Assembly (NCBI GenBank): GCA_963706445.1 | Contig: OY970160.1 | Coordinates: 1,600,001-1,664,000 of the forward strand | DNA: 64,000 nucleotides | Reading direction: 5' to 3' | Source: an uncultured Nitrososphaerales archaeon | Lineage (GTDB): Archaea > Thermoproteota > Nitrososphaeria > Nitrososphaerales > Gagatemarchaeaceae | Shown: piece after piece, positions 1 through 64,000 of the stretch | Layout of the letters: every line of letters begins with the position of its first letter | Position numbering within the stretch: the stretch's first letter is position 1 | Program-made: the position numbers and the translations under genes | The notes under the pieces: generated by a model | Seen by the model: the letters and a program-made list of their open reading frames with translations, nothing else | What the model was told of the DNA's origin: nothing | Databases searched by the model: none

Positions 1-383
1 AAGAAGCGGGCCTCGATTCCGAGTCTGTTCAGGGCTTTCACGATGTATTGTGAGCCTTCCTGAAACACCACTTGCGGAGACATGACAGCGTCTGACTTCT
101 TTAGGAACAAGCTCCAGTTCAGGTTACCTTCGTCGTGGTAGACGACACCTCCGCCGGTCGACCTCGTCAGGACTGGAATACCCATTTCCCTAGCGATGTC
201 CTCGTGATACCAACCGTATCTGCTGTTCTTGGCTTCGCCTCTGATGAGACAGGGAGAGTTCACCCAGAAGCGGGCAACTTCCGAAGAGCCCTTTTCGACT
301 TCTTCGAACAGTTCAGCTTCCCGTTTCAAATTGATGAGCGGGTCGCGGTTCTGGTCGAAGTAGACTAGAAGCTCTCTCGACAA
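1..383 (-). CDS. lplA: Lipoate-protein ligase A family protein, N-terminal part (runs off the window's left edge)
   Basis: Not in the ORF track. Manual minus-strand translation from TTG at 383 (alternative GTG at 398) gives MSRELLVYFDQNRDPLINL...PVLTRSTGGGVVYHDEGNLNWS, the RxxGGGxVYHDxGNLN motif of LplA/BPL ligases. Confidence 0.8.
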   Translation of the reverse strand, partial: MSRELLVYFDQNRDPLINLKREAELFEEVEKGSSEVARFWVNSPCLIRGEAKNSRYGWYHEDIAREMGIPVLTRSTGGGVVYHDEGNLNWSLFLKKSDAVMSPQVVFQEGSQYIVKALNRLGIEARF

Positions 384-468
384 GAGGATTATCGACACGG
401 CCGCTTCGATATTACTTATACGCCGAGTCTCTGGTCGTCCGATTGACAGCTTTGGTGGATGTCCTGAC

Positions 469-1689
469 CTAGGCAGACGGCCGGGCCAAGCCAATCTTCG
501 CTAGTCTGTAGATCAGGCCGATGGCGAGTATCGCCAGTCCTGCAAGGATGTTCTGAAGTGCAAGAGAGAAGGCGAGCCCAACGCACCCCACAAGGCCTGC
601 AAATGCTAGGAAACGGGGGAACGTCCTCTGCTCCTTACTCAGTCGTATGGTGGAGAGATTGGTCACTGTGTAGTAGAGGAGCGTCCCGAAGCTGGATATT
701 GCCACTGCGGCGCCGAATGGGGCGAACCCGGCGACCAGCATGGAGACGGCTCCCACGAGGAGCACGCTCCTCCAGGGGTTACTGTCCCCGCCGAGGCGGG
801 CCATGCCTGTCGGGAGGTCGGCTTTGCGGGCCATGGCGAATGCCACTCTGGACACCCCCAACAGGTCGGATACTCCTTCGTTGAATGTGGTAAGGAGCGC
901 TCCAGCTATCACTATGGTTACCCCCACCCCGCTCCCCACGGCCAGCATTGTGCTCTGTAGAGGAGAGGAAGAAGAGGAAACGCCGCTGGCGCCAAGGACC
1001 GCGAGCGCAGTGAACCCAACTCCGAGATACAAGAGGGTCGCAGTGCCAAGGGCCACGACAGTCGCCTTCGGAATCGTCCGCTTCGGGTCCCTGACCTCCT
1101 CGACAAGAGTGGCGATTCTGCTGTACCCTGTGAACGCGAAGAAGAGCAATGCGGTCGCCTGCAGTATCCCACCGATGCCACCGGGAGCGAATGGGGAGAG
1201 GTTGGAAGCATGCGCCGAGGGGAGGCCGATGATTATCACCGCAAGGAGTGATATGACCGAGAGCACGACGACGACGTCTGTGACCCGGACCGAGCGCCTG
1301 ATGCCGAGGGCGTTCAGAGTCGTCATGAGAAGGACTGCCCCGACGGCTGCGTCCCTAGCAGGGATGAAACCGACCACCGCATTCAGATAGGCCCCGAAGG
1401 CGAGTGCGATCACCCCCGGACCGACAGTGTTTGCCGTGAGGAACATCCACCCGGCGCCGAACCCCCACCAGGGGCCGAGCATCCGACCCCCGAATTCGTA
1501 GGTGCCCCCTGTCCTCGGGAAGATGGCCGCCAGCTGCGTCGAGGAAAGGGCGTTGCAGAAAGCGACGAATGCCGCGAGGACGAGAGAGATCAGGATGGAG
1601 GGTCCAGCGATAGCCGCGGCAGGTGCGATGACCGCGAATATTCCGGCGCCGAGGATGGCGGCGAGCCCGGTGGCAACGGCGTCGAACAT
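469..1689 (-). CDS. APC family amino acid permease
   Basis: About 12 hydrophobic segments and GAGIF and FFAFTGY motifs. The true start may be an in-frame CTG at 1713 (LNLKPQLGMFDAV). Confidence 0.85.
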   Translation of the reverse strand: MFDAVATGLAAILGAGIFAVIAPAAAIAGPSILISLVLAAFVAFCNALSSTQLAAIFPRTGGTYEFGGRMLGPWWGFGAGWMFLTANTVGPGVIALAFGAYLNAVVGFIPARDAAVGAVLLMTTLNALGIRRSVRVTDVVVVLSVISLLAVIIIGLPSAHASNLSPFAPGGIGGILQATALLFFAFTGYSRIATLVEEVRDPKRTIPKATVVALGTATLLYLGVGFTALAVLGASGVSSSSSPLQSTMLAVGSGVGVTIVIAGALLTTFNEGVSDLLGVSRVAFAMARKADLPTGMARLGGDSNPWRSVLLVGAVSMLVAGFAPFGAAVAISSFGTLLYYTVTNLSTIRLSKEQRTFPRFLAFAGLVGCVGLAFSLALQNILAGLAILAIGLIYRLAKIGLARPSA

Positions 1690-1756
1690 CCCGAGCTGTG
1701 GCTTCAGGTTCAGTGTGGACTTTGGGAGGCGACGGTTGGTTAATTACCATTGAGGG

Positions 1757-3934
1757 GTGGGTGGCTGGACAATGAGGCCTGGACGGCCTGACGCGATGAC
1801 GAGCTTCTTCGAGCCCAAAAGCGTGGCTGTGGCCGGCGCCTCGACAGACCCCGAAAAGCTCGGGTCGATCATATTCAGCAACCTGATCGCCAACCGGGAC
1901 AAGGGACTCCTCAGGGCCTCCGTGTTCGCGTTGAACCCGGCCTATGACCGCATCGGCTCGGAGCCATGTTACCGGGACATCGGTTCCCTGCCGTCAACCC
2001 CCGAGTTGCTGGTTGTAGCGGTTCCTGAATCCCACACGATTGGACTGATCAAGGACGCGGCCGAAGCCGGGGTCAAAGCCGCTATCGTCATCGCCGGAGG
2101 ATACTCCGAGGTTGGGAAGGGAGACGACGAGGCGAAGATTGGGAAGCTGGCCGCCAGACACGGCATGAGGATCCTCGGGCCGAACACCATTGGGCTGCTT
2201 GACACTAGGTCAGGGGTCGACTCCCTGTTCCTTCGCTCGACGAAAAAGCTCCCCAGCGGGACAGAGATAGTTTCCCGACTGAGCCCCCTCCCCGGAGGAG
2301 TGGCCGTGATTACCCAGAGCGGGCACCTGGGGGAGACGATTTCAGAGGAGCTGGCTGCGAACGGAGTCGGAGTAAGGGCAATCGTCGGCACAGGGAACCA
2401 GCTCGACGTGTCAGTGGAAGAGGTCATCGAGCACTTCGCCGATGATGAGCACACCAAGGTCGTGGTGGTCTACCTCGAGGGAGTGCGCGAGGGCCGTAGG
2501 TTCATGGAAGCCGCGTCCTATGCCTCGAAGAGGAAGCCGGTCGTCGTGTTCAAGGTCGGCAAGACGAGTGTCGGGGCCAGGGCCGCGCTTACCCACACTG
2601 CGTCATTGGTCGGGAATTATGCGGTGTACCGGGCGGCCTTCCGCCAGTCGGGGGTGGTTGAGGCAAACAATCTGCAGGAGCTTGTGGATTACTCGATTGC
2701 ACTCTCGATGCTTCCCAAGCCTGCGGGGAGAAGGCTGGTGATCGTGACCAACGCCGGTGGGGTCGGAGCTATCGCGGCGGATGAGGCGGGGAGGCTGGGA
2801 ATGGTGGTAGACCCGTTGGAACCCGAAGGGGTGCGGAGGGTTCGCTCAGAGTTCGGAGGGACTGGGTTCATCGTGAATGCTTCTCTCGGCAACCCCATCG
2901 ATCTGACGGCATCGGTGACCACGGATGAACTGGCAAGGGCGACGGAACTTGTCATTTCCTCCCCCCAATATGATCTTGGCTTGGTCCTCCCCACCCACCA
3001 GGCTCCTGGCATCGGTTTCGATGTAGCCGAGAAGCTGAGCCGGGCGGTCGCGAGAGCAGGGAAGCCCGTCTCCATGGCTGTTGTAGGGCAGTCTCCCTTC
3101 GCCGAAAAGATTCACAGTGAATTCATGTCGAGGGGCATTCCAAGCTATCCTACTCCGGAGAGGGCGGCTGGAGCTCTGGCGGCTTGCGTCGATTATGAGG
3201 AGCTTAGAAGGAATGCGAAGGCACCAGTCCGCGTCCCTAAGCAGACCGGCCAATCAGGCCAGGGTGGATCGCTGCCCCCTGACAAGGCGAGCAGATTGCT
3301 GGCGTCCTACGGAATCGGAGGGCCGAAGTCGGTCGTCGTCCGTTCTGCTAAGGATCTTGGGAGATTGAGGATGCTCCGATTCCCGGTGGCGTGCAAGTTG
3401 CAGGCAAGAGGGCTGCTGCACAAGACCGACGTCGGCGGGGTGGAGGTCGGCATCCGTACGACGTCTGAAGCGGCTTCTGCCTTCGCCAGGTTCGAAAAGG
3501 TGGCGAAGTCAAAGCAGATGAAGTTTGACGGTATGCTGGTTCAGGAAATGGTCCGAGGGACGGAGGTCATAATCGGAGGGACCCGCGACCCGACCTTCGG
3601 TCCGGTGGTCCTCGTAGGGCTCGGGGGCATATACACGGAATTGCTCCGGGACTTCGACCTCGCGGTCGCCCCGATTGACGAAAGGGACGCAAAGAGGTTG
3701 CTGAGCAGAGGGAGGCTGGGCCGTGCCCTCGAGGGTTACAGGGGAGGACCGAGGGTCGGACTCGGACGTCTGTCCAAGGCCATCGCGAATTTCTCGCGGA
3801 TACTTGCAGAGAACCCAGCAATCGAACAGATCGAGGTGAACCCGCTGATGGTGACGCAGAAGGCAGTCGTCTCAGTCGACGCGCGGGTCGTGCTGAAGGG
3901 GAGCTCGCGAGCGAGAAGCGTTGTCTCTCCCTAG
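1757..3934 (+). CDS. ADP-forming acetate/acyl-CoA synthetase, fused alpha-beta (AcdAB type)
   Basis: FFEPKSVAVAGAS CoA-binding start, GPNTIG, QSG, phospho-His motif ALTHTASL, TNAGG, NPIDL, and a C-terminal ATP-grasp domain (HKTDVGGV, DPTFGPVV, EVNPL). Confidence 0.9.
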   Translation: MGGWTMRPGRPDAMTSFFEPKSVAVAGASTDPEKLGSIIFSNLIANRDKGLLRASVFALNPAYDRIGSEPCYRDIGSLPSTPELLVVAVPESHTIGLIKDAAEAGVKAAIVIAGGYSEVGKGDDEAKIGKLAARHGMRILGPNTIGLLDTRSGVDSLFLRSTKKLPSGTEIVSRLSPLPGGVAVITQSGHLGETISEELAANGVGVRAIVGTGNQLDVSVEEVIEHFADDEHTKVVVVYLEGVREGRRFMEAASYASKRKPVVVFKVGKTSVGARAALTHTASLVGNYAVYRAAFRQSGVVEANNLQELVDYSIALSMLPKPAGRRLVIVTNAGGVGAIAADEAGRLGMVVDPLEPEGVRRVRSEFGGTGFIVNASLGNPIDLTASVTTDELARATELVISSPQYDLGLVLPTHQAPGIGFDVAEKLSRAVARAGKPVSMAVVGQSPFAEKIHSEFMSRGIPSYPTPERAAGALAACVDYEELRRNAKAPVRVPKQTGQSGQGGSLPPDKASRLLASYGIGGPKSVVVRSAKDLGRLRMLRFPVACKLQARGLLHKTDVGGVEVGIRTTSEAASAFARFEKVAKSKQMKFDGMLVQEMVRGTEVIIGGTRDPTFGPVVLVGLGGIYTELLRDFDLAVAPIDERDAKRLLSRGRLGRALEGYRGGPRVGLGRLSKAIANFSRILAENPAIEQIEVNPLMVTQKAVVSVDARVVLKGSSRARSVVSP

Positions 3935-4726
3935 CAGGTTGCTGTCTTCAAGGACCTCCATGAAATCTGACTTGCATTCGGCAACGAACTTCAGATAGCT
4001 CCTGTGACGGGCTAGCTGTAGGTCCCTGACCACCTTGGGTGTGACTTCGGTGCCCTGTCCCTGAAGATAGGAGACCGTTATGTCGAAGTCGTGGACTGCG
4101 CCTAGCGCCTCCTGCCATTTGGTCAGGATGGGCAACTCAGGTTCGCCGTCGTCCATGAGCTCCATAAAGTACCTCAGTTTCTTGACTTCCTTGCGGAGCG
4201 AGTGGAGCTCCTCGACCTTCGATTCATCTCTGACCACCTGATTCAGCAAATCGACGGCGACCCTGGAACGCTTCCGTAGGACCCGCCCGAGTCTTCTCGA
4301 GAGCTGCTTCTTCCCTAGCACAGATGGATCCAGCTCAGGAGTGGGCGCGTCAGAAAGCAGTTCTGTGGCAGCTTTAGCCCTGGCGGCTGCGTCGCTTCTT
4401 TGGTTCTGAAGGGTGACGAGCAGGTCGGCCGGGAGATTCCCTTGGTGCTCCAGGGTGTCCACCAGAGTGTCGAGGTCTCGGAGTTGGGACGTCGTCTTCA
4501 GCACAGACTTCAAGACCAGGTCGTAGTGCTTCGATGTTTGGGACATCCTGATTGTGCGTGGGAGCAGCCTTCGCATTATCTGGATTCGGCGTATTGTGAC
4601 CCTGAGGTCGTGTATCTCGTCGGGAGAAGGACGGTCGGGGAGTGTGCTGGCTAGGTCGGCGAGAGCCTTGGCTCTGGCCTTGTACCTCTTCTCAAAAGTC
4701 TTGGGCTTGACCCTGACCGCTGCCAT
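3872..4726 (-). CDS. CHAD domain protein (polyphosphate-binding)
   Basis: Repeated CHAD motifs IHDLRVTIRR / RDLD and LHSLRKEVKKLRY / QEALGAVHD. Start taken as ATG at 4726. Confidence 0.88.
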   Translation of the reverse strand: MAAVRVKPKTFEKRYKARAKALADLASTLPDRPSPDEIHDLRVTIRRIQIMRRLLPRTIRMSQTSKHYDLVLKSVLKTTSQLRDLDTLVDTLEHQGNLPADLLVTLQNQRSDAAARAKAATELLSDAPTPELDPSVLGKKQLSRRLGRVLRKRSRVAVDLLNQVVRDESKVEELHSLRKEVKKLRYFMELMDDGEPELPILTKWQEALGAVHDFDITVSYLQGQGTEVTPKVVRDLQLARHRSYLKFVAECKSDFMEVLEDSNLLGRDNASRSRAPLQHDPRVD

Positions 4727-4860
4727 GTTGGCTCCCAGAACGAGCAGGGAGAAAAAGGGATTGCTCCTCGGCCGGGCGTCCATATAGAATCATGTGGGCA
4801 CAATATCGTTCATAGACCGACCTGAAATACAGGTTGTCGAAGTAGCGAGCGCAGGGGAGC

Positions 4861-5370
4861 ATGGAAGTATATCTTTTGAGACATGGTGAAGCTGGAAAGA
4901 GGGTCCCAGCCGGCGCGAAGGACACTGAGCGGGCCCTCACTGTCGCCGGGCGAGGAGAGATCGAGGAGGTCGGGCTCGGCATGGCTGCTTTGGGGTTGAA
5001 GTTCGATGTCATAGCGACCAGCCCCCTGAAGAGGGCCGAGGAGACGGCGGCCATAGTAGGCAAGATGCTAAGGCAGAAGGGCCTGATCGAAGCGTGGTCG
5101 GAACTCAGGCCAGAGGCCAACCGGAACCTGTTCTACCGGAGGCTTGGCAAACTGAAGCCAGGCTCGAATGTGCTCTGTGTGGGACATGAGCCCTACCTCT
5201 CGAGCGCAATAGGTGACGTCACAGGCAGGGGGGGTGAGGGGGCGGCCGGGTTCAGGATGGTGATGAGGAAGGGAGGTTTGGCAAGGCTGACGGTAACTGG
5301 CTTCGTTCCAAGGATTACCGGCGAGCTTCGCTGGCTGCTTACGCCGAAACTGCTCAGGAAGCTGGCCTAG
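4861..5370 (+). CDS. sixA: Phosphohistidine phosphatase SixA
   Basis: LLRHGEA, R.LT..G, TSPLKRAEETA and VGHEP motifs. Confidence 0.9.
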   Translation: MEVYLLRHGEAGKRVPAGAKDTERALTVAGRGEIEEVGLGMAALGLKFDVIATSPLKRAEETAAIVGKMLRQKGLIEAWSELRPEANRNLFYRRLGKLKPGSNVLCVGHEPYLSSAIGDVTGRGGEGAAGFRMVMRKGGLARLTVTGFVPRITGELRWLLTPKLLRKLA

Positions 5371-5422
5371 CTGCGCACGACGCGTGAAAGTCTTAAGCGG
5401 TTGAAGGGACAGTGGTGAGAAG

Positions 5423-6937
5423 ATGAAGGTCGCGGTAATCGATGTGGGCTTCAACTCCCTGAAAATGGTCAGGTACAAGGTAGAGCCTGGAGGGTCGGCG
5501 AAGTCCTACGGCCAGCTGGGGGCCATGGCCAAACTGGGAGAGGGGCTTGAAAGGACAGGTTATCTTGGTAACGAACCAATCTCCAGGACCATTGACGCCC
5601 TGAGGCTCTGCAGAGAGACCGCGTCGCTTGAGAACATCAAACATGTGCTGTTGATTGGGACCAGCCCCGTGAGGGAGGCTGCCAACAGGGAGGAGTTCCT
5701 CAAGCGGGTCCAGGAGGAAACGGGAATGAAAATGCGAGTGCTTTCTGGAAACGAGGAGGCGCTTTACGGGCTGCTGGGGTCCCTGAGGGCCGTCGGCGCT
5801 CCGAGCGTTCTTTTCTTCGACCTGGGAGGAGGGAGCCTCGAGTTGACATACGCTGAGAAGTTCAAGATTAGGAAGATCATGTCTCTCCCTCTCGGGGTGC
5901 TCAAGCTCACCTCAGCGTACGCAGGCAAGGATGGGAAATTTACGAAGAAGGACAGGGCCAAGATGGCCAAGCAGATCCTCCAGGCGCTCCCCTCGAAAAG
6001 AGAGCTAGACCTCGACAGGGATACAGTGCTCGTGGGAACCGGAGGGACCGTCAGAGCCATGGCGAGGTTTGACCAGGATTCGATTGACTACCCGTTTGAC
6101 AAGGTCCACAACTACTCTATTCCAGCCGAGTCTGTCCAGCAGATGAGTCGTGAGTTCTTCAAGCTGAAGGTTGCGGAGCTCAACAGGATTGAGGCCATCG
6201 GCGAAGGGAGATCTGAGACCATCGCGGTTGGGGCGCTGATGGTGAAGTTGTTGATGAAGAAGCTTGGATTCGCTGAGGTCACGGTGAGCACTCATGGCCT
6301 AAGGGATGGGATACTGTCGGAGTTCCTCGAAGGAGGCCTGCGGACGAACAACGGAGTGCTACAGAAAGAGGATGTTGAACGCCTGGTGTCCCGGCCCATC
6401 CAACCGCCTGGATTGGAAGACCATGCCGACTTGCTCGACTGCCTCCTGAGAAACGGCCTTGTGGACGACAGGCAGAGACAGATCCTCTTGACGGCCGCCT
6501 GGAGGGGGATGTCCCCCGACTGCTCTGATGCGGACCCTGACGCCGTCTTCGGGACCCTCATGAGCGAGGACCTTCCCATGGGCCATGAGGACCAGCTGCT
6601 AATGGCGATTTCAGTGGTGAGAGCACGGCGGCCAAGGACGGCGAACTGGCTCGTCAGGGAGTATGAAGGGGCCCTGGCCCATGATGCCAGGACGGTGAAG
6701 AAGCTGGGAGCCTGTCTGAGGCTGATGGAGGTGCTGGACCGCTCGAAGGCGCAGTTCAGGATTGCCTATTCCGGTGGGCTTAGGGTGAGCATCATACAGA
6801 ACGAGGGGCCCTTCCCCCTCGAGCTTGCCAGGATGGCCGCCCTGGGGCTCTCGAGCGCCATCAAGAAGCCCGTGACAATTTTCGTGAGCGCCAAGGAAAG
6901 GGAGCGTCACGCAGGGCTGGTAAAGGTGGGGAACTGA
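5423..6937 (+). CDS. ppx: Ppx/GppA family exopolyphosphatase
   Basis: AVIDVGFNS, REAAN, LSGNEEA, DLGGGSLEL, GTGGTVRA and GLRDG motifs, plus a degenerate C-terminal HD-like region. Confidence 0.9.
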   Translation: MKVAVIDVGFNSLKMVRYKVEPGGSAKSYGQLGAMAKLGEGLERTGYLGNEPISRTIDALRLCRETASLENIKHVLLIGTSPVREAANREEFLKRVQEETGMKMRVLSGNEEALYGLLGSLRAVGAPSVLFFDLGGGSLELTYAEKFKIRKIMSLPLGVLKLTSAYAGKDGKFTKKDRAKMAKQILQALPSKRELDLDRDTVLVGTGGTVRAMARFDQDSIDYPFDKVHNYSIPAESVQQMSREFFKLKVAELNRIEAIGEGRSETIAVGALMVKLLMKKLGFAEVTVSTHGLRDGILSEFLEGGLRTNNGVLQKEDVERLVSRPIQPPGLEDHADLLDCLLRNGLVDDRQRQILLTAAWRGMSPDCSDADPDAVFGTLMSEDLPMGHEDQLLMAISVVRARRPRTANWLVREYEGALAHDARTVKKLGACLRLMEVLDRSKAQFRIAYSGGLRVSIIQNEGPFPLELARMAALGLSSAIKKPVTIFVSAKERERHAGLVKVGN

Positions 6938-6938
6938 G

Positions 6939-7667
6939 ATGGCCAGGGTCGGATCACGATTGACGGGGAAGTCTCTTCGCAAGGGGAAGCTCATCGTGGT
7001 GGAGGGGATAGACGGCTCGGGCAAGTCGACGCAGATGCACCTGCTCGACAAATGGTTGAGGAGCCTGGGCCTGAACGTTTTCTTCACGGAGTGGAACTCG
7101 TCGGATGTGGTGAAGGAGATTACTTCCAAGGGCAAGAAGAAGGCACTCCTTACCCCGACGACCTTCAGTCTGCTCCACGCCACTGACTTCGCGGACAGGT
7201 ACGAGCGGAACATCTCTCCCCTGCTCGAGGCGGGCTACTTCGTGCTGGCTGACCGGTACATCTACACTGCCTTCGCGAGGGACGTGGTCAGAGGGTGCAC
7301 GCCGACCTGGGTGAGGAAGGTCTACTCGTTCGCTGAGGTCCCCGACGTGACGTTCTACTTCCGGGTCTCGCCCGACGTCGCCATGGACAGGATACTTGAG
7401 GGGCGCCCCAAGCTGAAGTACTATGAGGCGGGGATGGACCTCAACCTCAGCAACGACGAATACGAAAGCTACAGGATATTCCAAACGAGGATAGTCGAGC
7501 AATACGAGTCAATGACCCAGAAGGACAAGTTCGCCATTATCGACGGGACCTTGGACATCGAGGATCAGCAGGACAGGATGAGGCGCCAGGTGATGAAGTT
7601 CATCCCACAGTCCAAGCTGAGGCCCCCCGTCGAGCTGACCCGCGGCCAGGAGGCCAAGGTGGTATGA
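6939..7667 (+). CDS. Thymidylate-kinase-like protein; probable catalytic subunit of a family-3 polyphosphate kinase
   Basis: Intact P-loop EGIDGSGKST and LADRY motif; directly follows ppx and precedes a paralog. Confidence 0.75.
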   Translation: MARVGSRLTGKSLRKGKLIVVEGIDGSGKSTQMHLLDKWLRSLGLNVFFTEWNSSDVVKEITSKGKKKALLTPTTFSLLHATDFADRYERNISPLLEAGYFVLADRYIYTAFARDVVRGCTPTWVRKVYSFAEVPDVTFYFRVSPDVAMDRILEGRPKLKYYEAGMDLNLSNDEYESYRIFQTRIVEQYESMTQKDKFAIIDGTLDIEDQQDRMRRQVMKFIPQSKLRPPVELTRGQEAKVV

Positions 7668-8380
7668 CCCAGCAGCTGGCGGCCCGTCCTCTGACGTACT
7701 ATGGCGAGGGAATATCCTACCTGAAGCGCCTCGAATCAAAAGGGAGCCTCATCGTCGTCGAAGGCCCCGACGGCTCGGGGAGGAGCAGCCAGATCGACCT
7801 CATCACAAGCCATCTGGAGGCCGCGGGGCACGCAGTGATCACCACGGGGCTGAAGCGCTCCGAGCTCATCGGGGCGGGCATCTTGGAGGCGAAACACAAG
7901 CTCCCCCTGGGGAAGAAGACCCTCGCTCTGTTCTATGCGGCCGACTTCGCCGACCAGTTAGAGCACAAGATAATCCCGGCCCTGCACGCGGGGTACGTCG
8001 TCCTTGCTGACCGGTACATCTTCACCCTGATGGCAAGGAACAGCGTCAGGGGGATAAGCAGGGCCTGGTCCCATGACCTCTATGGCTTCGCCATCAAGCC
8101 CGATTTGGTCTTCTACCTTGACGTCCCACCCGAGGAGCTTTTCCACAGAGTGTTCCAAAAGTATGGCTCGCTCGACTATTACGAGTCGGGAGCCGACATG
8201 GGGCTCTCGGACGACCTCTTCGAGTCGTTCGTGATGTACCAGAGGGGGATCGCCAAGGAGTTCAGGCTGATGGAAACGAAGTATGGGATAGTGAGGATGG
8301 ACGGAGGCAGGATGATTCCCGAAGTCTACGTCGACCTTCAGAAGAGAATCGACGCGTACCTCAAGGGCCTCCGCAAGTAG
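7664..8380 (+). CDS. Second thymidylate-kinase-like paralog; probable non-catalytic/regulatory subunit of a family-3 polyphosphate kinase
   Basis: Degenerate P-loop EGPDGSGRSS (K to R), LADRY, and YYESGADMGLS shared with the paralog; ATGA overlap with the upstream gene. Confidence 0.75.
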   Translation: MTQQLAARPLTYYGEGISYLKRLESKGSLIVVEGPDGSGRSSQIDLITSHLEAAGHAVITTGLKRSELIGAGILEAKHKLPLGKKTLALFYAADFADQLEHKIIPALHAGYVVLADRYIFTLMARNSVRGISRAWSHDLYGFAIKPDLVFYLDVPPEELFHRVFQKYGSLDYYESGADMGLSDDLFESFVMYQRGIAKEFRLMETKYGIVRMDGGRMIPEVYVDLQKRIDAYLKGLRK

Positions 8381-8384
8381 TCTG

Positions 8385-9632
8385 TTACTGCAGGTCTGAG
8401 AGCCTGGCTGCGGCCAGGGGGATTGTCATCTCGTCCACGGTAAGGCCCCCGTGGTGCCCTCGGAGATTCAGCGGGTCGCCCCGCGGATACCTGTACCAGA
8501 CAGTCTTGGTGCCGTGTGGGAGGATCATCAGGTTTCCTATCCTCCTCCTGAACCTCCGGCTTGGCTTGTTGATGCCGAAGAGCCCCTGCTCAATCCCTTC
8601 CTCGGTGGTCAGCACACTAGCAGTCCCCTTGAGCTTCTGCTCGAGATACTTCCTAGTTGCATCCAATTTCGAGCCCTCGACCTTGAGGTACGCGTCTCTG
8701 GCGCTCCCCCAGGGAGGGATGACCTCGCCGGAGGGAGACCGTTCGAGGGCGTTGACCAGCTTCTTCCACCGATTCATGTAGACAGTCTTCTCAGGGTCCA
8801 CCTGCACTTGGCCGTGGTCTGCGGTCACAAGAATCATCGTCCTTCTTGCCGCGTCTTTGGAGAGCTTGGCGAGGAATCCCTCCTGAAAGGCGTGGGAGAT
8901 GAGCGAAGCCTCGACCTCGGCCTCGTCGGTGTTGGGGCCGTAGACGTGTTCGATTGTGTCCACGTAGCTCCAGTAGGCGTAGAAGAAATTGCGTCTGCTT
9001 GACCGCTCGATCAGGCGCCTTAGGGAAACGGTGAGGTCTGAGGCCGCCCCGTATGGAAGGACGTCGCTCCCGCCCCTGGAGACCGCAGAGTAGGCGCTGA
9101 ATGCCAGCGCCCTATTGGTGAGGGAGGTACACTTGACCCCAGCATTCGAGAGCTTGTGGAAAATCGTCTTCCCTTCGATAAGCGCCTTGGGGCTCATCTC
9201 TCCTTCGAGGGTGTCCCTGCCCCTGTCCCCCACCCTTGTGAAGGGGAGAGTGACGATGATGTCCCCGATCTCTTCCATGTAGACGTACCACTCGGGAAGC
9301 CCGTGCTCCTGGGGTGTCAGCCCGGTGCTGACTGTCGTAAGGGCGGCGGCAGTCGTCGAAGGGAAGACTGTGGTGATGGGCCTGACGCTTCCCTTCCTCG
9401 AGAGTTCGCCGAAGAACCCTTTGTCTTCCTGACGCCTCCATTCGTTGTATCCGAGGCCGTCGCAGAGGAGCAGAATTACGTTGTCAATCTCTGAGGTGTC
9501 AATCCCCCCTAGGGCGTCTTTGGGGAGGGTCGGACGTTCCTCGTTCACGCCGAACACCGACATGATGGTCGAGGGGACGTTAGACAAACAGTATCCGGAG
9601 TAGTCAGGTTTTACGGCGCCAGGAGGGAGCAA
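8385..9632 (-). CDS. Alkaline phosphatase superfamily nucleotide pyrophosphatase/phosphodiesterase
   Basis: LLCDGLG, TVFPSTT (catalytic Thr), DTIEHVYG, TADHG and GHHGG metal-binding motifs. Confidence 0.88.
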   Translation of the reverse strand: MLPPGAVKPDYSGYCLSNVPSTIMSVFGVNEERPTLPKDALGGIDTSEIDNVILLLCDGLGYNEWRRQEDKGFFGELSRKGSVRPITTVFPSTTAAALTTVSTGLTPQEHGLPEWYVYMEEIGDIIVTLPFTRVGDRGRDTLEGEMSPKALIEGKTIFHKLSNAGVKCTSLTNRALAFSAYSAVSRGGSDVLPYGAASDLTVSLRRLIERSSRRNFFYAYWSYVDTIEHVYGPNTDEAEVEASLISHAFQEGFLAKLSKDAARRTMILVTADHGQVQVDPEKTVYMNRWKKLVNALERSPSGEVIPPWGSARDAYLKVEGSKLDATRKYLEQKLKGTASVLTTEEGIEQGLFGINKPSRRFRRRIGNLMILPHGTKTVWYRYPRGDPLNLRGHHGGLTVDEMTIPLAAARLSDLQ

Positions 9633-9724
9633 CAGGCTGGTCGGGATTCTTCCTCAGATATGTCTTGTCAGATTCGCCGCCGCCCCTGTGTGGGGAAGCG
9701 ATATAACACGCCAGCGACGCTCCG

Positions 9725-11155
9725 CTGACAGGTGTAGCGGCTCTGAGGAAGCTCGCCCTTGCGATAGCGGCCCTGCTCGCGCTCCAAGTGGTTGTCGGGG
9801 CTTCGGCAGTCGCTGCGTCTCCCACCACCACCCCGATCAAGCACGTCATCATGGTGATGATGGAGAACCACAGCTTCGACAACCTGTTCGGGCTCTATCC
9901 CACGCTGAATAAGACAAACCCGGGACCGCTCCTCGCTTCGCTGCAGCAGCCTGACGACGTGCTCTACGCCCCCAAGGGGGTATCTCTGAGCCAGGTCCCC
10001 AACGGCACCTACTGGACCGCCAACCCGAACGAAGATGTCTACCCTGCCGACTGGGACAACGGGAGGATGGATGGCTTCGCGGCCAACAGCGGCAGCCAGG
10101 CCATGACCTACTTCAGCTCGTCGCAGTTCGCGGTCGAATGGGACTGGGCGGAGGAGTACGCCATCGCCGACAATTACTTCGCCAGCTGCCTGTGCATGAC
10201 AAACCCGAACAGGCTGTTCAGTCTAGCCGGCTATGGCGCTGGCCTGACGACCGACTCGGGCCCACCACCGTATTTGCCCGTGAACCAGTCTATCTTCGGA
10301 GAGCTCGGCGACTACGGCGTAAGCTGGGGGTACTACATACAGAACCCTTCGGCGGACAACTTCCCTCTGAACTACTTCGACGGGATCGGGGCTTATTCCT
10401 CGCAAGTCCAGCCTTGGGCTTCGTTCTACAGCGCTCTCCAGCAGGGGACCCTCCCCTCGGTCTCATGGGTGATGCCGGTGGGAGGAGGGGCGGAAACCGG
10501 GGAGTTCGACCAGCACCCCGAGGGGAACGTCACCTCGGGCGAGGGGTGGCTGCTGGGGGTGGTCGACAGGGTCATGCAAAGCCAGTACTGGAACTCCTCT
10601 GCGATATTCATCACATACGACGAAGGGGGAGGCTATTATGACCACGTCCCGCCGCCGGTCGTGGACGAGGTCCAGCTAGGATTCAGGATTCCGCTGTTCG
10701 TTATCTCTCCCTACGTGAAGGAGAACTATGTCTCGAACACAGTGATGGACCACTCGTCGTGGCTTGCGTTCATAGATTACAACTGGGGCCTCCCTGCACT
10801 GAACGCATATGTGGCCGACTCGGGGCTCCCATTGGACATGTTCGACTTCGCCCAAGCCTACTCCGGCATGGGTCTCGTCAGGCAGCCTGTCGAGCTGCAG
10901 AACTCGAGCCAGTATCCAGTGAACCTTCAGATTCCGCTGGGCAACCTCCCGTATCAAAGGTCCGGGTCGACAAGCCAGACCCTGGCGTCCATGGGGTCGA
11001 GGCTGTACGTCACTGCTAACATCACGATAACGCCCTTCACACAGAGTGTGGGGTTCGCCGCGGCTGTTGCCGTGGCGCTTCTCGCGGTGGGCTATGTTGC
11101 GGTGCGAATGAGCCGGAGGAATAGGAAGCATGCCTCGGTTAAGACCGGCAACTAA
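9725..11155 (+). CDS. Secreted, C-terminally anchored phosphoesterase (phospholipase C / acid phosphatase AcpA family)
   Basis: IKHVIMVMMENHSFDNLFG, DNYF, DQHP, TYDEGGGYYDHV and GFRIP motifs. The signal peptide extends upstream of the track start to CTG at 9725. C-terminal TM helix plus basic tail. Confidence 0.85.
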   Translation: MTGVAALRKLALAIAALLALQVVVGASAVAASPTTTPIKHVIMVMMENHSFDNLFGLYPTLNKTNPGPLLASLQQPDDVLYAPKGVSLSQVPNGTYWTANPNEDVYPADWDNGRMDGFAANSGSQAMTYFSSSQFAVEWDWAEEYAIADNYFASCLCMTNPNRLFSLAGYGAGLTTDSGPPPYLPVNQSIFGELGDYGVSWGYYIQNPSADNFPLNYFDGIGAYSSQVQPWASFYSALQQGTLPSVSWVMPVGGGAETGEFDQHPEGNVTSGEGWLLGVVDRVMQSQYWNSSAIFITYDEGGGYYDHVPPPVVDEVQLGFRIPLFVISPYVKENYVSNTVMDHSSWLAFIDYNWGLPALNAYVADSGLPLDMFDFAQAYSGMGLVRQPVELQNSSQYPVNLQIPLGNLPYQRSGSTSQTLASMGSRLYVTANITITPFTQSVGFAAAVAVALLAVGYVAVRMSRRNRKHASVKTGN

Positions 11156-11215
11156 CCATTACCGATAGTCAGACAAAAAGGCCGAGGAGGGCCATTGACG
11201 GCCCTACTCATGACA

Positions 11216-11695
11216 TTACATGTGACCCGTTGGCTTCCGTATCAGGAATATTTCGCCGAGGCTGGCGAACACCAATAGGAACCCGCCTGCGCTGACTCCG
11301 GATAGGTTGTAGTCGTTGGCGAGCACCCCGTTGAAGGCGCCGTAGTAGGTGAAGAGTGGGATCAGGATTAGCCCCAGCACGAAGATGACGGCGGGGAAGT
11401 AGATCTTCTTGTCCATGGCCTTTGTGCTCCGATAATCCAAGTACCCGACGATTAGGATGAGGAGGCCTAGGACTGCAATCACAGCGAAATTTGTACCGCT
11501 AAAACTGGTGGTCGGTGTGAAGTCCCCCTTGTAATCGCCAGGGTACTCAATGGTCAGATAACCGAAGACGATTAGTGCTACTCCGAAGAAGATGTAGAGC
11601 CAACCGAAGTATTTCAGTGGTAGTGTTCTCATTGGCGCCGGCGTAACGGTCCCTGCTGCGGAAGTCCCTGCAGCGTTTAGGACTGTTTCGGACAT
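11216..11695 (-). CDS. Hypothetical 4-TM membrane protein, divergent from the ECF cluster
   Basis: Four hydrophobic segments; ATG with a TATA-like box about 25 nt upstream. Confidence 0.7.
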   Translation of the reverse strand: MSETVLNAAGTSAAGTVTPAPMRTLPLKYFGWLYIFFGVALIVFGYLTIEYPGDYKGDFTPTTSFSGTNFAVIAVLGLLILIVGYLDYRSTKAMDKKIYFPAVIFVLGLILIPLFTYYGAFNGVLANDYNLSGVSAGGFLLVFASLGEIFLIRKPTGHM

Positions 11696-11832
11696 CCGAG
11701 GCTGGGTGGGTCATCGAATTCTATTAAGCGTTCTGCCTTGAGGAAAATCAGGAATATTGGAAATGACTTGATATTGAGCAAAAACCTACGAAGCTTTATT
11801 AGAACTCCTAGACCCCCGAAGATGTCGCAACC

Positions 11833-12594
11833 ATGGGTTTCAACGGCATTGCTGGCACGCTGGACCAGGTTGGTCAGATTCCTTGGGAGTATGTCGTTGG
11901 CTACTTCGCAATCGCGTTAGTCATCGCATTCGTCCTTGGAAAGAAAACAGGTGGACTTTCCAGATTCACAACACTCGACTTCGTCTACATCGGCATAGGC
12001 GTCGCCTTCGCAGTGGTATGGCAGTGGTTCATCGGTGGCTTCCTCAACGGCTTCCTCCCAGGTGGAGTCAGGACATACGTCGACTTCGGCTTCATAGGCG
12101 GGCAACTTATCACTATGATGGTAGTTGCATGTCTGGTGCGGAAGGTCGGGGTGGGGATCACATCTTTCGTCGTCTACTCCTTCCTCAGCGACATCTTCCA
12201 CTACGGGTTCGGAGGCGAACCGATCTACTTCATCTATGAAGGGCTGACGTACGGGCTCTTCCTCGACCTCATGATAGCATCCACAGGAGGGAACATCTTC
12301 GCCGCCAAGAGTTCTGCGAAAGCTTCGTCAGAGGCTTCCGGAATGAGCGGTGGTGGATCCTCGACCAAGCTGACGGCCATCATGATAATCGAAGGCGCCA
12401 TCATCGGGTTCCTCTTCGCTTTCCCTGACCCACTCATCTACAGCGGATTCTTCGCAAATTTCATCAACGGGCCAGGAGCAGTCAACTGGCAGACAATCCA
12501 AACGAATCTGATCTCCTTCGCAGCATCGGGCATCCCGGCAGGCGCCGTAGGCGGAATCATCGCCAACCGGGTTTCAAGGGCTCTAGGTCAATAG
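11833..12594 (+). CDS. Probable ECF transporter substrate-specific (S) component
   Basis: 6-7 TM protein with an RFTTLDFVYIG start typical of S components; immediately upstream of ECF ATPase and EcfT genes. Confidence 0.65.
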   Translation: MGFNGIAGTLDQVGQIPWEYVVGYFAIALVIAFVLGKKTGGLSRFTTLDFVYIGIGVAFAVVWQWFIGGFLNGFLPGGVRTYVDFGFIGGQLITMMVVACLVRKVGVGITSFVVYSFLSDIFHYGFGGEPIYFIYEGLTYGLFLDLMIASTGGNIFAAKSSAKASSEASGMSGGGSSTKLTAIMIIEGAIIGFLFAFPDPLIYSGFFANFINGPGAVNWQTIQTNLISFAASGIPAGAVGGIIANRVSRALGQ

Positions 12595-12595
12595 C

Positions 12596-12630
12596 AGGAG
12601 GCCGACCGCGGCCTCCTCCCGCTCTGTTTT
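12596..12630 (+). terminator. GC-rich hairpin followed by a T tract
   Basis: AGGAGGCCG-accg-CGGCCTCCT 9-bp stem (12596-12617), then ...ctgtttt, right after the stop at 12594. Confidence 0.5.
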
Positions 12631-12686
12631 GGGGAGGACAAGATTTCTGACAAGACTTAAGCAAGCCAAGGAGGCGTGGTTGTCCC

Positions 12687-14333
12687 GTGACTGAGGCAGT
12701 TCCGACAGCGACTGCCGCTACTACCCCCGTCGAAGTGAAAGGGCTCGTCTTCAGCTATAGTGAAGGAGGGAGACCCATCCTCACCGTCGACTCCTTCCGA
12801 GTCGAAGACGGCGAGGTGGCCCTCGTGATTGGCAAGTCTGGGGGAGGCAAGTCGACTCTCGTCAACTGCTTCAACGGCGTGATTCCCCACATCTTCAAGG
12901 GGAGCGACCCTACAGGGGTCGTCGTCTACGGCAAGGTCGTCAGAGACACTCCGCTGCCAATACTATCTACCGAGGTGGGGACCCTGCTCCAGGACCCCGA
13001 GACCCAGGTGCTCAACTACACCGTTGAGGAGGAGGTGGCGTTCGGACCAGAGAACCTCTGTCTCCCCGTAGAGGAGATCCGACAGAGGGTGGAGGATGCG
13101 ATCGCGACGACCGACATCGCGAGCTTCAGAGAAAGGGAGACCTATGTCCTCTCTGGAGGAGAGCTGCAGAGGGTAGCCCTGGCGGCCGTGTTGGCCATGA
13201 AGCCGAAGATGCTCATCATGGACGAGCCGACGTCGAACATCGACCCGGAGGGGACGGCCAGGGTCTTCCAGACGCTAACCAGTCTGAAGGGGACAAGCAC
13301 GCTGATAATCGTGGAGCACAAGCTCGAGAGGGCGTTACACTTCGTCGATCGGATTATCCTAGTCGACCAGGGGAAGATAATCTTCGACATCGAGAAGGCG
13401 AAACTAGTGGACCACGTCGAACAACTCCATGCTTCCGGAATCGACGTCCCGGAGCACTACCTCTGGGCGAAGAGGTTCGGCATGGACCCGCAGAACATCG
13501 ACGGCATAAGGGCCAGAATCGTGAAGGATGGTTTGAAGCTCGAAGTCCCACCGAGACAGAACGACGGCAAGGTCGTGCTGGAGGCATTCGCCCATGTGGA
13601 GGTCCAAGGGAAGATTCTGGTGGACGCAGAGGTCGCCTTGAGGGAACAGCAGATCCTGGCGATCATGGGAAGGAATGGGGCCGGGAAGTCCACCTTCCTC
13701 AAGACGGTGATGAATTTCCTTGACAAGGAGCTGACCGCGAGGTCGAAGCTGGTGGTGAACGGAGTCGACCTCAGTAAGGCCTCGATTCAGAAGAGAGGAA
13801 ATTATGTGGCCTATGTCCCCCAAAGCTTCGACCTAATGCTCATCAACAAGACGGTGGAGGACGAAATCTCCTATTCGCTGAGGAAGAGGGGGTCGAAGGA
13901 CTTCAAGGAGCGGACGGAAGAGTTCCTCGACCTCTTCGGCCTCAAGGAGTTCAGGAGGCGCGACCCACTGATGCTCAGCGTCGGCCAGAGGAGGAGGGTG
14001 GCCATGGCGTCTGCGCTCTCGTCGGGGGTCAAGATAGTCATGCTCGACGAGCCCACCTCGGGCCAGGATTTCTACCACAAGGAGATAATCTCGAAGGAGC
14101 TCCACATGCTGAAGAAGCTCGGCTACTCGTTCATCATAGTGACTCACGACGCGAAGTTCGTCTACAGATATGCCGACTATCTGGTGGTCCTCGACGCGGG
14201 GAAGAAGGTCCTCGAAGGGGTCCCCGAAGATGTCTTCGCGTCGTCGCAGCTGTTTTCCGTCGTCCCCCCGACCGAGTTCTACCTACGCAACCCAGGCATA
14301 CCGCTCCCTGAGCTGAGCATGGTGGGGGTCTGA
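12687..14333 (+). CDS. ECF transporter ATPase with two fused ABC domains (EcfA-A')
   Basis: Two Walker A motifs (GKSGGGKST, GRNGAGKST), LQDPETQ...TVEEEVAFGPEN, LSGGE/LSVGQ signatures and two DEPT motifs. Confidence 0.92.
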   Translation: MTEAVPTATAATTPVEVKGLVFSYSEGGRPILTVDSFRVEDGEVALVIGKSGGGKSTLVNCFNGVIPHIFKGSDPTGVVVYGKVVRDTPLPILSTEVGTLLQDPETQVLNYTVEEEVAFGPENLCLPVEEIRQRVEDAIATTDIASFRERETYVLSGGELQRVALAAVLAMKPKMLIMDEPTSNIDPEGTARVFQTLTSLKGTSTLIIVEHKLERALHFVDRIILVDQGKIIFDIEKAKLVDHVEQLHASGIDVPEHYLWAKRFGMDPQNIDGIRARIVKDGLKLEVPPRQNDGKVVLEAFAHVEVQGKILVDAEVALREQQILAIMGRNGAGKSTFLKTVMNFLDKELTARSKLVVNGVDLSKASIQKRGNYVAYVPQSFDLMLINKTVEDEISYSLRKRGSKDFKERTEEFLDLFGLKEFRRRDPLMLSVGQRRRVAMASALSSGVKIVMLDEPTSGQDFYHKEIISKELHMLKKLGYSFIIVTHDAKFVYRYADYLVVLDAGKKVLEGVPEDVFASSQLFSVVPPTEFYLRNPGIPLPELSMVGV

Positions 14334-14364
14334 CACGGCCCTCGAGGACGCCCTCATATCCAAT

Positions 14365-15381
14365 GTGGGGAGCCTTTTCCTCTTCCTCTTCGGAATAGTA
14401 GCCCCAATCTACCTGATCTTCGGCGCCATAGGCCTCACGGGTTTCCGCGACATCTCGAGGTACGAAGAATCCCACACATTCTACTACAGGCTGAACCCGC
14501 TGACCAAGATTATCTTCACCATCACCATCACGTTCGTGGCCGCTACCACTGGGTGGTACATCGACATCTCGATGGCGCTCATCGTCCTGGCGACTTACCT
14601 GACTCTCAGGAGGGGTGTTCGCAAGTTGCTCCTCGGGAGCGCACTGGCATTTTCGTCGGTCGTCGGGTTGGCGTGGTACTATTCGCTCAATACTCCGTAC
14701 ACCCTGCTAATCTTCGCATTCTATCACCAGTGCATCACCATTCCCCCGACCCCCATGAGCGCTCCGTTCTTGGCCTTCTTCACCCCGCTCTGGACCTGGC
14801 CCTCCTACTACCAGTACCTCGGCTACCAGCCGGTCCTGACCCTTCAAGGGCTCGAATACGGTCTCCAGGTATCCACCAGGGCCGGCGTGGTCCTCCTTAC
14901 CGCACTCATCCTGATCATGACGAGCACCCCTTCGGCCATCCTGAGGAGCCTGGGGAAGCTCAAGCTCCCTGTCGTCATTCTCTTCGCCCTGGTCGTCGGG
15001 ATGAGGACCGTCCCCAGGATTTTCGACTCCCTCGACACCGCCGTCAAGGTTCAGTTCATGAGAGGTTACGGGGCGAGGGCCAACAAAGTTACGCGGGTCT
15101 TCTATCTCCTCGGCGGGGTCCTCACGAGCATAGTCCCTGCAATGACGTTCCTATTCCGAGGGGCAAAGAACACGGCGATCTCCGCGGACACCCGGGCATT
15201 CAGGGCATACAAGAAGCGCACGTTCCTGAAGCCGTTCACGCTCAGCAGAGCGGACTACGTGTTCTTTGGCATCATTGTTGGGCTCATAGTGTTGGCGGTC
15301 GTGGCCAACGTGACCGGCTTCGGGAGGAGCATCCCATATGCGGCCGTCGGCTCCGGGTGCGGCGCCACATCCACTTCCTAG
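14365..15381 (+). CDS. ECF transporter transmembrane component EcfT (CbiQ family)
   Basis: RLNPLTK, TSTPS, MRTVP, QFMRG and ADTRAF (conserved Arg motifs). Confidence 0.85.
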   Translation: MGSLFLFLFGIVAPIYLIFGAIGLTGFRDISRYEESHTFYYRLNPLTKIIFTITITFVAATTGWYIDISMALIVLATYLTLRRGVRKLLLGSALAFSSVVGLAWYYSLNTPYTLLIFAFYHQCITIPPTPMSAPFLAFFTPLWTWPSYYQYLGYQPVLTLQGLEYGLQVSTRAGVVLLTALILIMTSTPSAILRSLGKLKLPVVILFALVVGMRTVPRIFDSLDTAVKVQFMRGYGARANKVTRVFYLLGGVLTSIVPAMTFLFRGAKNTAISADTRAFRAYKKRTFLKPFTLSRADYVFFGIIVGLIVLAVVANVTGFGRSIPYAAVGSGCGATSTS

Positions 15382-15405
15382 TTTCGAAGGTGCCCTGCGA
15401 TTCTG

Positions 15406-16311
15406 CTATGACAGGATCGCCGCCACAAGAAAGGCGGCTGCAAGCATCAGCACTACGACATCTGACGGTCCAAAGGGAGGTTGCTTGACGTATGTGCGGT
15501 TCTTGTAGGCGCCGAAGGCCCTCGTCCCCGTGGAGATGGCCATGTTCCTCGCGCCTCTTAGGAGGTAGACTAGGGCCGGGATGAGAGCGAAGAGGGATGC
15601 GGCGAAGACGTAAAGTGGGCCGAGCGACCTGCTCCCCCTAGACCCGAACCCTCTCATCAATTGGACCTTCATTATCGAGTTGATGGCCTCTAGCAGGATC
15701 GGGACGGTCCTCATCCCCACTACGATGGAGAAGGTGACGGGATTCGGCAGGCCGATCTTCCGGAGGACGCGCATCACGTCCGACGGAGTGCTGGTCATGA
15801 CAAGGATCAGTGCCAGGAGGAAAACCCCCGAAACGGCGATGTCAGAGGCGACGGTCCGCGTCAGGTCCCCGAAGAAGAACGAAGTGTTGACCGGGAGGCC
15901 GGCGGATTCCTGCCCTAAGAGGAAAGAGAGCCGGTCGGAGACCGACCCCCAGACGTTCCCCCAGACCACGGCTATGGTGAACAGAGTCCCGAGCGCGAGC
16001 TTCTCCCTTCCGTGGTAGAGGGTCGCGTATGATGCCAGGATGACCCCGGTCGCAAGCAGACCCAGGTAAATGCCTGCGGAGGACGTTGTGAGGGCCACCA
16101 GGAAAAGGGCGGCCACCTTGGTGCCGGAGTTCAGGCGGTAATAGAAGGAGTCGTGCAAGTCGTACCTCGTGAGCGTTCGTAGACCTGAGAGGCCGATCAC
16201 GCCGAACACTATGTAGATGGGCACCACGGCTCCCAGGAAGAAGATCAGGTACTGTACCGGCACCGACGCAAGTATGCCCCATGCCAAGAGCCGACTTGCT
16301 CTGGGCGCCAT
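15406..16311 (-). CDS. Second EcfT paralog (convergent)
   Basis: Clearly homologous to 14365-15381: FYYRLN, LVMTSTPS, GMRTVP, KVQLMRG and AISTGTRAFGAYK. Confidence 0.85.
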   Translation of the reverse strand: MAPRASRLLAWGILASVPVQYLIFFLGAVVPIYIVFGVIGLSGLRTLTRYDLHDSFYYRLNSGTKVAALFLVALTTSSAGIYLGLLATGVILASYATLYHGREKLALGTLFTIAVVWGNVWGSVSDRLSFLLGQESAGLPVNTSFFFGDLTRTVASDIAVSGVFLLALILVMTSTPSDVMRVLRKIGLPNPVTFSIVVGMRTVPILLEAINSIMKVQLMRGFGSRGSRSLGPLYVFAASLFALIPALVYLLRGARNMAISTGTRAFGAYKNRTYVKQPPFGPSDVVVLMLAAAFLVAAILS

Positions 16312-16380
16312 ATCTTAAGGCCGTCAATGGCGGTCTGGCGCCCGTAGAGTTAATACAGAACCCCGGACCGCCTGTTTCCA

Positions 16381-16845
16381 ATGCCCGACGTTGGAGAGGT
16401 TGCGCCCGAATTCATCCTGTACGATTACGACAAGAAGCTGCGAAAGCTGTCGGAGTTCCTGGTCAAAGGGAAGAAGACAATTTTGGCGTTCTTTCCCGGA
16501 GCGTTCACGGGGACCTGCACCAAGGAGATGTGCGCCTTCAGGGACATGTACGGGGAGCTCGAGCACCTGAACGGCCAGGTCGTTGGGGTCTCCGTCGATG
16601 CTCCTTTCGCCCAGAAGGCCTTCGCCGAGAAGTACAGCCTGACGTTCCCCCTGCTGTGCGACTTCAAGCGGGAGGTGGTGAACAGGTACGGAGTCTTGTG
16701 GAAGAATTTGAGCGGAGTAGAAGGTTACGACGCAGCGAACAGGGCGATATTCTTGCTCGACGACACTGGCAAAATTCACTTCAAATGGGTGGCGAACGAG
16801 CCCGGGCAGCTGCCCGACTTCGAGGCCATCAAGAAGGCCCTCTAG
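16381..16845 (+). CDS. Peroxiredoxin (BCP/PrxQ type)
   Basis: FFPGAFTGTCTKEMC (PxxxTxxC plus resolving Cys) and FPLLCD. Confidence 0.92.
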   Translation: MPDVGEVAPEFILYDYDKKLRKLSEFLVKGKKTILAFFPGAFTGTCTKEMCAFRDMYGELEHLNGQVVGVSVDAPFAQKAFAEKYSLTFPLLCDFKREVVNRYGVLWKNLSGVEGYDAANRAIFLLDDTGKIHFKWVANEPGQLPDFEAIKKAL

Positions 16846-16860
16846 CAGGGAACAGATGGG

Positions 16861-17391
16861 ATGACGAGGGTCGTCGCCTTCCTGAGGGCGATCAACGTCG
16901 GAGGCCACGTTGTGAAGAAGGAGCAGTTGCTGCAGGTGTTCGAGTCGCTTGGGTTCAAGGGCGCTGTGGCCTACAAGCAGGCGGGGAATGTGATTTTCGA
17001 AGCTGATGTAAAAGACCTTGAGAGGGCCAGGCTCGGCATAGAAAAGAAGCTGCGCAGTGCCCTCGGCTACGAAGTGGAGGTGTTCATTCGGGGAGTCCTA
17101 GACCTCCAGGGGCTGGTTGAGAAAGAGCCGCGTGCGCAGAAGGCAGATGTGATGAGTTGCTTGGTCACGTTTCTGCCCGACTCCATTCCCAATCGGCTCC
17201 CCCGGCTCCCATTGGTCATTCCCAAGTCGACGGTGGAGGTCGTTTCGTCGACGGGCAAGGAGGTAATCAGTCTGACACATGTCATGGGGGAGGGGGTTCT
17301 TCCCAACCAGTTCCTGGAGTCGGAGTTGAAGGCGAAGACTACCACCCGCAACATCAACGTGATACGAGAAATTGTGGAGAAGTTCGGCTAG
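16861..17391 (+). CDS. DUF1697 family protein
   Basis: AFLRAINVGG N-terminus, QAGNVIF and TTRN motifs. Confidence 0.85.
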   Translation: MTRVVAFLRAINVGGHVVKKEQLLQVFESLGFKGAVAYKQAGNVIFEADVKDLERARLGIEKKLRSALGYEVEVFIRGVLDLQGLVEKEPRAQKADVMSCLVTFLPDSIPNRLPRLPLVIPKSTVEVVSSTGKEVISLTHVMGEGVLPNQFLESELKAKTTTRNINVIREIVEKFG

Positions 17392-17455
17392 TGCTCGGAC
17401 TCATCAGAGAGCGCCCTAAGACATAAAGACGGTCGAGCAAACTGCCGCAATTTGT

Positions 17456-17522
17456 GGCCCTGGTTGTGTAGCTTGGTAAGCATAGGAGGCTGTGGACCTC
17501 CTGACGTGGGTTCAAATCCCAC
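17456..17522 (+). pseudogene. Truncated resident tRNA-His(GTG) lacking the 3' acceptor strand (left att site)
   Basis: G-1 plus GCCCTGG, D arm, anticodon arm GGAGG-CTGTGGA-CCTCC (GTG at 17492-17494) and T arm GTGGG-TTCAAAT-CCCAC. It then reads TTATTTA where CCAGGGC-C is required. TATA-like CATAAAG about 30 nt upstream. Confidence 0.88.
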
Positions 17523-17619
17523 TTATTTACTACCTAGGTAGGCTCAAACAAAGCGTTTAAGAGACGATGGGCTCTAGAAAGTGTCGAGGACCCCAATGCT
17601 CGAGACCGTAATGATAAGA

Positions 17620-17716
17620 GGCCGCGGGAGGGATTTGAACCCTCGACCCCGAGGTAGCTACGCTGAGTCTACAGCTCCACAGCCTCGTATGCTAACCAAG
17701 CTGCACCACCGCGGCC
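17620..17716 (-). tRNA. tRNA-His(GTG), intact, with a 21-nt canonical intron (17656-17676)
   Basis: G-1/GCCGCGG...CCGCGGC-C acceptor stem, CGAGG/CCTCG anticodon stem, and GAGGG-TTCAAAT-CCCTC T arm. The intron at 37/38 forms a BHB: CTGT pairs with GTAG, and GCTG-TAGACT-CAGC is the outer helix. Confidence 0.95.
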
Positions 17717-17771
17717 AAGCGGATCAAAGGTCTCCGGGGGTTCCTGATTTAAGGAGAAGGGGAACCAATCC

Positions 17772-19040
17772 ATGATATCCCCTGAGCCGAAGCAGGCGTC
17801 GGTGGAGCGACTGATGGCAGTGGCCAAGCTCGCGGAATCGACGAAGAAGAACTACCTGATGAGGGTTAACCAGTATGTCAAGGAGGTGAAGATGGGTCCT
17901 GATGAATTCGTCAGGTCGGTGAAGGCCAGGCCCAAGAAGTTCGAAGAGTCGTTCATCGAGTTCCTCCAGGCGACGGCAAAACGCTCAAGCCCGTCGACGA
18001 CCATGGCTTACAGGGACTCCCTGAAAAGGTTCCTGGAGATCAACAGGGTAAGGGGAATCGACTGGGACTATGTGGGCGATTTCGTGCCCAGCGCCAAGAA
18101 AGCTGGCCAGGACAGGGCGCCGACCCTGGAGGAGATCCAGAGGATCGTCGACGTCTCAGATCTTAGGATGCGGTGTCTCGTGCTGTTCCTTTGCTCGACT
18201 GGGGCGAGGATAGGTTCGATTCCATATCTGAAATGGAGTGACGTCGAGGGGGTGGAGGTCGAAGAAAAGAAGTTCGCCAAGGTGACCATTTACAGGAACG
18301 AGCCGGAGGCGTATATCACATTCATGACGCCGGAGTCCTACGGATTGCTATTGGAGTACAGGAAGTTGAGAGAGGGCATAGGCGAGCATGTCACGGCGGC
18401 CTCTCATGTCTTCGTGACCCAGGGCAACGCCAGGGATTTCGACCCCGCCGGGGTAAGGCAGGTATCTATCAATACGCTGAAGAATCAACTGGGGAAGTTG
18501 CTCGAAAACCTCGGGATGAGAACGGCGATAAGCCAGCGAGGACGATACAAGACCTACGAATTCAAGCAGGCACATGGTTTCAGGAAGTTCTTCAAAACGA
18601 GGATGGAGGTCGCTGGGGTCAAGCCGCTAGCCGTAGAAACCATGATGGGGCACAACACCGGGCTCGCGAGAAGCTACTACAAGCCGACGGCGGGGGAGCT
18701 AGCGAACGAATACTCGAAGGCCATTGATGAGCTGACAATAGTCAGGCCCCAGCAATCGGTGGCTAAGGACGCGATACTCGCTACAATAAGAAAGGAAATG
18801 CTGATCGGGAGGTACAGTGAAGTGGAGATTGGGAAGATTGGGGACCTGTCAAAGCTCACCAACGAGCAGATGGTTGAGCTACTGAATAGGAGGGCTCAGC
18901 CGGCAGCCCCTAAGGTTGCGGGGACCGGAAGTCAGAGGGTGGTCCCAGCCAGCGATGTCAAGGGAATGATCGAACAGGGGTGGGAGTATCTGACGAAGCT
19001 CCCCGATGGGTATGTTGTCATGAAGCTGCCGAAGCCCTAG
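17772..19040 (+). CDS. Tyrosine recombinase/integrase
   Basis: Catalytic residues R (STGARIG), HxxR (AHGFRKFF), H (MMGH) and Y (RSYYKP); N-terminal core-binding domain; C-terminal extension. Confidence 0.95.
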   Translation: MISPEPKQASVERLMAVAKLAESTKKNYLMRVNQYVKEVKMGPDEFVRSVKARPKKFEESFIEFLQATAKRSSPSTTMAYRDSLKRFLEINRVRGIDWDYVGDFVPSAKKAGQDRAPTLEEIQRIVDVSDLRMRCLVLFLCSTGARIGSIPYLKWSDVEGVEVEEKKFAKVTIYRNEPEAYITFMTPESYGLLLEYRKLREGIGEHVTAASHVFVTQGNARDFDPAGVRQVSINTLKNQLGKLLENLGMRTAISQRGRYKTYEFKQAHGFRKFFKTRMEVAGVKPLAVETMMGHNTGLARSYYKPTAGELANEYSKAIDELTIVRPQQSVAKDAILATIRKEMLIGRYSEVEIGKIGDLSKLTNEQMVELLNRRAQPAAPKVAGTGSQRVVPASDVKGMIEQGWEYLTKLPDGYVVMKLPKP

Positions 19041-19092
19041 AACCGAAGCATAGAATAGGGCAAATCCGCCCCATCGCATTTCTTGAAGTGGG

Positions 19093-19248
19093 TTATTCCT
19101 CTCCGCGCTCTTTCTTGTGTCGTCTTAGGTGCTCTCTGACCATCGAGTCAAGTTGCTTCTGGTAGAGCGAGACGAATGACTTGCCACACTCGGGACACGA
19201 GGCGGTCAGGACTCGGGGCATCTCGGGTTGCTTTACAAGCATATCCAT
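19093..19248 (-). CDS. Small C2H2 zinc-finger protein (51 aa)
   Basis: CPECGKSF...REHLRRH; ATG at 19248 with a TATATA box about 20-25 nt upstream. Confidence 0.75.
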   Translation of the reverse strand: MDMLVKQPEMPRVLTASCPECGKSFVSLYQKQLDSMVREHLRRHKKERGEE

Positions 19249-19326
19249 ACCCCTACCGGTATGGATATATAGAACTTGCGCCGAAAACCTCAGATGCTTA
19301 TATAGCCCACTGGTATGGGTATGGGT
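19243..19326. promoter_or_regulatory. Divergent promoter with back-to-back TATA boxes and repeated GGTATGG(A/G)T operator-like motifs
   Basis: ATCCATACC (19243-19251) / GGTATGGAT (19258-19266) inverted pair; GGTATGGGT at 19312 and 19318; GATATATAG and CTTATATAG between them. Confidence 0.55.
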
Positions 19327-19554
19327 ACCCCTTACGACGGTGGACCGGGTCTTCACCCATCCATAAGTGACGGCGATCACGCCGGTGAGATTTCACTGGT
19401 GGGATTGAAGGAGAAAGCTCGCCGCATCCTTCCTCCCAATAGCCCGGCGAGGAACTTGATTCTGGCTGAGAAGGACACCCTCCCGGTAGGGGAAGCGCTA
19501 GCGAAGTTCGAAGTCTTCGACAGGCTCCTCATGAACGAGCTGAAGGTGGCATGA
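19315..19554 (+). CDS. Small hypothetical protein of the type often found beside archaeal integrases
   Basis: Helical core LKEKARRILPPNSPARNLILAEKDTL; stop abuts the next gene; start uncertain. Confidence 0.55.
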   Translation: MGMGTPYDGGPGLHPSISDGDHAGEISLVGLKEKARRILPPNSPARNLILAEKDTLPVGEALAKFEVFDRLLMNELKVA

Positions 19555-19555
19555 A

Positions 19556-20194
19556 GTGTACTTTGTCTATAGATGCCGAAGCTGCGGCGCCGAGCTCCTG
19601 GACGGGTCGAGGGACAATCTGAGGCAGAGGGTCCGGGAACACCCCTGCCCTAGGAGCGGCCAGGTGGTCATCTGGGAGGCGATAGGCCGCCCGGCGGTTC
19701 ACGAAAGGACCAAGCAAGATCGCAACAGGAGATTACGAGAACAGAAGCTTCGGGCACTGGAACTCGTATGCGGGAAGGTGGAACCGCTTGGGAGAGGTGC
19801 GTCAATGGTGAACTCGCAAGTTGTGGTCAAGTGTGCCCATCCGGGGTGCGAAGTCCAGGACCCTAGTAAGCTCGAGTTGTACCTGAAGGATGGGAGCAAG
19901 AGGCCGCTGACTAAGTCGGGAGGGAAGAAGTGGGGGACGAACCTGTACCCGGGAATTGTGGCGGGTCATATCGATCCGGATCCTTTCATTGTCGTGTGCA
20001 AGATGCATAGGACGATGTACACTTCAAGCAGGAGATGGCAACCAGTCGCCCCAAAGCTTGGACACTCGACTGGAAGGCCGGAAGAGGAGGCACGGACGGT
20101 CACGGTTGGGGAGCTATTGAGGACGCTATTAGCAAAACGGAGGAAGTCTGGAGAATCGGAAGAGGCGGGAGTGGAGTGGAGCCAGAGGACATGA
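19556..20194 (+). CDS. Zinc-ribbon protein with a degenerate HNH-like domain
   Basis: N-terminal CRSCG...HPCP; C-terminal KCAHPGC...LELYLKDG...NLY...FIVVCKMH resembles an HNH scaffold but lacks the catalytic DH. Confidence 0.55.
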   Translation: MYFVYRCRSCGAELLDGSRDNLRQRVREHPCPRSGQVVIWEAIGRPAVHERTKQDRNRRLREQKLRALELVCGKVEPLGRGASMVNSQVVVKCAHPGCEVQDPSKLELYLKDGSKRPLTKSGGKKWGTNLYPGIVAGHIDPDPFIVVCKMHRTMYTSSRRWQPVAPKLGHSTGRPEEEARTVTVGELLRTLLAKRRKSGESEEAGVEWSQRT

Positions 20195-20604
20195 GCGGAT
20201 GCACTTGCATGTGGGTTAGGGCTGGATTGGGTTCTGGGTGGCCAGGCGGCGATAAGAAATCAACGAATTTCCAAGGAAAACCCGACATTGGTCAAGGTGG
20301 CGGACATTTAGAGGGGCTCTCCTACTACCTCTAGTACCCAAGACATTGGTCAGGAGGGTTGCTGTCTAGGGGTTCGAGGAATGTCCGAATATGGACCGTG
20401 TGGAAACCTAACGTTAAGGCGCTACTTTGAGACAGAACAGGGCTTGGTTTGGTGACTGGTGCCTGCCTAGAGGGCTCCCCTCCCACTTGGGCCCACCTCA
20501 TGGGAGTCTAGGAGCCGAGCGACAAGCGATAACTTAACGCCTGACCATAACAAATATTCGATTGGTCACTGTAGGTTTCCGAATGGGGAGATGGAGTGTT
20601 GGGG

Positions 20605-20739
20605 TCAGGGTGTACTCCTGAATCGAGCTTTGAAGTGCTGGCACTCTTCATGCTTGACCATCACATCGTACCACTCTCCGCATTGTTCACAGTAGTACCA
20701 GCGGTTGAGACTGAAATCCCATGGAGGCCTCCGTGGCAT
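20605..20739 (-). CDS. 44-aa Cys/His metal-binding microprotein
   Basis: MPRRPPWDFSLNRWYYCEQCGEWYDVMVKHEEC; ATG at 20739 with a CTTAAG box about 25 nt upstream. Confidence 0.5.
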   Translation of the reverse strand: MPRRPPWDFSLNRWYYCEQCGEWYDVMVKHEECQHFKARFRSTP

Positions 20740-20820
20740 AGCCAAAACAAGGAACGCGGGGCCCTTAAGCCTTGACTCTCCAAAGAAAGGGGGCGGTGGC
20801 GAATCGAATCGCCCAAGTGG

Positions 20821-21217
20821 GAGAATCTGGAGCGCCTGAGCTCCAAGGATAAGAACCACTTCCTGACCCGACAACTATGAGGCCATGCTCTCGATGAAGA
20901 CCATCGACCTGCTCTTCCAGAACTTCAAGTCCGACCTGAAGCTGGAGGAGATCATCCTGAACTCGCGGAGGCTCGCCAGCTTCCTTCTGGGCAGGAGCCA
21001 GAGCCTGGAGTTCGTCCTGAGGCCGGTCGTAGTCAAAGAGGCGTTCGTGAAGGACGCCGTGAAAGAGATGATCCTGACGAAATCGCATCGGGAACTGGGG
21101 ATGAACAAGAGCACGCTTTGGTATCAGAGGAAACACATGAGAGAGACCGGGTCGGTAAGGCTTTACAACAAGACGAAGCAGTATTTCGTCTCTAACCCGA
21201 GTTGCAAGAATTTTTAG
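20821..21217 (+). pseudogene. C-terminal remnant of a solo Cas1 / casposase (HTH tail)
   Basis: ENLERLSSKDKNHFLT / (frameshift) DNYEAML...NSRRLASFLLG...LEF...KEMILTKSHRELGMNKSTLWYQRKH resembles the C-terminus of casposon-type Cas1 as I recall it. The catalytic N-terminal part is absent. Confidence 0.55.
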
Positions 21218-21247
21218 GATAACGGGATTCGGCAGTGCCCCGCGGAA

Positions 21248-22153
21248 TTGGTTGCCGACCCTCAAGCCACCTTACTGAGCTATTTGACGCAAGAAGTTTC
21301 GGCTCATGGGACGATACTCGTTGGCTTGATTGCGGCCATGTTCGCTTACTTCACTCTCAAGGGACACGAGTCGTTCTCGAAGACAGTTCTTGGAACCCCG
21401 AAAAGAGGGTGGAATGAAGTACTTTCAGCATCGGCATTGCTGCTACTTGTGGCGGGAGTCGTCTTCGTCATCGGAAGGATGATGAGCTATGGTCAGTTAA
21501 CCTACTTCACGATTTACAATAATCCAATTGCGAATCAAAGTCTGGGGACATACTACACAGCAGTTCATAATGCATCGATCTCGTTCGGTGCTCCACGGAT
21601 AGTCTTAGAATACTTTCCTAGCGACTTCTGGGCAGGAGGGCTATTCTCGATATGGGTAGGCGGCTTCTTGACATTGATGCTCTGGAGACCACGAAGAATA
21701 TCCAGGTGGCGCCTCATTTTCTCTGGAGTAATGTTAGTCTTCGCTCTGTTTTCGTCGGTACTAGTTAGCCATATTTTAGCGAACGGGGCAGACAGGGATT
21801 ACGTGTTCATTTTACTTTACGTTGCATACTTTCTAGCCTCAGTAGGAAATTGGCCGATTCCATGGCGTGACCTGTTCAAGGGAATCCCCGTGGGCAAGAT
21901 GGCCATCATTTACCTTGACAATGACCAAACAATCGGAGGCAAAGTCACACAGAGAAGCGGAGGGGAGATGACAATCGAAGACGCTTCTATGATTGCGGTT
22001 CACCATGTCCTAGGCGGTGCAGAGCCTTCCTTTGAGCCCACAAGCGGAATGGGGGATGTCAACATCCCTGTCTCATCCATCCTCAGGTGGAGCCCGTTTC
22101 CCACCAGTCTTGCCGAAAAATGGAAAAACCTCCCTAAGAACCAATCAAAGTAG
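21248..22153 (+). CDS. Hypothetical multi-TM membrane protein with a C-terminal beta-rich, possibly Sm-like, domain
   Basis: About 5 TM segments; tail IIYLDNDQTIGGKVTQ...MTIEDA...DVNIPVSSI; locally lower GC. Confidence 0.6.
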   Translation: MVADPQATLLSYLTQEVSAHGTILVGLIAAMFAYFTLKGHESFSKTVLGTPKRGWNEVLSASALLLLVAGVVFVIGRMMSYGQLTYFTIYNNPIANQSLGTYYTAVHNASISFGAPRIVLEYFPSDFWAGGLFSIWVGGFLTLMLWRPRRISRWRLIFSGVMLVFALFSSVLVSHILANGADRDYVFILLYVAYFLASVGNWPIPWRDLFKGIPVGKMAIIYLDNDQTIGGKVTQRSGGEMTIEDASMIAVHHVLGGAEPSFEPTSGMGDVNIPVSSILRWSPFPTSLAEKWKNLPKNQSK

Positions 22154-22442
22154 CTCTGCTTACGCATCGAAGCCAAGTCCTGCTTCTCTCCATTCACGCA
22201 GGCGCGTTACGGCGACACTGACGTCTACATTTCTCAGTCACTCGAAGCATCTGAAGTGCCTTAATCTATGCCGTGAAGTGCTGAGTATAGTGACTTAACA
22301 AACCCTTCCAAGGACTCGATTGGCTGGGGATCATACATTCGACCCCAACAGGACGAGGTATTCCCGGCGGGGGTGCGCCATTGCTAAGACTTTTCATATT
22401 GGGCAGGGCCCGAACTGGAGAAGAATTGCCGCCCTAGTGTAA

Positions 22443-22901
22443 TCAGGCCGACGTGACTTTGAGCAGACCGCTCTGCATGGCCCAGTGTATCGAACAGAAG
22501 ATGCTACAATAGATTCGGAAATCCCCGCTCTTATCAGCGACGAAGGACACGTGCAGAACCTGGCCTGGCACAATTGTGATGATGTTGCTGTCGTAGTAGT
22601 ACGTTACCTGGAATCCATGCGCTTGGAAGTCGGTGTTGCAGACTGTGATGTTCACAGTCTGGTTTTGCTGGACGGTCATCACCGGCCACGAATTTGTAGG
22701 CACACCATGGGAGATGCTGTCGTTGTAACCGTCACTGCTCGCAACTATAAGGAACCCGTCGGCGGGCTTCACGCACTCCAATGGAAGAGAGGTGGAGGTA
22801 GTGGTCCTGCCCCGGCTTGCTAGGTAGAACGCGGTGGTAAGGATGGCGCCGACAAGGACTACAACCAAGACGACAAGGATAATCAGCTGGTTTGGCTTCA
22901 A
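22443..22901 (-). CDS. Membrane-anchored cupredoxin with a CuA-like site
   Basis: N-terminal TM anchor; HGF...GDFRIYCSIFCSIHWAM (COX2/NosZ-type ligand set). Confidence 0.82.
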   Translation of the reverse strand: MKPNQLIILVVLVVVLVGAILTTAFYLASRGRTTTSTSLPLECVKPADGFLIVASSDGYNDSISHGVPTNSWPVMTVQQNQTVNITVCNTDFQAHGFQVTYYYDSNIITIVPGQVLHVSFVADKSGDFRIYCSIFCSIHWAMQSGLLKVTSA

Positions 22902-22918
22902 CCACTGTCAGAGCCAGT

Positions 22919-23809
22919 TTACGAATGGAGGAGAGCCGCCAGATAAAGGCAAGTGAATCCCAGAATCATCATCAAAGCGATCTTTGTTGATTCCAATTTT
23001 GAACCTGCGCCCTGGAAGAGCGGTCGAGCAAGCCTCAAGGCGGCGTAGGTCGAGGTCCCAAGGCCAAAAGCGAACACATAGGTAAAGTCGATATTGGGAA
23101 ACGCCTGAATCAGATAGTACGAGCTCGCTCCCCCGATTATCCCCGGCAAAGTGAAGGCCAGGGTCAGGACGACGAGGTCCTTCAGACGGCCACCCATGTC
23201 CTTCGTGTGGGCCTTTGCGTAAATCCAATATGCTGCGCCAACCATCATGGGCTCCAGTCCCTTATGCAGCACGAAAGCTGTCCCCGCTGATAGGCCGCCG
23301 AATGCGTCTATCAGGTTTGTACTCGAAGATGTTGCTGCAGTAGCGCCAACCGCGGCTCCCTCGCCGAAGCCATGGATTCCTACCGCAACGGCTACGAGCA
23401 GTGGTATCGCAAAGCCGAAGCTGACCCCAACGGACCCCTCGGCGAACATCTTGGTGTCAAGGGAGAATAGGAGAACCACGCCGATCGCGAAGACCACCCA
23501 CAGGGCGATATGCCAGCCGCCCCCAGTGAATCCCTCACTGACCCCGAGCAGCGAAGCATCCCCGATGGTGTCCGAGAAGAACCAAAGGTATAGACCGATG
23601 GCGAATGCCGCGAGGTACTTCCCACTGAGGTATCTTGCCGCTGCAGAGATTATTAAAAGCCCAATGAAGGTCGGAATCAGAAAGGTTGCGAGAACAGCGC
23701 CGAAGGTTTCAGCGAAACCTATCAAATTGCCGAACTCCCAACCCTTACCGGAAGAGTATGAACCGCAACCGAGGAGGGCTTCCCCTTCGCTGGGAACGGC
23801 ACCTCTCAC
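22919..23809 (-). CDS. ZIP-like divalent metal transporter
   Basis: IHGFGEGAAVG and LHKGLEP match the ZIP TM4/TM5 motifs; about 8 TM segments; start uncertain. Confidence 0.7.
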   Translation of the reverse strand: MRGAVPSEGEALLGCGSYSSGKGWEFGNLIGFAETFGAVLATFLIPTFIGLLIISAAARYLSGKYLAAFAIGLYLWFFSDTIGDASLLGVSEGFTGGGWHIALWVVFAIGVVLLFSLDTKMFAEGSVGVSFGFAIPLLVAVAVGIHGFGEGAAVGATAATSSSTNLIDAFGGLSAGTAFVLHKGLEPMMVGAAYWIYAKAHTKDMGGRLKDLVVLTLAFTLPGIIGGASSYYLIQAFPNIDFTYVFAFGLGTSTYAALRLARPLFQGAGSKLESTKIALMMILGFTCLYLAALLHS

Positions 23810-23897
23810 GAGTAGGGATGTTTAGTTATTCAGCATTGTGGCTCAAACGGCGAAACCTAAGAAACCTTAAGTCGATTCGTAGGGTGAAATAATCGCC

Positions 23898-24236
23898 TTG
23901 TCATTACCAACCCTAATTACTTCAAACCAGGACGACATCATGCATTTTGTCCTGCTCGTGCTTTCCGTCGTCCTTATGGCCGTATCCGCAAACGGGTTTA
24001 GGAGGAGACCAAACAGCCGGTACTTTTTCCTCATGCTGGCCTTCATTTTCTTCTGTCTGGATCAAGCAATCACGTTCTATCAAGAAATCTATCTGAACGG
24101 CCTGCTGATTTCAATTCCAATTCTCAGCTTGCATCTCGTCCACCTCCTAGAACTATTGATGAGCGTCAGCTTCCTGACAGCTCTGCTCAGGCCTTTCTCC
24201 CTTGGTCGGAGGGACGTGCAAGAAAGTGGATTCTGA
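23898..24236 (+). CDS. Small 3-TM membrane protein
   Basis: Hydrophobic ORF overlapping the downstream regulator gene. Confidence 0.65.
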   Translation: MSLPTLITSNQDDIMHFVLLVLSVVLMAVSANGFRRRPNSRYFFLMLAFIFFCLDQAITFYQEIYLNGLLISIPILSLHLVHLLELLMSVSFLTALLRPFSLGRRDVQESGF

Positions 24237-24759
24237 CAACATCAACCGTCAGCAAACCAAGCGACTGATATCGTTGTTCCCTGGCGTCCACCTCCGAATG
24301 CTTTCGAGATACCTTGGAGTATCTCTGAGCACGGCCCGATATCATCTGGCAGGCCTCCAGAGAGACGGCGAGGTCTACTGCAGGAAGGAAGGGGGGCATC
24401 TCAGAGCCTATCCCCTCTGGGCAACCGACGAACGTAGCAGAATGATATATGCCGTTCTCCAGCAAAAGGCGGTAAGGAGGATTCTTCGCATAATGCTCAG
24501 AGGAGAGCATGGGGAAGAACCAATGAAGACAAACAGTTGGATTTCGGGTGAGGCCCGCCTTTCCCAATCGACAGTGAGCGAGTATCTAGGCGCGCTCCAG
24601 GATCTACAGGTGGTCAGAAGGATGACCAACAAGGAAGGTCGCGCAGCATTTGAAATCGCAGATGAAGACAAGAGCCTCCTATCGACCGTTCTAGCGTCTT
24701 ATGAGGGTAACTTCGCTTCTAGGGCCACAGACAATTACGTTGACCTCTGGGAGTTCTAG
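24202..24759 (+). CDS. Winged helix-turn-helix transcriptional regulator (double HTH, ArsR-like)
   Basis: PGVHLRMLSRYLGVSLSTARYHL and LSQSTVSEYL; C-terminal DNYVDLW. Confidence 0.8.
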   Translation: MVGGTCKKVDSDNINRQQTKRLISLFPGVHLRMLSRYLGVSLSTARYHLAGLQRDGEVYCRKEGGHLRAYPLWATDERSRMIYAVLQQKAVRRILRIMLRGEHGEEPMKTNSWISGEARLSQSTVSEYLGALQDLQVVRRMTNKEGRAAFEIADEDKSLLSTVLASYEGNFASRATDNYVDLWEF

Positions 24760-24782
24760 GTCGGGCCGGCCTGCCTTGCTCT

Positions 24783-24825
24783 GTTAACTGCTGTAATTTT
24801 TCTGAAAATTTTTGCAGCAGTTAAC
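24783..24825. repeat. AT-rich inverted repeat / hairpin between convergent genes
   Basis: GTTAACTGCTG (24783-24793) / CAGCAGTTAAC (24815-24825) perfect arms, with further internal pairing. Confidence 0.7.
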
Positions 24826-24856
24826 CTGCCTACTCCTGGAGAGAGAGGGCCTAATG

Positions 24857-24884
24857 TGCGGTCGCCGGGATCTGAACCCCGGTT
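24857..24884 (-). repeat. tRNA 3'-end fragment (tRNA-Gly-like), probable att scar
   Basis: Minus strand AACCGGGG-TTCAGAT-CCCGG-CGACCGC-A is a T arm plus 3' acceptor strand plus discriminator, with no 5' half. Confidence 0.6.
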
Positions 24885-25104
24885 CCCTATGCGAATTATT
24901 GGTGACTGCGCGTTGATTTCGATATATCTTGCGGCGAGTGCCAGGCGGAACCACTTCCGTGGCACTTATAGCCGACCCGCGGCACCAAGCCGACTCCGAA
25001 GATCCAAACTAACTGTCAAATCCACCCGCTTTTCAGACCAACACATCTATTCTTTTGTGAAATAAGTGGGCTTTATTACCGCCTTACATGAAGTTGCAAC
25101 GACC

Positions 25105-25755
25105 CTACCTCCGCCTCTCTGTCACTTCTTCATGCTCTATGACAACAACCGAGCCGAGCACGAACCTGTGGTCGATCGGACCAAGTATCGAAATGTTGAA
25201 GGAATCTCTGACCGAGACCCACTTCTTGTGGACCTGGGCCACATCAACGCCGTTGGCCTGAAACCTGTAGTCATGCTCGACGAAATTGCCATAGATTCTG
25301 ACGAACTGGTTCCCGTTCAGCTCGAGCCAGTACTCGCTTCCTATCAGCCTCGCGATCTTCTTCTTTATCGCCGCCAGCATGTTCCCTCCAGAATCATAGA
25401 TGTCGAACTCCCTTCGCAGCGAGACCAGCTTACCGTTTACGCTCAAGATCTGAGCCCCAGTGGAGTCCAGAACAGCGAACTTCGCGGGGAGCTGGAAGAA
25501 GTTACCATCGGCCTGACCCAAGGGCGTGCCAGAAGCGTCCTGGATGTCGTAGTGCTCTCGCACTGAGACGATCTTTTTGTTGAGAGTCAGCTCGTTCGCG
25601 GTAAGCAGGAGCGTCTGTCCGACGGTGGAGGGTGTGGGCGAAGACTGCGCCGGGGAAGCATCTGCGTCAGAGGTCGGTGATACGGGCTTGCCACAGGACG
25701 AGCAGAAACTGGCGTCAGCCAGCAGCGAGGCTCCGCAATAGCGACAGAACACCAT
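25105..25755 (-). CDS. Zinc-ribbon + LURP-one/scramblase (Tubby C-like) protein
   Basis: FCRYCG...FCSSCG, a linker, then repeated KKIVSVREHYDI / KKWVSVRDSF beta repeats. Confidence 0.85.
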   Translation of the reverse strand: MVFCRYCGASLLADASFCSSCGKPVSPTSDADASPAQSSPTPSTVGQTLLLTANELTLNKKIVSVREHYDIQDASGTPLGQADGNFFQLPAKFAVLDSTGAQILSVNGKLVSLRREFDIYDSGGNMLAAIKKKIARLIGSEYWLELNGNQFVRIYGNFVEHDYRFQANGVDVAQVHKKWVSVRDSFNISILGPIDHRFVLGSVVVIEHEEVTERRR

Positions 25756-25931
25756 CTTCGATTGCTAGTCGGAGGCGGCTCGATATAAGCGTCGGATCCG
25801 GGCAACCCCAGATCCAGCATCGGCATTATTGATTTGCGTCTTCGACCCGTTTCAGAACCACTCCCGTGGTCTTCTTATCCGACTCGAGACATACTTAGCG
25901 TGTTACCTCATAGCAAGATGACTCTTCGGGA

Positions 25932-26390
25932 CTACACTCCGATATCTTCGTTCCAAAGGGTGGGCCTGTCCTCGACAAACTTCTTCATCATGTCGACACA
26001 GTTGGGATCACTCAAGTTGATGAGTTTCACACCTCTCTTCAATAGATAATCTTCATGGCCTTTGAAATTCACGTTTTCTCCTATCACCACCAAAGGAATC
26101 TTGTACAGAAGTACTGCACCACTACACATATCGCAGGGCGAGAGTGTTGAGTACAAAGTGCACTCGGAGTACGTGTCCGCCTTCAATCTTCCCGCGTTCT
26201 CCAGGCAATCCATTTCCGCATGCAAAACCACACTTCCCTTCTGAACTCTCCTGTTGTGTCCTCTCCCGATCACTTTCCCTTTGAAAACTAGTACGGAACC
26301 TATTGGTAACCCACCCTCCTTCAAACCCTGCTGAGCCTCTTTCCAAGCTTCGGTCATGAATTTCTGGTAGTCACCTGAATCTTTTGACAC
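25932..26390 (-). CDS. Cytosine/nucleoside deaminase (fungal FCY1-like)
   Basis: EGGLPIGSVL, GHNRRVQKGS, HAE...PCDMC zinc motif and WNEDIG end. Confidence 0.9.
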   Translation of the reverse strand: MSKDSGDYQKFMTEAWKEAQQGLKEGGLPIGSVLVFKGKVIGRGHNRRVQKGSVVLHAEMDCLENAGRLKADTYSECTLYSTLSPCDMCSGAVLLYKIPLVVIGENVNFKGHEDYLLKRGVKLINLSDPNCVDMMKKFVEDRPTLWNEDIGV

Positions 26391-26544
26391 TGGGTTTGGA
26401 CCAATGACTTGCTCGCAAGGAGTAGTTGAATCTTGTCAAATTCTGCCAGCCGACTGCGCCTTTTCTTCTCTAGCCGACCTTACCGTTGCTTAAGACATCT
26501 TGTTTCAACTCATGTCCCACCCAAAGCCGTTCTCTTTCACGAGT

Positions 26545-26570
26545 TCATCCAAGAAAGGAAACTTGGATGA
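26545..26570. promoter_or_regulatory. 9-bp perfect inverted repeat; candidate operator upstream of the peptide ABC operon
   Basis: TCATCCAAG-aaaggaaa-CTTGGATGA in the divergent intergenic region. Confidence 0.45.
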
Positions 26571-26654
26571 TCTTCTGCGCTCTCGCATGATTCAGGCGTT
26601 CACGGATGCTTTGCAGAACATTTATGCAAGTCTGAAGTGAAGAGACGCTCTCAA

Positions 26655-27689
26655 GTGAACCTACTAAGGTACATCCTCCAAAGGATTGTCTTCGCCATAG
26701 TGGTCTTAGTCAGTGTAGTGACGATTACTTTCATCATAGCACATAGCCTGGGGTCCAACCCGATAGTGGCCTGGCTGGGACGGGACGCCGCGTCCCACCC
26801 CCAATTGGCCCAGCTTTTCGCGCAGCAATACCACCTGAACGACCCGATATGGGTCCAGTACTACTACTACATTGGAGGTCTCCTGGAAGGCAACCTAGGG
26901 TATTCCCCTTCGAGGGGCTTCGCACCAGTCCTGACGGTTTTGAGCCAGACCCTCCCATACACTTTGCAGCTGGTGTTCTTTGCTTTTCTCATAACCATAG
27001 GGCTCGGAATCTTGTTCGGAGTGCTCGCTGCGAAGTACGCCCACACTCCAGTCGACTGGGGAATCCGGACCCTCTACCTCGCAGGCTCGGCCTCCTCCCC
27101 CTTCTTCGTCGCTCTGGTGCTCCTTGTCGTCTTTAGCTATCTATTGAGGCTCCTCCCTAGTGGCGGCGCCTTCGATCTAAGCTTGACGACGGCTACTCCC
27201 ATCACGGGGTTTCCGCTGATAGACAGCCTCATCGAGGGAAACTGGGCTTTCTTCGCAAGTAGCCTGGAGCATCTGATCCTTCCAAGCTTCGCTTTGGCCC
27301 TCGTCACCTTTGGCGTCGTGACGAGGGTGCTGAGGAGCTCCCTGCTCGATGTTATGCGAATGAACTACGTCAGAACCGCAAGGGCGAAGGGACTTTCGGA
27401 GAACAAGGTCTTCTTCAAGCACGCGGTTAGGAACGCACTGATTCCAGTGGTCACGCTCTCATCTGTAGTCCTCACGTGGCTGATAACCGGCACGATTTTC
27501 GTCGAGAATGTCTTCGGCTATCCAGGGATGGGCCAGTACTTGGTTTCTGCCCTCGAGTACCAGGACTATCCCGGCATACTCGCCGTCGCGATAGTCTTTG
27601 CCATATTCATCGTCGTGGGAAACCTTGTCGCAGACCTTCTGTACGTATACATCGACCCGCAAATCCGGCTTGGAGGTAGAGTTGAGTAG
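26655..27689 (+). CDS. dppB: Peptide/nickel ABC transporter permease (DppB/OppB)
   Basis: YILQRI start, GNLGYS, RTARAKGL EAA loop and DLLYVYIDP end. Confidence 0.92.
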   Translation: MNLLRYILQRIVFAIVVLVSVVTITFIIAHSLGSNPIVAWLGRDAASHPQLAQLFAQQYHLNDPIWVQYYYYIGGLLEGNLGYSPSRGFAPVLTVLSQTLPYTLQLVFFAFLITIGLGILFGVLAAKYAHTPVDWGIRTLYLAGSASSPFFVALVLLVVFSYLLRLLPSGGAFDLSLTTATPITGFPLIDSLIEGNWAFFASSLEHLILPSFALALVTFGVVTRVLRSSLLDVMRMNYVRTARAKGLSENKVFFKHAVRNALIPVVTLSSVVLTWLITGTIFVENVFGYPGMGQYLVSALEYQDYPGILAVAIVFAIFIVVGNLVADLLYVYIDPQIRLGGRVE

Positions 27690-28548
27690 CCATCTTACCT
27701 CGCGCCTAAAGACCTTCCTCTTGCTCATCAGGAAGAGCAGGGAGGCTATGGCTGGAGCCGTCATCATCGGTGGATTCTTCCTGCTCGCTATCCTCGTAGA
27801 AGTCTCGGAGGTTCTAGGTGTCCGAATCACCCCCTACGGCCCTCTTCAGCAGAACACCGGACCTGTGCTGGCGCCTCCGTCGCTGGCCCATCTTTTCGGC
27901 ACCGACCCGCTGGGCCGGGACGTGTTCAGCAGGATGGTGGTTTCGACACCTAACGATGTGGCAGTCGGCCTTGCCGTCGTAGGAGTAGGCCTCTTGGTCG
28001 GTCTCATGATAGGCTCGGTCGCCGCCCTCAGAGGTGGGCTCCTCGATGAGTTCCTGATGCGCGTAACGGACGTCTTCTTCGCCCTCCCCGCGCTTGTCAT
28101 CGCGATGGTGGTAGCCGTCGCGCTTGGGCCGGGGATCACGAACATGATGATTGCACTCGTGATCATTTGGTGGCCTCCCTATGCGAGGCTCGCCAGAGGG
28201 GAAGCACTGAGGGTTGTCAACCAGAACTACATCGAGGCATCCCGTACCTCGGGTTATGGGACTGGGAGGATAATCACGAGGCACATCATTCCCAACATAT
28301 TCACGACCATGCTGGTCTACGCGACGCTTGACATTGGGACGGTCATCCTTGTTTACGCAGGTTTGAGCTACCTTGGCCTGTCGGTCAAACCCCCGACCCC
28401 CGACTGGGGGGAGATGGTAAGTTCCTACCAAGACTATCTCATATCGGCGCCCTGGCTCCCCATCTTTCCTGGGCTAGTGATTGCTATTGGGGTCGCAGGT
28501 TTCAGCTTGCTCGGCGACGGGCTCAGGGACGCCCTCGAGGCCAGGTAA
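27682..28548 (+). CDS. dppC: Peptide/nickel ABC transporter permease (DppC/OppC)
   Basis: HLFGTDPLGRDVFSR, YIEASR, LSYLGL...PPTPDWG and GDGLRDAL; TTG start overlapping the dppB stop. Confidence 0.92.
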   Translation: MSSHLTSRLKTFLLLIRKSREAMAGAVIIGGFFLLAILVEVSEVLGVRITPYGPLQQNTGPVLAPPSLAHLFGTDPLGRDVFSRMVVSTPNDVAVGLAVVGVGLLVGLMIGSVAALRGGLLDEFLMRVTDVFFALPALVIAMVVAVALGPGITNMMIALVIIWWPPYARLARGEALRVVNQNYIEASRTSGYGTGRIITRHIIPNIFTTMLVYATLDIGTVILVYAGLSYLGLSVKPPTPDWGEMVSSYQDYLISAPWLPIFPGLVIAIGVAGFSLLGDGLRDALEAR

Positions 28549-28549
28549 G

Positions 28550-29620
28550 ATGCCGACCCTGCTCGACATAAGCGACTTGACTCTACGATACATGGTTGGC
28601 AACCAACAATTCACCGCATTGGACTCGGTCAACCTCACCATGGCGGAGAATGAGTTCCTCGCGGTCGTCGGAGAGTCAGGGTGCGGCAAGAGCTCCTTGG
28701 GGCTCTCTATCATCGGCTTGACGCCTAAGAAATCGAGCCGAATCGTGAAAGGTTCCATCAGATACAAGGACGAAGATCTGGCAAGGCTACATCAGGATGA
28801 GTTGAGAGAATACAGAGGCACCGAGATAGCCATGATCTTCCAGGAGCCACTCACCAGCTTGAATCCTGTATACAAGATAGGTGACCAGATGGCGGAGGCA
28901 ATCGAAGTGAGAACAAAGCGGAAATCTGGAGTAAGGGCGAACAACGAGCTCGCGCAAAAAGTGTACGACGCCGCCTCAGGAGATCAGGGGAGCCTTTCGC
29001 GCGCATTGCTGATTCGCAGAGGCACTCGTCCCGAGGTGAAGAAGGAAATGGTGGATTGGCTCGACCTCGTGAGGATCGGCGACCCTGAACATGTTTTGGA
29101 GCTTTTCCCGTTCGAGCTCTCCGGTGGCATGAGGCAGCGGGTGATGATCGCCATGGCCCTTTCCCAGAAGCCTGCCCTGCTCATCGCAGATGAACCGACC
29201 ACGGCCCTAGATGTTACCACCCAAGCCCAAGTCCTCAAGCTAATGCGCGACCTGATGCACGAGGTCAATACGAGCATACTTCTGATCACGCACGACCTCG
29301 CCGTCGCTAGCCAAGTTGCCGACCGTGTAGTGGTCATGTACGCAGGTGAGATTGCCGAAGATGCGGAGGTCAACGCGTTGTTCAAGAAGCCTTTGCACCC
29401 ATATACACAGGGGCTTCTAAACTGCATACCGGCCGGGACGAAAGACAACTCCTTCTTGGCCCCCATCCCAGGCTCCGTCCCCGATTCCAATAACACCCTC
29501 CAAGGATGCAAATTCGCCCCGAGATGCCAATTCGCCTTCGACAGATGCCAATCAAACAGACCGAAGCTCATCAATCAGGGGGACGGCCATCAAGTCTCGT
29601 GCTTCCTCCATGACAAGTGA
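28550..29620 (+). CDS. dppD: Peptide ABC transporter ATPase (DppD/OppD)
   Basis: GESGCGKS, MIFQEP, LSGGMRQR, ADEPTTALDV and a C-terminal Cys cluster. Confidence 0.93.
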   Translation: MPTLLDISDLTLRYMVGNQQFTALDSVNLTMAENEFLAVVGESGCGKSSLGLSIIGLTPKKSSRIVKGSIRYKDEDLARLHQDELREYRGTEIAMIFQEPLTSLNPVYKIGDQMAEAIEVRTKRKSGVRANNELAQKVYDAASGDQGSLSRALLIRRGTRPEVKKEMVDWLDLVRIGDPEHVLELFPFELSGGMRQRVMIAMALSQKPALLIADEPTTALDVTTQAQVLKLMRDLMHEVNTSILLITHDLAVASQVADRVVVMYAGEIAEDAEVNALFKKPLHPYTQGLLNCIPAGTKDNSFLAPIPGSVPDSNNTLQGCKFAPRCQFAFDRCQSNRPKLINQGDGHQVSCFLHDK

Positions 29621-30617
29621 AGAACCGCTCCTAAGGGTCGTCAATCTGAAGAAGTATTTCCCGGTCAGATCGGGTGCGTTACTAAGGGGGGAACGCCGAT
29701 TTGTCAAGGCCGTCGACGGCGTCTCGCTTGAGCTGGGAACAGGAAAGACATTGGGCGTGGTGGGCGAATCGGGCTGTGGAAAGACCACCCTTGCCAGGGT
29801 GGTGTCCTTGCTCACCCCCGTGACCAGCGGCGAGATATATTTCGAGAGCAAAAGAATGGACAGAGGCCGGATGAACCCGAAGGAAGTCTATCGCAATATG
29901 CAAATTGTCTTTCAGGATCCTGATTCGAGTCTCGATCCACAGATGAGAGTGGCCGATTCGGTCGCCGAACCGATCCGAGGCCTCCTCAAAGGCCCTGAAA
30001 ACATGGTGGAGAAAGCGGTCAAAGATAACCTCGCTGCAGTTGGTCTATCCCACGAGCTGGGAAGTAGGCTCCCACGTCAGCTGAGCGGCGGCCAGAAACA
30101 AAGGGTAGCGATCGCCAGGGCGATATCTGTCCGGCCTAAGCTCGTGATCTTAGACGAACCGACCAGCGCCCTGGATGCCTCTATCCAGGCCCAACTCCTC
30201 AGGCTCCTCGTAGAACTTCAGAAGGAATTCAACCTTTCCTATCTGATCATAACTCACAATATCGCGGTGGCGAAGTATCTTTCAGACGCCGTCGCGGTAA
30301 TGTATGCGGGGAGGGTCGTCGAATATGGCCCCACATTAGGAGTCTTGGAGAACCCGAGGCACCCGTACACCGACCTGCTGATCAAGTCTGCCCCATTTCC
30401 TGACCCATCGCAAAGGAACCTCTTGCAAGCGGAAGTCAAGGGCGAGGTCCCAAGCTTGATTCATCCTCCGCCAGGTTGCCGATTCAACCCGAGATGCCCC
30501 CTCGTGGGGCCAATTTGCTTGACGGAGAACCCTCCTCTAAGAGAGATAGCCAGGTCCCAGTGGGTGGCGTGCCACTTCGCTGAAAAGACGGGACAAAAAG
30601 GGGTGCCTCCGGCCTGA
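29610..30617 (+). CDS. dppF: Peptide ABC transporter ATPase (DppF/OppF)
   Basis: KAVDGVS, GESGCGKT, LSGGQKQR and PPPGCRF...VACH. Confidence 0.93.
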   Translation: MTSEEPLLRVVNLKKYFPVRSGALLRGERRFVKAVDGVSLELGTGKTLGVVGESGCGKTTLARVVSLLTPVTSGEIYFESKRMDRGRMNPKEVYRNMQIVFQDPDSSLDPQMRVADSVAEPIRGLLKGPENMVEKAVKDNLAAVGLSHELGSRLPRQLSGGQKQRVAIARAISVRPKLVILDEPTSALDASIQAQLLRLLVELQKEFNLSYLIITHNIAVAKYLSDAVAVMYAGRVVEYGPTLGVLENPRHPYTDLLIKSAPFPDPSQRNLLQAEVKGEVPSLIHPPPGCRFNPRCPLVGPICLTENPPLREIARSQWVACHFAEKTGQKGVPPA

Positions 30618-30630
30618 CCGGGCAGGCCGC

Positions 30631-31404
30631 TTACTTGGCGAGCCAGCCGGCATCCACCGGAATGTCGATGGCGTTCACAAATGATGCAGCGTCGCTTGCC
30701 AAGAAGTAGGCGACCTCGGCGACCTCCCTAGGATCCGCAAAGCGCTTGAAGGCCTGGTCTGCCTTCTTGCGCGCTTCCAGCTCACCTGGTGTCGTGCCTC
30801 GGACTTTGGATTCAAGTTCGATGTTTCTGTGGAGCAAGGCCGTATCGATCAATCCCGGACTGATGCAGTTCACCCTGATGTTGCTGGGAGCGAGCTCCCA
30901 TGCGAGCGACCTAGTGAGGGATACAACGGCCCCCTTGGTCGCCGAGTAGATTCCTCGGAAAGGCTGACCAGAGTAGGCCGAGGCGGAGCCGACATTGACA
31001 ATCGCGCCCCGGTTCTTCGCCTTCATCTTAGGAGCGACGTGCTTGCACATGAGGAACGTTCCACCCAAATTGATGTCTACTATGCGCCTGTAGTCTTCCC
31101 AGGTAGTCTCCTCTAGAGGCTTGATCAGCGCAACCCCGGCGACGTTGATGAGAGAATCAATCCGTTGATATTTCTGGCTCAGAGCTTCAACGCTCCTTTT
31201 CACCTCGGCTTCGTTAGTCACGTCGCATTTCACGTAAGCGGAGGATCCACCACTGCCGTTCACCTCTTCTGATACCTGGCGTCCCCGTTCGTCTGTATCC
31301 AGAATCGCCACTTGGTATTTGCGCTCTGAAAACAGTCTTGCGGTAGCCTCCCCGATGCCGTTCGCTCCCCCAGTGATGATCGCTGTCGGAAGACTACTCT
31401 CCAA
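30631..31404 (-). CDS. Short-chain dehydrogenase/reductase
   Basis: TGGANGIG, NVAG, YSATK and IRVNCISPG. Confidence 0.93.
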   Translation of the reverse strand: MESSLPTAIITGGANGIGEATARLFSERKYQVAILDTDERGRQVSEEVNGSGGSSAYVKCDVTNEAEVKRSVEALSQKYQRIDSLINVAGVALIKPLEETTWEDYRRIVDINLGGTFLMCKHVAPKMKAKNRGAIVNVGSASAYSGQPFRGIYSATKGAVVSLTRSLAWELAPSNIRVNCISPGLIDTALLHRNIELESKVRGTTPGELEARKKADQAFKRFADPREVAEVAYFLASDAASFVNAIDIPVDAGWLAK

Positions 31405-31457
31405 ATCGTCACTGGGTTCACGAGTTATGATAATTTAATGTTCGTTCGCTTGCTGGA

Positions 31458-32042
31458 CTATAGTTTCGGTTTCCTGATGGTATGGTCCTCGGGGGGAGTA
31501 CGGCCGAGAGGCCTTGGCCCGTTGCCTCCTGCTATCGCAATGACCATCTCGTCTTTGCGGGGAGCGTCTGGGATGCACACCCGAACTGTGTCGACGTACT
31601 TCGGATCCCACATTTTCTTGTGTCTCATAGGGATGTACAATGTCGTCCCCATGGGGCCCTGAACTTCCGTTGCCTCGATGTACTCCTTGGCCACAGTATA
31701 ATCTCCGACGTACTCCCGGTATCCAGGAGCCAACCCGCCGTGCAGGATGGACGTGATATTTTCTAACTCGCCATCTTCCCCGACGATGCCCGCCTTCCCG
31801 AAGGTCTCAACTTTCTCCTCGCCACCTAACTCGTCCACCACCATCTTCCCAAGCTTGCTTCCAAGATCCCTTGCAAAAGGGAACAGGAAGGAAAGATCTT
31901 CGATGTACTCTCCCGCGTAGGGATTGGTCAACACGGCGGCTACGGTGAATCTGACAATCGGCTTGTCGAACTTCTTTCCCCTGTCCTCGTAGATTTCGTC
32001 TTTGATGGTAACCAATTTCCTCATTTCTGGAAGTGTGGGCAA
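31458..32042 (-). CDS. Amino acid synthesis family protein (DUF1185/AA_synth)
   Basis: AAVLTNPYAG, FGKAGIVGEDGELE and DAPRKDE...GPRP motifs. Confidence 0.85.
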   Translation of the reverse strand: MPTLPEMRKLVTIKDEIYEDRGKKFDKPIVRFTVAAVLTNPYAGEYIEDLSFLFPFARDLGSKLGKMVVDELGGEEKVETFGKAGIVGEDGELENITSILHGGLAPGYREYVGDYTVAKEYIEATEVQGPMGTTLYIPMRHKKMWDPKYVDTVRVCIPDAPRKDEMVIAIAGGNGPRPLGRTPPEDHTIRKPKL

Positions 32043-32098
32043 AGACCAAGCACCTAGCAGAAATTCTGGGGAGGTTCAGGCTTCAGCAATTTGTTGGC

Positions 32099-34078
32099 TC
32101 AGCTGCCTACGTATTGGATGGTCTGGAAGAACGGAACCGAATTCTGGGCGTCCCAGGAGGGGTCGAACATCATCGTGTTCTTGATTACGTGATTGTTCCA
32201 AACCGTGGAGCCGCCGTAGACCAGCCAGAGGCCGAACGTTCCGAGCCAATCGTAGGGAGCGTCGTTGTAAATCTGGCGCTGAGCCGCCGTGCAGTCTGTC
32301 ACAATCTGGGTCATGTCGGCAGTGGTCCCAAAGTCATTGACGCACTTCTGGACGATTGGGTTCGAGTACCCGGCCCAGTTCCCCCACACAGAGTTATTGC
32401 TGACAAAGGCTGACCAGTAATCTGAGGGCGCCCCGTAGGGTCCGAAGCCAAACCCGCCGTCGACCCATGCCAGCTGGCCTATTTGCTGCGCGTCGGCGAC
32501 GTTAGTCGAGTAACCTCCGAAGACGGAGAAGTAGTTACCGCTCGTCTCCGTTTCAATGGTCACCTGGATTCCGATCTGGGAGAGATCGGACTGGATGACT
32601 TGGGCTCCATTGGAACAGAGTTCGCACTCTGCAACTATCTTCAGCACAAGCGGCTGCATCGTCGCCACGTTCACCCCTGATTCGGTCAGGTACTGCTGGG
32701 CCAGAGTCAGGTTGAATTGATATGGAGTTAAACCGCCGAGATCGTAGAACTGAGACCATGAGGGAAATTCCGGTCCTACGAATTGGCTGTTAGCGCCCAG
32801 GAAGGCTTTCTGGTTTAGCTCGGTATAGTTTATCGCATGAACGATCGCTTGACGGAATGCAGTAATGTTGGTGGGATACACGTTTACATTCAGCCCGAGC
32901 GGATCTACCTCGCCACTCCAGGCTGGAAGGGTTAGGTAGGAGAACTGACTGTTTGATGTGACTAGGTTCCAGTCGCTCTGTTGGATTTCCGAAATCTGCA
33001 CGGCACCAGTCGATAGGTCGGTGTACCTCGACACGTCGTCCGGCTTGTAATACACGTCTACGTTCTTAACGTACCCTGGACCAAGGAGCGGCTGCTGAGC
33101 GATCTGGGCGGCCGTCAGGTTGCGTCCCCAGTAGGTGGGGTTCTGGGTGAATGTCGTGTATGAATTAGTTACCGCACTTACCACCTTGTACGGGCCGGTC
33201 CCTGGAATCGGCACCGTCTCGAATGGGGCGTTGTTGGGAGACGCCGGCGTTCCAAATCCTCCATGTTCAAGGACGTACTGAGAGTCGTAGAGTAATCCGG
33301 CGTAGGACAAGCCTGTTCCCGCCACCCATGGAAACGGTCCCTTCAGATGGAAGACGAGGGTGTATGCATCGGGAGCATAAATCGGCCAATTACTGTTCGA
33401 CATGACAGCAATTGCCGATTGGGATGGGTTGACCAAGCCTCCGGTCTGGTTGATCATCGATATGGTGGCCGGACCAAAAACGACGCCTGTGTAGTCGAAT
33501 ATGTTGTAATTGTTGAGCCAACCGGATGCATTCCCCTCCAGGTAGTACGTTGCGTAGAACTGCATCCATACTTGGTATGAGTTGAACGGGTCGCCGTTCG
33601 AAAATGTGACGCCGTGCCTTAGGTGGAAGGTCCAGACCGTGCTGTCTTGTGAAGAAGTCCAGTTCGAGGCAAGACCCGGCAGGAACTGCCAAGTGCCATG
33701 GTGCCAGAGGGCGGACTCGTTCACTGTGGTAAGCGTCTGATAAACGTCATATTCCTGATAATTAGGATACGGGTTGTACCAGCCCGTTATCTGGCTTAGC
33801 CCCCCGATCGGATACGCTTCTGCATCTATGGAAACAGTGTTCGGGACTGAAGTGGTCTGCGTTGAGGTTGTCGACTGAGTCGAGGTGGTGGTCGTAGTCG
33901 TCGACTGGGAGGATGAGCTCGTTGTATTCTGCGAGGAGCTCGAAGTGGTAGTGCTGGAGCTTGAGGCCCCGCTGCTAAGGTAGTATGCGGCGACGACACC
34001 CGCCAATATTACAATGACAACAATAACAACAGCGGAAACGGTTTTTGTAATCGCCCTCCGATAGAGAGACAGCTGCAA
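32099..34078 (-). CDS. Peptide ABC transporter substrate-binding protein (family 5), archaeal membrane-anchored
   Basis: N-terminal TM, Ser/Thr-rich linker, LPGLASNW...WTFHLRHGVTFSNGDP, GTGPY and RQAIVHAIN. Confidence 0.9.
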   Translation of the reverse strand: MQLSLYRRAITKTVSAVVIVVIVILAGVVAAYYLSSGASSSSTTTSSSSQNTTSSSSQSTTTTTTSTQSTTSTQTTSVPNTVSIDAEAYPIGGLSQITGWYNPYPNYQEYDVYQTLTTVNESALWHHGTWQFLPGLASNWTSSQDSTVWTFHLRHGVTFSNGDPFNSYQVWMQFYATYYLEGNASGWLNNYNIFDYTGVVFGPATISMINQTGGLVNPSQSAIAVMSNSNWPIYAPDAYTLVFHLKGPFPWVAGTGLSYAGLLYDSQYVLEHGGFGTPASPNNAPFETVPIPGTGPYKVVSAVTNSYTTFTQNPTYWGRNLTAAQIAQQPLLGPGYVKNVDVYYKPDDVSRYTDLSTGAVQISEIQQSDWNLVTSNSQFSYLTLPAWSGEVDPLGLNVNVYPTNITAFRQAIVHAINYTELNQKAFLGANSQFVGPEFPSWSQFYDLGGLTPYQFNLTLAQQYLTESGVNVATMQPLVLKIVAECELCSNGAQVIQSDLSQIGIQVTIETETSGNYFSVFGGYSTNVADAQQIGQLAWVDGGFGFGPYGAPSDYWSAFVSNNSVWGNWAGYSNPIVQKCVNDFGTTADMTQIVTDCTAAQRQIYNDAPYDWLGTFGLWLVYGGSTVWNNHVIKNTMMFDPSWDAQNSVPFFQTIQYVGS

Positions 34079-34243
34079 CCTGCGTAACGGGTTAGGGGCG
34101 TTGGGATATTAAGCGTTTGGCGCGCTCTGTTCTTGGTGCACTAATCATGCAAGTACCGCGATTCTCAATCAAAAGCTGCTCGACCGTTTTGACCGCCCCG
34201 CCAAAGATTAAAATCACTCGTCAAGCGCAATCACGTTAGAACT

Positions 34244-35689
34244 TTGCCGGAAACGATCCTGAACTACGTCGGCGGAAAATGGACCGGTTCAGAGACGAGG
34301 GAGACTTTCGAAGTAAGCGATCCGGCGACAGCTGAGGTCCTAGCGAAGGCGCAGAAGTCCTCCACTGATGATGTGCGGGAAGCCATCGAATACGCGGCGA
34401 AGACGAGGGAGAATGGAATATGGGCAAACAATCCAAGGCAAAGGGCCCTCGCGATGTTGAAGTTGGCCGACATGATGGAGGCCGATGCTGAAACGCTTTC
34501 CCGGCAGCTTACGCTTGAGAATGGCAAGCCCTTGAAACTTTCAAGAGGGGAGATCAACAGCTCGATTGACCACATCAGGTTCTACGGAGGACTGAGCCGT
34601 GCCCTCTACGGACGTGCCATCGGAGTAGAGGAGACATCCTACAGCATAATCTCACGCGAACCGATGGGCATAGTCGGACACATAGTTCCCTGGAACTACC
34701 CAATCTTGCTGATGTTCAGATCACTTGCTGCTTCGCTTGCCGCTGGCAACATTTGCATCGTGAAGCCTGCAAGCTACACCCCCCTCACCGCCGCTCTGAT
34801 AATGCAGATGGTCGACAGGATACCGGGCTTCCCCAAAGGCGTCCTAAGTTACATCACTGGACCTGGACCTGTTGTTGGCGCGGAGATTGCGCGCAACCCG
34901 GAGGTCGACATGGTCACACTGACCGGCGATAACAAGACTGGGAAAGAGATACTCAGGCTAGCTTCGGAAAGCGTCAAAAAGGTTGCCTTGGAACTGGGAG
35001 GGAAATCTCCCAACATCGTTTTCCCGGACGCGGACCCGAAGAAAGCGATGGCTGGGGCCCTGTCAGGCGCCTTCCTAGTCTCCGGCCAGGTTTGCATGGC
35101 AGGATCAAGAGTGTTGGTCGAACGTGCCATCCACGACGACTTTGTCAAGTCGTTCAAGGCAGCTGCCAGCAAGATGAAAATTGGTAACGGCCTGGACGAG
35201 TCGACCGAACTCGGTCCGATTATTTCACGACAGCAGATGGAGCATATCCTTGAGTTCGTTGAAGAGGGAAAGAAGAACGCTGTTCTGGTGACGGGCGGGA
35301 GGCAGGTCACGGAGGCGGCATTATCCAAGGGGAACTTCATCGAGCCCACAATCTTCGATAACGTTCCAAACGATTCCAAGCTCGGGCAGGAGGAGATTTT
35401 CGGCCCTGTGGCTTCAGTGATGCAGTTCGAGGACGAGGAGGAAGCAGTCAAGATGGCGAACGACACCAAGTTCGGATTGGCGGCCGCGATATGGACCAAG
35501 GACATCTCCAGGGCCTTTAGGCTGAGCAGAAGGATTCGGGCTGGAACTGTATGGGTGAATGCTTACGGCAAGGTGTATGCGGAAACGGAGTATGGCGGGT
35601 ACAAGCAGAGCGGAATCGGAAGGGAGAGAGGGCTGGATGGAATCTACGAATTTACTCAGGCGAAACACATCTATTTCGGGTTAGATTAG
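34244..35689 (+). CDS. Aldehyde dehydrogenase
   Basis: PWNYP, KPAS, LELGGKSP, GQVC and EEIFGPV. Confidence 0.95.
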   Translation: MPETILNYVGGKWTGSETRETFEVSDPATAEVLAKAQKSSTDDVREAIEYAAKTRENGIWANNPRQRALAMLKLADMMEADAETLSRQLTLENGKPLKLSRGEINSSIDHIRFYGGLSRALYGRAIGVEETSYSIISREPMGIVGHIVPWNYPILLMFRSLAASLAAGNICIVKPASYTPLTAALIMQMVDRIPGFPKGVLSYITGPGPVVGAEIARNPEVDMVTLTGDNKTGKEILRLASESVKKVALELGGKSPNIVFPDADPKKAMAGALSGAFLVSGQVCMAGSRVLVERAIHDDFVKSFKAAASKMKIGNGLDESTELGPIISRQQMEHILEFVEEGKKNAVLVTGGRQVTEAALSKGNFIEPTIFDNVPNDSKLGQEEIFGPVASVMQFEDEEEAVKMANDTKFGLAAAIWTKDISRAFRLSRRIRAGTVWVNAYGKVYAETEYGGYKQSGIGRERGLDGIYEFTQAKHIYFGLD

Positions 35690-36181
35690 ACGGTTCTCCG
35701 GATCCGACGGAGGGAAGGTCAAGGACAAGAAGTTGAGTTCATTACCAACTACTTTGACGTGGTGGGGCCTCCGGAGCGACGACCTACCATGGTTGCTAGC
35801 CGCTGAAGGAGAAGCCCGATGAGTTCAACGAGCTTCTCTTCGACTTCGTTTCTGGAGTTGCTTATGCAGTCGCCTAAATATCGTGACTCTCGAGCATCGA
35901 GAGCTATCAGACTTCGAGAAAGAAGGATACAAAGCCATCTTCTGTTAACATTCGAGGTATTCTCCAACCCAAGGGCGGTCTCCCAAAGGTCGAAGTCTTC
36001 GATAGTCACTGGCTGCCAGATAACTTGGCAAGGGCAGCCAGACAATGCTGCAATTAGCATTGATTTCGAGGACAACCCAGCTAATAGTCCAGTTGGCGGA
36101 CACGCTTGGGACCATGGCCGACCTCTGCCTTTCTATGGATAGATAGTCGCAGGGATATTGGCGCTAACACGCCAGTCGTAA

Positions 36182-36997
36182 CTAGGTTCGCAAACTCATG
36201 GACTTCATGGTCGGGGCGGCGGGTGCGGCCAGGAACCAGGCCGAATCGAAGGATGCCGCGAGCATCTTCACGAATGACTCCCCGTTTGACCAGAGCGCGA
36301 CGTGTTCTGTGATGTCCTCTTCCAGGGCATCGTTGATCGCAAGAGCCACTGAGCCAACCTTCATGTCGTAAATCGACGCGTTGGTCGACTGATTTCTTAC
36401 GTGACGGACCTCGGCTATTTTGCCCAGAATCCTGATGTCTTTGGCGTTTGCCCTGGTGATCTCGGTTATCACCCTGAACCTCACACCTTCCTTCGCCTTC
36501 TGGCTCATGACCGAGACGAAGTCCCTGAACCTGCTCAGCCGGATGAGGCCATTGGATGACATGAGGAATGATACTTCGGTGGTGCATCCTGATATCGATT
36601 CTATCATGCGGAGATAGGTCCTGACCCTTCCCTTCATCACAGAGAAGGTTTCCGCATTAGGTGGCGTTTCTCGTTCCGATTGGGAAAGATTGGTCAGGAC
36701 CGAGTCCCTCATCTCTTCAAGTTTTCTCAGTTTGACGGTCTGAAGGTTGAACAGGCGGTCAATTGCGTCCCTGGGATCAATCGGCTTGAACTTCGTTGGC
36801 GAGTCGACGGTCGGGTCTACCAGCCCCAGCAGCTGAAGCCTCTGCAAGAGATGATGTGTGTTGCTTCGCTCCTTTTCGGCCAGGGCCGCAATTTCGGTCG
36901 TGGTGGCGACGCCAAGTCTTGCTGCCGCGAGGTACACCTTGGCTTCCGAGCTTGTTAGGCCCATGTCCACAAGAGCAGTCAGAAGCTCGCTGCTCAT
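36182..36997 (-). CDS. TrmB family transcriptional regulator
   Basis: GLTSSEAKVY HTH, PTKFKPIDP and a PLD-like effector domain (GVRFRVIT). Start taken as ATG at 36997. Confidence 0.88.
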   Translation of the reverse strand: MSSELLTALVDMGLTSSEAKVYLAAARLGVATTTEIAALAEKERSNTHHLLQRLQLLGLVDPTVDSPTKFKPIDPRDAIDRLFNLQTVKLRKLEEMRDSVLTNLSQSERETPPNAETFSVMKGRVRTYLRMIESISGCTTEVSFLMSSNGLIRLSRFRDFVSVMSQKAKEGVRFRVITEITRANAKDIRILGKIAEVRHVRNQSTNASIYDMKVGSVALAINDALEEDITEHVALWSNGESFVKMLAASFDSAWFLAAPAAPTMKSMSLRT

Positions 36998-37000
36998 GTT

Positions 37001-37022
37001 GTGTGTGTTGTGTAACACACAC
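37001..37022. promoter_or_regulatory. Palindromic site between divergent trmB-like and parB-like genes
   Basis: GTGTGTGTT-gtgt-AACACACAC, perfect 9-bp arms. Confidence 0.55.
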
Positions 37023-37048
37023 TTATCCTTTTATTCGCTGAGAACCTC

Positions 37049-37963
37049 TTGGCTGCCGTGGTCACTCGCCTGAATGACTACCTCAACGCCGTCAGTGTTT
37101 TTGAGCGCCTCGAAATAGGGCTGATTTCATTTTCTCCCAATCCGATAAGGCAACACAAGGATGATGATCTGTTCGACCTGACTGCTTCAATCCAAGAGCA
37201 CGGGCTTTTGGAGCCGATCATAGTCAGGCCGAAGGGGAATGGGTTCGAGGTAGTTGCCGGCAACCGTCGCCTCAAGGCATGCCGGCTTCTCAGGTTTCGC
37301 AGGGTCAATTGCATTGTCTCCAATCTTGACGATGCCGACGCCTATGAGGTATCACTGATCGAGAACGTGCAGAGACGGACCCTCAACCCCCTCGATGAAG
37401 CAGAGGCCTTCAAGAAGTACTGCAAAGAGTTCGGCTGGGGGAGCCAGACCAAGCTTGCGAAGAAGCTGGGGAAGAGTCAGGAATACATTTCGCATCGGCT
37501 CAAGCTCCTTGACCTGCCGGAAGAAGCAAAACAAGAGTTGCTCAGCGGGAGGCTGAGCCCAGCGGCCGCGCAAGAGCTCGTCTGGCTGAAGTCAGATGAC
37601 AGGTGCATCGCCGCCCTTGGATTTCTGAAGGAGACCGAATTGAACACCAGAACGGTAAGGAGGTTGGTCCGCGACCTCAACGCGCCGGAGTCCTCCCGAA
37701 TAGGGACCGGCTTCGAGGTCTCCCCTAACGAATACAACAACGGCCAGGGGAAGAACTTCATCGAAGAAGCCGTCCTGATCATGAGGATCTCACTGGCAAG
37801 GCTTGACTGGCTGGTGACGAAGGTCCCAGACGCTCAGTTGAAGACAGTCCTGCTCATGAAAAGGTCTGCGCTGAACAGCATAATCGACGATTTGATTCGG
37901 ATAAAGATGAGCGAAATCTACCAGTCGCGTACGACTCCGGCGATCGCACTCAGGGCCGGCTAG
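37049..37963 (+). CDS. ParB/RepB/Spo0J family protein (orphan)
   Basis: SIQEHGLLEPIIVRP, VAGNRRLKA (box II), LIENVQR and an HTH (SQTKLAKKLGKSQEYIS). Confidence 0.92.
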   Translation: MAAVVTRLNDYLNAVSVFERLEIGLISFSPNPIRQHKDDDLFDLTASIQEHGLLEPIIVRPKGNGFEVVAGNRRLKACRLLRFRRVNCIVSNLDDADAYEVSLIENVQRRTLNPLDEAEAFKKYCKEFGWGSQTKLAKKLGKSQEYISHRLKLLDLPEEAKQELLSGRLSPAAAQELVWLKSDDRCIAALGFLKETELNTRTVRRLVRDLNAPESSRIGTGFEVSPNEYNNGQGKNFIEEAVLIMRISLARLDWLVTKVPDAQLKTVLLMKRSALNSIIDDLIRIKMSEIYQSRTTPAIALRAG

Positions 37964-37979
37964 TGCGCATTCGAATCTC

Positions 37980-39158
37980 TCATCGCTGAGAGAGGTATTC
38001 GATGATCGAGTCGTGGGCGATTGCAATTGAGGTGAGCAGAGCCTCCTCAGCCTCCGCCGCGCCAGCGCATTTCTTCCATTCCTCCGAATGGCCTGGAAGC
38101 CCTTCCCGCCCGACTTTGACCGAGAGGTGCACCGTCGGGATTATCTGCGAAACGTTCGAAATGTCGCTGGAAGCGACGGCGAGGTTCGACCATGACTCGT
38201 CGGGGGAGCCCACTTTGTCCAAGTATTCTGACGCGTGCTTGTAGTACAATCCTTCAAGTTCAGGGTGTCGTTTGAACGAGTCGAGAAACTTTCCAAGCCG
38301 GGTCCATTCTACCGTGCATCCGGTCATGGTCGCCGCCCCCTGTGCTATCTGCAGTATCCTCCCTTCAAGCTCGAGCACGTAGGACGTGTCATTCGAGCGG
38401 ATGTCCATCCAAACCTCCGATCTTCCGGGAACGACGTTTGGCAGAGCACCTCCGTCCTTTATGATGGCGCTCAGAATCACGTCCTTGTCCCTCCTAACCA
38501 GATTGCGCAGCATCTTCGCCTGCATGTAGAACTGTACGGCTGCATCCAGAGCATTCAGTCCGTCCTGCGGCGAAAGCGCTGCGTGCGAGTCCCTTCCATG
38601 GAAGACGAATGAGATCCGGGTTGACGCTAGCATCCGCCACCCCACCCCCCACACTCCCATGGGGTGCATCGAGAAGACGGCCTCCGTGCCGAGTTCCTTG
38701 AGCCTGGGGCCGATGGCGATTTTGGATTGGGCGTACTTGCCGTATCCCTCTTCTGCGGGGCTCCCGGCCACGTAGAGCGTCCCGCGCGGGAGCCCTTCCT
38801 TGGCCAGTGAAGCGGCGACGCCGAAGGCCCATGCGGCCATCAGGTTGTGGCCGCAGCCATGGCCGATGGGAAGGGCGTCGTACTCGGCGAAGATCGCGAC
38901 CTTTGGTTCCCCGCTCCCCATCTCGGCCAGAAAGGACGTCTCCATTCCGAGGAAGTTGTCTGTCACCTTGAAACCTTTGTCTCCCAGCTTCGAAGTGAGC
39001 AGTTTCGATGCTTGGAACTCCTCGCTCCCGAGCTCTGGATGCGCGTAAACGAAGCGAGAGACACCCCTAATCTCGCTGTCCAGGTCGCTCACGGCAGATG
39101 GTAGCTCCTTCTTTCTGGCGGTGATGTATCCAAGATCCTGCGAGATGTCTGCGTTCAT
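37980..39158 (-). CDS. M20 family amidohydrolase (AbgB/PM20D2-like)
   Basis: HPELGSEE, EYDALP-GHGCGHN, PAEEG, HAA..P..G.NALDAA and SSDISNVS. Confidence 0.9.
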   Translation of the reverse strand: MNADISQDLGYITARKKELPSAVSDLDSEIRGVSRFVYAHPELGSEEFQASKLLTSKLGDKGFKVTDNFLGMETSFLAEMGSGEPKVAIFAEYDALPIGHGCGHNLMAAWAFGVAASLAKEGLPRGTLYVAGSPAEEGYGKYAQSKIAIGPRLKELGTEAVFSMHPMGVWGVGWRMLASTRISFVFHGRDSHAALSPQDGLNALDAAVQFYMQAKMLRNLVRRDKDVILSAIIKDGGALPNVVPGRSEVWMDIRSNDTSYVLELEGRILQIAQGAATMTGCTVEWTRLGKFLDSFKRHPELEGLYYKHASEYLDKVGSPDESWSNLAVASSDISNVSQIIPTVHLSVKVGREGLPGHSEEWKKCAGAAEAEEALLTSIAIAHDSIIEYLSQR

Positions 39159-39311
39159 TCAATCTGTTGCTCGTTCCAAGATATTAATGGATTCTGAAAG
39201 AGGGTCTTTGCAAAGGAGCCGGTCCTGACAGGGCGGTCAACCTTCGTTCTACTCTTCAGATTTGTCGCTCGGCCTGAAACCCGTTTATATCGCCGCTTGA
39301 TAATTTCGTTC

Positions 39312-39818
39312 GTGCCTGGCGAAGAAGAGCTCGCAAAGGTGGTCAAGGAGTACTTGCAGAAAAGGGGCCAAGCCACCGACAAGGAGTTCCTGTTGGCGAC
39401 CGAACGATCCGATTTGAGAATAGTAAGCGGGCTCAAGTTCGAGGCCCGCAGGCGACAGTTCATGTTCTATGTTGATGAGCCGCCGGAAAGAGGAGGAACG
39501 GACGCGGGCCCTAGTCCATTGGCTTACTTCATTGCAGGGGCTGCGTCGTGCCTTCTCAATCAGTTTTCTATGTTGGCCATGGGGAGGGACATTCGGCTGC
39601 GTGGGACGTTGTCTGCCAGGGCCAACTTCGACAGGAGGCTCGGAGGGTCCTTCGAGTCGATCGAATACGACATCAAGCTGGAAAGCACAGCGCCTGCGGA
39701 CGAAATTCTCAGGATTTCCAAGGAGGCGCTTGGCATGTGCTACGCCAACAACACGCTGAGGCGGGCAGGCGTCATCATAACGGCTATCGTCTCTCTGAAC
39801 GGGAAACCGGTCTCATAG
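39312..39818 (+). CDS. OsmC family protein
   Basis: DEPPERGGTDAGPSP, GAASC and second Cys in CYANNTL; GTG start about 23 nt after TTTATAT. Confidence 0.85.
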   Translation: MPGEEELAKVVKEYLQKRGQATDKEFLLATERSDLRIVSGLKFEARRRQFMFYVDEPPERGGTDAGPSPLAYFIAGAASCLLNQFSMLAMGRDIRLRGTLSARANFDRRLGGSFESIEYDIKLESTAPADEILRISKEALGMCYANNTLRRAGVIITAIVSLNGKPVS

Positions 39819-39833
39819 GTCGCGAGACAGCCG

Positions 39834-40784
39834 CTAGCCCGAAAGGAATTGGAACGAATCAACCTTCTTTTCTCCTAGAGTCACGAGCACACTGCGCAGA
39901 ATACCCTCTGAGTACTCGCTCCCCGGATTCAGGCAGACCGTCCTCCCGATTTTGTCAACGCCTCTCGACTCGTGGATGTGGCCGTGTAACGAAAGTACGG
40001 GTTGGTAGGTTTCAATTGCCTTCTTGACCGCTGAGGATCCTCCGGCGGCGTCTACCCCGGCTATCGGTTTTGGCGGGTCGAACGAGGTGTCCAGCTTGGT
40101 GCATCGGTCGAGCATGGTATCGATGGGCGGGCAATGAAGGTTGAATATCGCAGACTCTCTGTTTTGCACCTTCTGGGCCATCGAGTCGATTTTGGAGTAA
40201 AGCTCGTCTTCTGTGATGTCCCTCGGACATTTCCAAGGAGTGATATTGGTGTAGCCCGAGGAGATCATTTCGTGGGTCTCTCCGATTATCTGGACCTTGT
40301 TTTCCGCGAAGATTAACGACTCTGACGCTGCTAACACTTCGTCGAGTTCGAGGTAGTCATCGTTCCCGCCAGTGACGTAGACGTCGATACCGATTCCGGC
40401 AAGCCTTTCCTTCGCAATCCTGCTCCATTCCTTCAACCTCTTCGCTGTGGCATAGTGGAAGAGCGAGTTCGAATATTCCAAGTCAGTCCCAAGCTTGGCG
40501 ACTTCCTCTTCGGAGAGGTCCACCGGATAGTATCCGCAGTCCTCGATCGCTTTCCATACTTCCTGCCGTTTCGCATCCGAGTCAATCGTATGCACTTGAC
40601 CGTTGAATTCTGCCGTCGCTAGACCGTTGGACTTCACGACTGGTACGACAACCTTTCCAGTCAGGTCTCCCCCGATTATCCCCACGTCGGCCTTGTAGAG
40701 CTTTAGGGCGTTGAGGAACTTAAGAAAAGCTCTCCGCGACCCATGGAGGTCGGTCACGAAGAGTATTCTGACAGGCTTCGCCAT
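39834..40784 (-). CDS. Icc-related metallophosphoesterase
   Basis: TDLHGS, GGDLTGK, GNDD, HCPP, HGHIHES and NPGSEY. Confidence 0.9.
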   Translation of the reverse strand: MAKPVRILFVTDLHGSRRAFLKFLNALKLYKADVGIIGGDLTGKVVVPVVKSNGLATAEFNGQVHTIDSDAKRQEVWKAIEDCGYYPVDLSEEEVAKLGTDLEYSNSLFHYATAKRLKEWSRIAKERLAGIGIDVYVTGGNDDYLELDEVLAASESLIFAENKVQIIGETHEMISSGYTNITPWKCPRDITEDELYSKIDSMAQKVQNRESAIFNLHCPPIDTMLDRCTKLDTSFDPPKPIAGVDAAGGSSAVKKAIETYQPVLSLHGHIHESRGVDKIGRTVCLNPGSEYSEGILRSVLVTLGEKKVDSFQFLSG

Positions 40785-40832
40785 ACTAACTCCTTCATTC
40801 TATGATTTCTGGCGCAATAAAGGTTAATGAGG

Positions 40833-42452
40833 TCACTCGGGCGGAATTTCCTTGTAGGCAAGGCCGATGTCTATACCCCTCTTCTTCTGGTACCACTTGA
40901 AGCCGAAGTACCAAAGGAGCCCTACTAGTGCGATACCAAAGATGATCCCCAACCCGTTATACCCGAGGCTTACCTCCAGCTCGGGGATGACGACATATCC
41001 CACGAAGACGAACATGACCAAGGCGAATACGATTAACGAGGATATGAAAAGCAACCCTTTGTACTTGGCAACCAGTGAGTTCTTGTAGATTGACGGGTTC
41101 GTCCATTGGAATAGCATACCGGATAAGCTTGTGCCGAAGAATATGATGGGCCCAGTCCAGACTGCCACGTCGGTCCAGAACGCAATTTGAGCCGGAGTGA
41201 AGTCTACTATGGCAGCCCAGACCAAGACCACAATTGAGGACAGCACTAGGGCGTTCAACGGTGTCTTGAACTTCCTGTTAGGAGAGGACAGAGCAAATGG
41301 TAAGGCGCCGTCGATCGATCCGGCCAGCAGGTATCTGCTCATGTTGGTGATGAAAAGCTGAGCCATGAAGTACCCCGCGACCATAAACCCCACCGATGCA
41401 AGGAACATCACGATCACGTTGCTAGTTGTCATTAACGTGAGAAGCCCGAACGATGGATAGAAGCTGAGAGCTGGTGTGAAGGTTATACCCTGAAACGCCG
41501 CCGCGCTTAGAAATGATGACCCGAGACCGTGTTGGAACCCGGCGAGTTCAGGTATCATCAGGAAGAACGCTTGGAAAGCCCCTCCGGCTACGAATGTTAG
41601 GAACAGGTTCCTGAAATTGTTCGCCCCCTTAATTTCCCCAAAGAACGGCGCGGTCCAGACGGTCCAGAACAAGAAGGAAGTCGCGATGATTATCGCTAGG
41701 TAGATTGTATGCAGCCAACTGAAGGCGGGCGCAGTGAACCCCGCCGATGATGCAGCGTTGATGAGGTTGCCATAAGTGTTTGAAGTCCCGTTGAGAATGA
41801 GGCCGTAGTGATTGAAGTTGGTTTCAAAGGATGACGGAGTCGACGAGAACAGAAGAACCGCTATGACCACTCCAGAAATGATGATTATTGGAAACAGGAT
41901 ATACCTCTGCGAGCGGCCAACCCACTTCAGGCCGGCCACGTTAGCAGCCAAGGCCAACAGGACAAATATGACTGCTATGGTGAAGAGTCCCCAAGGGGAA
42001 CCGGCCCAGGTTCCAGCCGATATCAGCCAAGCGTTCCCCGTCGCAGCCCCAGCCATGGTTAGGAATGGGGAGAATCCAAGTTCAGCTGAGGACAACATGA
42101 GAATTACCAAGAAGACAGGCGCCTGTAAGAAGACGTCCAATGAGATGACGCTGAGAAACGAAAGAATGGGATGAACCCCCCTGCTCTGGAACACATAATC
42201 CCCGCCGGACCTCGGCATCATTGAACCGAAGCTGGCGTACAAAGCATAGGCAGCGAAAGATAGGGCGAATCCAATGATCACTGCGGTTGTCCAGTCGGCT
42301 CCTGGAAGCAGGAATTCGTAGAGTGGGAACAGGAAGAAGTTAGCCGCGAATGGAATTGCGAGACTTATTCCGAAGATGAAAGCGTCGCGTAATGATACGT
42401 CCCGGACAACGCCTGACGTCTTCCTTGCGAAAGCCCCATGGGTTTCGGCCAA
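40833..42452 (-). CDS. APC family permease (archaeal type)
   Basis: FARKTSGVVR, MPRSGGDYV, GEIK, about 12 TM segments and a YKEIPPE C-terminus. Confidence 0.9.
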   Translation of the reverse strand: MAETHGAFARKTSGVVRDVSLRDAFIFGISLAIPFAANFFLFPLYEFLLPGADWTTAVIIGFALSFAAYALYASFGSMMPRSGGDYVFQSRGVHPILSFLSVISLDVFLQAPVFLVILMLSSAELGFSPFLTMAGAATGNAWLISAGTWAGSPWGLFTIAVIFVLLALAANVAGLKWVGRSQRYILFPIIIISGVVIAVLLFSSTPSSFETNFNHYGLILNGTSNTYGNLINAASSAGFTAPAFSWLHTIYLAIIIATSFLFWTVWTAPFFGEIKGANNFRNLFLTFVAGGAFQAFFLMIPELAGFQHGLGSSFLSAAAFQGITFTPALSFYPSFGLLTLMTTSNVIVMFLASVGFMVAGYFMAQLFITNMSRYLLAGSIDGALPFALSSPNRKFKTPLNALVLSSIVVLVWAAIVDFTPAQIAFWTDVAVWTGPIIFFGTSLSGMLFQWTNPSIYKNSLVAKYKGLLFISSLIVFALVMFVFVGYVVIPELEVSLGYNGLGIIFGIALVGLLWYFGFKWYQKKRGIDIGLAYKEIPPE

Positions 42453-42535
42453 GGCCAGCGCACCATTTCACGGTTTAAGGACTTAAGCCTTTATCCCGGC
42501 TCGATGTCTCGGCGAGAACTACTCTCTACGCTTGT

Positions 42536-43369
42536 CTAGAGGTCGTCGACCTCGCGGTACCAAGGCTTTGAAGTCCCTACCGCGGCCCTGATCTTCCAGT
42601 CGGGTGTCTTCTGCTCAGCTTCGATGGCGCTTGTCAGTGCGTTGACCTTCCGGCCTATCGTCTCCCACTGCTCAGGGCTCAGCTTGTTCTCCTGCACCAG
42701 GCTTGGGCCCAGGTTCATCAGATGAGAAAGGTTGTTTGTAGCGTCGTACCAGAAACCCCAGTCGTTCGCAAGTACGCCTGCGATGTACTTCGCGTCGACC
42801 GCGTTTGGCTGCGCTCCCTGAGCTATGTCGTGACCCAGAAAGAGGACCATCAGATCGATGAGATCCTTCCTGTTGATCTGGTGGATCTGCAACTTTTCCA
42901 AAACTATGTCTGCGAGGGTCAGAGTGGGGTAGTCAAGCTGGAGTCGGGCGTGCCCTGGGTAGTCTCCGAACCTCAGGATGTGGCTAAACTCCAGTGTCTC
43001 GAAGAATACGTCTATCGGAAAGCGCGACTTCGGATGGAAGTAGACAAGCCTCCTGTCCCCGAACAACGCGTTGACCATTCTATCAGGTTTGAGGCCACAC
43101 CCTTTCTCAAGAATGTCCCGGATCTGTTTCCACTGCTTGTTGTACCCTATAAGATCCAAGTCGGTGAAGGGAGGCTTGCCATCACCCAGTCTTCCCAGGG
43201 TAAGTTGGAGCCTCTTGCACTCTTCGTTCTCGACCGAATGGGCGTATATCGCGAGGCCCCCCATGATCCTCAGGGTGATTTCCTTGGCTTCTGCTGCCTT
43301 GACGATCTCGATGGACTCGGCCAGGAGCTGTTCCGGGGGGATATTGACGGGGCTTCGCTCTAGGGACAA
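42536..43369 (-). CDS. Uncharacterised nucleotidyltransferase-fold protein
   Basis: LRIMGGLAI...TDLDL...IDVF fits the Pol-beta superfamily hGG...DhD...D pattern; KLQI, KDLIDL and WYREV. Confidence 0.7.
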   Translation of the reverse strand: MSLERSPVNIPPEQLLAESIEIVKAAEAKEITLRIMGGLAIYAHSVENEECKRLQLTLGRLGDGKPPFTDLDLIGYNKQWKQIRDILEKGCGLKPDRMVNALFGDRRLVYFHPKSRFPIDVFFETLEFSHILRFGDYPGHARLQLDYPTLTLADIVLEKLQIHQINRKDLIDLMVLFLGHDIAQGAQPNAVDAKYIAGVLANDWGFWYDATNNLSHLMNLGPSLVQENKLSPEQWETIGRKVNALTSAIEAEQKTPDWKIRAAVGTSKPWYREVDDL

Positions 43370-43409
43370 ACCTGAAACGAGCTTCCCTTAGGGACGATAG
43401 AAAAGGGTT

Positions 43410-43811
43410 CTAACCAACGAACCTCAGCAGGAACTTTGTGAAGAATCCTCCACTGTTGACAATCTGCTGGGACATCTTGTTTAGCCGCACCAGGTAGGTA
43501 ACAGGCCCAGACACCTCGACCTTCCTCATGAAGAAGGCCTCGTCCTGCTTTAGTTCTCCCTTCATTATCTGTATGAACGACTCGCTGTCGGATCTTATCG
43601 TCGCGGTTGGGGATTCCTTCCTCCCGCCATGCACGGAGAGCTTGCCGCCATTAAAGTCGAGGAAGAACTCCCTGCCGTCGTCAATCTCGAATTGGATGGT
43701 GGTGTTGTCGGGCATCAACTCGTTGAGATCCTTCCTCCGGTTGGCGAGCACCACGAACATCTTGAGCGCCCGTTCAAGCCCGATGGCGGCCAATTGGAGC
43801 TGACTCGCCAC
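43410..43811 (-). CDS. SCP2 sterol-carrier domain protein
   Basis: PTATIRSDSESFIQIMKGEL...AFFMRKVEVSG pattern. Confidence 0.8.
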   Translation of the reverse strand: MASQLQLAAIGLERALKMFVVLANRRKDLNELMPDNTTIQFEIDDGREFFLDFNGGKLSVHGGRKESPTATIRSDSESFIQIMKGELKQDEAFFMRKVEVSGPVTYLVRLNKMSQQIVNSGGFFTKFLLRFVG

Positions 43812-46190
43812 CTACTTGATTGCCTTGAGCACTTTCTCTGGAGTCATCGGCAGGGAAGTGACCCTGGCTTTGACAGCATCGGCGATGGCGTTGGCGACCG
43901 CAGGCGCAACGGGGACCAGGGCCGCCTCGGCGATCCCCTTCGCTCCGAATGGCCCGTTAGGGTCTCTCTTCTCGACGAAGATTACTTTGACCGGGGGCAT
44001 GTCAGGGGCCCTCAGGATGAAGTAGTCTCGGAAGTCCTTGACCAGGGTGACCCCCTTCTCGATTCGCATGTCCTCCCACAGGGCGAGGCCCAAGCCGTGG
44101 AGGACGGCGCCCTCGATCTGTCCCTCTGCGGTCGTAGGGTTGATGACCCTCCCCACATCGTGGGCCGCGACCAGGTTCAGGATCTTGACTTTGCCAGTCT
44201 CTGGATTGACCTCGACCTCGACCGCGTGGCAGGCGAAGGTGTAGGCGATGCTGGGACCGGGCTCTTTCCACATCCCGGTCTTCGGGTCGATGAGGGTCGA
44301 TGGGGTGTCGTAGATTCCGACTGTAATCAGGTTCTTCGGCTTCCCAGCGCCGTAGTAAGCATACTTGGCGACCTCGCGGAGGGTGACCTTGATGTCAGGG
44401 TCGCTCTTAGAGAAGACGACAGAGTTGCTCATGTCGAGATCTTCGGCTGGCAGGTTGAGCAGCTCCGAGGCCAGTGAAAAGATGTCTTCCTTCATCTTCT
44501 CCGCGGCTATGCAGACAGCGTTGCCCCCAGTGAAAGTTGACCTGCTGGCATAGGCGCCGAGGTCGAAGGCAGGCAGGTCAGTGTCACCGGCCACGACCCT
44601 GATCTCTTCGAACTTCGCCCCCAGGGCATCTGCGCAGATCTGAGCGAGAATCGTCCAGGCCCCTGTCCCCAGGTCTTGGGAGCCTGCGAATATCGTGACG
44701 CTCCCGTCGTCGTTAACCTTGAGTGTGCATGACGAGCCTTCGATGTTGCCGTAGGCCCCTCTCTCCCCCGTGCTGTGTATCAGGCATGCGAGGCCCAAGC
44801 CCCTGTTCGGCACCGGGTGTTGCTTCTTCTCGTACCAGCCGATTGCCTCGGTGGCCTTCTCGATGCACTCGGTGAGGGCTGCGCTCTGGGGCATCCTCCA
44901 GCCGTGCGCTGTAGTGTCACCAGGCCTGTTGGCATTAAGGAGACGAAGCTTGACCGGGTCAAGGCCGAGCCTCTCAGCGATCATGTCCATTTGGGACTCG
45001 ATGGCGAAGGACGCCTGGGGGTTACCGAAGCCCCTGTAGGCTGACGGCGGCTGCTTGTTGGTGTAGACCAGCTTCGCGTCGAACTTGACGGCCTTGGGTC
45101 TGTACAGGCTGGCGGACGGATAGCAGATGGCGAAGAATGCGACTGCGGCGCCCTGGCACATGTAGGCCCCCTTGTCTACGAGAATCTTCACTTCCCTGGC
45201 CATTATCTCCCCTGACTTCTTCAGACCGGTCTTGACGGTCATCCTGTACGGGTGGCGGCAGCCCGTCGCCATGAACTCCTCTTCCCTGGACAATATCAGG
45301 CTGACCGGAGCGCGGGCGACCTTCGAGAGCTGGGAGCAGATAATCATGAACGGCTCTAGTTCGTTCTTCGAGCCGAACGCACCTCCGACCCACTTGGAGA
45401 TCAGCCTAATCTTGCTCTCGGGCATGTCGAGGACCTTGGCCAGCTCGAGCCTGATTGTGTGAGGGGTCTGGACTCCGGACCAAACCGTCAGGTTCCCTTC
45501 GGAGTCCCATTTGCACACGCAGCCGTGGGTCTCCATGCACGCCTGGTGCTGGTGCTGCGTGCTGAAGGTGTCCTCGAAGACGTGGTCGGATTCCTTGAGG
45601 GCCCGGTCGAAGTCGCCCCAAGTCCCGTGGAGGTGAGCGGCAAGGTTGTCTTTGATCTCGTCATGGACCAAGGGCGCCTTGGGCTTGACGGCCTCGTCTA
45701 TCTCTGTCACGGCAGGGAGGGCCTCGTATTCGACCTCGATGAGCGACAGGGCCCTGATCGCCGTGTCCTCGTCAACCGCTGCGACCGCAGCGATCTCGTC
45801 CCCGATGAACCTGACCTTCCCTCTTGCCAGAGGATGTTTGTCGGCCCTCGGCGGAGGCATCAGACCTCTAAGCGCAGATTCACCGCCCTTCTCTGGAGGC
45901 ACCTTCCGTCCGTCCTCGAATTCAGCGAAGTTGAAGGTGTACCTTACCGGGATGTCCTCGCCGGTAAGCACGGCTCTCACACCCGGAAGAGCCCGGGCTT
46001 TCGCCGTGTTGACCTTCAGAATCTTCGCGTGTTGGAAGGGGCTGCGGAGGATTTTTCCAACAAGCTGACCTGGAAGATGGATATCGAGGCCGTATTCGGC
46101 CTCCCCGGTCACCTTGGCCCTGGCATCGATCTTCGGCACCCGCTTGCCGACTACAGTCTCAGCTATCTTCTCGATCGTTACCTGGCTCAT
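43812..46190 (-). CDS. Xanthine dehydrogenase family molybdopterin-binding large subunit
   Basis: KVTGEAEY, GGAFGSK, AYRGFGNPQ, GQIEGA and GAKGIAE. Start taken as ATG at 46190. Confidence 0.92.
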   Translation of the reverse strand: MSQVTIEKIAETVVGKRVPKIDARAKVTGEAEYGLDIHLPGQLVGKILRSPFQHAKILKVNTAKARALPGVRAVLTGEDIPVRYTFNFAEFEDGRKVPPEKGGESALRGLMPPPRADKHPLARGKVRFIGDEIAAVAAVDEDTAIRALSLIEVEYEALPAVTEIDEAVKPKAPLVHDEIKDNLAAHLHGTWGDFDRALKESDHVFEDTFSTQHQHQACMETHGCVCKWDSEGNLTVWSGVQTPHTIRLELAKVLDMPESKIRLISKWVGGAFGSKNELEPFMIICSQLSKVARAPVSLILSREEEFMATGCRHPYRMTVKTGLKKSGEIMAREVKILVDKGAYMCQGAAVAFFAICYPSASLYRPKAVKFDAKLVYTNKQPPSAYRGFGNPQASFAIESQMDMIAERLGLDPVKLRLLNANRPGDTTAHGWRMPQSAALTECIEKATEAIGWYEKKQHPVPNRGLGLACLIHSTGERGAYGNIEGSSCTLKVNDDGSVTIFAGSQDLGTGAWTILAQICADALGAKFEEIRVVAGDTDLPAFDLGAYASRSTFTGGNAVCIAAEKMKEDIFSLASELLNLPAEDLDMSNSVVFSKSDPDIKVTLREVAKYAYYGAGKPKNLITVGIYDTPSTLIDPKTGMWKEPGPSIAYTFACHAVEVEVNPETGKVKILNLVAAHDVGRVINPTTAEGQIEGAVLHGLGLALWEDMRIEKGVTLVKDFRDYFILRAPDMPPVKVIFVEKRDPNGPFGAKGIAEAALVPVAPAVANAIADAVKARVTSLPMTPEKVLKAIK

Positions 46191-46655
46191 TTCAACCCTT
46201 CCTCCTTGGCCGCCATCACCGCTTCGACAATCTTGACGTAGCCTGTGCACCTGCAGAGGTTACCTCCCAGGGCCTTCCTGACCTCAGCCTCCGTCGCGTT
46301 CGGCTTGTGTTCCACGACGTATTTGCTGACCATGATGAACCCAGGCGTGCAGAATCCGCACTGCGCCGCTCCCTTCTCCATGAAGGTCCTCTGAATCGGG
46401 TCGAGATGACCAGCCCTCGCTAAGGCCCTCGAGGGTGACGATGCTCTTGCCTTCGGCCCAGCCGGCGAGGAGGCAGCAAGAGTACACCGGCTTGTCGTCG
46501 ACGAGGACTGTGCAGGCCCCGCATCCTCCCACGTCGCAGCCCTTCTTCACGCTCGTATATCCGCTTCTCCTCAGGACGTCGCGGAGATTCTCGTGTGGCT
46601 CCGCCTTCAGAATCGTCTTGAAGCCGTTAATCGTCATTTCTAGGTCCGTCCTCAA
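46187..46655 (-). CDS. (2Fe-2S) small subunit of the XDH family enzyme, split by a +1 frameshift at about 46415
   Basis: GCDVGGCGAC...SC in one frame; GHLDPIQRTFMEKGAAQCGFCTPG...NLCRCTGY in the next; extra G in a G run. Confidence 0.85.
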
Positions 46656-46667
46656 GTCACTCCGAGC

Positions 46668-47555
46668 TTATTCGCCAACGTTCGCCAACGCCTTCTTCGC
46701 CAGATACTTCGTCAGGACGCGCCGGTATTCGTGCGATGCACGAAGGTCGGCCGATGGATCTATCTCCTTTGCTGCGGCCTCGCCGACTTTCGCGTACGAT
46801 TGTGCCTCCATCTTTGCGCCGCGCAGGGTCTTCTCTGCTTCTGGGAGCCTCCTTGCGGTCCTCCCGACTGAACCCACCGCTATCCTGCAGTCCTTGACCT
46901 TACCGCCATCATCCAGAAACACCGAGGCCGACATGCTGACAGTCGGGTAGTCGGCGGCCACGGTCTTCTCGGCCACGTAGATCGAAGCGCCTTTGCCTTC
47001 ACGAAGGGGAATCTGCACTTCTGTCAGGAACTCGTCGGGCTTATTTTGGTTATCAGGTAGTCTTCGTAGAGGCCCTCGACCGGGAGTATTCGCTCGCCCG
47101 AGCTGCCCAAGGAGTGCGACCTGCGCGTCGAGCGTCATCAGCACAGGGGGCATGCTGACGATGGGGACCGCCGAGCATATGTTCCCGGCGATGGTCGCAG
47201 CGTTTGCTACCTGTAGTGGGAAGGTGTCTACTGCCTCGGACACGGCCTGATAGTAGGGTTGATTCCTGAACAACGAGTGTTCGGACATGCTCGCCACGGT
47301 CGTCGAACCTCCGACCTTGATCCATTGACTGTCAGCCGTTATGTAGTCCAAGCCGACGCCCTTGATGTCAATCAGTTTCTTGACTTGAGGGAGAAATCCA
47401 AGGACGCCCATCTCGTGGATCGTTATGCCTGCTCCGACAACTCTGGCGGCATCACCGTACCGTTTGAGTAGAGCAACAACCTCATCCTTGCTCTTTGCTC
47501 GTATGTATTCGTCAGGTCTGAATTCCGAATAGGGTTTGACATAAACCCTAGTCAT
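46668..47555 (-). CDS. FAD-binding medium subunit of the XDH family enzyme
   Basis: AATIAGNI, EFLTEV and DLRASHEYRR; about 23 codons near 47040-47110 appear out of frame between two compensating indels. Confidence 0.85.
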   Translation of the reverse strand: MTRVYVKPYSEFRPDEYIRAKSKDEVVALLKRYGDAARVVGAGITIHEMGVLGFLPQVKKLIDIKGVGLDYITADSQWIKVGGSTTVASMSEHSLFRNQPYYQAVSEAVDTFPLQVANAATIAGNICSAVPIVSMPPVLMTLDAQVALLGQLGRANTPGRGPLRRLPDNQNKPDEFLTEVQIPLREGKGASIYVAEKTVAADYPTVSMSASVFLDDGGKVKDCRIAVGSVGRTARRLPEAEKTLRGAKMEAQSYAKVGEAAAKEIDPSADLRASHEYRRVLTKYLAKKALANVGE

Positions 47556-47614
47556 TTGGAATTCGCAAGTCTTGAATGGATTTAAGTCTTGTCGCAAATT
47601 TCGCGACTGCATCG

Positions 47615-49459
47615 TCACTCTTCGTTGACGATCACTCTCACATATTTCATCAGGTCGACGTCTACCAAACCCGACTGCGTGATTTTCAGAGTCGGAATCA
47701 GTGGATACGTCATGAACATCAGTGTTAGGAAAGGAGACTTGAACCTGCACCCAAGACTTCGGAACGACTCGGTCGCCTTCTCCAGATTATTCGTGACCTT
47801 GTCGAGTGGATCCTCTGATATGAGCCCCAATATCGGAAGATGAAACTCTGCGATCACCTTCCCACCTGTGCAGATCACGAAGCCACCCTGCATAGCCCTG
47901 ACCTTGTTGATTGCGAACGCCACTTCGTCATCGGAGCAGCCGACCGCCACCAAGTACTCGGGGACCGGAGCAAAAGACTCGGCAACAGCTCCGTGGTCCA
48001 AGTCGAAGCCGCTGATGAAGCCGTTGCCTATCAGGTTGGAGCCGTACCTATCCACCACGCTGATCTTCAGGATGTCTTTCTCGGGGTCGGGGAGAACGAC
48101 TCCCCCTCCCACTTCAAGGGTTGCCATCCCTCTCCCGGAGATCAGGCTCCCCTCTCTGGCTTGGATGACGTTGACCGTGGCGTGTGACGCTCTCTTGTTT
48201 CTGGTACGGACAGCAAAATCAGCCCCCCCGAGCGTTGGTCTAATGCGTATGGTCCTTCGCATGAACTTCGGTTGCTTCGGCTGCTTCAACCGGTCGAGAA
48301 ATCTCCCTCCTTCGGCCACCACCTTGCCATTGGCGATAACGGTCTGCGCTCTGAAATCCGAAAGATCCTTCACTAACACGATGTCGGCTATCTTCCCGGC
48401 CGTTATGCTACCGATGTCATTGTCGACTCTGTAGTATTCTGCGGCGTTGATCGTGGCCATCTGTATGGCGGAAATTGGCGGAATTCCCATCCCCATTGCT
48501 TTCCGCACCTTGTAGTCCATGTGCCCCAGCGCCTTCAGTTCGAGGGCATCCACTTCGTCGGTACAGAACATGAATCTCCTGGTGTCCAAGCCTCGCTCTG
48601 TGACGGCGCGAAGCACGTTTCCCAGGTCTACTGCTGCTGAACCTTCCCTCGCAACAATCCGGACCCCTCGCCTTACCTTCTCTAACGCCTCGTAAGGGTC
48701 AACCGATTCGTGGTCGGATGTAGCGCCGAGCGAGAGCCAAGATGCGACCCTCGCCCCGTGGAACCCCACGTAGTGCCCTACAACTGTCTTCCTCAGCTTG
48801 ATTGTCTTCTCGATTAGGGCTCTGACATGAGGGTTGGATGCTGTCTGGGGTTGGACTTCCCCAAGGGCCACGGTGGCGTCCCAGTCGAGCATCTCCATCA
48901 GAGTCCGCCGGCTTGACCTTGCCGCTGTTGCCGAATGGGTCGTTCTGTACGTACGCCAGGAGCGGGACGTTGAACAGGACCTTCAGCGGTGTTCTGAGCG
49001 CCTCTGCCAGACCCGCCTCGACGGCCCTGGGCCCGGCCACCGCGCCGTATTCGTAGAAGTCGGAGGCTATGGCGGTGGTCCCTCTTGCCAGCAGGCTCAT
49101 GGCAAGGTTTGTCATGGTCAGGTAGGTGCCTGCCACGTGGTAGTGCACGTCGATGAGGCCAGGAGAGAGGAAAGCCCCCTCCGCGTTCACGACCTTGGTC
49201 TTCGAGGAAGTGAACTCCTTCGCGTCCTCTCCCACCACCGCTATTCTTGTCCCGAAGACAGGCGACATCGGCTTCGTAGATTTCCAGAGGAATGGACATT
49301 GACGAGCTTCCCACCCTTGATGATCAGGTCGGCCTTCAACCTGCCAGACTCCAGCAGGTCGACCAGCCGATGTCGTTCGCGAACTTCATTGAATCCTTCG
49401 TTGACGAGGTTCGTCGAGGGTTCGCGCCCCCTGGAGCCGGGTCCCTCCCTTGGGCCCAT
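47615..49459 (-). CDS. ade: Adenine deaminase (amidohydrolase), interrupted by about three +1 frameshifts
   Basis: ADLIIKGGKLVNVHS / LEIYEADVA / VFGTRIAVVG...PGLIDVHYH...GTT / LGEV...SDHE...REGSAA...FCTDE...ATINAA; breaks at about 49285, 49260 and 48900. Confidence 0.82.
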
Positions 49460-49517
49460 GGGTGACTCGCTGGGGGATGGAGGAATTAAGCTGTAATCGT
49501 TCGGTCAGGGCCTTGTC

Positions 49518-50018
49518 TCAGAGATTCTGTTCGATGGCCTTCTGCAGGTCGGCGGGGATATTGGGCGAATGAATCACTCGGACTATCCACTTGAAGATAT
49601 CACGCTCCGTGGTTATGCCCACTAGCTGCCCGTTTTTCACCACCGGGAGCTGTCTGATCTTTTTATTGACCATGAGGTCCAGAGCGTCCCAGACCTTGGT
49701 GTCGGGGCTCACTGAGATTACGGGCCTGGAGGAGATTTCTCCAATCTTCAGTCGCATGTCTACCGACTTGTCCTTGGTGTACTTCCTTACGAAGTCGCGC
49801 TCGGTGACAATTCCCACAGGTTTCTTCCCTTCGACCACGACCACCGAACCGATGTCGTAGTTCGCCATCGCCTCAAGGGCCAGGCCCACGGTCCCGGTGG
49901 AGTCGACAGTCCGGACCGTTTTGCTCATGACTTCTGAGACGGAATCTTTGTCCGACAAACTCTGTTGTTCGGTGCTTGGGGCCGGTCTATAAACGATAGG
50001 ACAATCTTCGGATGTCAA
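49518..50018 (-). CDS. CBS domain pair protein
   Basis: Two CBS repeats (GIVTERD, GITTERD). Confidence 0.9.
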   Translation of the reverse strand: MTSEDCPIVYRPAPSTEQQSLSDKDSVSEVMSKTVRTVDSTGTVGLALEAMANYDIGSVVVVEGKKPVGIVTERDFVRKYTKDKSVDMRLKIGEISSRPVISVSPDTKVWDALDLMVNKKIRQLPVVKNGQLVGITTERDIFKWIVRVIHSPNIPADLQKAIEQNL

Positions 50019-50079
50019 AAACCGGTTGCGCGGCGGTCAGCCCGCGTGAGGCGGCCGCCGTGCTCTCTCTCCGTCGATT

Positions 50080-51312
50080 CTAGTTTGTCAGCGGGAGGAC
50101 GGTCATCTCGTCGGAAGGCCACTTGGAGAGTATCTCGTACCCTCCTGAGGTCACCCGGATCATTTCCTCGATGCGGGTCCCACCGTCGTGCGGCCTGCCG
50201 TCCTGGGTCTCCACTGAGAAGGTCATGTTCTCCTCAATCTTCTGCGGGAACTCGAAGGAGAAGGCCCTGCTCACGTTTGGAGGCTCGTACAGGGACAGCC
50301 CGATGCCGTGGCCCCATTGGTTGGCGATGGCCTCCCACTCGCTCTTGTAGCCCCACTCCTTGGTGGAGTCAGGCCACTCCGCTGCGAGCTGGTCCGTCGT
50401 GGCTCCCGGCTTGATCTTTCTGATTGCGGCGTAGAGCCAGTCGTAGGTGCGCTTGTAGTAGTCCTTCATTCGCTGGCTCGGCGGTCCACAGCTGAAGACC
50501 CTGTACCAGTCTGCCAAGTAGCCGTTCCACGCGAGCCCTCCTATGTCGTAGTTGACGACTTCGTTGGGCCTCACCATCCTGTCGGTGTGGAACTTGAAGT
50601 TGGGCCACCCGTAGTGCCCGGAGGTGACGGTGAAACCGATGTTGTCGTCCGCTCCGAGGGCCCAGGCCACCTTCGACCCGTAGCCGACAAGTTCTCTTTC
50701 CGTTACTCCTGGCCTGATTTGTTTGGCGACCTCGTTGAAGACGGCCTCGGATATGGCGCAGGCGATCCTTAGGCACTCTATCTCGTCCTCGGTCTTGATC
50801 TTCCTGGCGTCGACCATGGCAGTCTGGGCGTCTACCGGGGTTATGCCGACGCTCTTGAGGCCTTGGACCGCGTAGAAGTCGTGGACGTCCATTCCGATCC
50901 GCCCGTTGATCTGTCCCCTAGCCTTGATCTCTTCTTTGATGTCTTCAGCCCAGCGCTTGGCGATGGTCTCGGGCCAGACTCCGGTGGAGCCTCTTAGCCA
51001 GACGATGGCCGACTTGATGTTGCCCTCCAACCATGGAGCCTCTTCGAGCATGGTGTACTTGATGTCCCCGTGCTCGTAGAGCAGTGGAATCTGGTCTCGT
51101 GTGACCACGGCGTACCTCCAGCCAGGCACACGGATCATCCATGGCGGCGTGGCGGTGCTTGTAGTGTATCTCACGTTCGCCAGGTCGAGGAGGATCATCG
51201 CATCGAGATCCTTCTCTTTCATTTGCTTCTTGGCGCGCTCCAGGCGCTCTTTCCTCATCCTCTCAATGTTGACCCCTATTCTCCAGTCGTAGGCGTTTCT
51301 TCCGAAAGACAT
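50080..51312 (-). CDS. M24 metallopeptidase family protein (Xaa-Pro peptidase / DddP-like)
   Basis: NVRYTT, ARKIKTEDEI and metal ligands D (YDIG), D (ADWYR), H (GHGIG), E (SVE), E (RIEE). Confidence 0.88.
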   Translation of the reverse strand: MSFGRNAYDWRIGVNIERMRKERLERAKKQMKEKDLDAMILLDLANVRYTTSTATPPWMIRVPGWRYAVVTRDQIPLLYEHGDIKYTMLEEAPWLEGNIKSAIVWLRGSTGVWPETIAKRWAEDIKEEIKARGQINGRIGMDVHDFYAVQGLKSVGITPVDAQTAMVDARKIKTEDEIECLRIACAISEAVFNEVAKQIRPGVTERELVGYGSKVAWALGADDNIGFTVTSGHYGWPNFKFHTDRMVRPNEVVNYDIGGLAWNGYLADWYRVFSCGPPSQRMKDYYKRTYDWLYAAIRKIKPGATTDQLAAEWPDSTKEWGYKSEWEAIANQWGHGIGLSLYEPPNVSRAFSFEFPQKIEENMTFSVETQDGRPHDGGTRIEEMIRVTSGGYEILSKWPSDEMTVLPLTN

Positions 51313-51413
51313 GACTCTTGAGCGGCCGTGTCATTGATTTAAGAGTTGATACGAAAGGTGAATCTTACCAGTTACCTTCGGGCCCCAGATTAGTCGGCAC
51401 CAACTAAATTTGG

Positions 51414-51731
51414 CTATTTGGATTTGTTTCGGAGCTTAAGCTCGACTGTGAACTCCCTTATCATTGAATCCAGAAACTTCGTGAACTCCTCTTCAGACTG
51501 GAACGCGACATGCTCGTTCTCGTCTATCTTCTTCTTGGCCGCAAGGAGAAATTCGTCCGTGTTGATGCACGGCACTTGTCGAGACGCGGTTGCGAGCCTG
51601 CTCAGGGCCTGCATGAGCCTGAGCGGCCCGTAGTGGGGAGGCTCGTCCAGACAACCTCGCGCGCTCGCGAGAAGGAACATCGCCAAATCATACACGTAAT
51701 CGTTGGGTCCCATCGAACCTTCCTCGGTCAT
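51414..51731 (-). CDS. Small conserved protein, DUF6092-like
   Basis: FLLASARGCLDEPPHYGPLRL motif; ATGA overlap with the nitroreductase gene. Confidence 0.75.
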   Translation of the reverse strand: MTEEGSMGPNDYVYDLAMFLLASARGCLDEPPHYGPLRLMQALSRLATASRQVPCINTDEFLLAAKKKIDENEHVAFQSEEEFTKFLDSMIREFTVELKLRNKSK

Positions 51732-52258
51732 GCTTCCCAAGTCCTGCCATACCTGTCGAGATAAATGGCGTCGGCGTCCGCCTTTGGCCTGACGGAGGGG
51801 GGCAGCTCCTTCTTGGGGTACCCCAGCTGGACCATGATTTCGGTCCTGCAGTTCGCCGGTATATCGAGAATCTCTTTCAGGCCCTCCTCTGAATAGGATT
51901 TCGCAAGACATGCACCCAGGCCTAGGTCCACAGCAGCTAACAAGACGTTCTCCGCAGCTGCACCCGCGTCCATGGGCGAGCAGATGGCACCCAGCCTGCC
52001 GAGTTGCTTCGCCGAGTCAAGGTCGGTAATCATGATTATGAGCGCGGTCGGGGACCCTCTGATGCCAGGCGAGACCTGCTTGACCAGCTTTATCGTTGCG
52101 GGGTTGTTCACCACGAGAATTCTCCTGTAAGGCGCGTTGCCCGACGTCGGTGCCCTCCTAGCCGCATAGACCAGCTTCTTCAGAATATCTTCTGGCACGG
52201 GCGCCGTTGTGAAATCCCTGACTGCTCTGCGTCTTTGCAGCGCCTCGAAGAGTTCCAT
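51728..52258 (-). CDS. Nitroreductase family protein
   Basis: ALQRRRAVRDF, APTSGN, DAGAAAENVLLAAVDLGLGAC and LGYP. Confidence 0.92.
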   Translation of the reverse strand: MELFEALQRRRAVRDFTTAPVPEDILKKLVYAARRAPTSGNAPYRRILVVNNPATIKLVKQVSPGIRGSPTALIIMITDLDSAKQLGRLGAICSPMDAGAAAENVLLAAVDLGLGACLAKSYSEEGLKEILDIPANCRTEIMVQLGYPKKELPPSVRPKADADAIYLDRYGRTWEA

Positions 52259-52296
52259 TTGGAGGTTTCTGCACAGGCTCCTAGATGTGGCTATCC

Positions 52297-53319
52297 CTAG
52301 GCGTCACCAGGCCTCCTCCATCTCTTCACAAGTTCGCCGAACCTTTCCGAGGTCATGGCTGAGAGGTCTCCCATCTCTGCGAGCTCGGCTTCGGTGTAGC
52401 CAGCGTAGAGGAGCATGGTCCTCCTTGCCTTGACCTGCGTGTCCCCCGGTTCGCCGAGTGGTTTCTCGACGGGCGGACTGTCCTGCCCTTGGTGGGCCCT
52501 GCTGATGATGTCCTTGTTGTACTTGGTAGCTATGGCCTCGCTCAATATGCTGACTGCGATTTCTCCTGCCGAGATTGCCCCGATGTCCGCGCCCACCGGT
52601 GACTTGATGGATGCCACGAACGATTCCTCGACTCCCGCCTTCCTGAGCTTGGCGAAGTCCTCTTTCGCTCTCTGAAGGCTCGCCACCATTCCAACGAATC
52701 TGAGCTTGAACTTCGAGAGGGCCTGCAGCGTTTCAACGTCTCTTTCGCCCTTGGTCAGGACGACGATGGAATCCGAGTTCGTAAAGCCGAACGAGCTGAG
52801 GTCATAGGCGGGATCTTGGATCAGCTGGTCCGGCTTCTCGGTCAACATCGGGCTGTGGTCGATAACGACGACAGTGATGTCGAGGACTTTGGCGACCCGG
52901 ACGAGGGCTTCTTCGACGTCGTCTTTGCCGCCCTGGCCGATGAGGATCAGCCTCTCTTGCGGGAGGTAAGGCTCAACATAGATCTCCATCATACCACCGC
53001 AGTCGGTTTCGACGTGAATTTCGTCATCGCTGTGCCCTCGGAGTGCGGCTCCCACGGCCTTGTCTGGCCCTTCCAGGAAGACCTTGACCATCTTGGGAGT
53101 TCTCGTCCTCATGGTCATCTTGGCCGCCGCCACTATGGCGGACTCGGGGCAGACGCCCCCCAACGTGCCGTAGAGGATTTCGCCCGCGCCTGAAACGACG
53201 GCCTTGAAGCCCGGCTTGCCCAGGGACGACCCTTCTGTCTTCACCACCGTCGCCACTGCGAACGGCTCCCCCGTGCTGGTGAGCGACTCGATGACTTCGG
53301 CGAACTCTTTCTGCTTCAT
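52297..53319 (-). CDS. XdhC/CoxI-type molybdenum cofactor insertion chaperone with an extra C-terminal segment
   Basis: ATVVKTEGSS, GTLGGVC, CGGMMEIYVEP and SPVGADIGA...EIAVSILSE; extra tail resembles the island integrase C-terminus. Confidence 0.88.
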   Translation of the reverse strand: MKQKEFAEVIESLTSTGEPFAVATVVKTEGSSLGKPGFKAVVSGAGEILYGTLGGVCPESAIVAAAKMTMRTRTPKMVKVFLEGPDKAVGAALRGHSDDEIHVETDCGGMMEIYVEPYLPQERLILIGQGGKDDVEEALVRVAKVLDITVVVIDHSPMLTEKPDQLIQDPAYDLSSFGFTNSDSIVVLTKGERDVETLQALSKFKLRFVGMVASLQRAKEDFAKLRKAGVEESFVASIKSPVGADIGAISAGEIAVSILSEAIATKYNKDIISRAHQGQDSPPVEKPLGEPGDTQVKARRTMLLYAGYTEAELAEMGDLSAMTSERFGELVKRWRRPGDA

Positions 53320-53414
53320 GGCACTTGCTGGGTTAGATTTCCCGTCCCGTTATTTATCCAATGGCGTCGAGCATTCCGGTTGCTCGGTTAGCAGCGGTGA
53401 AGCGATTAACGTGG

Positions 53415-53681
53415 CTATGAAATCCAAGTGTCGACTTCGTCCTTGCCTACCGCGATTAGGGTCGTTGACGAAGCTACTTCCGAGGTCGCCATGGCGTATT
53501 TCATGGCCGCATTCTCGTCGGGAGCTTCGATGACAGACACCACGTCATATGCGCCTAGAGTAAAGTATGTGCGCACGAACTTCACGCCCCATGGTAGCGC
53601 TTCGTCGTGCTTCCTGTCAAACCACGCCTTCTGCTCCTTGTCGTACGGGGTCTTCAGCTTGATGAGTCGGATGAAAATCAT
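53415..53681 (-). CDS. GYD domain protein
   Basis: YFTLGAYDVV...EAPD motif. Confidence 0.85.
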   Translation of the reverse strand: MIFIRLIKLKTPYDKEQKAWFDRKHDEALPWGVKFVRTYFTLGAYDVVSVIEAPDENAAMKYAMATSEVASSTTLIAVGKDEVDTWIS

Positions 53682-53839
53682 GGCAAAGCGTGACTCGCAT
53701 CCCAGCTATTTAAGACGGCATTGGCTTCAGAGATGATCTGCGGATTTTGACATGCCGGCTCTAATTGCCCGATTCAGAAGAATTCCATCGACCCACCAGA
53801 TAACGCTTTATTATCAGTCTCCGCTCTTTGTTGTATCAA

Positions 53840-54265
53840 ATGGTTTCGAAGGCAATCCAGTTTGTCATCCCTCTGACCAACAAACCCGGAACCATGTCGA
53901 AGCTCTGTTCGGCGCTGGGCGAGAAGGGAGTGAACATAATCGCCATCCTCGTACCCGAGGCGGAGCGTAAGCAGATCGCGCGAGTGATGGTGAAGGTTGA
54001 CGACCTAGGCGTGACCAGAGATGTCCTCAAGCGGGAGAGGATTGAATTCTCCGAGGAGGAGGTACTTGACATAGAGATGGACAACAAGCCGGGGGCGTTC
54101 GGTGAACTGTCTGGAAAGCTCGCCAGGGCTGGAGTCAACATCAAGTACGCCTACGCAACGACCGAGCCATTCGCTAGGGCAAGGGTGGTCATTGCAGTAC
54201 CCAACGTTTCCAAGGGATTAACGGTTCTAACAAACGGGCAAAGGTTGGTCGAGGCGTCGGCCTAG
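53840..54265 (+). CDS. Tandem ACT domain protein
   Basis: NKPG...LGEKGVNI and DNKPG...LARAGVNIKYAY. Confidence 0.9.
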   Translation: MVSKAIQFVIPLTNKPGTMSKLCSALGEKGVNIIAILVPEAERKQIARVMVKVDDLGVTRDVLKRERIEFSEEEVLDIEMDNKPGAFGELSGKLARAGVNIKYAYATTEPFARARVVIAVPNVSKGLTVLTNGQRLVEASA

Positions 54266-54361
54266 CTGTCGGTTTGAGCCTACAAACCAGTATTCGTTGC
54301 CGTAATGTCGTTTCAGACGTCAGACGTCGAACTAGAATTCGACCCTTGTCGTGCTTTGCGT

Positions 54362-54408
54362 GGATTTGAACCCACATATGTGGACTCACATCCCCCAGGG
54401 CCCTTATT
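54362..54408. repeat. Right att region: head-to-head tRNA-His T-arm copies plus the missing acceptor strand
   Basis: GGATTTGAACCCAC (54362-54375) is the exact reverse complement of the tRNA's GTGGGTTCAAATCC. It is followed by a degenerate direct copy GTGGACTCACATCCC, CCAGGGCC (54395-54402) and CTTATT. Confidence 0.7.
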
Positions 54409-54666
54409 CATGGACCTAGTTCAAATCACCGAACGGGAATCATCCCTTCTCTACTGGGAACAAATTAGACAGTTTGACTAGCGACTCCGGTCATCTGCGG
54501 AATGTGGCTACATAGACGTGATTTCTTCCTAATGCCTTGTGACAACGAAGGTCTCAGGGGCTCGCGAAAGCGAGGAAGGAGCGGAGAGGCCCTCTGACGA
54601 AACAGTCTGTTTTAGCGGAGGGAGCCAAGGAACAGTTAAGCGACTTTCTCCTGCAGCCTCTTCAAG

Positions 54667-56011
54667 ATGACGGACAGTCCTGCAAGCGTCGAAAGGCGGG
54701 GGATCGAACACATCCCAGACGAGGAAAGGCACGGCTCGCCTGGCAGGGTCTTCACCCTCTGGTTCGCTGCCAATCTGACCGTCGCTGACTACGTCATCGG
54801 GGTGCTCTGCGTCCAGGCTTTCGGGCTGACCGTCCCCCAGGCCCTCCCCGTGCTGCTTTTGGGCAACCTGCTAGGGGGCCTGCTCCTCGGCCTCTCTGCC
54901 GCCATGGGTCCAAGGTTGGGGTTCCCACAGATGCTTTCGTCTCGCAGTTCATTCGGGAGGCGGGGAAACTACCTCTTCGGGGGGCTGAACTGGATAAGCA
55001 CGGTCGGCTGGTTCACGGTCAACACAATCCTTGGGGTCGAGGCCCTGCAGGCAGTACTGCCGGGGGTCAATTTCTACGGTGCGGCTGCGGCCTTGGTCGC
55101 AATTCAGATCGTCATCGCCGTCTATGGGCACGATTTCATCCACCTGCTGGAGAAAGCGATGGCCGTTGTCCTGGGCCTCCTTTTCATGGGAGTGTTCATC
55201 GTTGCCATTCCTAAGCTTGGAGCCTCCTTCTCGTTTGTCCCGGCTGAAGGTTCCGCGGGTTGGCCAGCACTGGGGGCCGTCGGGGTCGTGCTCGCGACGT
55301 CCTTCTCCTACCTGATGAGCTGGTCCCCCTACGCATCTGACTACAGCAGGTATCTTCCGAGTTCGGTTTCAGGCAGGAGGGTCGCTTCCTTCGCGCTGAT
55401 CGGTGGCGCAGCCGCTTCGTTCGCAGTGGAGGCCATCGGAGCCATGGTTGGAAGCCTCACCCCCAACGTCGGGTTCTTCCAGGCTTTGGACAGTTTCTCG
55501 GGATGGTTCGGGCCCTTCGCAATCATCGCCATCGTCCTCGGCGCCTTGGCAGCTAACGAGTTGAACCTCTACACGAACGCCCTCTCTGCTCTTGTCCTCG
55601 ACATCAGGGTGAAGCGTTGGGTTGCAGTTGTGGCGGGCGGGCTGGTTGGGCTTTCACTGTCAATCATCGGCAGCTCCAATTTCGTGATTAACTATCAGAA
55701 CTTCCTCTTCGTCCTCGACTACTGGATAACGCCATGGCTTGGGATAGTGCTGGTTGACTACTACGTGGTGAGAAGAACGACAGTCGAGATTTCTCTCTTC
55801 CGACTGGAACTTGAAAGCGCTCTCAGTGTACCTGATTGCAGTGTTAGTTTCAGTGCCTTTCATGGTTCCTGCTCTGAATCTCGGATCTCCGTTCGGGTCC
55901 CTCGCGTATCTTTTCGGCGGAGCGGACTTCAGCTACTTCGTCTCGTTCGCCGTCGCGTGTGTTCTGACATACTTGGTTCGCCGACAATCTGCTCGTCGAT
56001 GGGCCAGATAG
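54667..56011 (+). CDS. NCS1 family purine/cytosine permease, frameshifted at about 55795
   Basis: VERRGIEHIP, LWFAAN, GPRLG.PQM..SR..FG and WSPYASDYSRY. The natural C-terminus (DWNLKAL...GGADFSY) is in another frame, ending at 56011. Confidence 0.85.
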
Positions 56012-56363
56012 TGCGTGAAGGAGCCAGGCTATCGCCTTGCTATTCCTTTTCAGAATTTGTTCCCACACATGTGGACTCACATCATACCCAACGAGTGCGC
56101 AGAGAGCTCCATCGACAACGCTGACTCTTCATTTCCCAGCCCAAAGAGCCTCGAATGAATTAGGGTAGGAAGCTATAGTGGTCGTGCCATAAGAGAACTC
56201 CCTTCCAAGAATTCCTAGCCCAACTACTCGTTTCTAATGCAACCTTTGAAAGTTCGCTTCATGGTACTCTGACCGGATTCTTCATCGCGTTACAGTTCCT
56301 GGCCGATTCCTTAGGGACAAGTCTTTTATTCAAAAAAGCCGTCCAAAAAATTAGGGAACCAGT

Positions 56364-57626
56364 TTGGTGAGGCTGTACGAGTTTCAGGGGAAGCAGCTGC
56401 TGAAGACAGCCAACATCTCCATCCCCAAAGGCGGAGTTGCAGGTACGCCCGAAGAAGCGAGGAAGGTCGCTGAGGGAATCGGCAAGGCTGTGGTGATCAA
56501 GGCACAGATCTGGAAGACTGGGCGCTTCAAAGCCGGCGGCATCAAGTTCGCCAACACCCCCGATGAGGCTGAGGAGATGGCTCGTGATCTGATTGGCAGT
56601 GAAATCAGCGGAACCAAAGTGAAGCAGGTGCTGGTTGAGGAAAAGTTGGAGATATCAAAGGAATTCTACGCGGGGGTGATTGTCGACAGCTCCAGAGAAG
56701 TACGTGGTCCAGTGGTTATCTTCAGCACTCAGGGGGGCACCGACGTCGAGCAGGTGGCGAAGGAGTCGCCGGGCAAGGTAGGGCGTTTGGGTGTCGACTA
56801 TCTCAAAGGAATCGATTCCAGCGAGGCGGATGGTCTTGTGTCCAGAGCAGAGGTTAACACTCGTGAGAAGGAGCTTCTGAGTTCAATCGTTTCTAGTCTG
56901 TATGGACTTTTCGTCAAATACGAAGCGCGGTCTGCCGAAATCAATCCTCTCGTCCTGACAAAGGATGGAAATGTGTTCGCTGCGGACTGCCGGATAACCG
57001 TCGACGACTCGGCCATATTCCGCCACCCGGAGCTTGGTATCAAAGTGGCGCGAGAGTTCCCAAGGGAACCGACCCCATTGGAGGAGATCGCATATGAGAT
57101 GGAGGTCGGCGATTACAGAGGAAACGCGTTCTTCTCCCAGATGGTTGAGAAGATAGAAGGGCCAGGATATGTCGGATACCATGGTATCGGAGGGGGCGGC
57201 GCGATTCTGGGCGTCGATGCCCTCAACAGAAAGGGGCTGAAGATCGCCAACTATTCCGACTCGAGTGGAGACCCGACTGCATCGAAGGTCTACCGTCTTT
57301 CGAAGGTGATACTGGCGATACCTGGCATTGAGGGTTATCTGCTGGGCGGCTTCATAGCAGCGAATCAAGAACAATGGCACCACGCCCACGGTCTAGTGAA
57401 GGCATTCAGGGAGGAACTTGCTCAGAAGCCGGGCTTCCCTGTGGTTCTCTTGATTTGTGGGAACAAGGAGAAGGAGTCTCACGTCATCCTGAAGGAAGGC
57501 CTGAGAGACCTTCCAATTCGCCTTGAAGTATACGGAAGCGAATATGTGTACAACCCAGACTTCGTAGCAGGAAGAATGAGGGCGCTCGTTGACGAATACA
57601 GGGCTGACAGAGGAGTGCGCCCGTGA
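56364..57626 (+). CDS. Succinyl-CoA synthetase beta-like ATP-grasp subunit (divergent)
   Basis: RLYEFQGK, VIKAQ...GRFKAGG and EINPL; non-canonical C-terminal motifs (GIGGGG, NYSDSSG, ANQEQW). Confidence 0.85.
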   Translation: MVRLYEFQGKQLLKTANISIPKGGVAGTPEEARKVAEGIGKAVVIKAQIWKTGRFKAGGIKFANTPDEAEEMARDLIGSEISGTKVKQVLVEEKLEISKEFYAGVIVDSSREVRGPVVIFSTQGGTDVEQVAKESPGKVGRLGVDYLKGIDSSEADGLVSRAEVNTREKELLSSIVSSLYGLFVKYEARSAEINPLVLTKDGNVFAADCRITVDDSAIFRHPELGIKVAREFPREPTPLEEIAYEMEVGDYRGNAFFSQMVEKIEGPGYVGYHGIGGGGAILGVDALNRKGLKIANYSDSSGDPTASKVYRLSKVILAIPGIEGYLLGGFIAANQEQWHHAHGLVKAFREELAQKPGFPVVLLICGNKEKESHVILKEGLRDLPIRLEVYGSEYVYNPDFVAGRMRALVDEYRADRGVRP

Positions 57627-57934
57627 CCGAGTTCAAGGAAAGAACGATAACCGTGACCATAGACGACAGCGTGTGTGGAGAATGCACGACGAAAGCGTGT
57701 GTGACAGCATGTCGCATCTATGGTCGAGGCATACTGACCCTTAGAGAAGGAAAACCGACGATTTTGCTGACCGCTAGCGAAGCGGCAAGGGCCGGTACTG
57801 AATGTCTGGCGTGCGAACACGAATGCCTTCTAAGGGGGCTGCATGCGCTGAAAATCAATGTCCCCATGCCTGAGCTGGACAAGTTCAAGGCGTCACTGAA
57901 CACCAGAGGGGAGGAAAGACGGGAATACTCATAG
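57623..57934 (+). CDS. Ferredoxin-like Fe-S protein
   Basis: CGECTTKACVTAC and (G)TECLACEHEC; overlaps both neighbours. Confidence 0.8.
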   Translation: MTEFKERTITVTIDDSVCGECTTKACVTACRIYGRGILTLREGKPTILLTASEAARAGTECLACEHECLLRGLHALKINVPMPELDKFKASLNTRGEERREYS

Positions 57935-58821
57935 ACGAGAAGACCAGCGTAATCGTCCAGGGTATCACTGGCAGGTCTGGAGAGGCCTACGCCAGATACA
58001 TGAAGGAATACGGAACAAACGTCGTGGGAGGAATATCTCCAGGACGTGGCGGCGCCATCGTCGCGGGCATACCAGTGTATGAATCGGTCAAGGAGGCAGT
58101 CGAGAAGCATGGACCGATCGACGCAGCAGTCACCTTCGTTCCGGCTCCGGCGCTGAAGGATGCGGTGCTGGAGGACATCGAAGCTGGAATCAAGCTAATA
58201 GTCTCTCCAGTCGAAAGGGTCCCTCTCCACGACATAATGGTCATGGTGGCCTCGGCGAAGCGGAAGGGCGTACGAATCATAGGGCCGGGAACCATAGGTG
58301 TCATTACTCCTAGCAAGGCAGTGCTAGGCTGGGTCGGAAGCTCGGCTGAAAGGGCAAAGGAGATCTTCCAACCAGGACCGGTGGGAATATTGTCGAGGAG
58401 CGGGGGCCAATCGGGGACCTTGCCCTGGATCATAAAGAACGCGGGTCACGGTTGCAGCACTCTAGTCCACGAGGGGACGGAGCCAATCATAGGCACGTCG
58501 TTCGGTGACCTGCTGCCTTTCTTCGAGGAAGACGAGCAGACGAAGGTTGTCGCGATGTTTGGGGAGCTCGGAGGAACCACGGAAGAAGAGGCGGCCATGG
58601 AGATTGAGAAGGGGCACTTCACTAAGCCCTTGGTCGCGTACATCGCTGGTGCCTGGGCGCCTGAAGGCATGAGATTCTCCCACGCTAGCAGTATTATCGA
58701 ACATGGCAAAGGGTCTGCGAAGAGCAAGATAGACGCCCTTAGGAACGCCGGCGCTCATGTGGTTGAGAAACCGGCCGAAATCCCCACCATGATTTCAGAG
58801 ATCCTAGTGAAGACGCAATAG
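57919..58821 (+). CDS. Succinyl-CoA synthetase alpha-like subunit
   Basis: The conserved N-terminus GILIDEKTSVIVQGITG lies upstream of the track start and begins at ACG 57919 after GGGGAGG. IIGPGTIG, SRSGG and phospho-His FSHAS are present. Confidence 0.88.
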   Translation, partial: TGILIDEKTSVIVQGITGRSGEAYARYMKEYGTNVVGGISPGRGGAIVAGIPVYESVKEAVEKHGPIDAAVTFVPAPALKDAVLEDIEAGIKLIVSPVERVPLHDIMVMVASAKRKGVRIIGPGTIGVITPSKAVLGWVGSSAERAKEIFQPGPVGILSRSGGQSGTLPWIIKNAGHGCSTLVHEGTEPIIGTSFGDLLPFFEEDEQTKVVAMFGELGGTTEEEAAMEIEKGHFTKPLVAYIAGAWAPEGMRFSHASSIIEHGKGSAKSKIDALRNAGAHVVEKPAEIPTMISEILVKTQ

Positions 58822-58839
58822 TGTCCCAGGTAGGTGCGC

Positions 58840-59400
58840 CTACTGCGCTGGCATTCTGGCTGGACTATTGATAAGCCCAAAGCCCCAATCTATGGCCTGC
58901 GAGTTCTTCTCAACTGTCCTCTTGGGGACTGTTTCGCTCATTGCTTTGACGAGGGCGTCCTTGGTGCATATCCCGCTGAGTTGAACGAAGGCTCCCAGCA
59001 TGATCATATTCGCAAGCATTGGTTCCTGAAGCTCCTCGGAGGCTATTTTCGTTGCTGGGATCCCGTAGGTCGCAACCTTGTTTTGGTCCGGTTTCATCGT
59101 CACCATCGAGGAGTCGATAATCAGGGTACCGTTGCTTCGCAGTTTGGTTACAAACTGGTCGGCAGCCTGCTGAGACATGGCGACGAGATAATCCTCCTGT
59201 AAGATTTCGGGGTAGTCGATCTTGGAGTCGGAGACGACCAGGTCGCAATGGCAGGAGCCCCCTCTGGACTCGGGCCCGTATGATTGGGTCAGGGAAGCGT
59301 TCTTCCTGTCATGAAGAACGATGGCCTTGCCCAATACGGTCCCCGCAAGGATGACACCTTGTCCGCCGAAGCCAGCGAACCTCACCTCAATCCTTTGCAA
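58840..59400 (-). CDS. korC: 2-oxoacid:ferredoxin oxidoreductase gamma subunit
   Basis: FAGFGGQGV, SYGPESRGG and ANMIMLG. Confidence 0.9.
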   Translation of the reverse strand: MQRIEVRFAGFGGQGVILAGTVLGKAIVLHDRKNASLTQSYGPESRGGSCHCDLVVSDSKIDYPEILQEDYLVAMSQQAADQFVTKLRSNGTLIIDSSMVTMKPDQNKVATYGIPATKIASEELQEPMLANMIMLGAFVQLSGICTKDALVKAMSETVPKRTVEKNSQAIDWGFGLINSPARMPAQ

Positions 59401-59404
59401 GCCG

Positions 59405-60229
59405 TCACACCCCCGAGCTGTGTCGCGCGGCGAATTCGTGGAGCGTTGCGCTGTAGCCCTTCACATTCCTGTCAACGAGCTTACCAATGACATACTTCCC
59501 CCTCAGGGCCTCCTCAGTCATCCCCTGCGCTCGTTCCTTTGTCACTGAGTTCTTCAGGAACCCCCTCATCATCTCGGCCCCGTCGCCAAGCCGGTTCCTT
59601 CTGCCGAAGTAGGTCGGACACTGGGAGACGACCTCAACGTAGGCGAAGGCCTGCTTCTGGATTGCCTCTTTGATCGAGTTTACAATCTGGCGGTGGTGTG
59701 CGGAGGTCCACCTTGCTACATACCCCGCCCCACATGCCTCGACAAGTCTGCAGAGGTCGAATGGAGGCTCCATAGAACCCTCGACTGATGTCATTGTTAT
59801 GCCGCCCAATGGTGTGGTTGGAGAGTACTGTCCCCCCGTCATTCCGTAGTTGAAATTGTTGATGCAGATCGCTGTAAGCTCAACGTTCCGCCTCGCGGTC
59901 TGTATGAGGTGGTTTCCGCCGATTGCAGAGGTCTCGCCGTCGCCCATGTGGCAGATGACAGTCAGCTCGGGATTGGCCAGCTTTATTCCAGTGGCAAAGC
60001 CGAGAGGCCTGCCATGTAGGGTGTGCATAGAGTCTTTGTACCAGTAGGTGCACATCCTGCCGCTGCATCCGCTTCCTCCAACCCAGACAACCTTGTCGTG
60101 GTCAAGGCCTAGCTCGTTGATCGCCTGAACGGTGTAGTACCATACCTGCCCTATCCCGCACCCCGGACACCATAAGTTCGGAGAACCCGGCCTGTCGAGC
60201 CTGAAGTACTCTAGAGCCGGATGTCTCAT
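59405..60229 (-). CDS. korB: 2-oxoacid:ferredoxin oxidoreductase beta subunit
   Basis: WCPGCG, GCSG, HGR, GDG...IGGNH and NNFNYGMTGGQYSPT. Confidence 0.92.
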   Translation of the reverse strand: MRHPALEYFRLDRPGSPNLWCPGCGIGQVWYYTVQAINELGLDHDKVVWVGGSGCSGRMCTYWYKDSMHTLHGRPLGFATGIKLANPELTVICHMGDGETSAIGGNHLIQTARRNVELTAICINNFNYGMTGGQYSPTTPLGGITMTSVEGSMEPPFDLCRLVEACGAGYVARWTSAHHRQIVNSIKEAIQKQAFAYVEVVSQCPTYFGRRNRLGDGAEMMRGFLKNSVTKERAQGMTEEALRGKYVIGKLVDRNVKGYSATLHEFAARHSSGV

Positions 60230-61383
60230 GCTCCCAGCCCCTTCAAAGCGTTAGCAACCTCCAAAGGCGTGTGTGCCTCTACGCCTGGTTTGGAGAGCAG
60301 GCTCACCTTGGCCGCCCCTTCGGCTGCCCTTTGAACCTCCCTCACCACCTTGCCCATGTTCATCTCTGCCACGAGAATTGTCTTGACTCCTTCCGCGATT
60401 TCTTTGATCTTCCTGTCAGGAAACGGCCAGATTGTAATCAGCCTCACATAGCCGACCTTAACCCCCTCGCGCCTTGCATCCTGTACCGCTCTGTGAACCG
60501 ACCTGGCGGGCACTCCATACGAGAGCACAGCGACGTCGGCGTCTTCGAGGTATTCAGTCTCGATTCTAGCGATCTCGTCGGCCTTCTTCTCGACCTTGTT
60601 CCAGAGCCTCGTGACCAGCTGGTGCTGGACTTGCATACTGGTTGACGGCGACCCCGACTCGTTCCTTGCGAAGGATGAGATCGGGAGGGCATATCCATCT
60701 CCGAACGAAGGCATTGCTGGAACGTCCGTGTCGGAAGCAGCCCTGAATGGGACGAACTTATCGGGTGGGACATCAGGTTTCTTCCTGTTCAGAACGTGGA
60801 TCTTCTCCGCTGGTGGAATCTCGACCTTTTCCATCATGTGCCCGACGAGCTCATCTGCGAGGATGAAAGTGGGGACGCGGTACTGCTCCGAGAGGTTGAA
60901 TGCCTCTACGGTCAAGTCGAACATCTCCTGAGGTGAGTCGGGGGCTAGGGCGATAATCGAGTAGTCCGAGTTACTTCCGTATCTTACCTGATAGATGTCG
61001 CCCTGCATGCTCTTGGTGGCGATTCCGGTACCTGGCCCTGCCCTCTGCACGTCGACAATCACGCAAGGAGTTTCAGTCATGGCAGCGTAGCCTATGTTCT
61101 CCTGCATCAGGCTTATCCCGTTTCCCGAGGTCGCAGTCATGGCCTTCTTGCCAGCACAGGAAGCCCCAATCACTATGGCCAGAGAGTCAAGCTCGTCGGC
61201 GCCCTGAACGAAGATCCCTCCAACACCGAAGAGTCGCCTGGAGAGCACCTCCGAAATTTCTGTGGCAGGCGAGATTGGATAGCCAGCGAAGAGGCCGCAC
61301 CCCGCAGCCAAAGCCCCTTCTGCGCAGGCCTCATCTCCGTTGATGAAGTGTAGACCGCTCCTGACTCTTTCTTGCAGCTTCAT
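60226..61383 (-). CDS. korA: 2-oxoacid:ferredoxin oxidoreductase alpha subunit
   Basis: AGYPISP, TATSGNG, VQRAGPGTG and EMNMG. Confidence 0.92.
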   Translation of the reverse strand: MKLQERVRSGLHFINGDEACAEGALAAGCGLFAGYPISPATEISEVLSRRLFGVGGIFVQGADELDSLAIVIGASCAGKKAMTATSGNGISLMQENIGYAAMTETPCVIVDVQRAGPGTGIATKSMQGDIYQVRYGSNSDYSIIALAPDSPQEMFDLTVEAFNLSEQYRVPTFILADELVGHMMEKVEIPPAEKIHVLNRKKPDVPPDKFVPFRAASDTDVPAMPSFGDGYALPISSFARNESGSPSTSMQVQHQLVTRLWNKVEKKADEIARIETEYLEDADVAVLSYGVPARSVHRAVQDARREGVKVGYVRLITIWPFPDRKIKEIAEGVKTILVAEMNMGKVVREVQRAAEGAAKVSLLSKPGVEAHTPLEVANALKGLGA

Positions 61384-61631
61384 CCACTCCTCTTTTCAAC
61401 AGCAATGGCAAAATCCGGACAGAATTCGACGCATGTGTTGCAGCCTGTGCATTTGTCCATGCTCAGGACGATTGCTTCATGAGCGCCTCTCGCATTCAGC
61501 TGCGGCGAACTCGCTAATACTTTGAATGGGCAGAAGTCGATACAAATTCCACAACCTGCGCAGAATTTATCATCGACATAGATAGCGTATTTCGAACCAA
61601 CGTACTGTCTCATGGCGAGCGCCGAAGCCAA
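61380..61631 (-). CDS. korD: 2x[4Fe-4S] ferredoxin (oxidoreductase delta subunit)
   Basis: CAGCGICIDFCP and CTGCNTCVEFCPDFAI. Confidence 0.9.
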   Translation of the reverse strand: MASALAMRQYVGSKYAIYVDDKFCAGCGICIDFCPFKVLASSPQLNARGAHEAIVLSMDKCTGCNTCVEFCPDFAIAVEKRSG

Positions 61632-61743
61632 ATTTGCAGGATGTGCGTTTTAAGACCTGTCACTAACTGGTAAGGGAACGAGAATCAGCCCATCTTGACC
61701 ACTTGAATCTGATAACCTAATCGGTGGCGGCGTTCGGGTTGTT

Positions 61744-62898
61744 TCACCTTAATGCGAAGTTAAGACGGCTTTCATCTCGGTTGCTCTTTAGCTTGGCTAG
61801 ATTACCAAGATTCATTTCGCGAAGTGTTCCCTGAACGGCTTCGACGGTCCTCCGCGCTTGTTCCGAGTTGAGAATTCCCATGTGGCCGATTCTGATCAAC
61901 TTCGTGGAATAGTCCCCCAAGCCCCTTGCCACCTCGATCTTGTACTCTTCCCTTAGCCTCGCCTGCATCTCAGGCGCTTTCCCCTCCTCAACGAGAAAGC
62001 CAGTTAACGTGTTGGGCCTATATCCTTCTTCGGCGATGAACTGCATTCCCGTCTCCCTGATGCCGGTCCGGATTGAATCGGCGAGAGCCTTGTGCCTCTC
62101 CCATCTTCTTTCGACCCCTTCTTCTTTCAATTCGAGAAGTGCCTCTCGCAGAGCCAGAATGATTTGGACGGCAGGCGTCGCAAGGTACTTCCGCGGGTCA
62201 TCCATTATGGGCTTCCATCTCAGAAGATCGAGGTAGTATGACCCGATGGGGCCCACCCTACTTTCGCAGTATTCAAGCAGTTCTTTTGAGATTGCAATCA
62301 ACACTGCGCCTGGCGGCGCGGCAATTGCCTTCTGTGAAGCCGTGAAGACCACATCGGCTCCAAGCCTGTCGAAGTCGAGTTCCTCCCCCGCAAGCCCGCA
62401 CACCGAGTCTACGACGGCGAACACCCCTGCGTTCTTGCACTCCGCGACGAGTTCTCTGATGGGGTTGATTATCGCGCTGCCCGTGTCCACGTGGGTGATG
62501 AAAACAGCTTTGAATTTGTCCTCCCTCAGCTTCCTTCTAAGGTCGTCAGGATTGGCGTGGGTTCCTATGGGGTATTGGAGCGTAGAGACCTTGGCTCCGT
62601 GGGTCTCGTTGATTGTAGCCATCCTCTGCCCGAAGTAGCCAGTGTCGAGCACGATGGTCTTGTCGCCGGGCTGGACTGTGTTGACCACGGAGGCCTCCAT
62701 GGCCAGCGTTCCTGTCCCAGTGAACACGAACTGGCCACCCCCGTTGTTCTTGAAGGCATACCTTGCAAGGTTCAGCATCTCTGAGAACTTCTCCGTGAAC
62801 TTGGGGGATCCGTGCCCCTGCTGGGGTTGGGACATCACCTCCCTCACTCTTTCCGAGAGATTTGTGGGGCCAGGTATCATGAGAAGATTTTCTTCCAA
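61744..62898 (-). CDS. Class V PLP aminotransferase (alanine-glyoxylate / serine-pyruvate type)
   Basis: LLMIPGPT, GTGTLAMEA, HVDTGS, VDSV, SQK and RIGHMG. Confidence 0.92.
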   Translation of the reverse strand: MEENLLMIPGPTNLSERVREVMSQPQQGHGSPKFTEKFSEMLNLARYAFKNNGGGQFVFTGTGTLAMEASVVNTVQPGDKTIVLDTGYFGQRMATINETHGAKVSTLQYPIGTHANPDDLRRKLREDKFKAVFITHVDTGSAIINPIRELVAECKNAGVFAVVDSVCGLAGEELDFDRLGADVVFTASQKAIAAPPGAVLIAISKELLEYCESRVGPIGSYYLDLLRWKPIMDDPRKYLATPAVQIILALREALLELKEEGVERRWERHKALADSIRTGIRETGMQFIAEEGYRPNTLTGFLVEEGKAPEMQARLREEYKIEVARGLGDYSTKLIRIGHMGILNSEQARRTVEAVQGTLREMNLGNLAKLKSNRDESRLNFALR

Positions 62899-62996
62899 TG
62901 AACTTCGAGAGGCGATTCACCTGCCGTCGGAATAAATGCGTTGCGCCTAAAGCGACTGCGTTACTTGAGGGATAACACCTGTCGGGTGCGGTAGAG

Positions 62997-64000
62997 CTAC
63001 TGACTTCTCCCACCGGGAAGGTCTCCCGTTCTGCGCCTTTCAGGCCTTATTACAGACAGGATTATTTTCTGCAAGACATCAGGACCTATGGTACTCCTCC
63101 TCACTCTCCGGGTGAGTCTATTGATGATTTCGGTGTACTCATCGTCCGAGGCAGAGAGACCCATCTTCTCGATCATCGCGTCGACAGACCCGGACCTTCC
63201 TCGCCTTAACCTCCCTTCCGCCCATTCCAATCTGAACTCGCGGCCCATGACGTCAGGACGGATATTGTCCCAGGCGAACCAGATCCCCCGCAGGACACTT
63301 GTTAAGTGGCTGTCGAGTTGGTGTCTGTAGATGTTTGTTCCGACCACAGGTTTGTTCGGATGAACCTTGACTCCTGAGAACCGTTCGACCATCTTGGACG
63401 CCCCTCCGAGTTTGGTTATGTCGATCCCGCATTCCACATCGTATTGCACAGTCGAGCACAGTGGCCAGCTCCTCCAGGGCCGTAATACCAGCGTTGTGGC
63501 CAAGCCCGTTTATCGCGACATCGACAACCTCAGCGCCCGCTTTGATGCCCGCCGTGGCATTTGCCATCGACAGACCGAACTCGTTGTGGCAGTGAAGGGC
63601 GACCTTGGTCTGATGGCTGACATTGTCTCTGACAAGCCTTACGGCAAAATCGAATAGTTCGGGCGTCGCGTTCCCCGTCGGGTCTGCCACATAGACGCGA
63701 TCTATTTTCAGGCCTGACAGTTGCTGAAGTAATTGGACTAGAAGATCAAAGCGGACTCTCAACATGTCGACAAGGAGAAAGCCAACCTTGGCACCCCTCG
63801 AATTCGCGTAGTCGACGCATTCCGTAACTCTTGCCGGGACCTGCTCGCTTGTCAACCAAGGCGTCGTAGGCATCAACGACTGCGACATCCAGAATACAAA
63901 ATCAACTATGTCTACGCCAGCGTCAATGCTCCTGTCTATCTCGTCCCTCCATTCGTTACCCCGGGTGTAGCCCCGGTTAATGCGACCCCAGGGTTAGCTT
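62997..64000 (-). CDS. HMGL-like / LeuA-homocitrate synthase family protein, partial and frameshifted
   Basis: ADPTG.ATP, LHCHNEFGLSMAN and NGLGHNAG...LEE, then (after a +1 shift at about 63455) QYDVECGID...PNKPVVG...H. A further shift lies near 63955; the gene runs off the window. Confidence 0.78.

Follow-up and report, generated by a model that had tools for sequence, protein, structure and literature searches.

The locus described here raises the question of how an archaeon lives with a tRNA-His gene that stops short at the edge of an integrase-bearing island, when a second, complete tRNA-His gene lies just inside that island. The window analysed, a stretch of 64,000 nt, comes from an uncultured Nitrososphaerales archaeon of peat soil.

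The resident tRNA-His gene and the insert that splits it

The 5' part of a tRNA-His(GTG) gene was found on the plus strand at 17456–17522, with G-1 at 17456 and tRNA positions 1–65 at 17457–17522. It comprised the acceptor strand GCCCTGG, the D arm, the anticodon arm with GTG, the variable TGAC and the T arm GTGGG/TTCAAAT/CCCAC and, as the preliminary description had stated, it ended after T-stem position 65. The acceptor 3' strand was absent, with TTATTTAC standing where CCAGGGCC was expected. The Rfam tRNA model matched the fragment with its positions 10–63 only (36.2 bits) and the alignment with the genus tRNA-His profile (nhmmer, 66 bits) stopped at profile position 68. The earlier remark that 9 nt were missing was right in substance: the displaced acceptor 3' strand (CCAGGGCC plus C) occurred once, at 54395–54403 on the plus strand. 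The left copy of a short common core, CAAATCCCAC (3' part of the T loop and 3' strand of the T stem; 17513–17522, plus strand), recurred as CACATCCC at 54387–54394, and at genome position 1,691,660 CAAATCCCAC adjoined the last of the tRNA 3' remnants.

The chromosomal left flank of the fragment was formed by a DUF1697 gene (16861–17391, plus strand; Pfam PF08002, 6.8e-25), which also preceded the intact tRNA-His genes of two relatives (G018 and G005) and of one JGI contig. The identification of the plus-strand fragment as the resident gene, and as the attL of the island, is supported because its upstream gene and promoter were common to the intact tRNA-His genes of G018, G005, G002 and G097.

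The insert itself, here called Element A, is an integrative island of 36,872 bp (17523–54394) with a GC content of 55.3%, compared with 58.1% for the genome. Its borders were given by the empty site. Contigs from three peat metagenome runs (two studies) ran from 17522 directly into 54395, yielding an intact tRNA-His gene; they matched the left flank (from 16900 or 17074 to 17522) with 0–2 differences in 449–623 nt, and past 17522 they carried 30 nt found only at 54395–54424. Since these contigs join 17522 to 54395, the region 17523–54394 is a discrete insert, splitting the resident tRNA-His between positions 65 and 66. Two other ways of placing the border were abandoned: perfect repeats of the resident fragment within the window reached only 11–14 nt, and a 10-bp repeat at genome position 1,691,660, which would have made a 74-kb island, was dropped as the empty-site contigs end the island at 54394.

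The filled junction was present in Logan contig ERR12036785_2166065, an independent short-read assembly 100% identical to 17493–19309, in which 30 nt specific to the resident tRNA were fused to TTATTTAC and followed by the cargo tRNA and the integrase gene; the filled form is known from one strain, and the genome and this contig may share one sample. A circular form was represented by an ENA contig of 35,801 bp, a circular permutation of Element A covering 18321–54277, in which the att region, the cargo tRNA and codons 1–183 of the integrase gene are missing. This shows that Element A also exists as a separate unit, possibly plasmid-like.

The existence of a circular form could suggest that a free plasmid was misassembled into the chromosome, and the frequency of intron-bearing tRNA-His genes at the resident locus across the genus could suggest that the roles are reversed, the intron-bearing gene inside the island being ancestral and the plus-strand fragment an att duplicate. 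Such explanations are very improbable and have largely been refuted already. The fusion of a chromosome-specific part of the resident tRNA to the island in a second short-read assembly speaks against an assembly error, which the preliminary description had named as a possible source of the broken junction. The plus-strand fragment has the conserved chromosomal promoter and upstream gene, whereas the flanks of the minus-strand gene matched nothing in the 96 other genomes of the family. Moreover, the empty-site form has the plus-strand gene intact and lacks the whole insert. The comparison with relatives proposed earlier showed the plus-strand copy, and not the intron-bearing minus-strand copy, to be ancestral at this locus.

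Further searches returned little of the element. None of the listed public sequencing runs contained Element A itself, the four runs examined giving only the left flank and the empty site. No match to the junction pattern of an attP or a second integrant was obtained in genome-contig and viral-contig collections, the integrase leader searched in genome contigs gave only chance matches in unrelated bacteria, and contigs encoding XdhC relatives had a different context, with no att site.

The gene content of Element A was that of a metabolic island. The tyrosine integrase (17772–19040, plus strand; 422 aa; PF00589, 3.3e-8; PHROG 1 integrase, 7e-19) contained the catalytic motifs TGARIGS, AHGFRKF, MMGHN and RSYY and had no paralogue in the same genome. 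According to Pfam, the remaining cargo included an Opp/Dpp-type ABC transporter (two permeases, two ATPases and SBP_bac_5) with a short-chain dehydrogenase (26637–34078), a TrmB regulator and ParB arranged head to head (36182–37963), and a minus-strand group at 43812–53319 encoding a xanthine-dehydrogenase-type molybdoenzyme, a FAD subunit, adenine deaminase, an M24 peptidase and XdhC; the functions represented were thus transport, purine and peptide catabolism, TrmB and ParB. Comparison of about 30 ORFs with Pfam, and of nine uncharacterised ORFs and the integrase with PHROGs, detected no virus families other than the integrase and a dCMP deaminase, and the reading of Element A as a provirus was discarded for lack of support in these scans.

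The cargo tRNA-His gene and the predicted dependence of the host on it

The complete tRNA-His(GTG) gene carried by Element A was located on the minus strand at 17620–17716, tail to tail with the resident fragment and separated from it by 97 bp (17523–17619). An intact and different tRNA-His(GTG) with an intron, about 100 bp inside the island, had been announced in the preliminary description and was corroborated by Rfam (full-length match, model positions 1–71, 51.3 bits) and by ARAGORN run with introns, which called His(gtg) with a 21-nt intron; the genus profile gave 63.9 bits (nhmmer). The gene had G-1:C73, the acceptor strand GCCGCGG and the T stem GAGGG/CCCTC. Its mature form was identical to the rejoined resident tRNA-His at 62 of 76 positions, the differences falling mostly at paired stem positions.

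The intron (17656–17676, minus strand; 21 nt) was placed at position 37/38 and, when folded by hand from the sequence, formed a canonical bulge-helix-bulge (BHB). The hBHBh' motif consisted of the anticodon stem, the bulge CUA, a 4-bp helix CUGU/GUAG with two G.U pairs, the bulge GGA and the helix GCUG/CAGC. As in archaeal introns, the splice sites lay in 3-nt bulges with a 4-bp helix between them and a 7-nt anticodon loop resulted. The cargo tRNA appears to be functional, given its full cloverleaf, its BHB intron and G-1:C73. Its 5' end was 55 bp from the start of the integrase ORF, and this divergent spacer (17717–17771) contained one AT-rich box (GATTTAAGG / CCTTAAATC), which is a putative promoter. 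The same leader preceded the one relative found in an integrase scan of metagenomes, 77% identical, on JGI contig L078, which ends there, 28 nt before the integrase gene.

A third tRNA-His gene was not found by ARAGORN, the Rfam tRNA model or the nhmmer genus profile in the 1.82-Mb genome, which is a single contig of 95% estimated completeness, so that a tRNA-His on an unassembled replicon would escape the count. After the two tRNA-His loci (66 and 64 bits), the next-best nhmmer match, at 21 bits, was another tRNA; most relatives had one tRNA-His match each. Neither junction of Element A has a functional tRNA, as attL lacks the acceptor strand and attR lacks positions 1–48. The cargo tRNA is the only intact tRNA-His in the assembled genome. 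The earlier proposal that the island supplies the only functional tRNA-His is accordingly supported by the fragmentary resident gene, the intact gene inside the insert and the failure of three whole-genome searches to reveal the other intact copy that might have contradicted it.

One way in which the resident gene might still work is as a split tRNA, its 5' piece and the displaced acceptor strand being joined in trans. Split tRNA genes joined in trans are known from Nanoarchaeum and Caldivirga, and here, too, the parts of a single tRNA gene are widely separated in the genome. In a co-fold, the acceptor stems were able to pair in trans, and 13 nt upstream of the displaced strand were complementary to the T arm of the 5' piece. 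However, no BHB appeared at the 65/66 junction when the 5' piece was co-folded with one or the other candidate 3' piece, and the complementary stretch, which is the ordinary inverted att motif of the family, paired with the T arm of the exon itself and not with a trailer. In contrast to split genes, there is no complementary leader and trailer forming a BHB, the split stems from a recent insertion with the empty-site allele still in the population, and the genome has an intact gene for this isotype. Trans-splicing of the resident tRNA-His was therefore rejected and is given next to no weight.

The cargo tRNA is presumably expressed and essential; no RNA run containing the locus was found among the listed public sequencing runs. 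Because it is now the sole tRNA-His, loss of the left end of the island, except by clean excision, should be lethal. The claim that the island addicts its host holds in this respect, against deletion of the left end, but does not extend to clean excision, which would in principle rejoin the resident gene.

Attachment sites and the origin of the break

The left arm of Element A (17523–17619, plus strand) consisted of TTATTTAC, a 7-nt spacer TACCTAG, the family motif GTAGGCTCAAAC (17538–17549) and the TATA-like GCGTTTAAGAG, and was homologous to the spacer between tRNA and integrase in L024, L025, L027 and G018. The right end was a 32-nt site (54363–54394, plus strand) in which an inverted half-site GATTTGAACCCAC is joined through ATAT to a diverged copy of the T arm, GTGGACTCACATCCC. 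No repeat in the region was longer than this site, which recurred without a mismatch at genome position 1,691,523. Its architecture was the same as at the far ends of the relatives' elements in G283 and G172, and a search for the site in 97 family genomes returned only G283, of the ordinary rebuilding kind.

An intact tRNA-His stood on the same strand upstream of eleven integrase relatives (56–65% identity), at a distance of about 65–90 bp, or of about 470 bp in the case of G172, where the element was bounded by a 27-nt repeat that takes in the acceptor strand. This integrase family targets the T arm of tRNA-His and its norm is a target rebuilt at attL, in keeping with the general rule invoked in the preliminary description. 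The cargo tRNA was proposed there to be immune to the integrase of its own island; this may be so, but integrase relatives did sit at tRNA-His genes with the T stem of the cargo tRNA (G175). Direct repeats with the tRNA 3' end and an intact tRNA at attL, typical of ordinary elements, were seen in the relatives and not in Element A. The spacing between the inverted motifs of the family was 4+17+8+7 = 36 nt (G283 and G172). Joining the ends of Element A gave a spacing of 36 nt once more, with TTATTTAC occupying the acceptor position; in this reconstructed attP, the T-arm copy retained 14 of 17 bases, the 8-nt acceptor strand was replaced by TTATTTAC and the core common with the target was about 8–10 bp, CA[A/C]ATCCC(AC).

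Element A lies in front of an older island B, which has no integrase, begins at 54404 with a left arm of the family type, TTATTCATGGACCTAGTTCAAATC, and extends through 64000 and beyond the window to about genome position 1,691,679. Island B was present in the empty-site form and gave no match to PF00589, and at genome position 1,691,660 the tRNA 3' end was repeated over 19 nt; relatives join the tRNA to homologues of genome position 1,710,713 onward. A relic of a third T-arm-copy site (CCCACACATGTGGACTCACATC; 56050–56083, plus strand) shared a 15-nt repeat with both 32-nt sites. A second junction at which the target was not rebuilt was found in the same genome at 1,691,545–1,691,679, with a 115-nt insert, a 10-nt flanking repeat and a decayed acceptor copy, CAAGAGTC (5/8).

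The break is probably best explained by disruptive integration of Element A into the sole tRNA-His gene, with the cargo tRNA compensating for the loss. Normal members of the family carry an attP with a faithful copy of the T arm and acceptor 3' strand, by which the gene is rebuilt at attL. In Element A, this tRNA copy would have decayed, the acceptor strand becoming TTATTTAC. As the decayed attP has only about 8–10 bp in common with the target, recombination would have cut the resident gene between positions 65 and 66, the crossover lying probably within ATCCCAC, and the acceptor strand would have been moved 36.9 kb away. Integration itself, and not later decay, would then have broken the gene. 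The cell would survive because the island brings, 97 bp in from its left end, a foreign but complete tRNA-His(GTG) gene with an AT-rich promoter box of its own. The intron of this gene is a standard one, which the host splicing endonuclease should remove.

The right junction does not follow this scheme exactly. A conservative exchange predicts CACATCCCAC before CCAGGGCCC, whereas the genome has CACATCCC, two bases short, and therefore disruptive integration needs an extra small event. The 2-nt anomaly disappears if Element A integrated in the ordinary rebuilding manner with an attP of the form ...CACATCCC-CCAGGGCCC-TTATTTAC, and 9 nt were deleted later from a redundant resident copy. Two working tRNA-His genes would have existed at first, and the island copy would still be the only functional one today. 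The neighbouring island B, in which a closely similar TTATTCAT arm comes after the acceptor strand, makes an ancestor of Element A with both parts plausible. In economy, the loss of 9 nt from attL after integration is roughly on a par with disruptive integration plus an extra small event. Such a deletion is nevertheless regarded as unlikely: its left end would have to fall precisely behind T-stem position 65 and its right end precisely where the island arm starts, and the 36-nt spacing of inverted motifs would have to arise by chance. In addition, the flanks show no other decay (0–2 differences in 449–623 nt relative to the empty-site strain), and arms whose acceptor copies have decayed do recombine at ATCCCAC, as the other unrestored junction of this genome shows.

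Comparison with known systems and consequences

Disruption of a tRNA gene by an element that brings its own copy has been described as tRNA-dependent lysogeny in actinobacteriophages (Fionnbharth/K4, Cluster L and others), where the need for the cargo tRNA was shown by experiment, and it has also been proposed for the Lactobacillus johnsonii prophage Lj965 (Guerrero-Bustamante & Hatfull 2024, PMC10865867). In those phages, as here, a tyrosine integrase acts on an attB overlapping a tRNA gene present in one copy. The sequence common to attP and attB is limited to about 10 bp, so that integration leaves the tRNA unrestored, and the element brings a tRNA of the target isotype, in Element A the tRNA-His(GTG) inside the insert. 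In contrast to the phages, the host of Element A is an archaeon, and the element carries metabolic cargo and ParB in place of recognisable virus genes, so that the description of a temperate phage does not apply to it. Its tRNA, which depends on the host splicing endonuclease for removal of the intron, is arranged head to head with the integrase gene, right at the att arm; the requirement for it would follow from the arrangement of the locus, whereas that in the phages is experimental. Judged from its sequence, Element A appears to match tRNA-dependent lysogeny, but on a non-viral metabolic island in an archaeon.

Archaeal integrations have been reviewed as restoring an uninterrupted tRNA gene (PMC8371274), and the att sites of thaumarchaeal iMGEs are 8–26 bp long (Krupovic et al. 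2019, PMC6563490). Element A resembles such ordinary elements (pNOB8-type and thaumarchaeal iMGEs) in integrase family, target, an integrase adjoining the tRNA, short att sites and tandem accretion at one tRNA hotspot. It differs from them in the missing restoration and in the extra, inverted, complete tRNA between the att arm and the integrase gene. A further archaeal arrangement considered was the tRNA-Thr locus of Caldiarchaeum subterraneum, where a recombinase insert occurs with a tRNA 5' fragment and a full tRNA that is interrupted differently (Sugahara et al. 2012, PMC3293823). Both cases are polymorphisms of an archaeal population in which a recombinase-bearing insert is flanked by a tRNA fragment and by a second, full tRNA of that isotype whose intron content differs. 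In C. subterraneum, however, the fragment and the full gene repeat each other in direct orientation, the latter being itself the rebuilt junction, whereas Element A leaves its junction unrestored and carries the full gene separately, as inverted cargo.

The locus is a documented exception to the restoration rule, with empty, filled and circular states in public data, in which an essential host function would depend on a mobile element. With it, a mechanism for which proof has come from actinobacteriophages only (2024) is extended to Archaea and to a metabolic island. This suggests that evolution generally arrives at the mechanism once an element has gained a tRNA of the isotype it targets. The locus also provides a natural attP/attB pair, with an overlap of roughly 7 nt, for the study of integrase site choice, and a concrete way in which tRNA alleles and introns of archaeal genomes can be turned over. 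A broader idea, put forward tentatively and with slightly less than even confidence, is that elements of soil Nitrososphaerales switch from rebuilding to replacing their target tRNA: they gain a tRNA-His, the attP copy decays and integration becomes obligatorily disruptive. If this is true, it would be the first archaeal and the first non-viral tRNA-dependent integration, and each integration would swap the essential tRNA-His of the host for a foreign intron-bearing allele. Such a direct and repeatable route to horizontal tRNA gene replacement and intron gain could explain the patchwork of acceptor stems and introns at the tRNA-His locus across the genus.

Two tRNA-His genes in one genome

The resident tRNA-His(GTG) gene lies on the plus strand with G-1 at 17456 and is truncated after T-stem position 65 (17522), being followed by TTATTTAC where the acceptor strand is expected. 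The match of this fragment to the Rfam tRNA model was limited to model positions 10–63 (36.2 bits). A full-length tRNA-His(gtg) gene, referred to as the cargo tRNA, was identified on the minus strand at 17620–17716, inside the integrative island Element A, with 51.3 bits in Rfam and an ARAGORN call including a 21-nt intron (17656–17676, minus strand) with a canonical hBHBh' motif. It possesses G-1:C73, the acceptor GCCGCGG and the T stem GAGGG/CCCTC, and its 5' end is 55 bp from the start of a gene encoding a tyrosine integrase of 422 aa. The sequence, the Rfam model and ARAGORN bore out the preliminary description, which had reported a broken resident gene and an intact, intron-containing cargo gene beside an integrase.

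The genome is a single archaeal contig of 1,817,757 bp, of which the window spans 1,600,001–1,664,000. ARAGORN with intron detection, the Rfam tRNA model and an nhmmer search with a profile of 17 tRNA-His genes from relatives all recovered the same two loci in it and no third tRNA-His gene. In the nhmmer search the two loci scored 66 and 64 bits, followed by a tRNA-Glu with 21 bits.

Intact tRNA-His genes were present at the syntenic locus in six relatives (G018, G005, G002, G009, G012 and G097) and they share with the plus-strand fragment the promoter box CATAAAGACGG...CTGCCGCA. A DUF1697 gene is located upstream of tRNA-His in two of them (G018 and G005) as well as in the present genome. The flanks of the minus-strand cargo tRNA found no match when 96 further genomes from the family were compared. 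Across the genus, tRNA-His at the one syntenic locus (L002–L012, L054–L069) contains no intron, one intron or two; single introns are 14–32 nt long and located at 37/38, and in G006 the second of two introns is found in the D loop. Two acceptor-stem types, GCCCTGG and GCCGCGG, are distributed patchily among these genes.

Empty, filled and circular forms of Element A

The acceptor strand missing from the resident gene occurs only once, at 54395–54403. The empty site was represented by contigs of three runs on peat metagenomes from two studies; they showed 0–2 differences to 16900/17074–17522 and continued after 17522 with CCAGGGCCCTTATTCATGGACCTAGTTCAA, which is present only at 54395–54424. Since these contigs pass from 17522 into the 54395 sequence, a natural variant exists in which the resident tRNA-His is intact and continuous with 54395. 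Element A (17523–54394, 36,872 bp) forms a discrete insertion that separates tRNA position 65 from position 66. A Logan short-read contig from another accession, with 100% identity to 17493–19309, repeated the broken junction, 30 nt specific to the resident tRNA being fused to TTATTTAC; the junction is therefore independent of any one assembler. Public metagenomes containing the left-flank sequence came from peat, soil and wetland.

The ENA contig ERZ25039587:contig_186227 (L092–L094, 35,801 bp) represents Element A in circularly permuted form with 95–98% identity, in the order 38616–54277 and then 18321–38336, with the ends meeting near 38.5 kb, and thus Element A also exists as a circle or tandem. 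The contig is a derivative without 54278–54394 and 17523–18320, in which 54277 is joined to 18321 over a 4-nt microhomology; it has neither the att region nor the cargo tRNA, and its integrase gene is without the first 183 codons. The ORFs are numerous and small, which suggests that the contig was assembled from noisy long reads.

Element A has a GC content of 55.3% (58.1% for the genome) and encodes an Opp/Dpp transporter, dehydrogenases, TrmB, ParB, peptidases, an amino-acid permease, a xanthine-dehydrogenase-type enzyme, adenine deaminase and XdhC. No virus families were found in it beyond the integrase and a dCMP deaminase. The C-terminal tail of XdhC (52297–52445) resembles integrase residues 340–378 (18789–18905), with 38% identity over 39 aa in its last ~40 residues (pairwise E 5e-6). 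XdhC relatives of 340–343 aa also have the tail extension, most relatives being ~286 aa long.

The integrase family and the attachment site

Among 301 genomes sampled across the order, 165 contained integrase homologues. All eleven relatives with a visible upstream region (56–65% identity) had an intact tRNA-His upstream on the same strand, at a distance of ~65–90 bp (~470 bp in G172). The far end of the G172 element carries a 27-nt repeat spanning the T arm and acceptor strand; the far ends of the G172 and G283 elements consist of GATTTGA(A/G)CCTAC, 4 nt, T arm and acceptor, and the tRNA-proximal arm of normal elements of the acceptor, 7 nt and GTAGGTTCAAATC. In normal elements, the tRNA copy is therefore placed between inverted motifs 36 nt apart. 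The preliminary description proposed that the cargo tRNA is immune to its own integrase; in G175, an integrase relative is located next to a tRNA-His whose T stem equals that of the cargo tRNA. The remaining two tyrosine recombinase genes in the genome (genome positions 542,971–543,947 and 1,522,372–1,523,327, outside the window) show the ordinary arrangement, just 3' of tRNA genes on the same strand, these being tRNA-Glu(CTC) and a weak tRNA match.

The right end of Element A reads GATTTGAACCCAC ATAT GTGGACTCACATCCC and the left end TTATTTAC TACCTAG GTAGGCTCAAAC. Joining of the ends, with AC added as in a second copy of the right-end site, gave the family spacing of 36 nt. The T-arm copy of Element A is identical to the target at 14 of 17 positions and the acceptor slot is replaced. 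This geometry is the main argument that the attP of Element A would itself be unable to rebuild tRNA-His. The right junction is without the AC that conservative exchange predicts, which leaves some room for ordinary integration and a later, exact loss of 9 nt at attL; such a course of events seems unlikely, albeit not negligible.

Integration by an attP that would not rebuild its target follows the same logic as the experimentally shown tRNA-dependent lysogeny of actinobacteriophages, with a ~10-bp core, no rebuilding of the tRNA and a same-isotype phage tRNA required for lysogens (PMC10865867). According to a 2021 review on Archaea, the tRNA gene is restored by integration (PMC8371274), and the tRNA-Thr locus of Caldiarchaeum represents the rebuilding type (PMC3293823). 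The available text of a survey of thaumarchaeal integrated elements describes short att sites and notes no case like Element A (PMC6563490).

Island B and the cargo tRNA

In five relatives, the 3' side of tRNA-His joins homologues of genome 1,710,713–1,717,830, and the present genome therefore contains ~93 kb extra. Located 3' of 54395 is the older, integrase-less island B, which the empty-site variant also contains; at its end, genome position 1,691,660, the 3' end of the tRNA is repeated over 19 nt. A third, degenerate inverted half-site with the T-arm-copy motif is located inside island B at 56050–56083, 1.7 kb from the junction 54363. Between the last tRNA remnant and the post-tRNA-His genes of relatives, ~19 kb more were found (genome ~1,691,680–1,710,700, outside the window), including a second Opp-type transporter operon, inverted and paralogous to that of Element A.

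The 32-nt right-end site recurs without a mismatch in the genome 1,691,523–1,691,679 region (window-equivalent 91,523–91,679, outside the window). Next, within genome 1,691,545–1,691,679, comes a 115-nt insert with a repeat of 10 nt on either side, CACATCCCAC / CAAATCCCAC, and after it the final copy of the tRNA-His 3' end; the acceptor copy of the insert is CAAGAGTC (5/8). The sequence of this junction points to a crossover that would have occurred within ATCCCAC, and the region as a whole resembles the scar left by a further recombination, again non-rebuilding, into an old att site.

The mature cargo tRNA is identical to the rejoined resident tRNA at 62 of 76 positions, the changes mostly affecting base-paired nucleotides of the acceptor, anticodon and T stems. 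The HisRS identity elements are G-1, C73 and GUG, and all are retained in the cargo tRNA. The closest match among relatives was 81% (G097). The 3' flank of the cargo tRNA, TCTTATCATTACGG, resembles the arms found after the 3' end of the tRNA in islands A and B; a possible origin of the gene is capture, in another host, at a junction between tRNA and element. We infer that the cargo tRNA is expressed, spliced and essential. With the right junction now 2 nt short, a working tRNA-His might no longer result from excision; "addiction" to Element A applies against deletions, not against clean excision.
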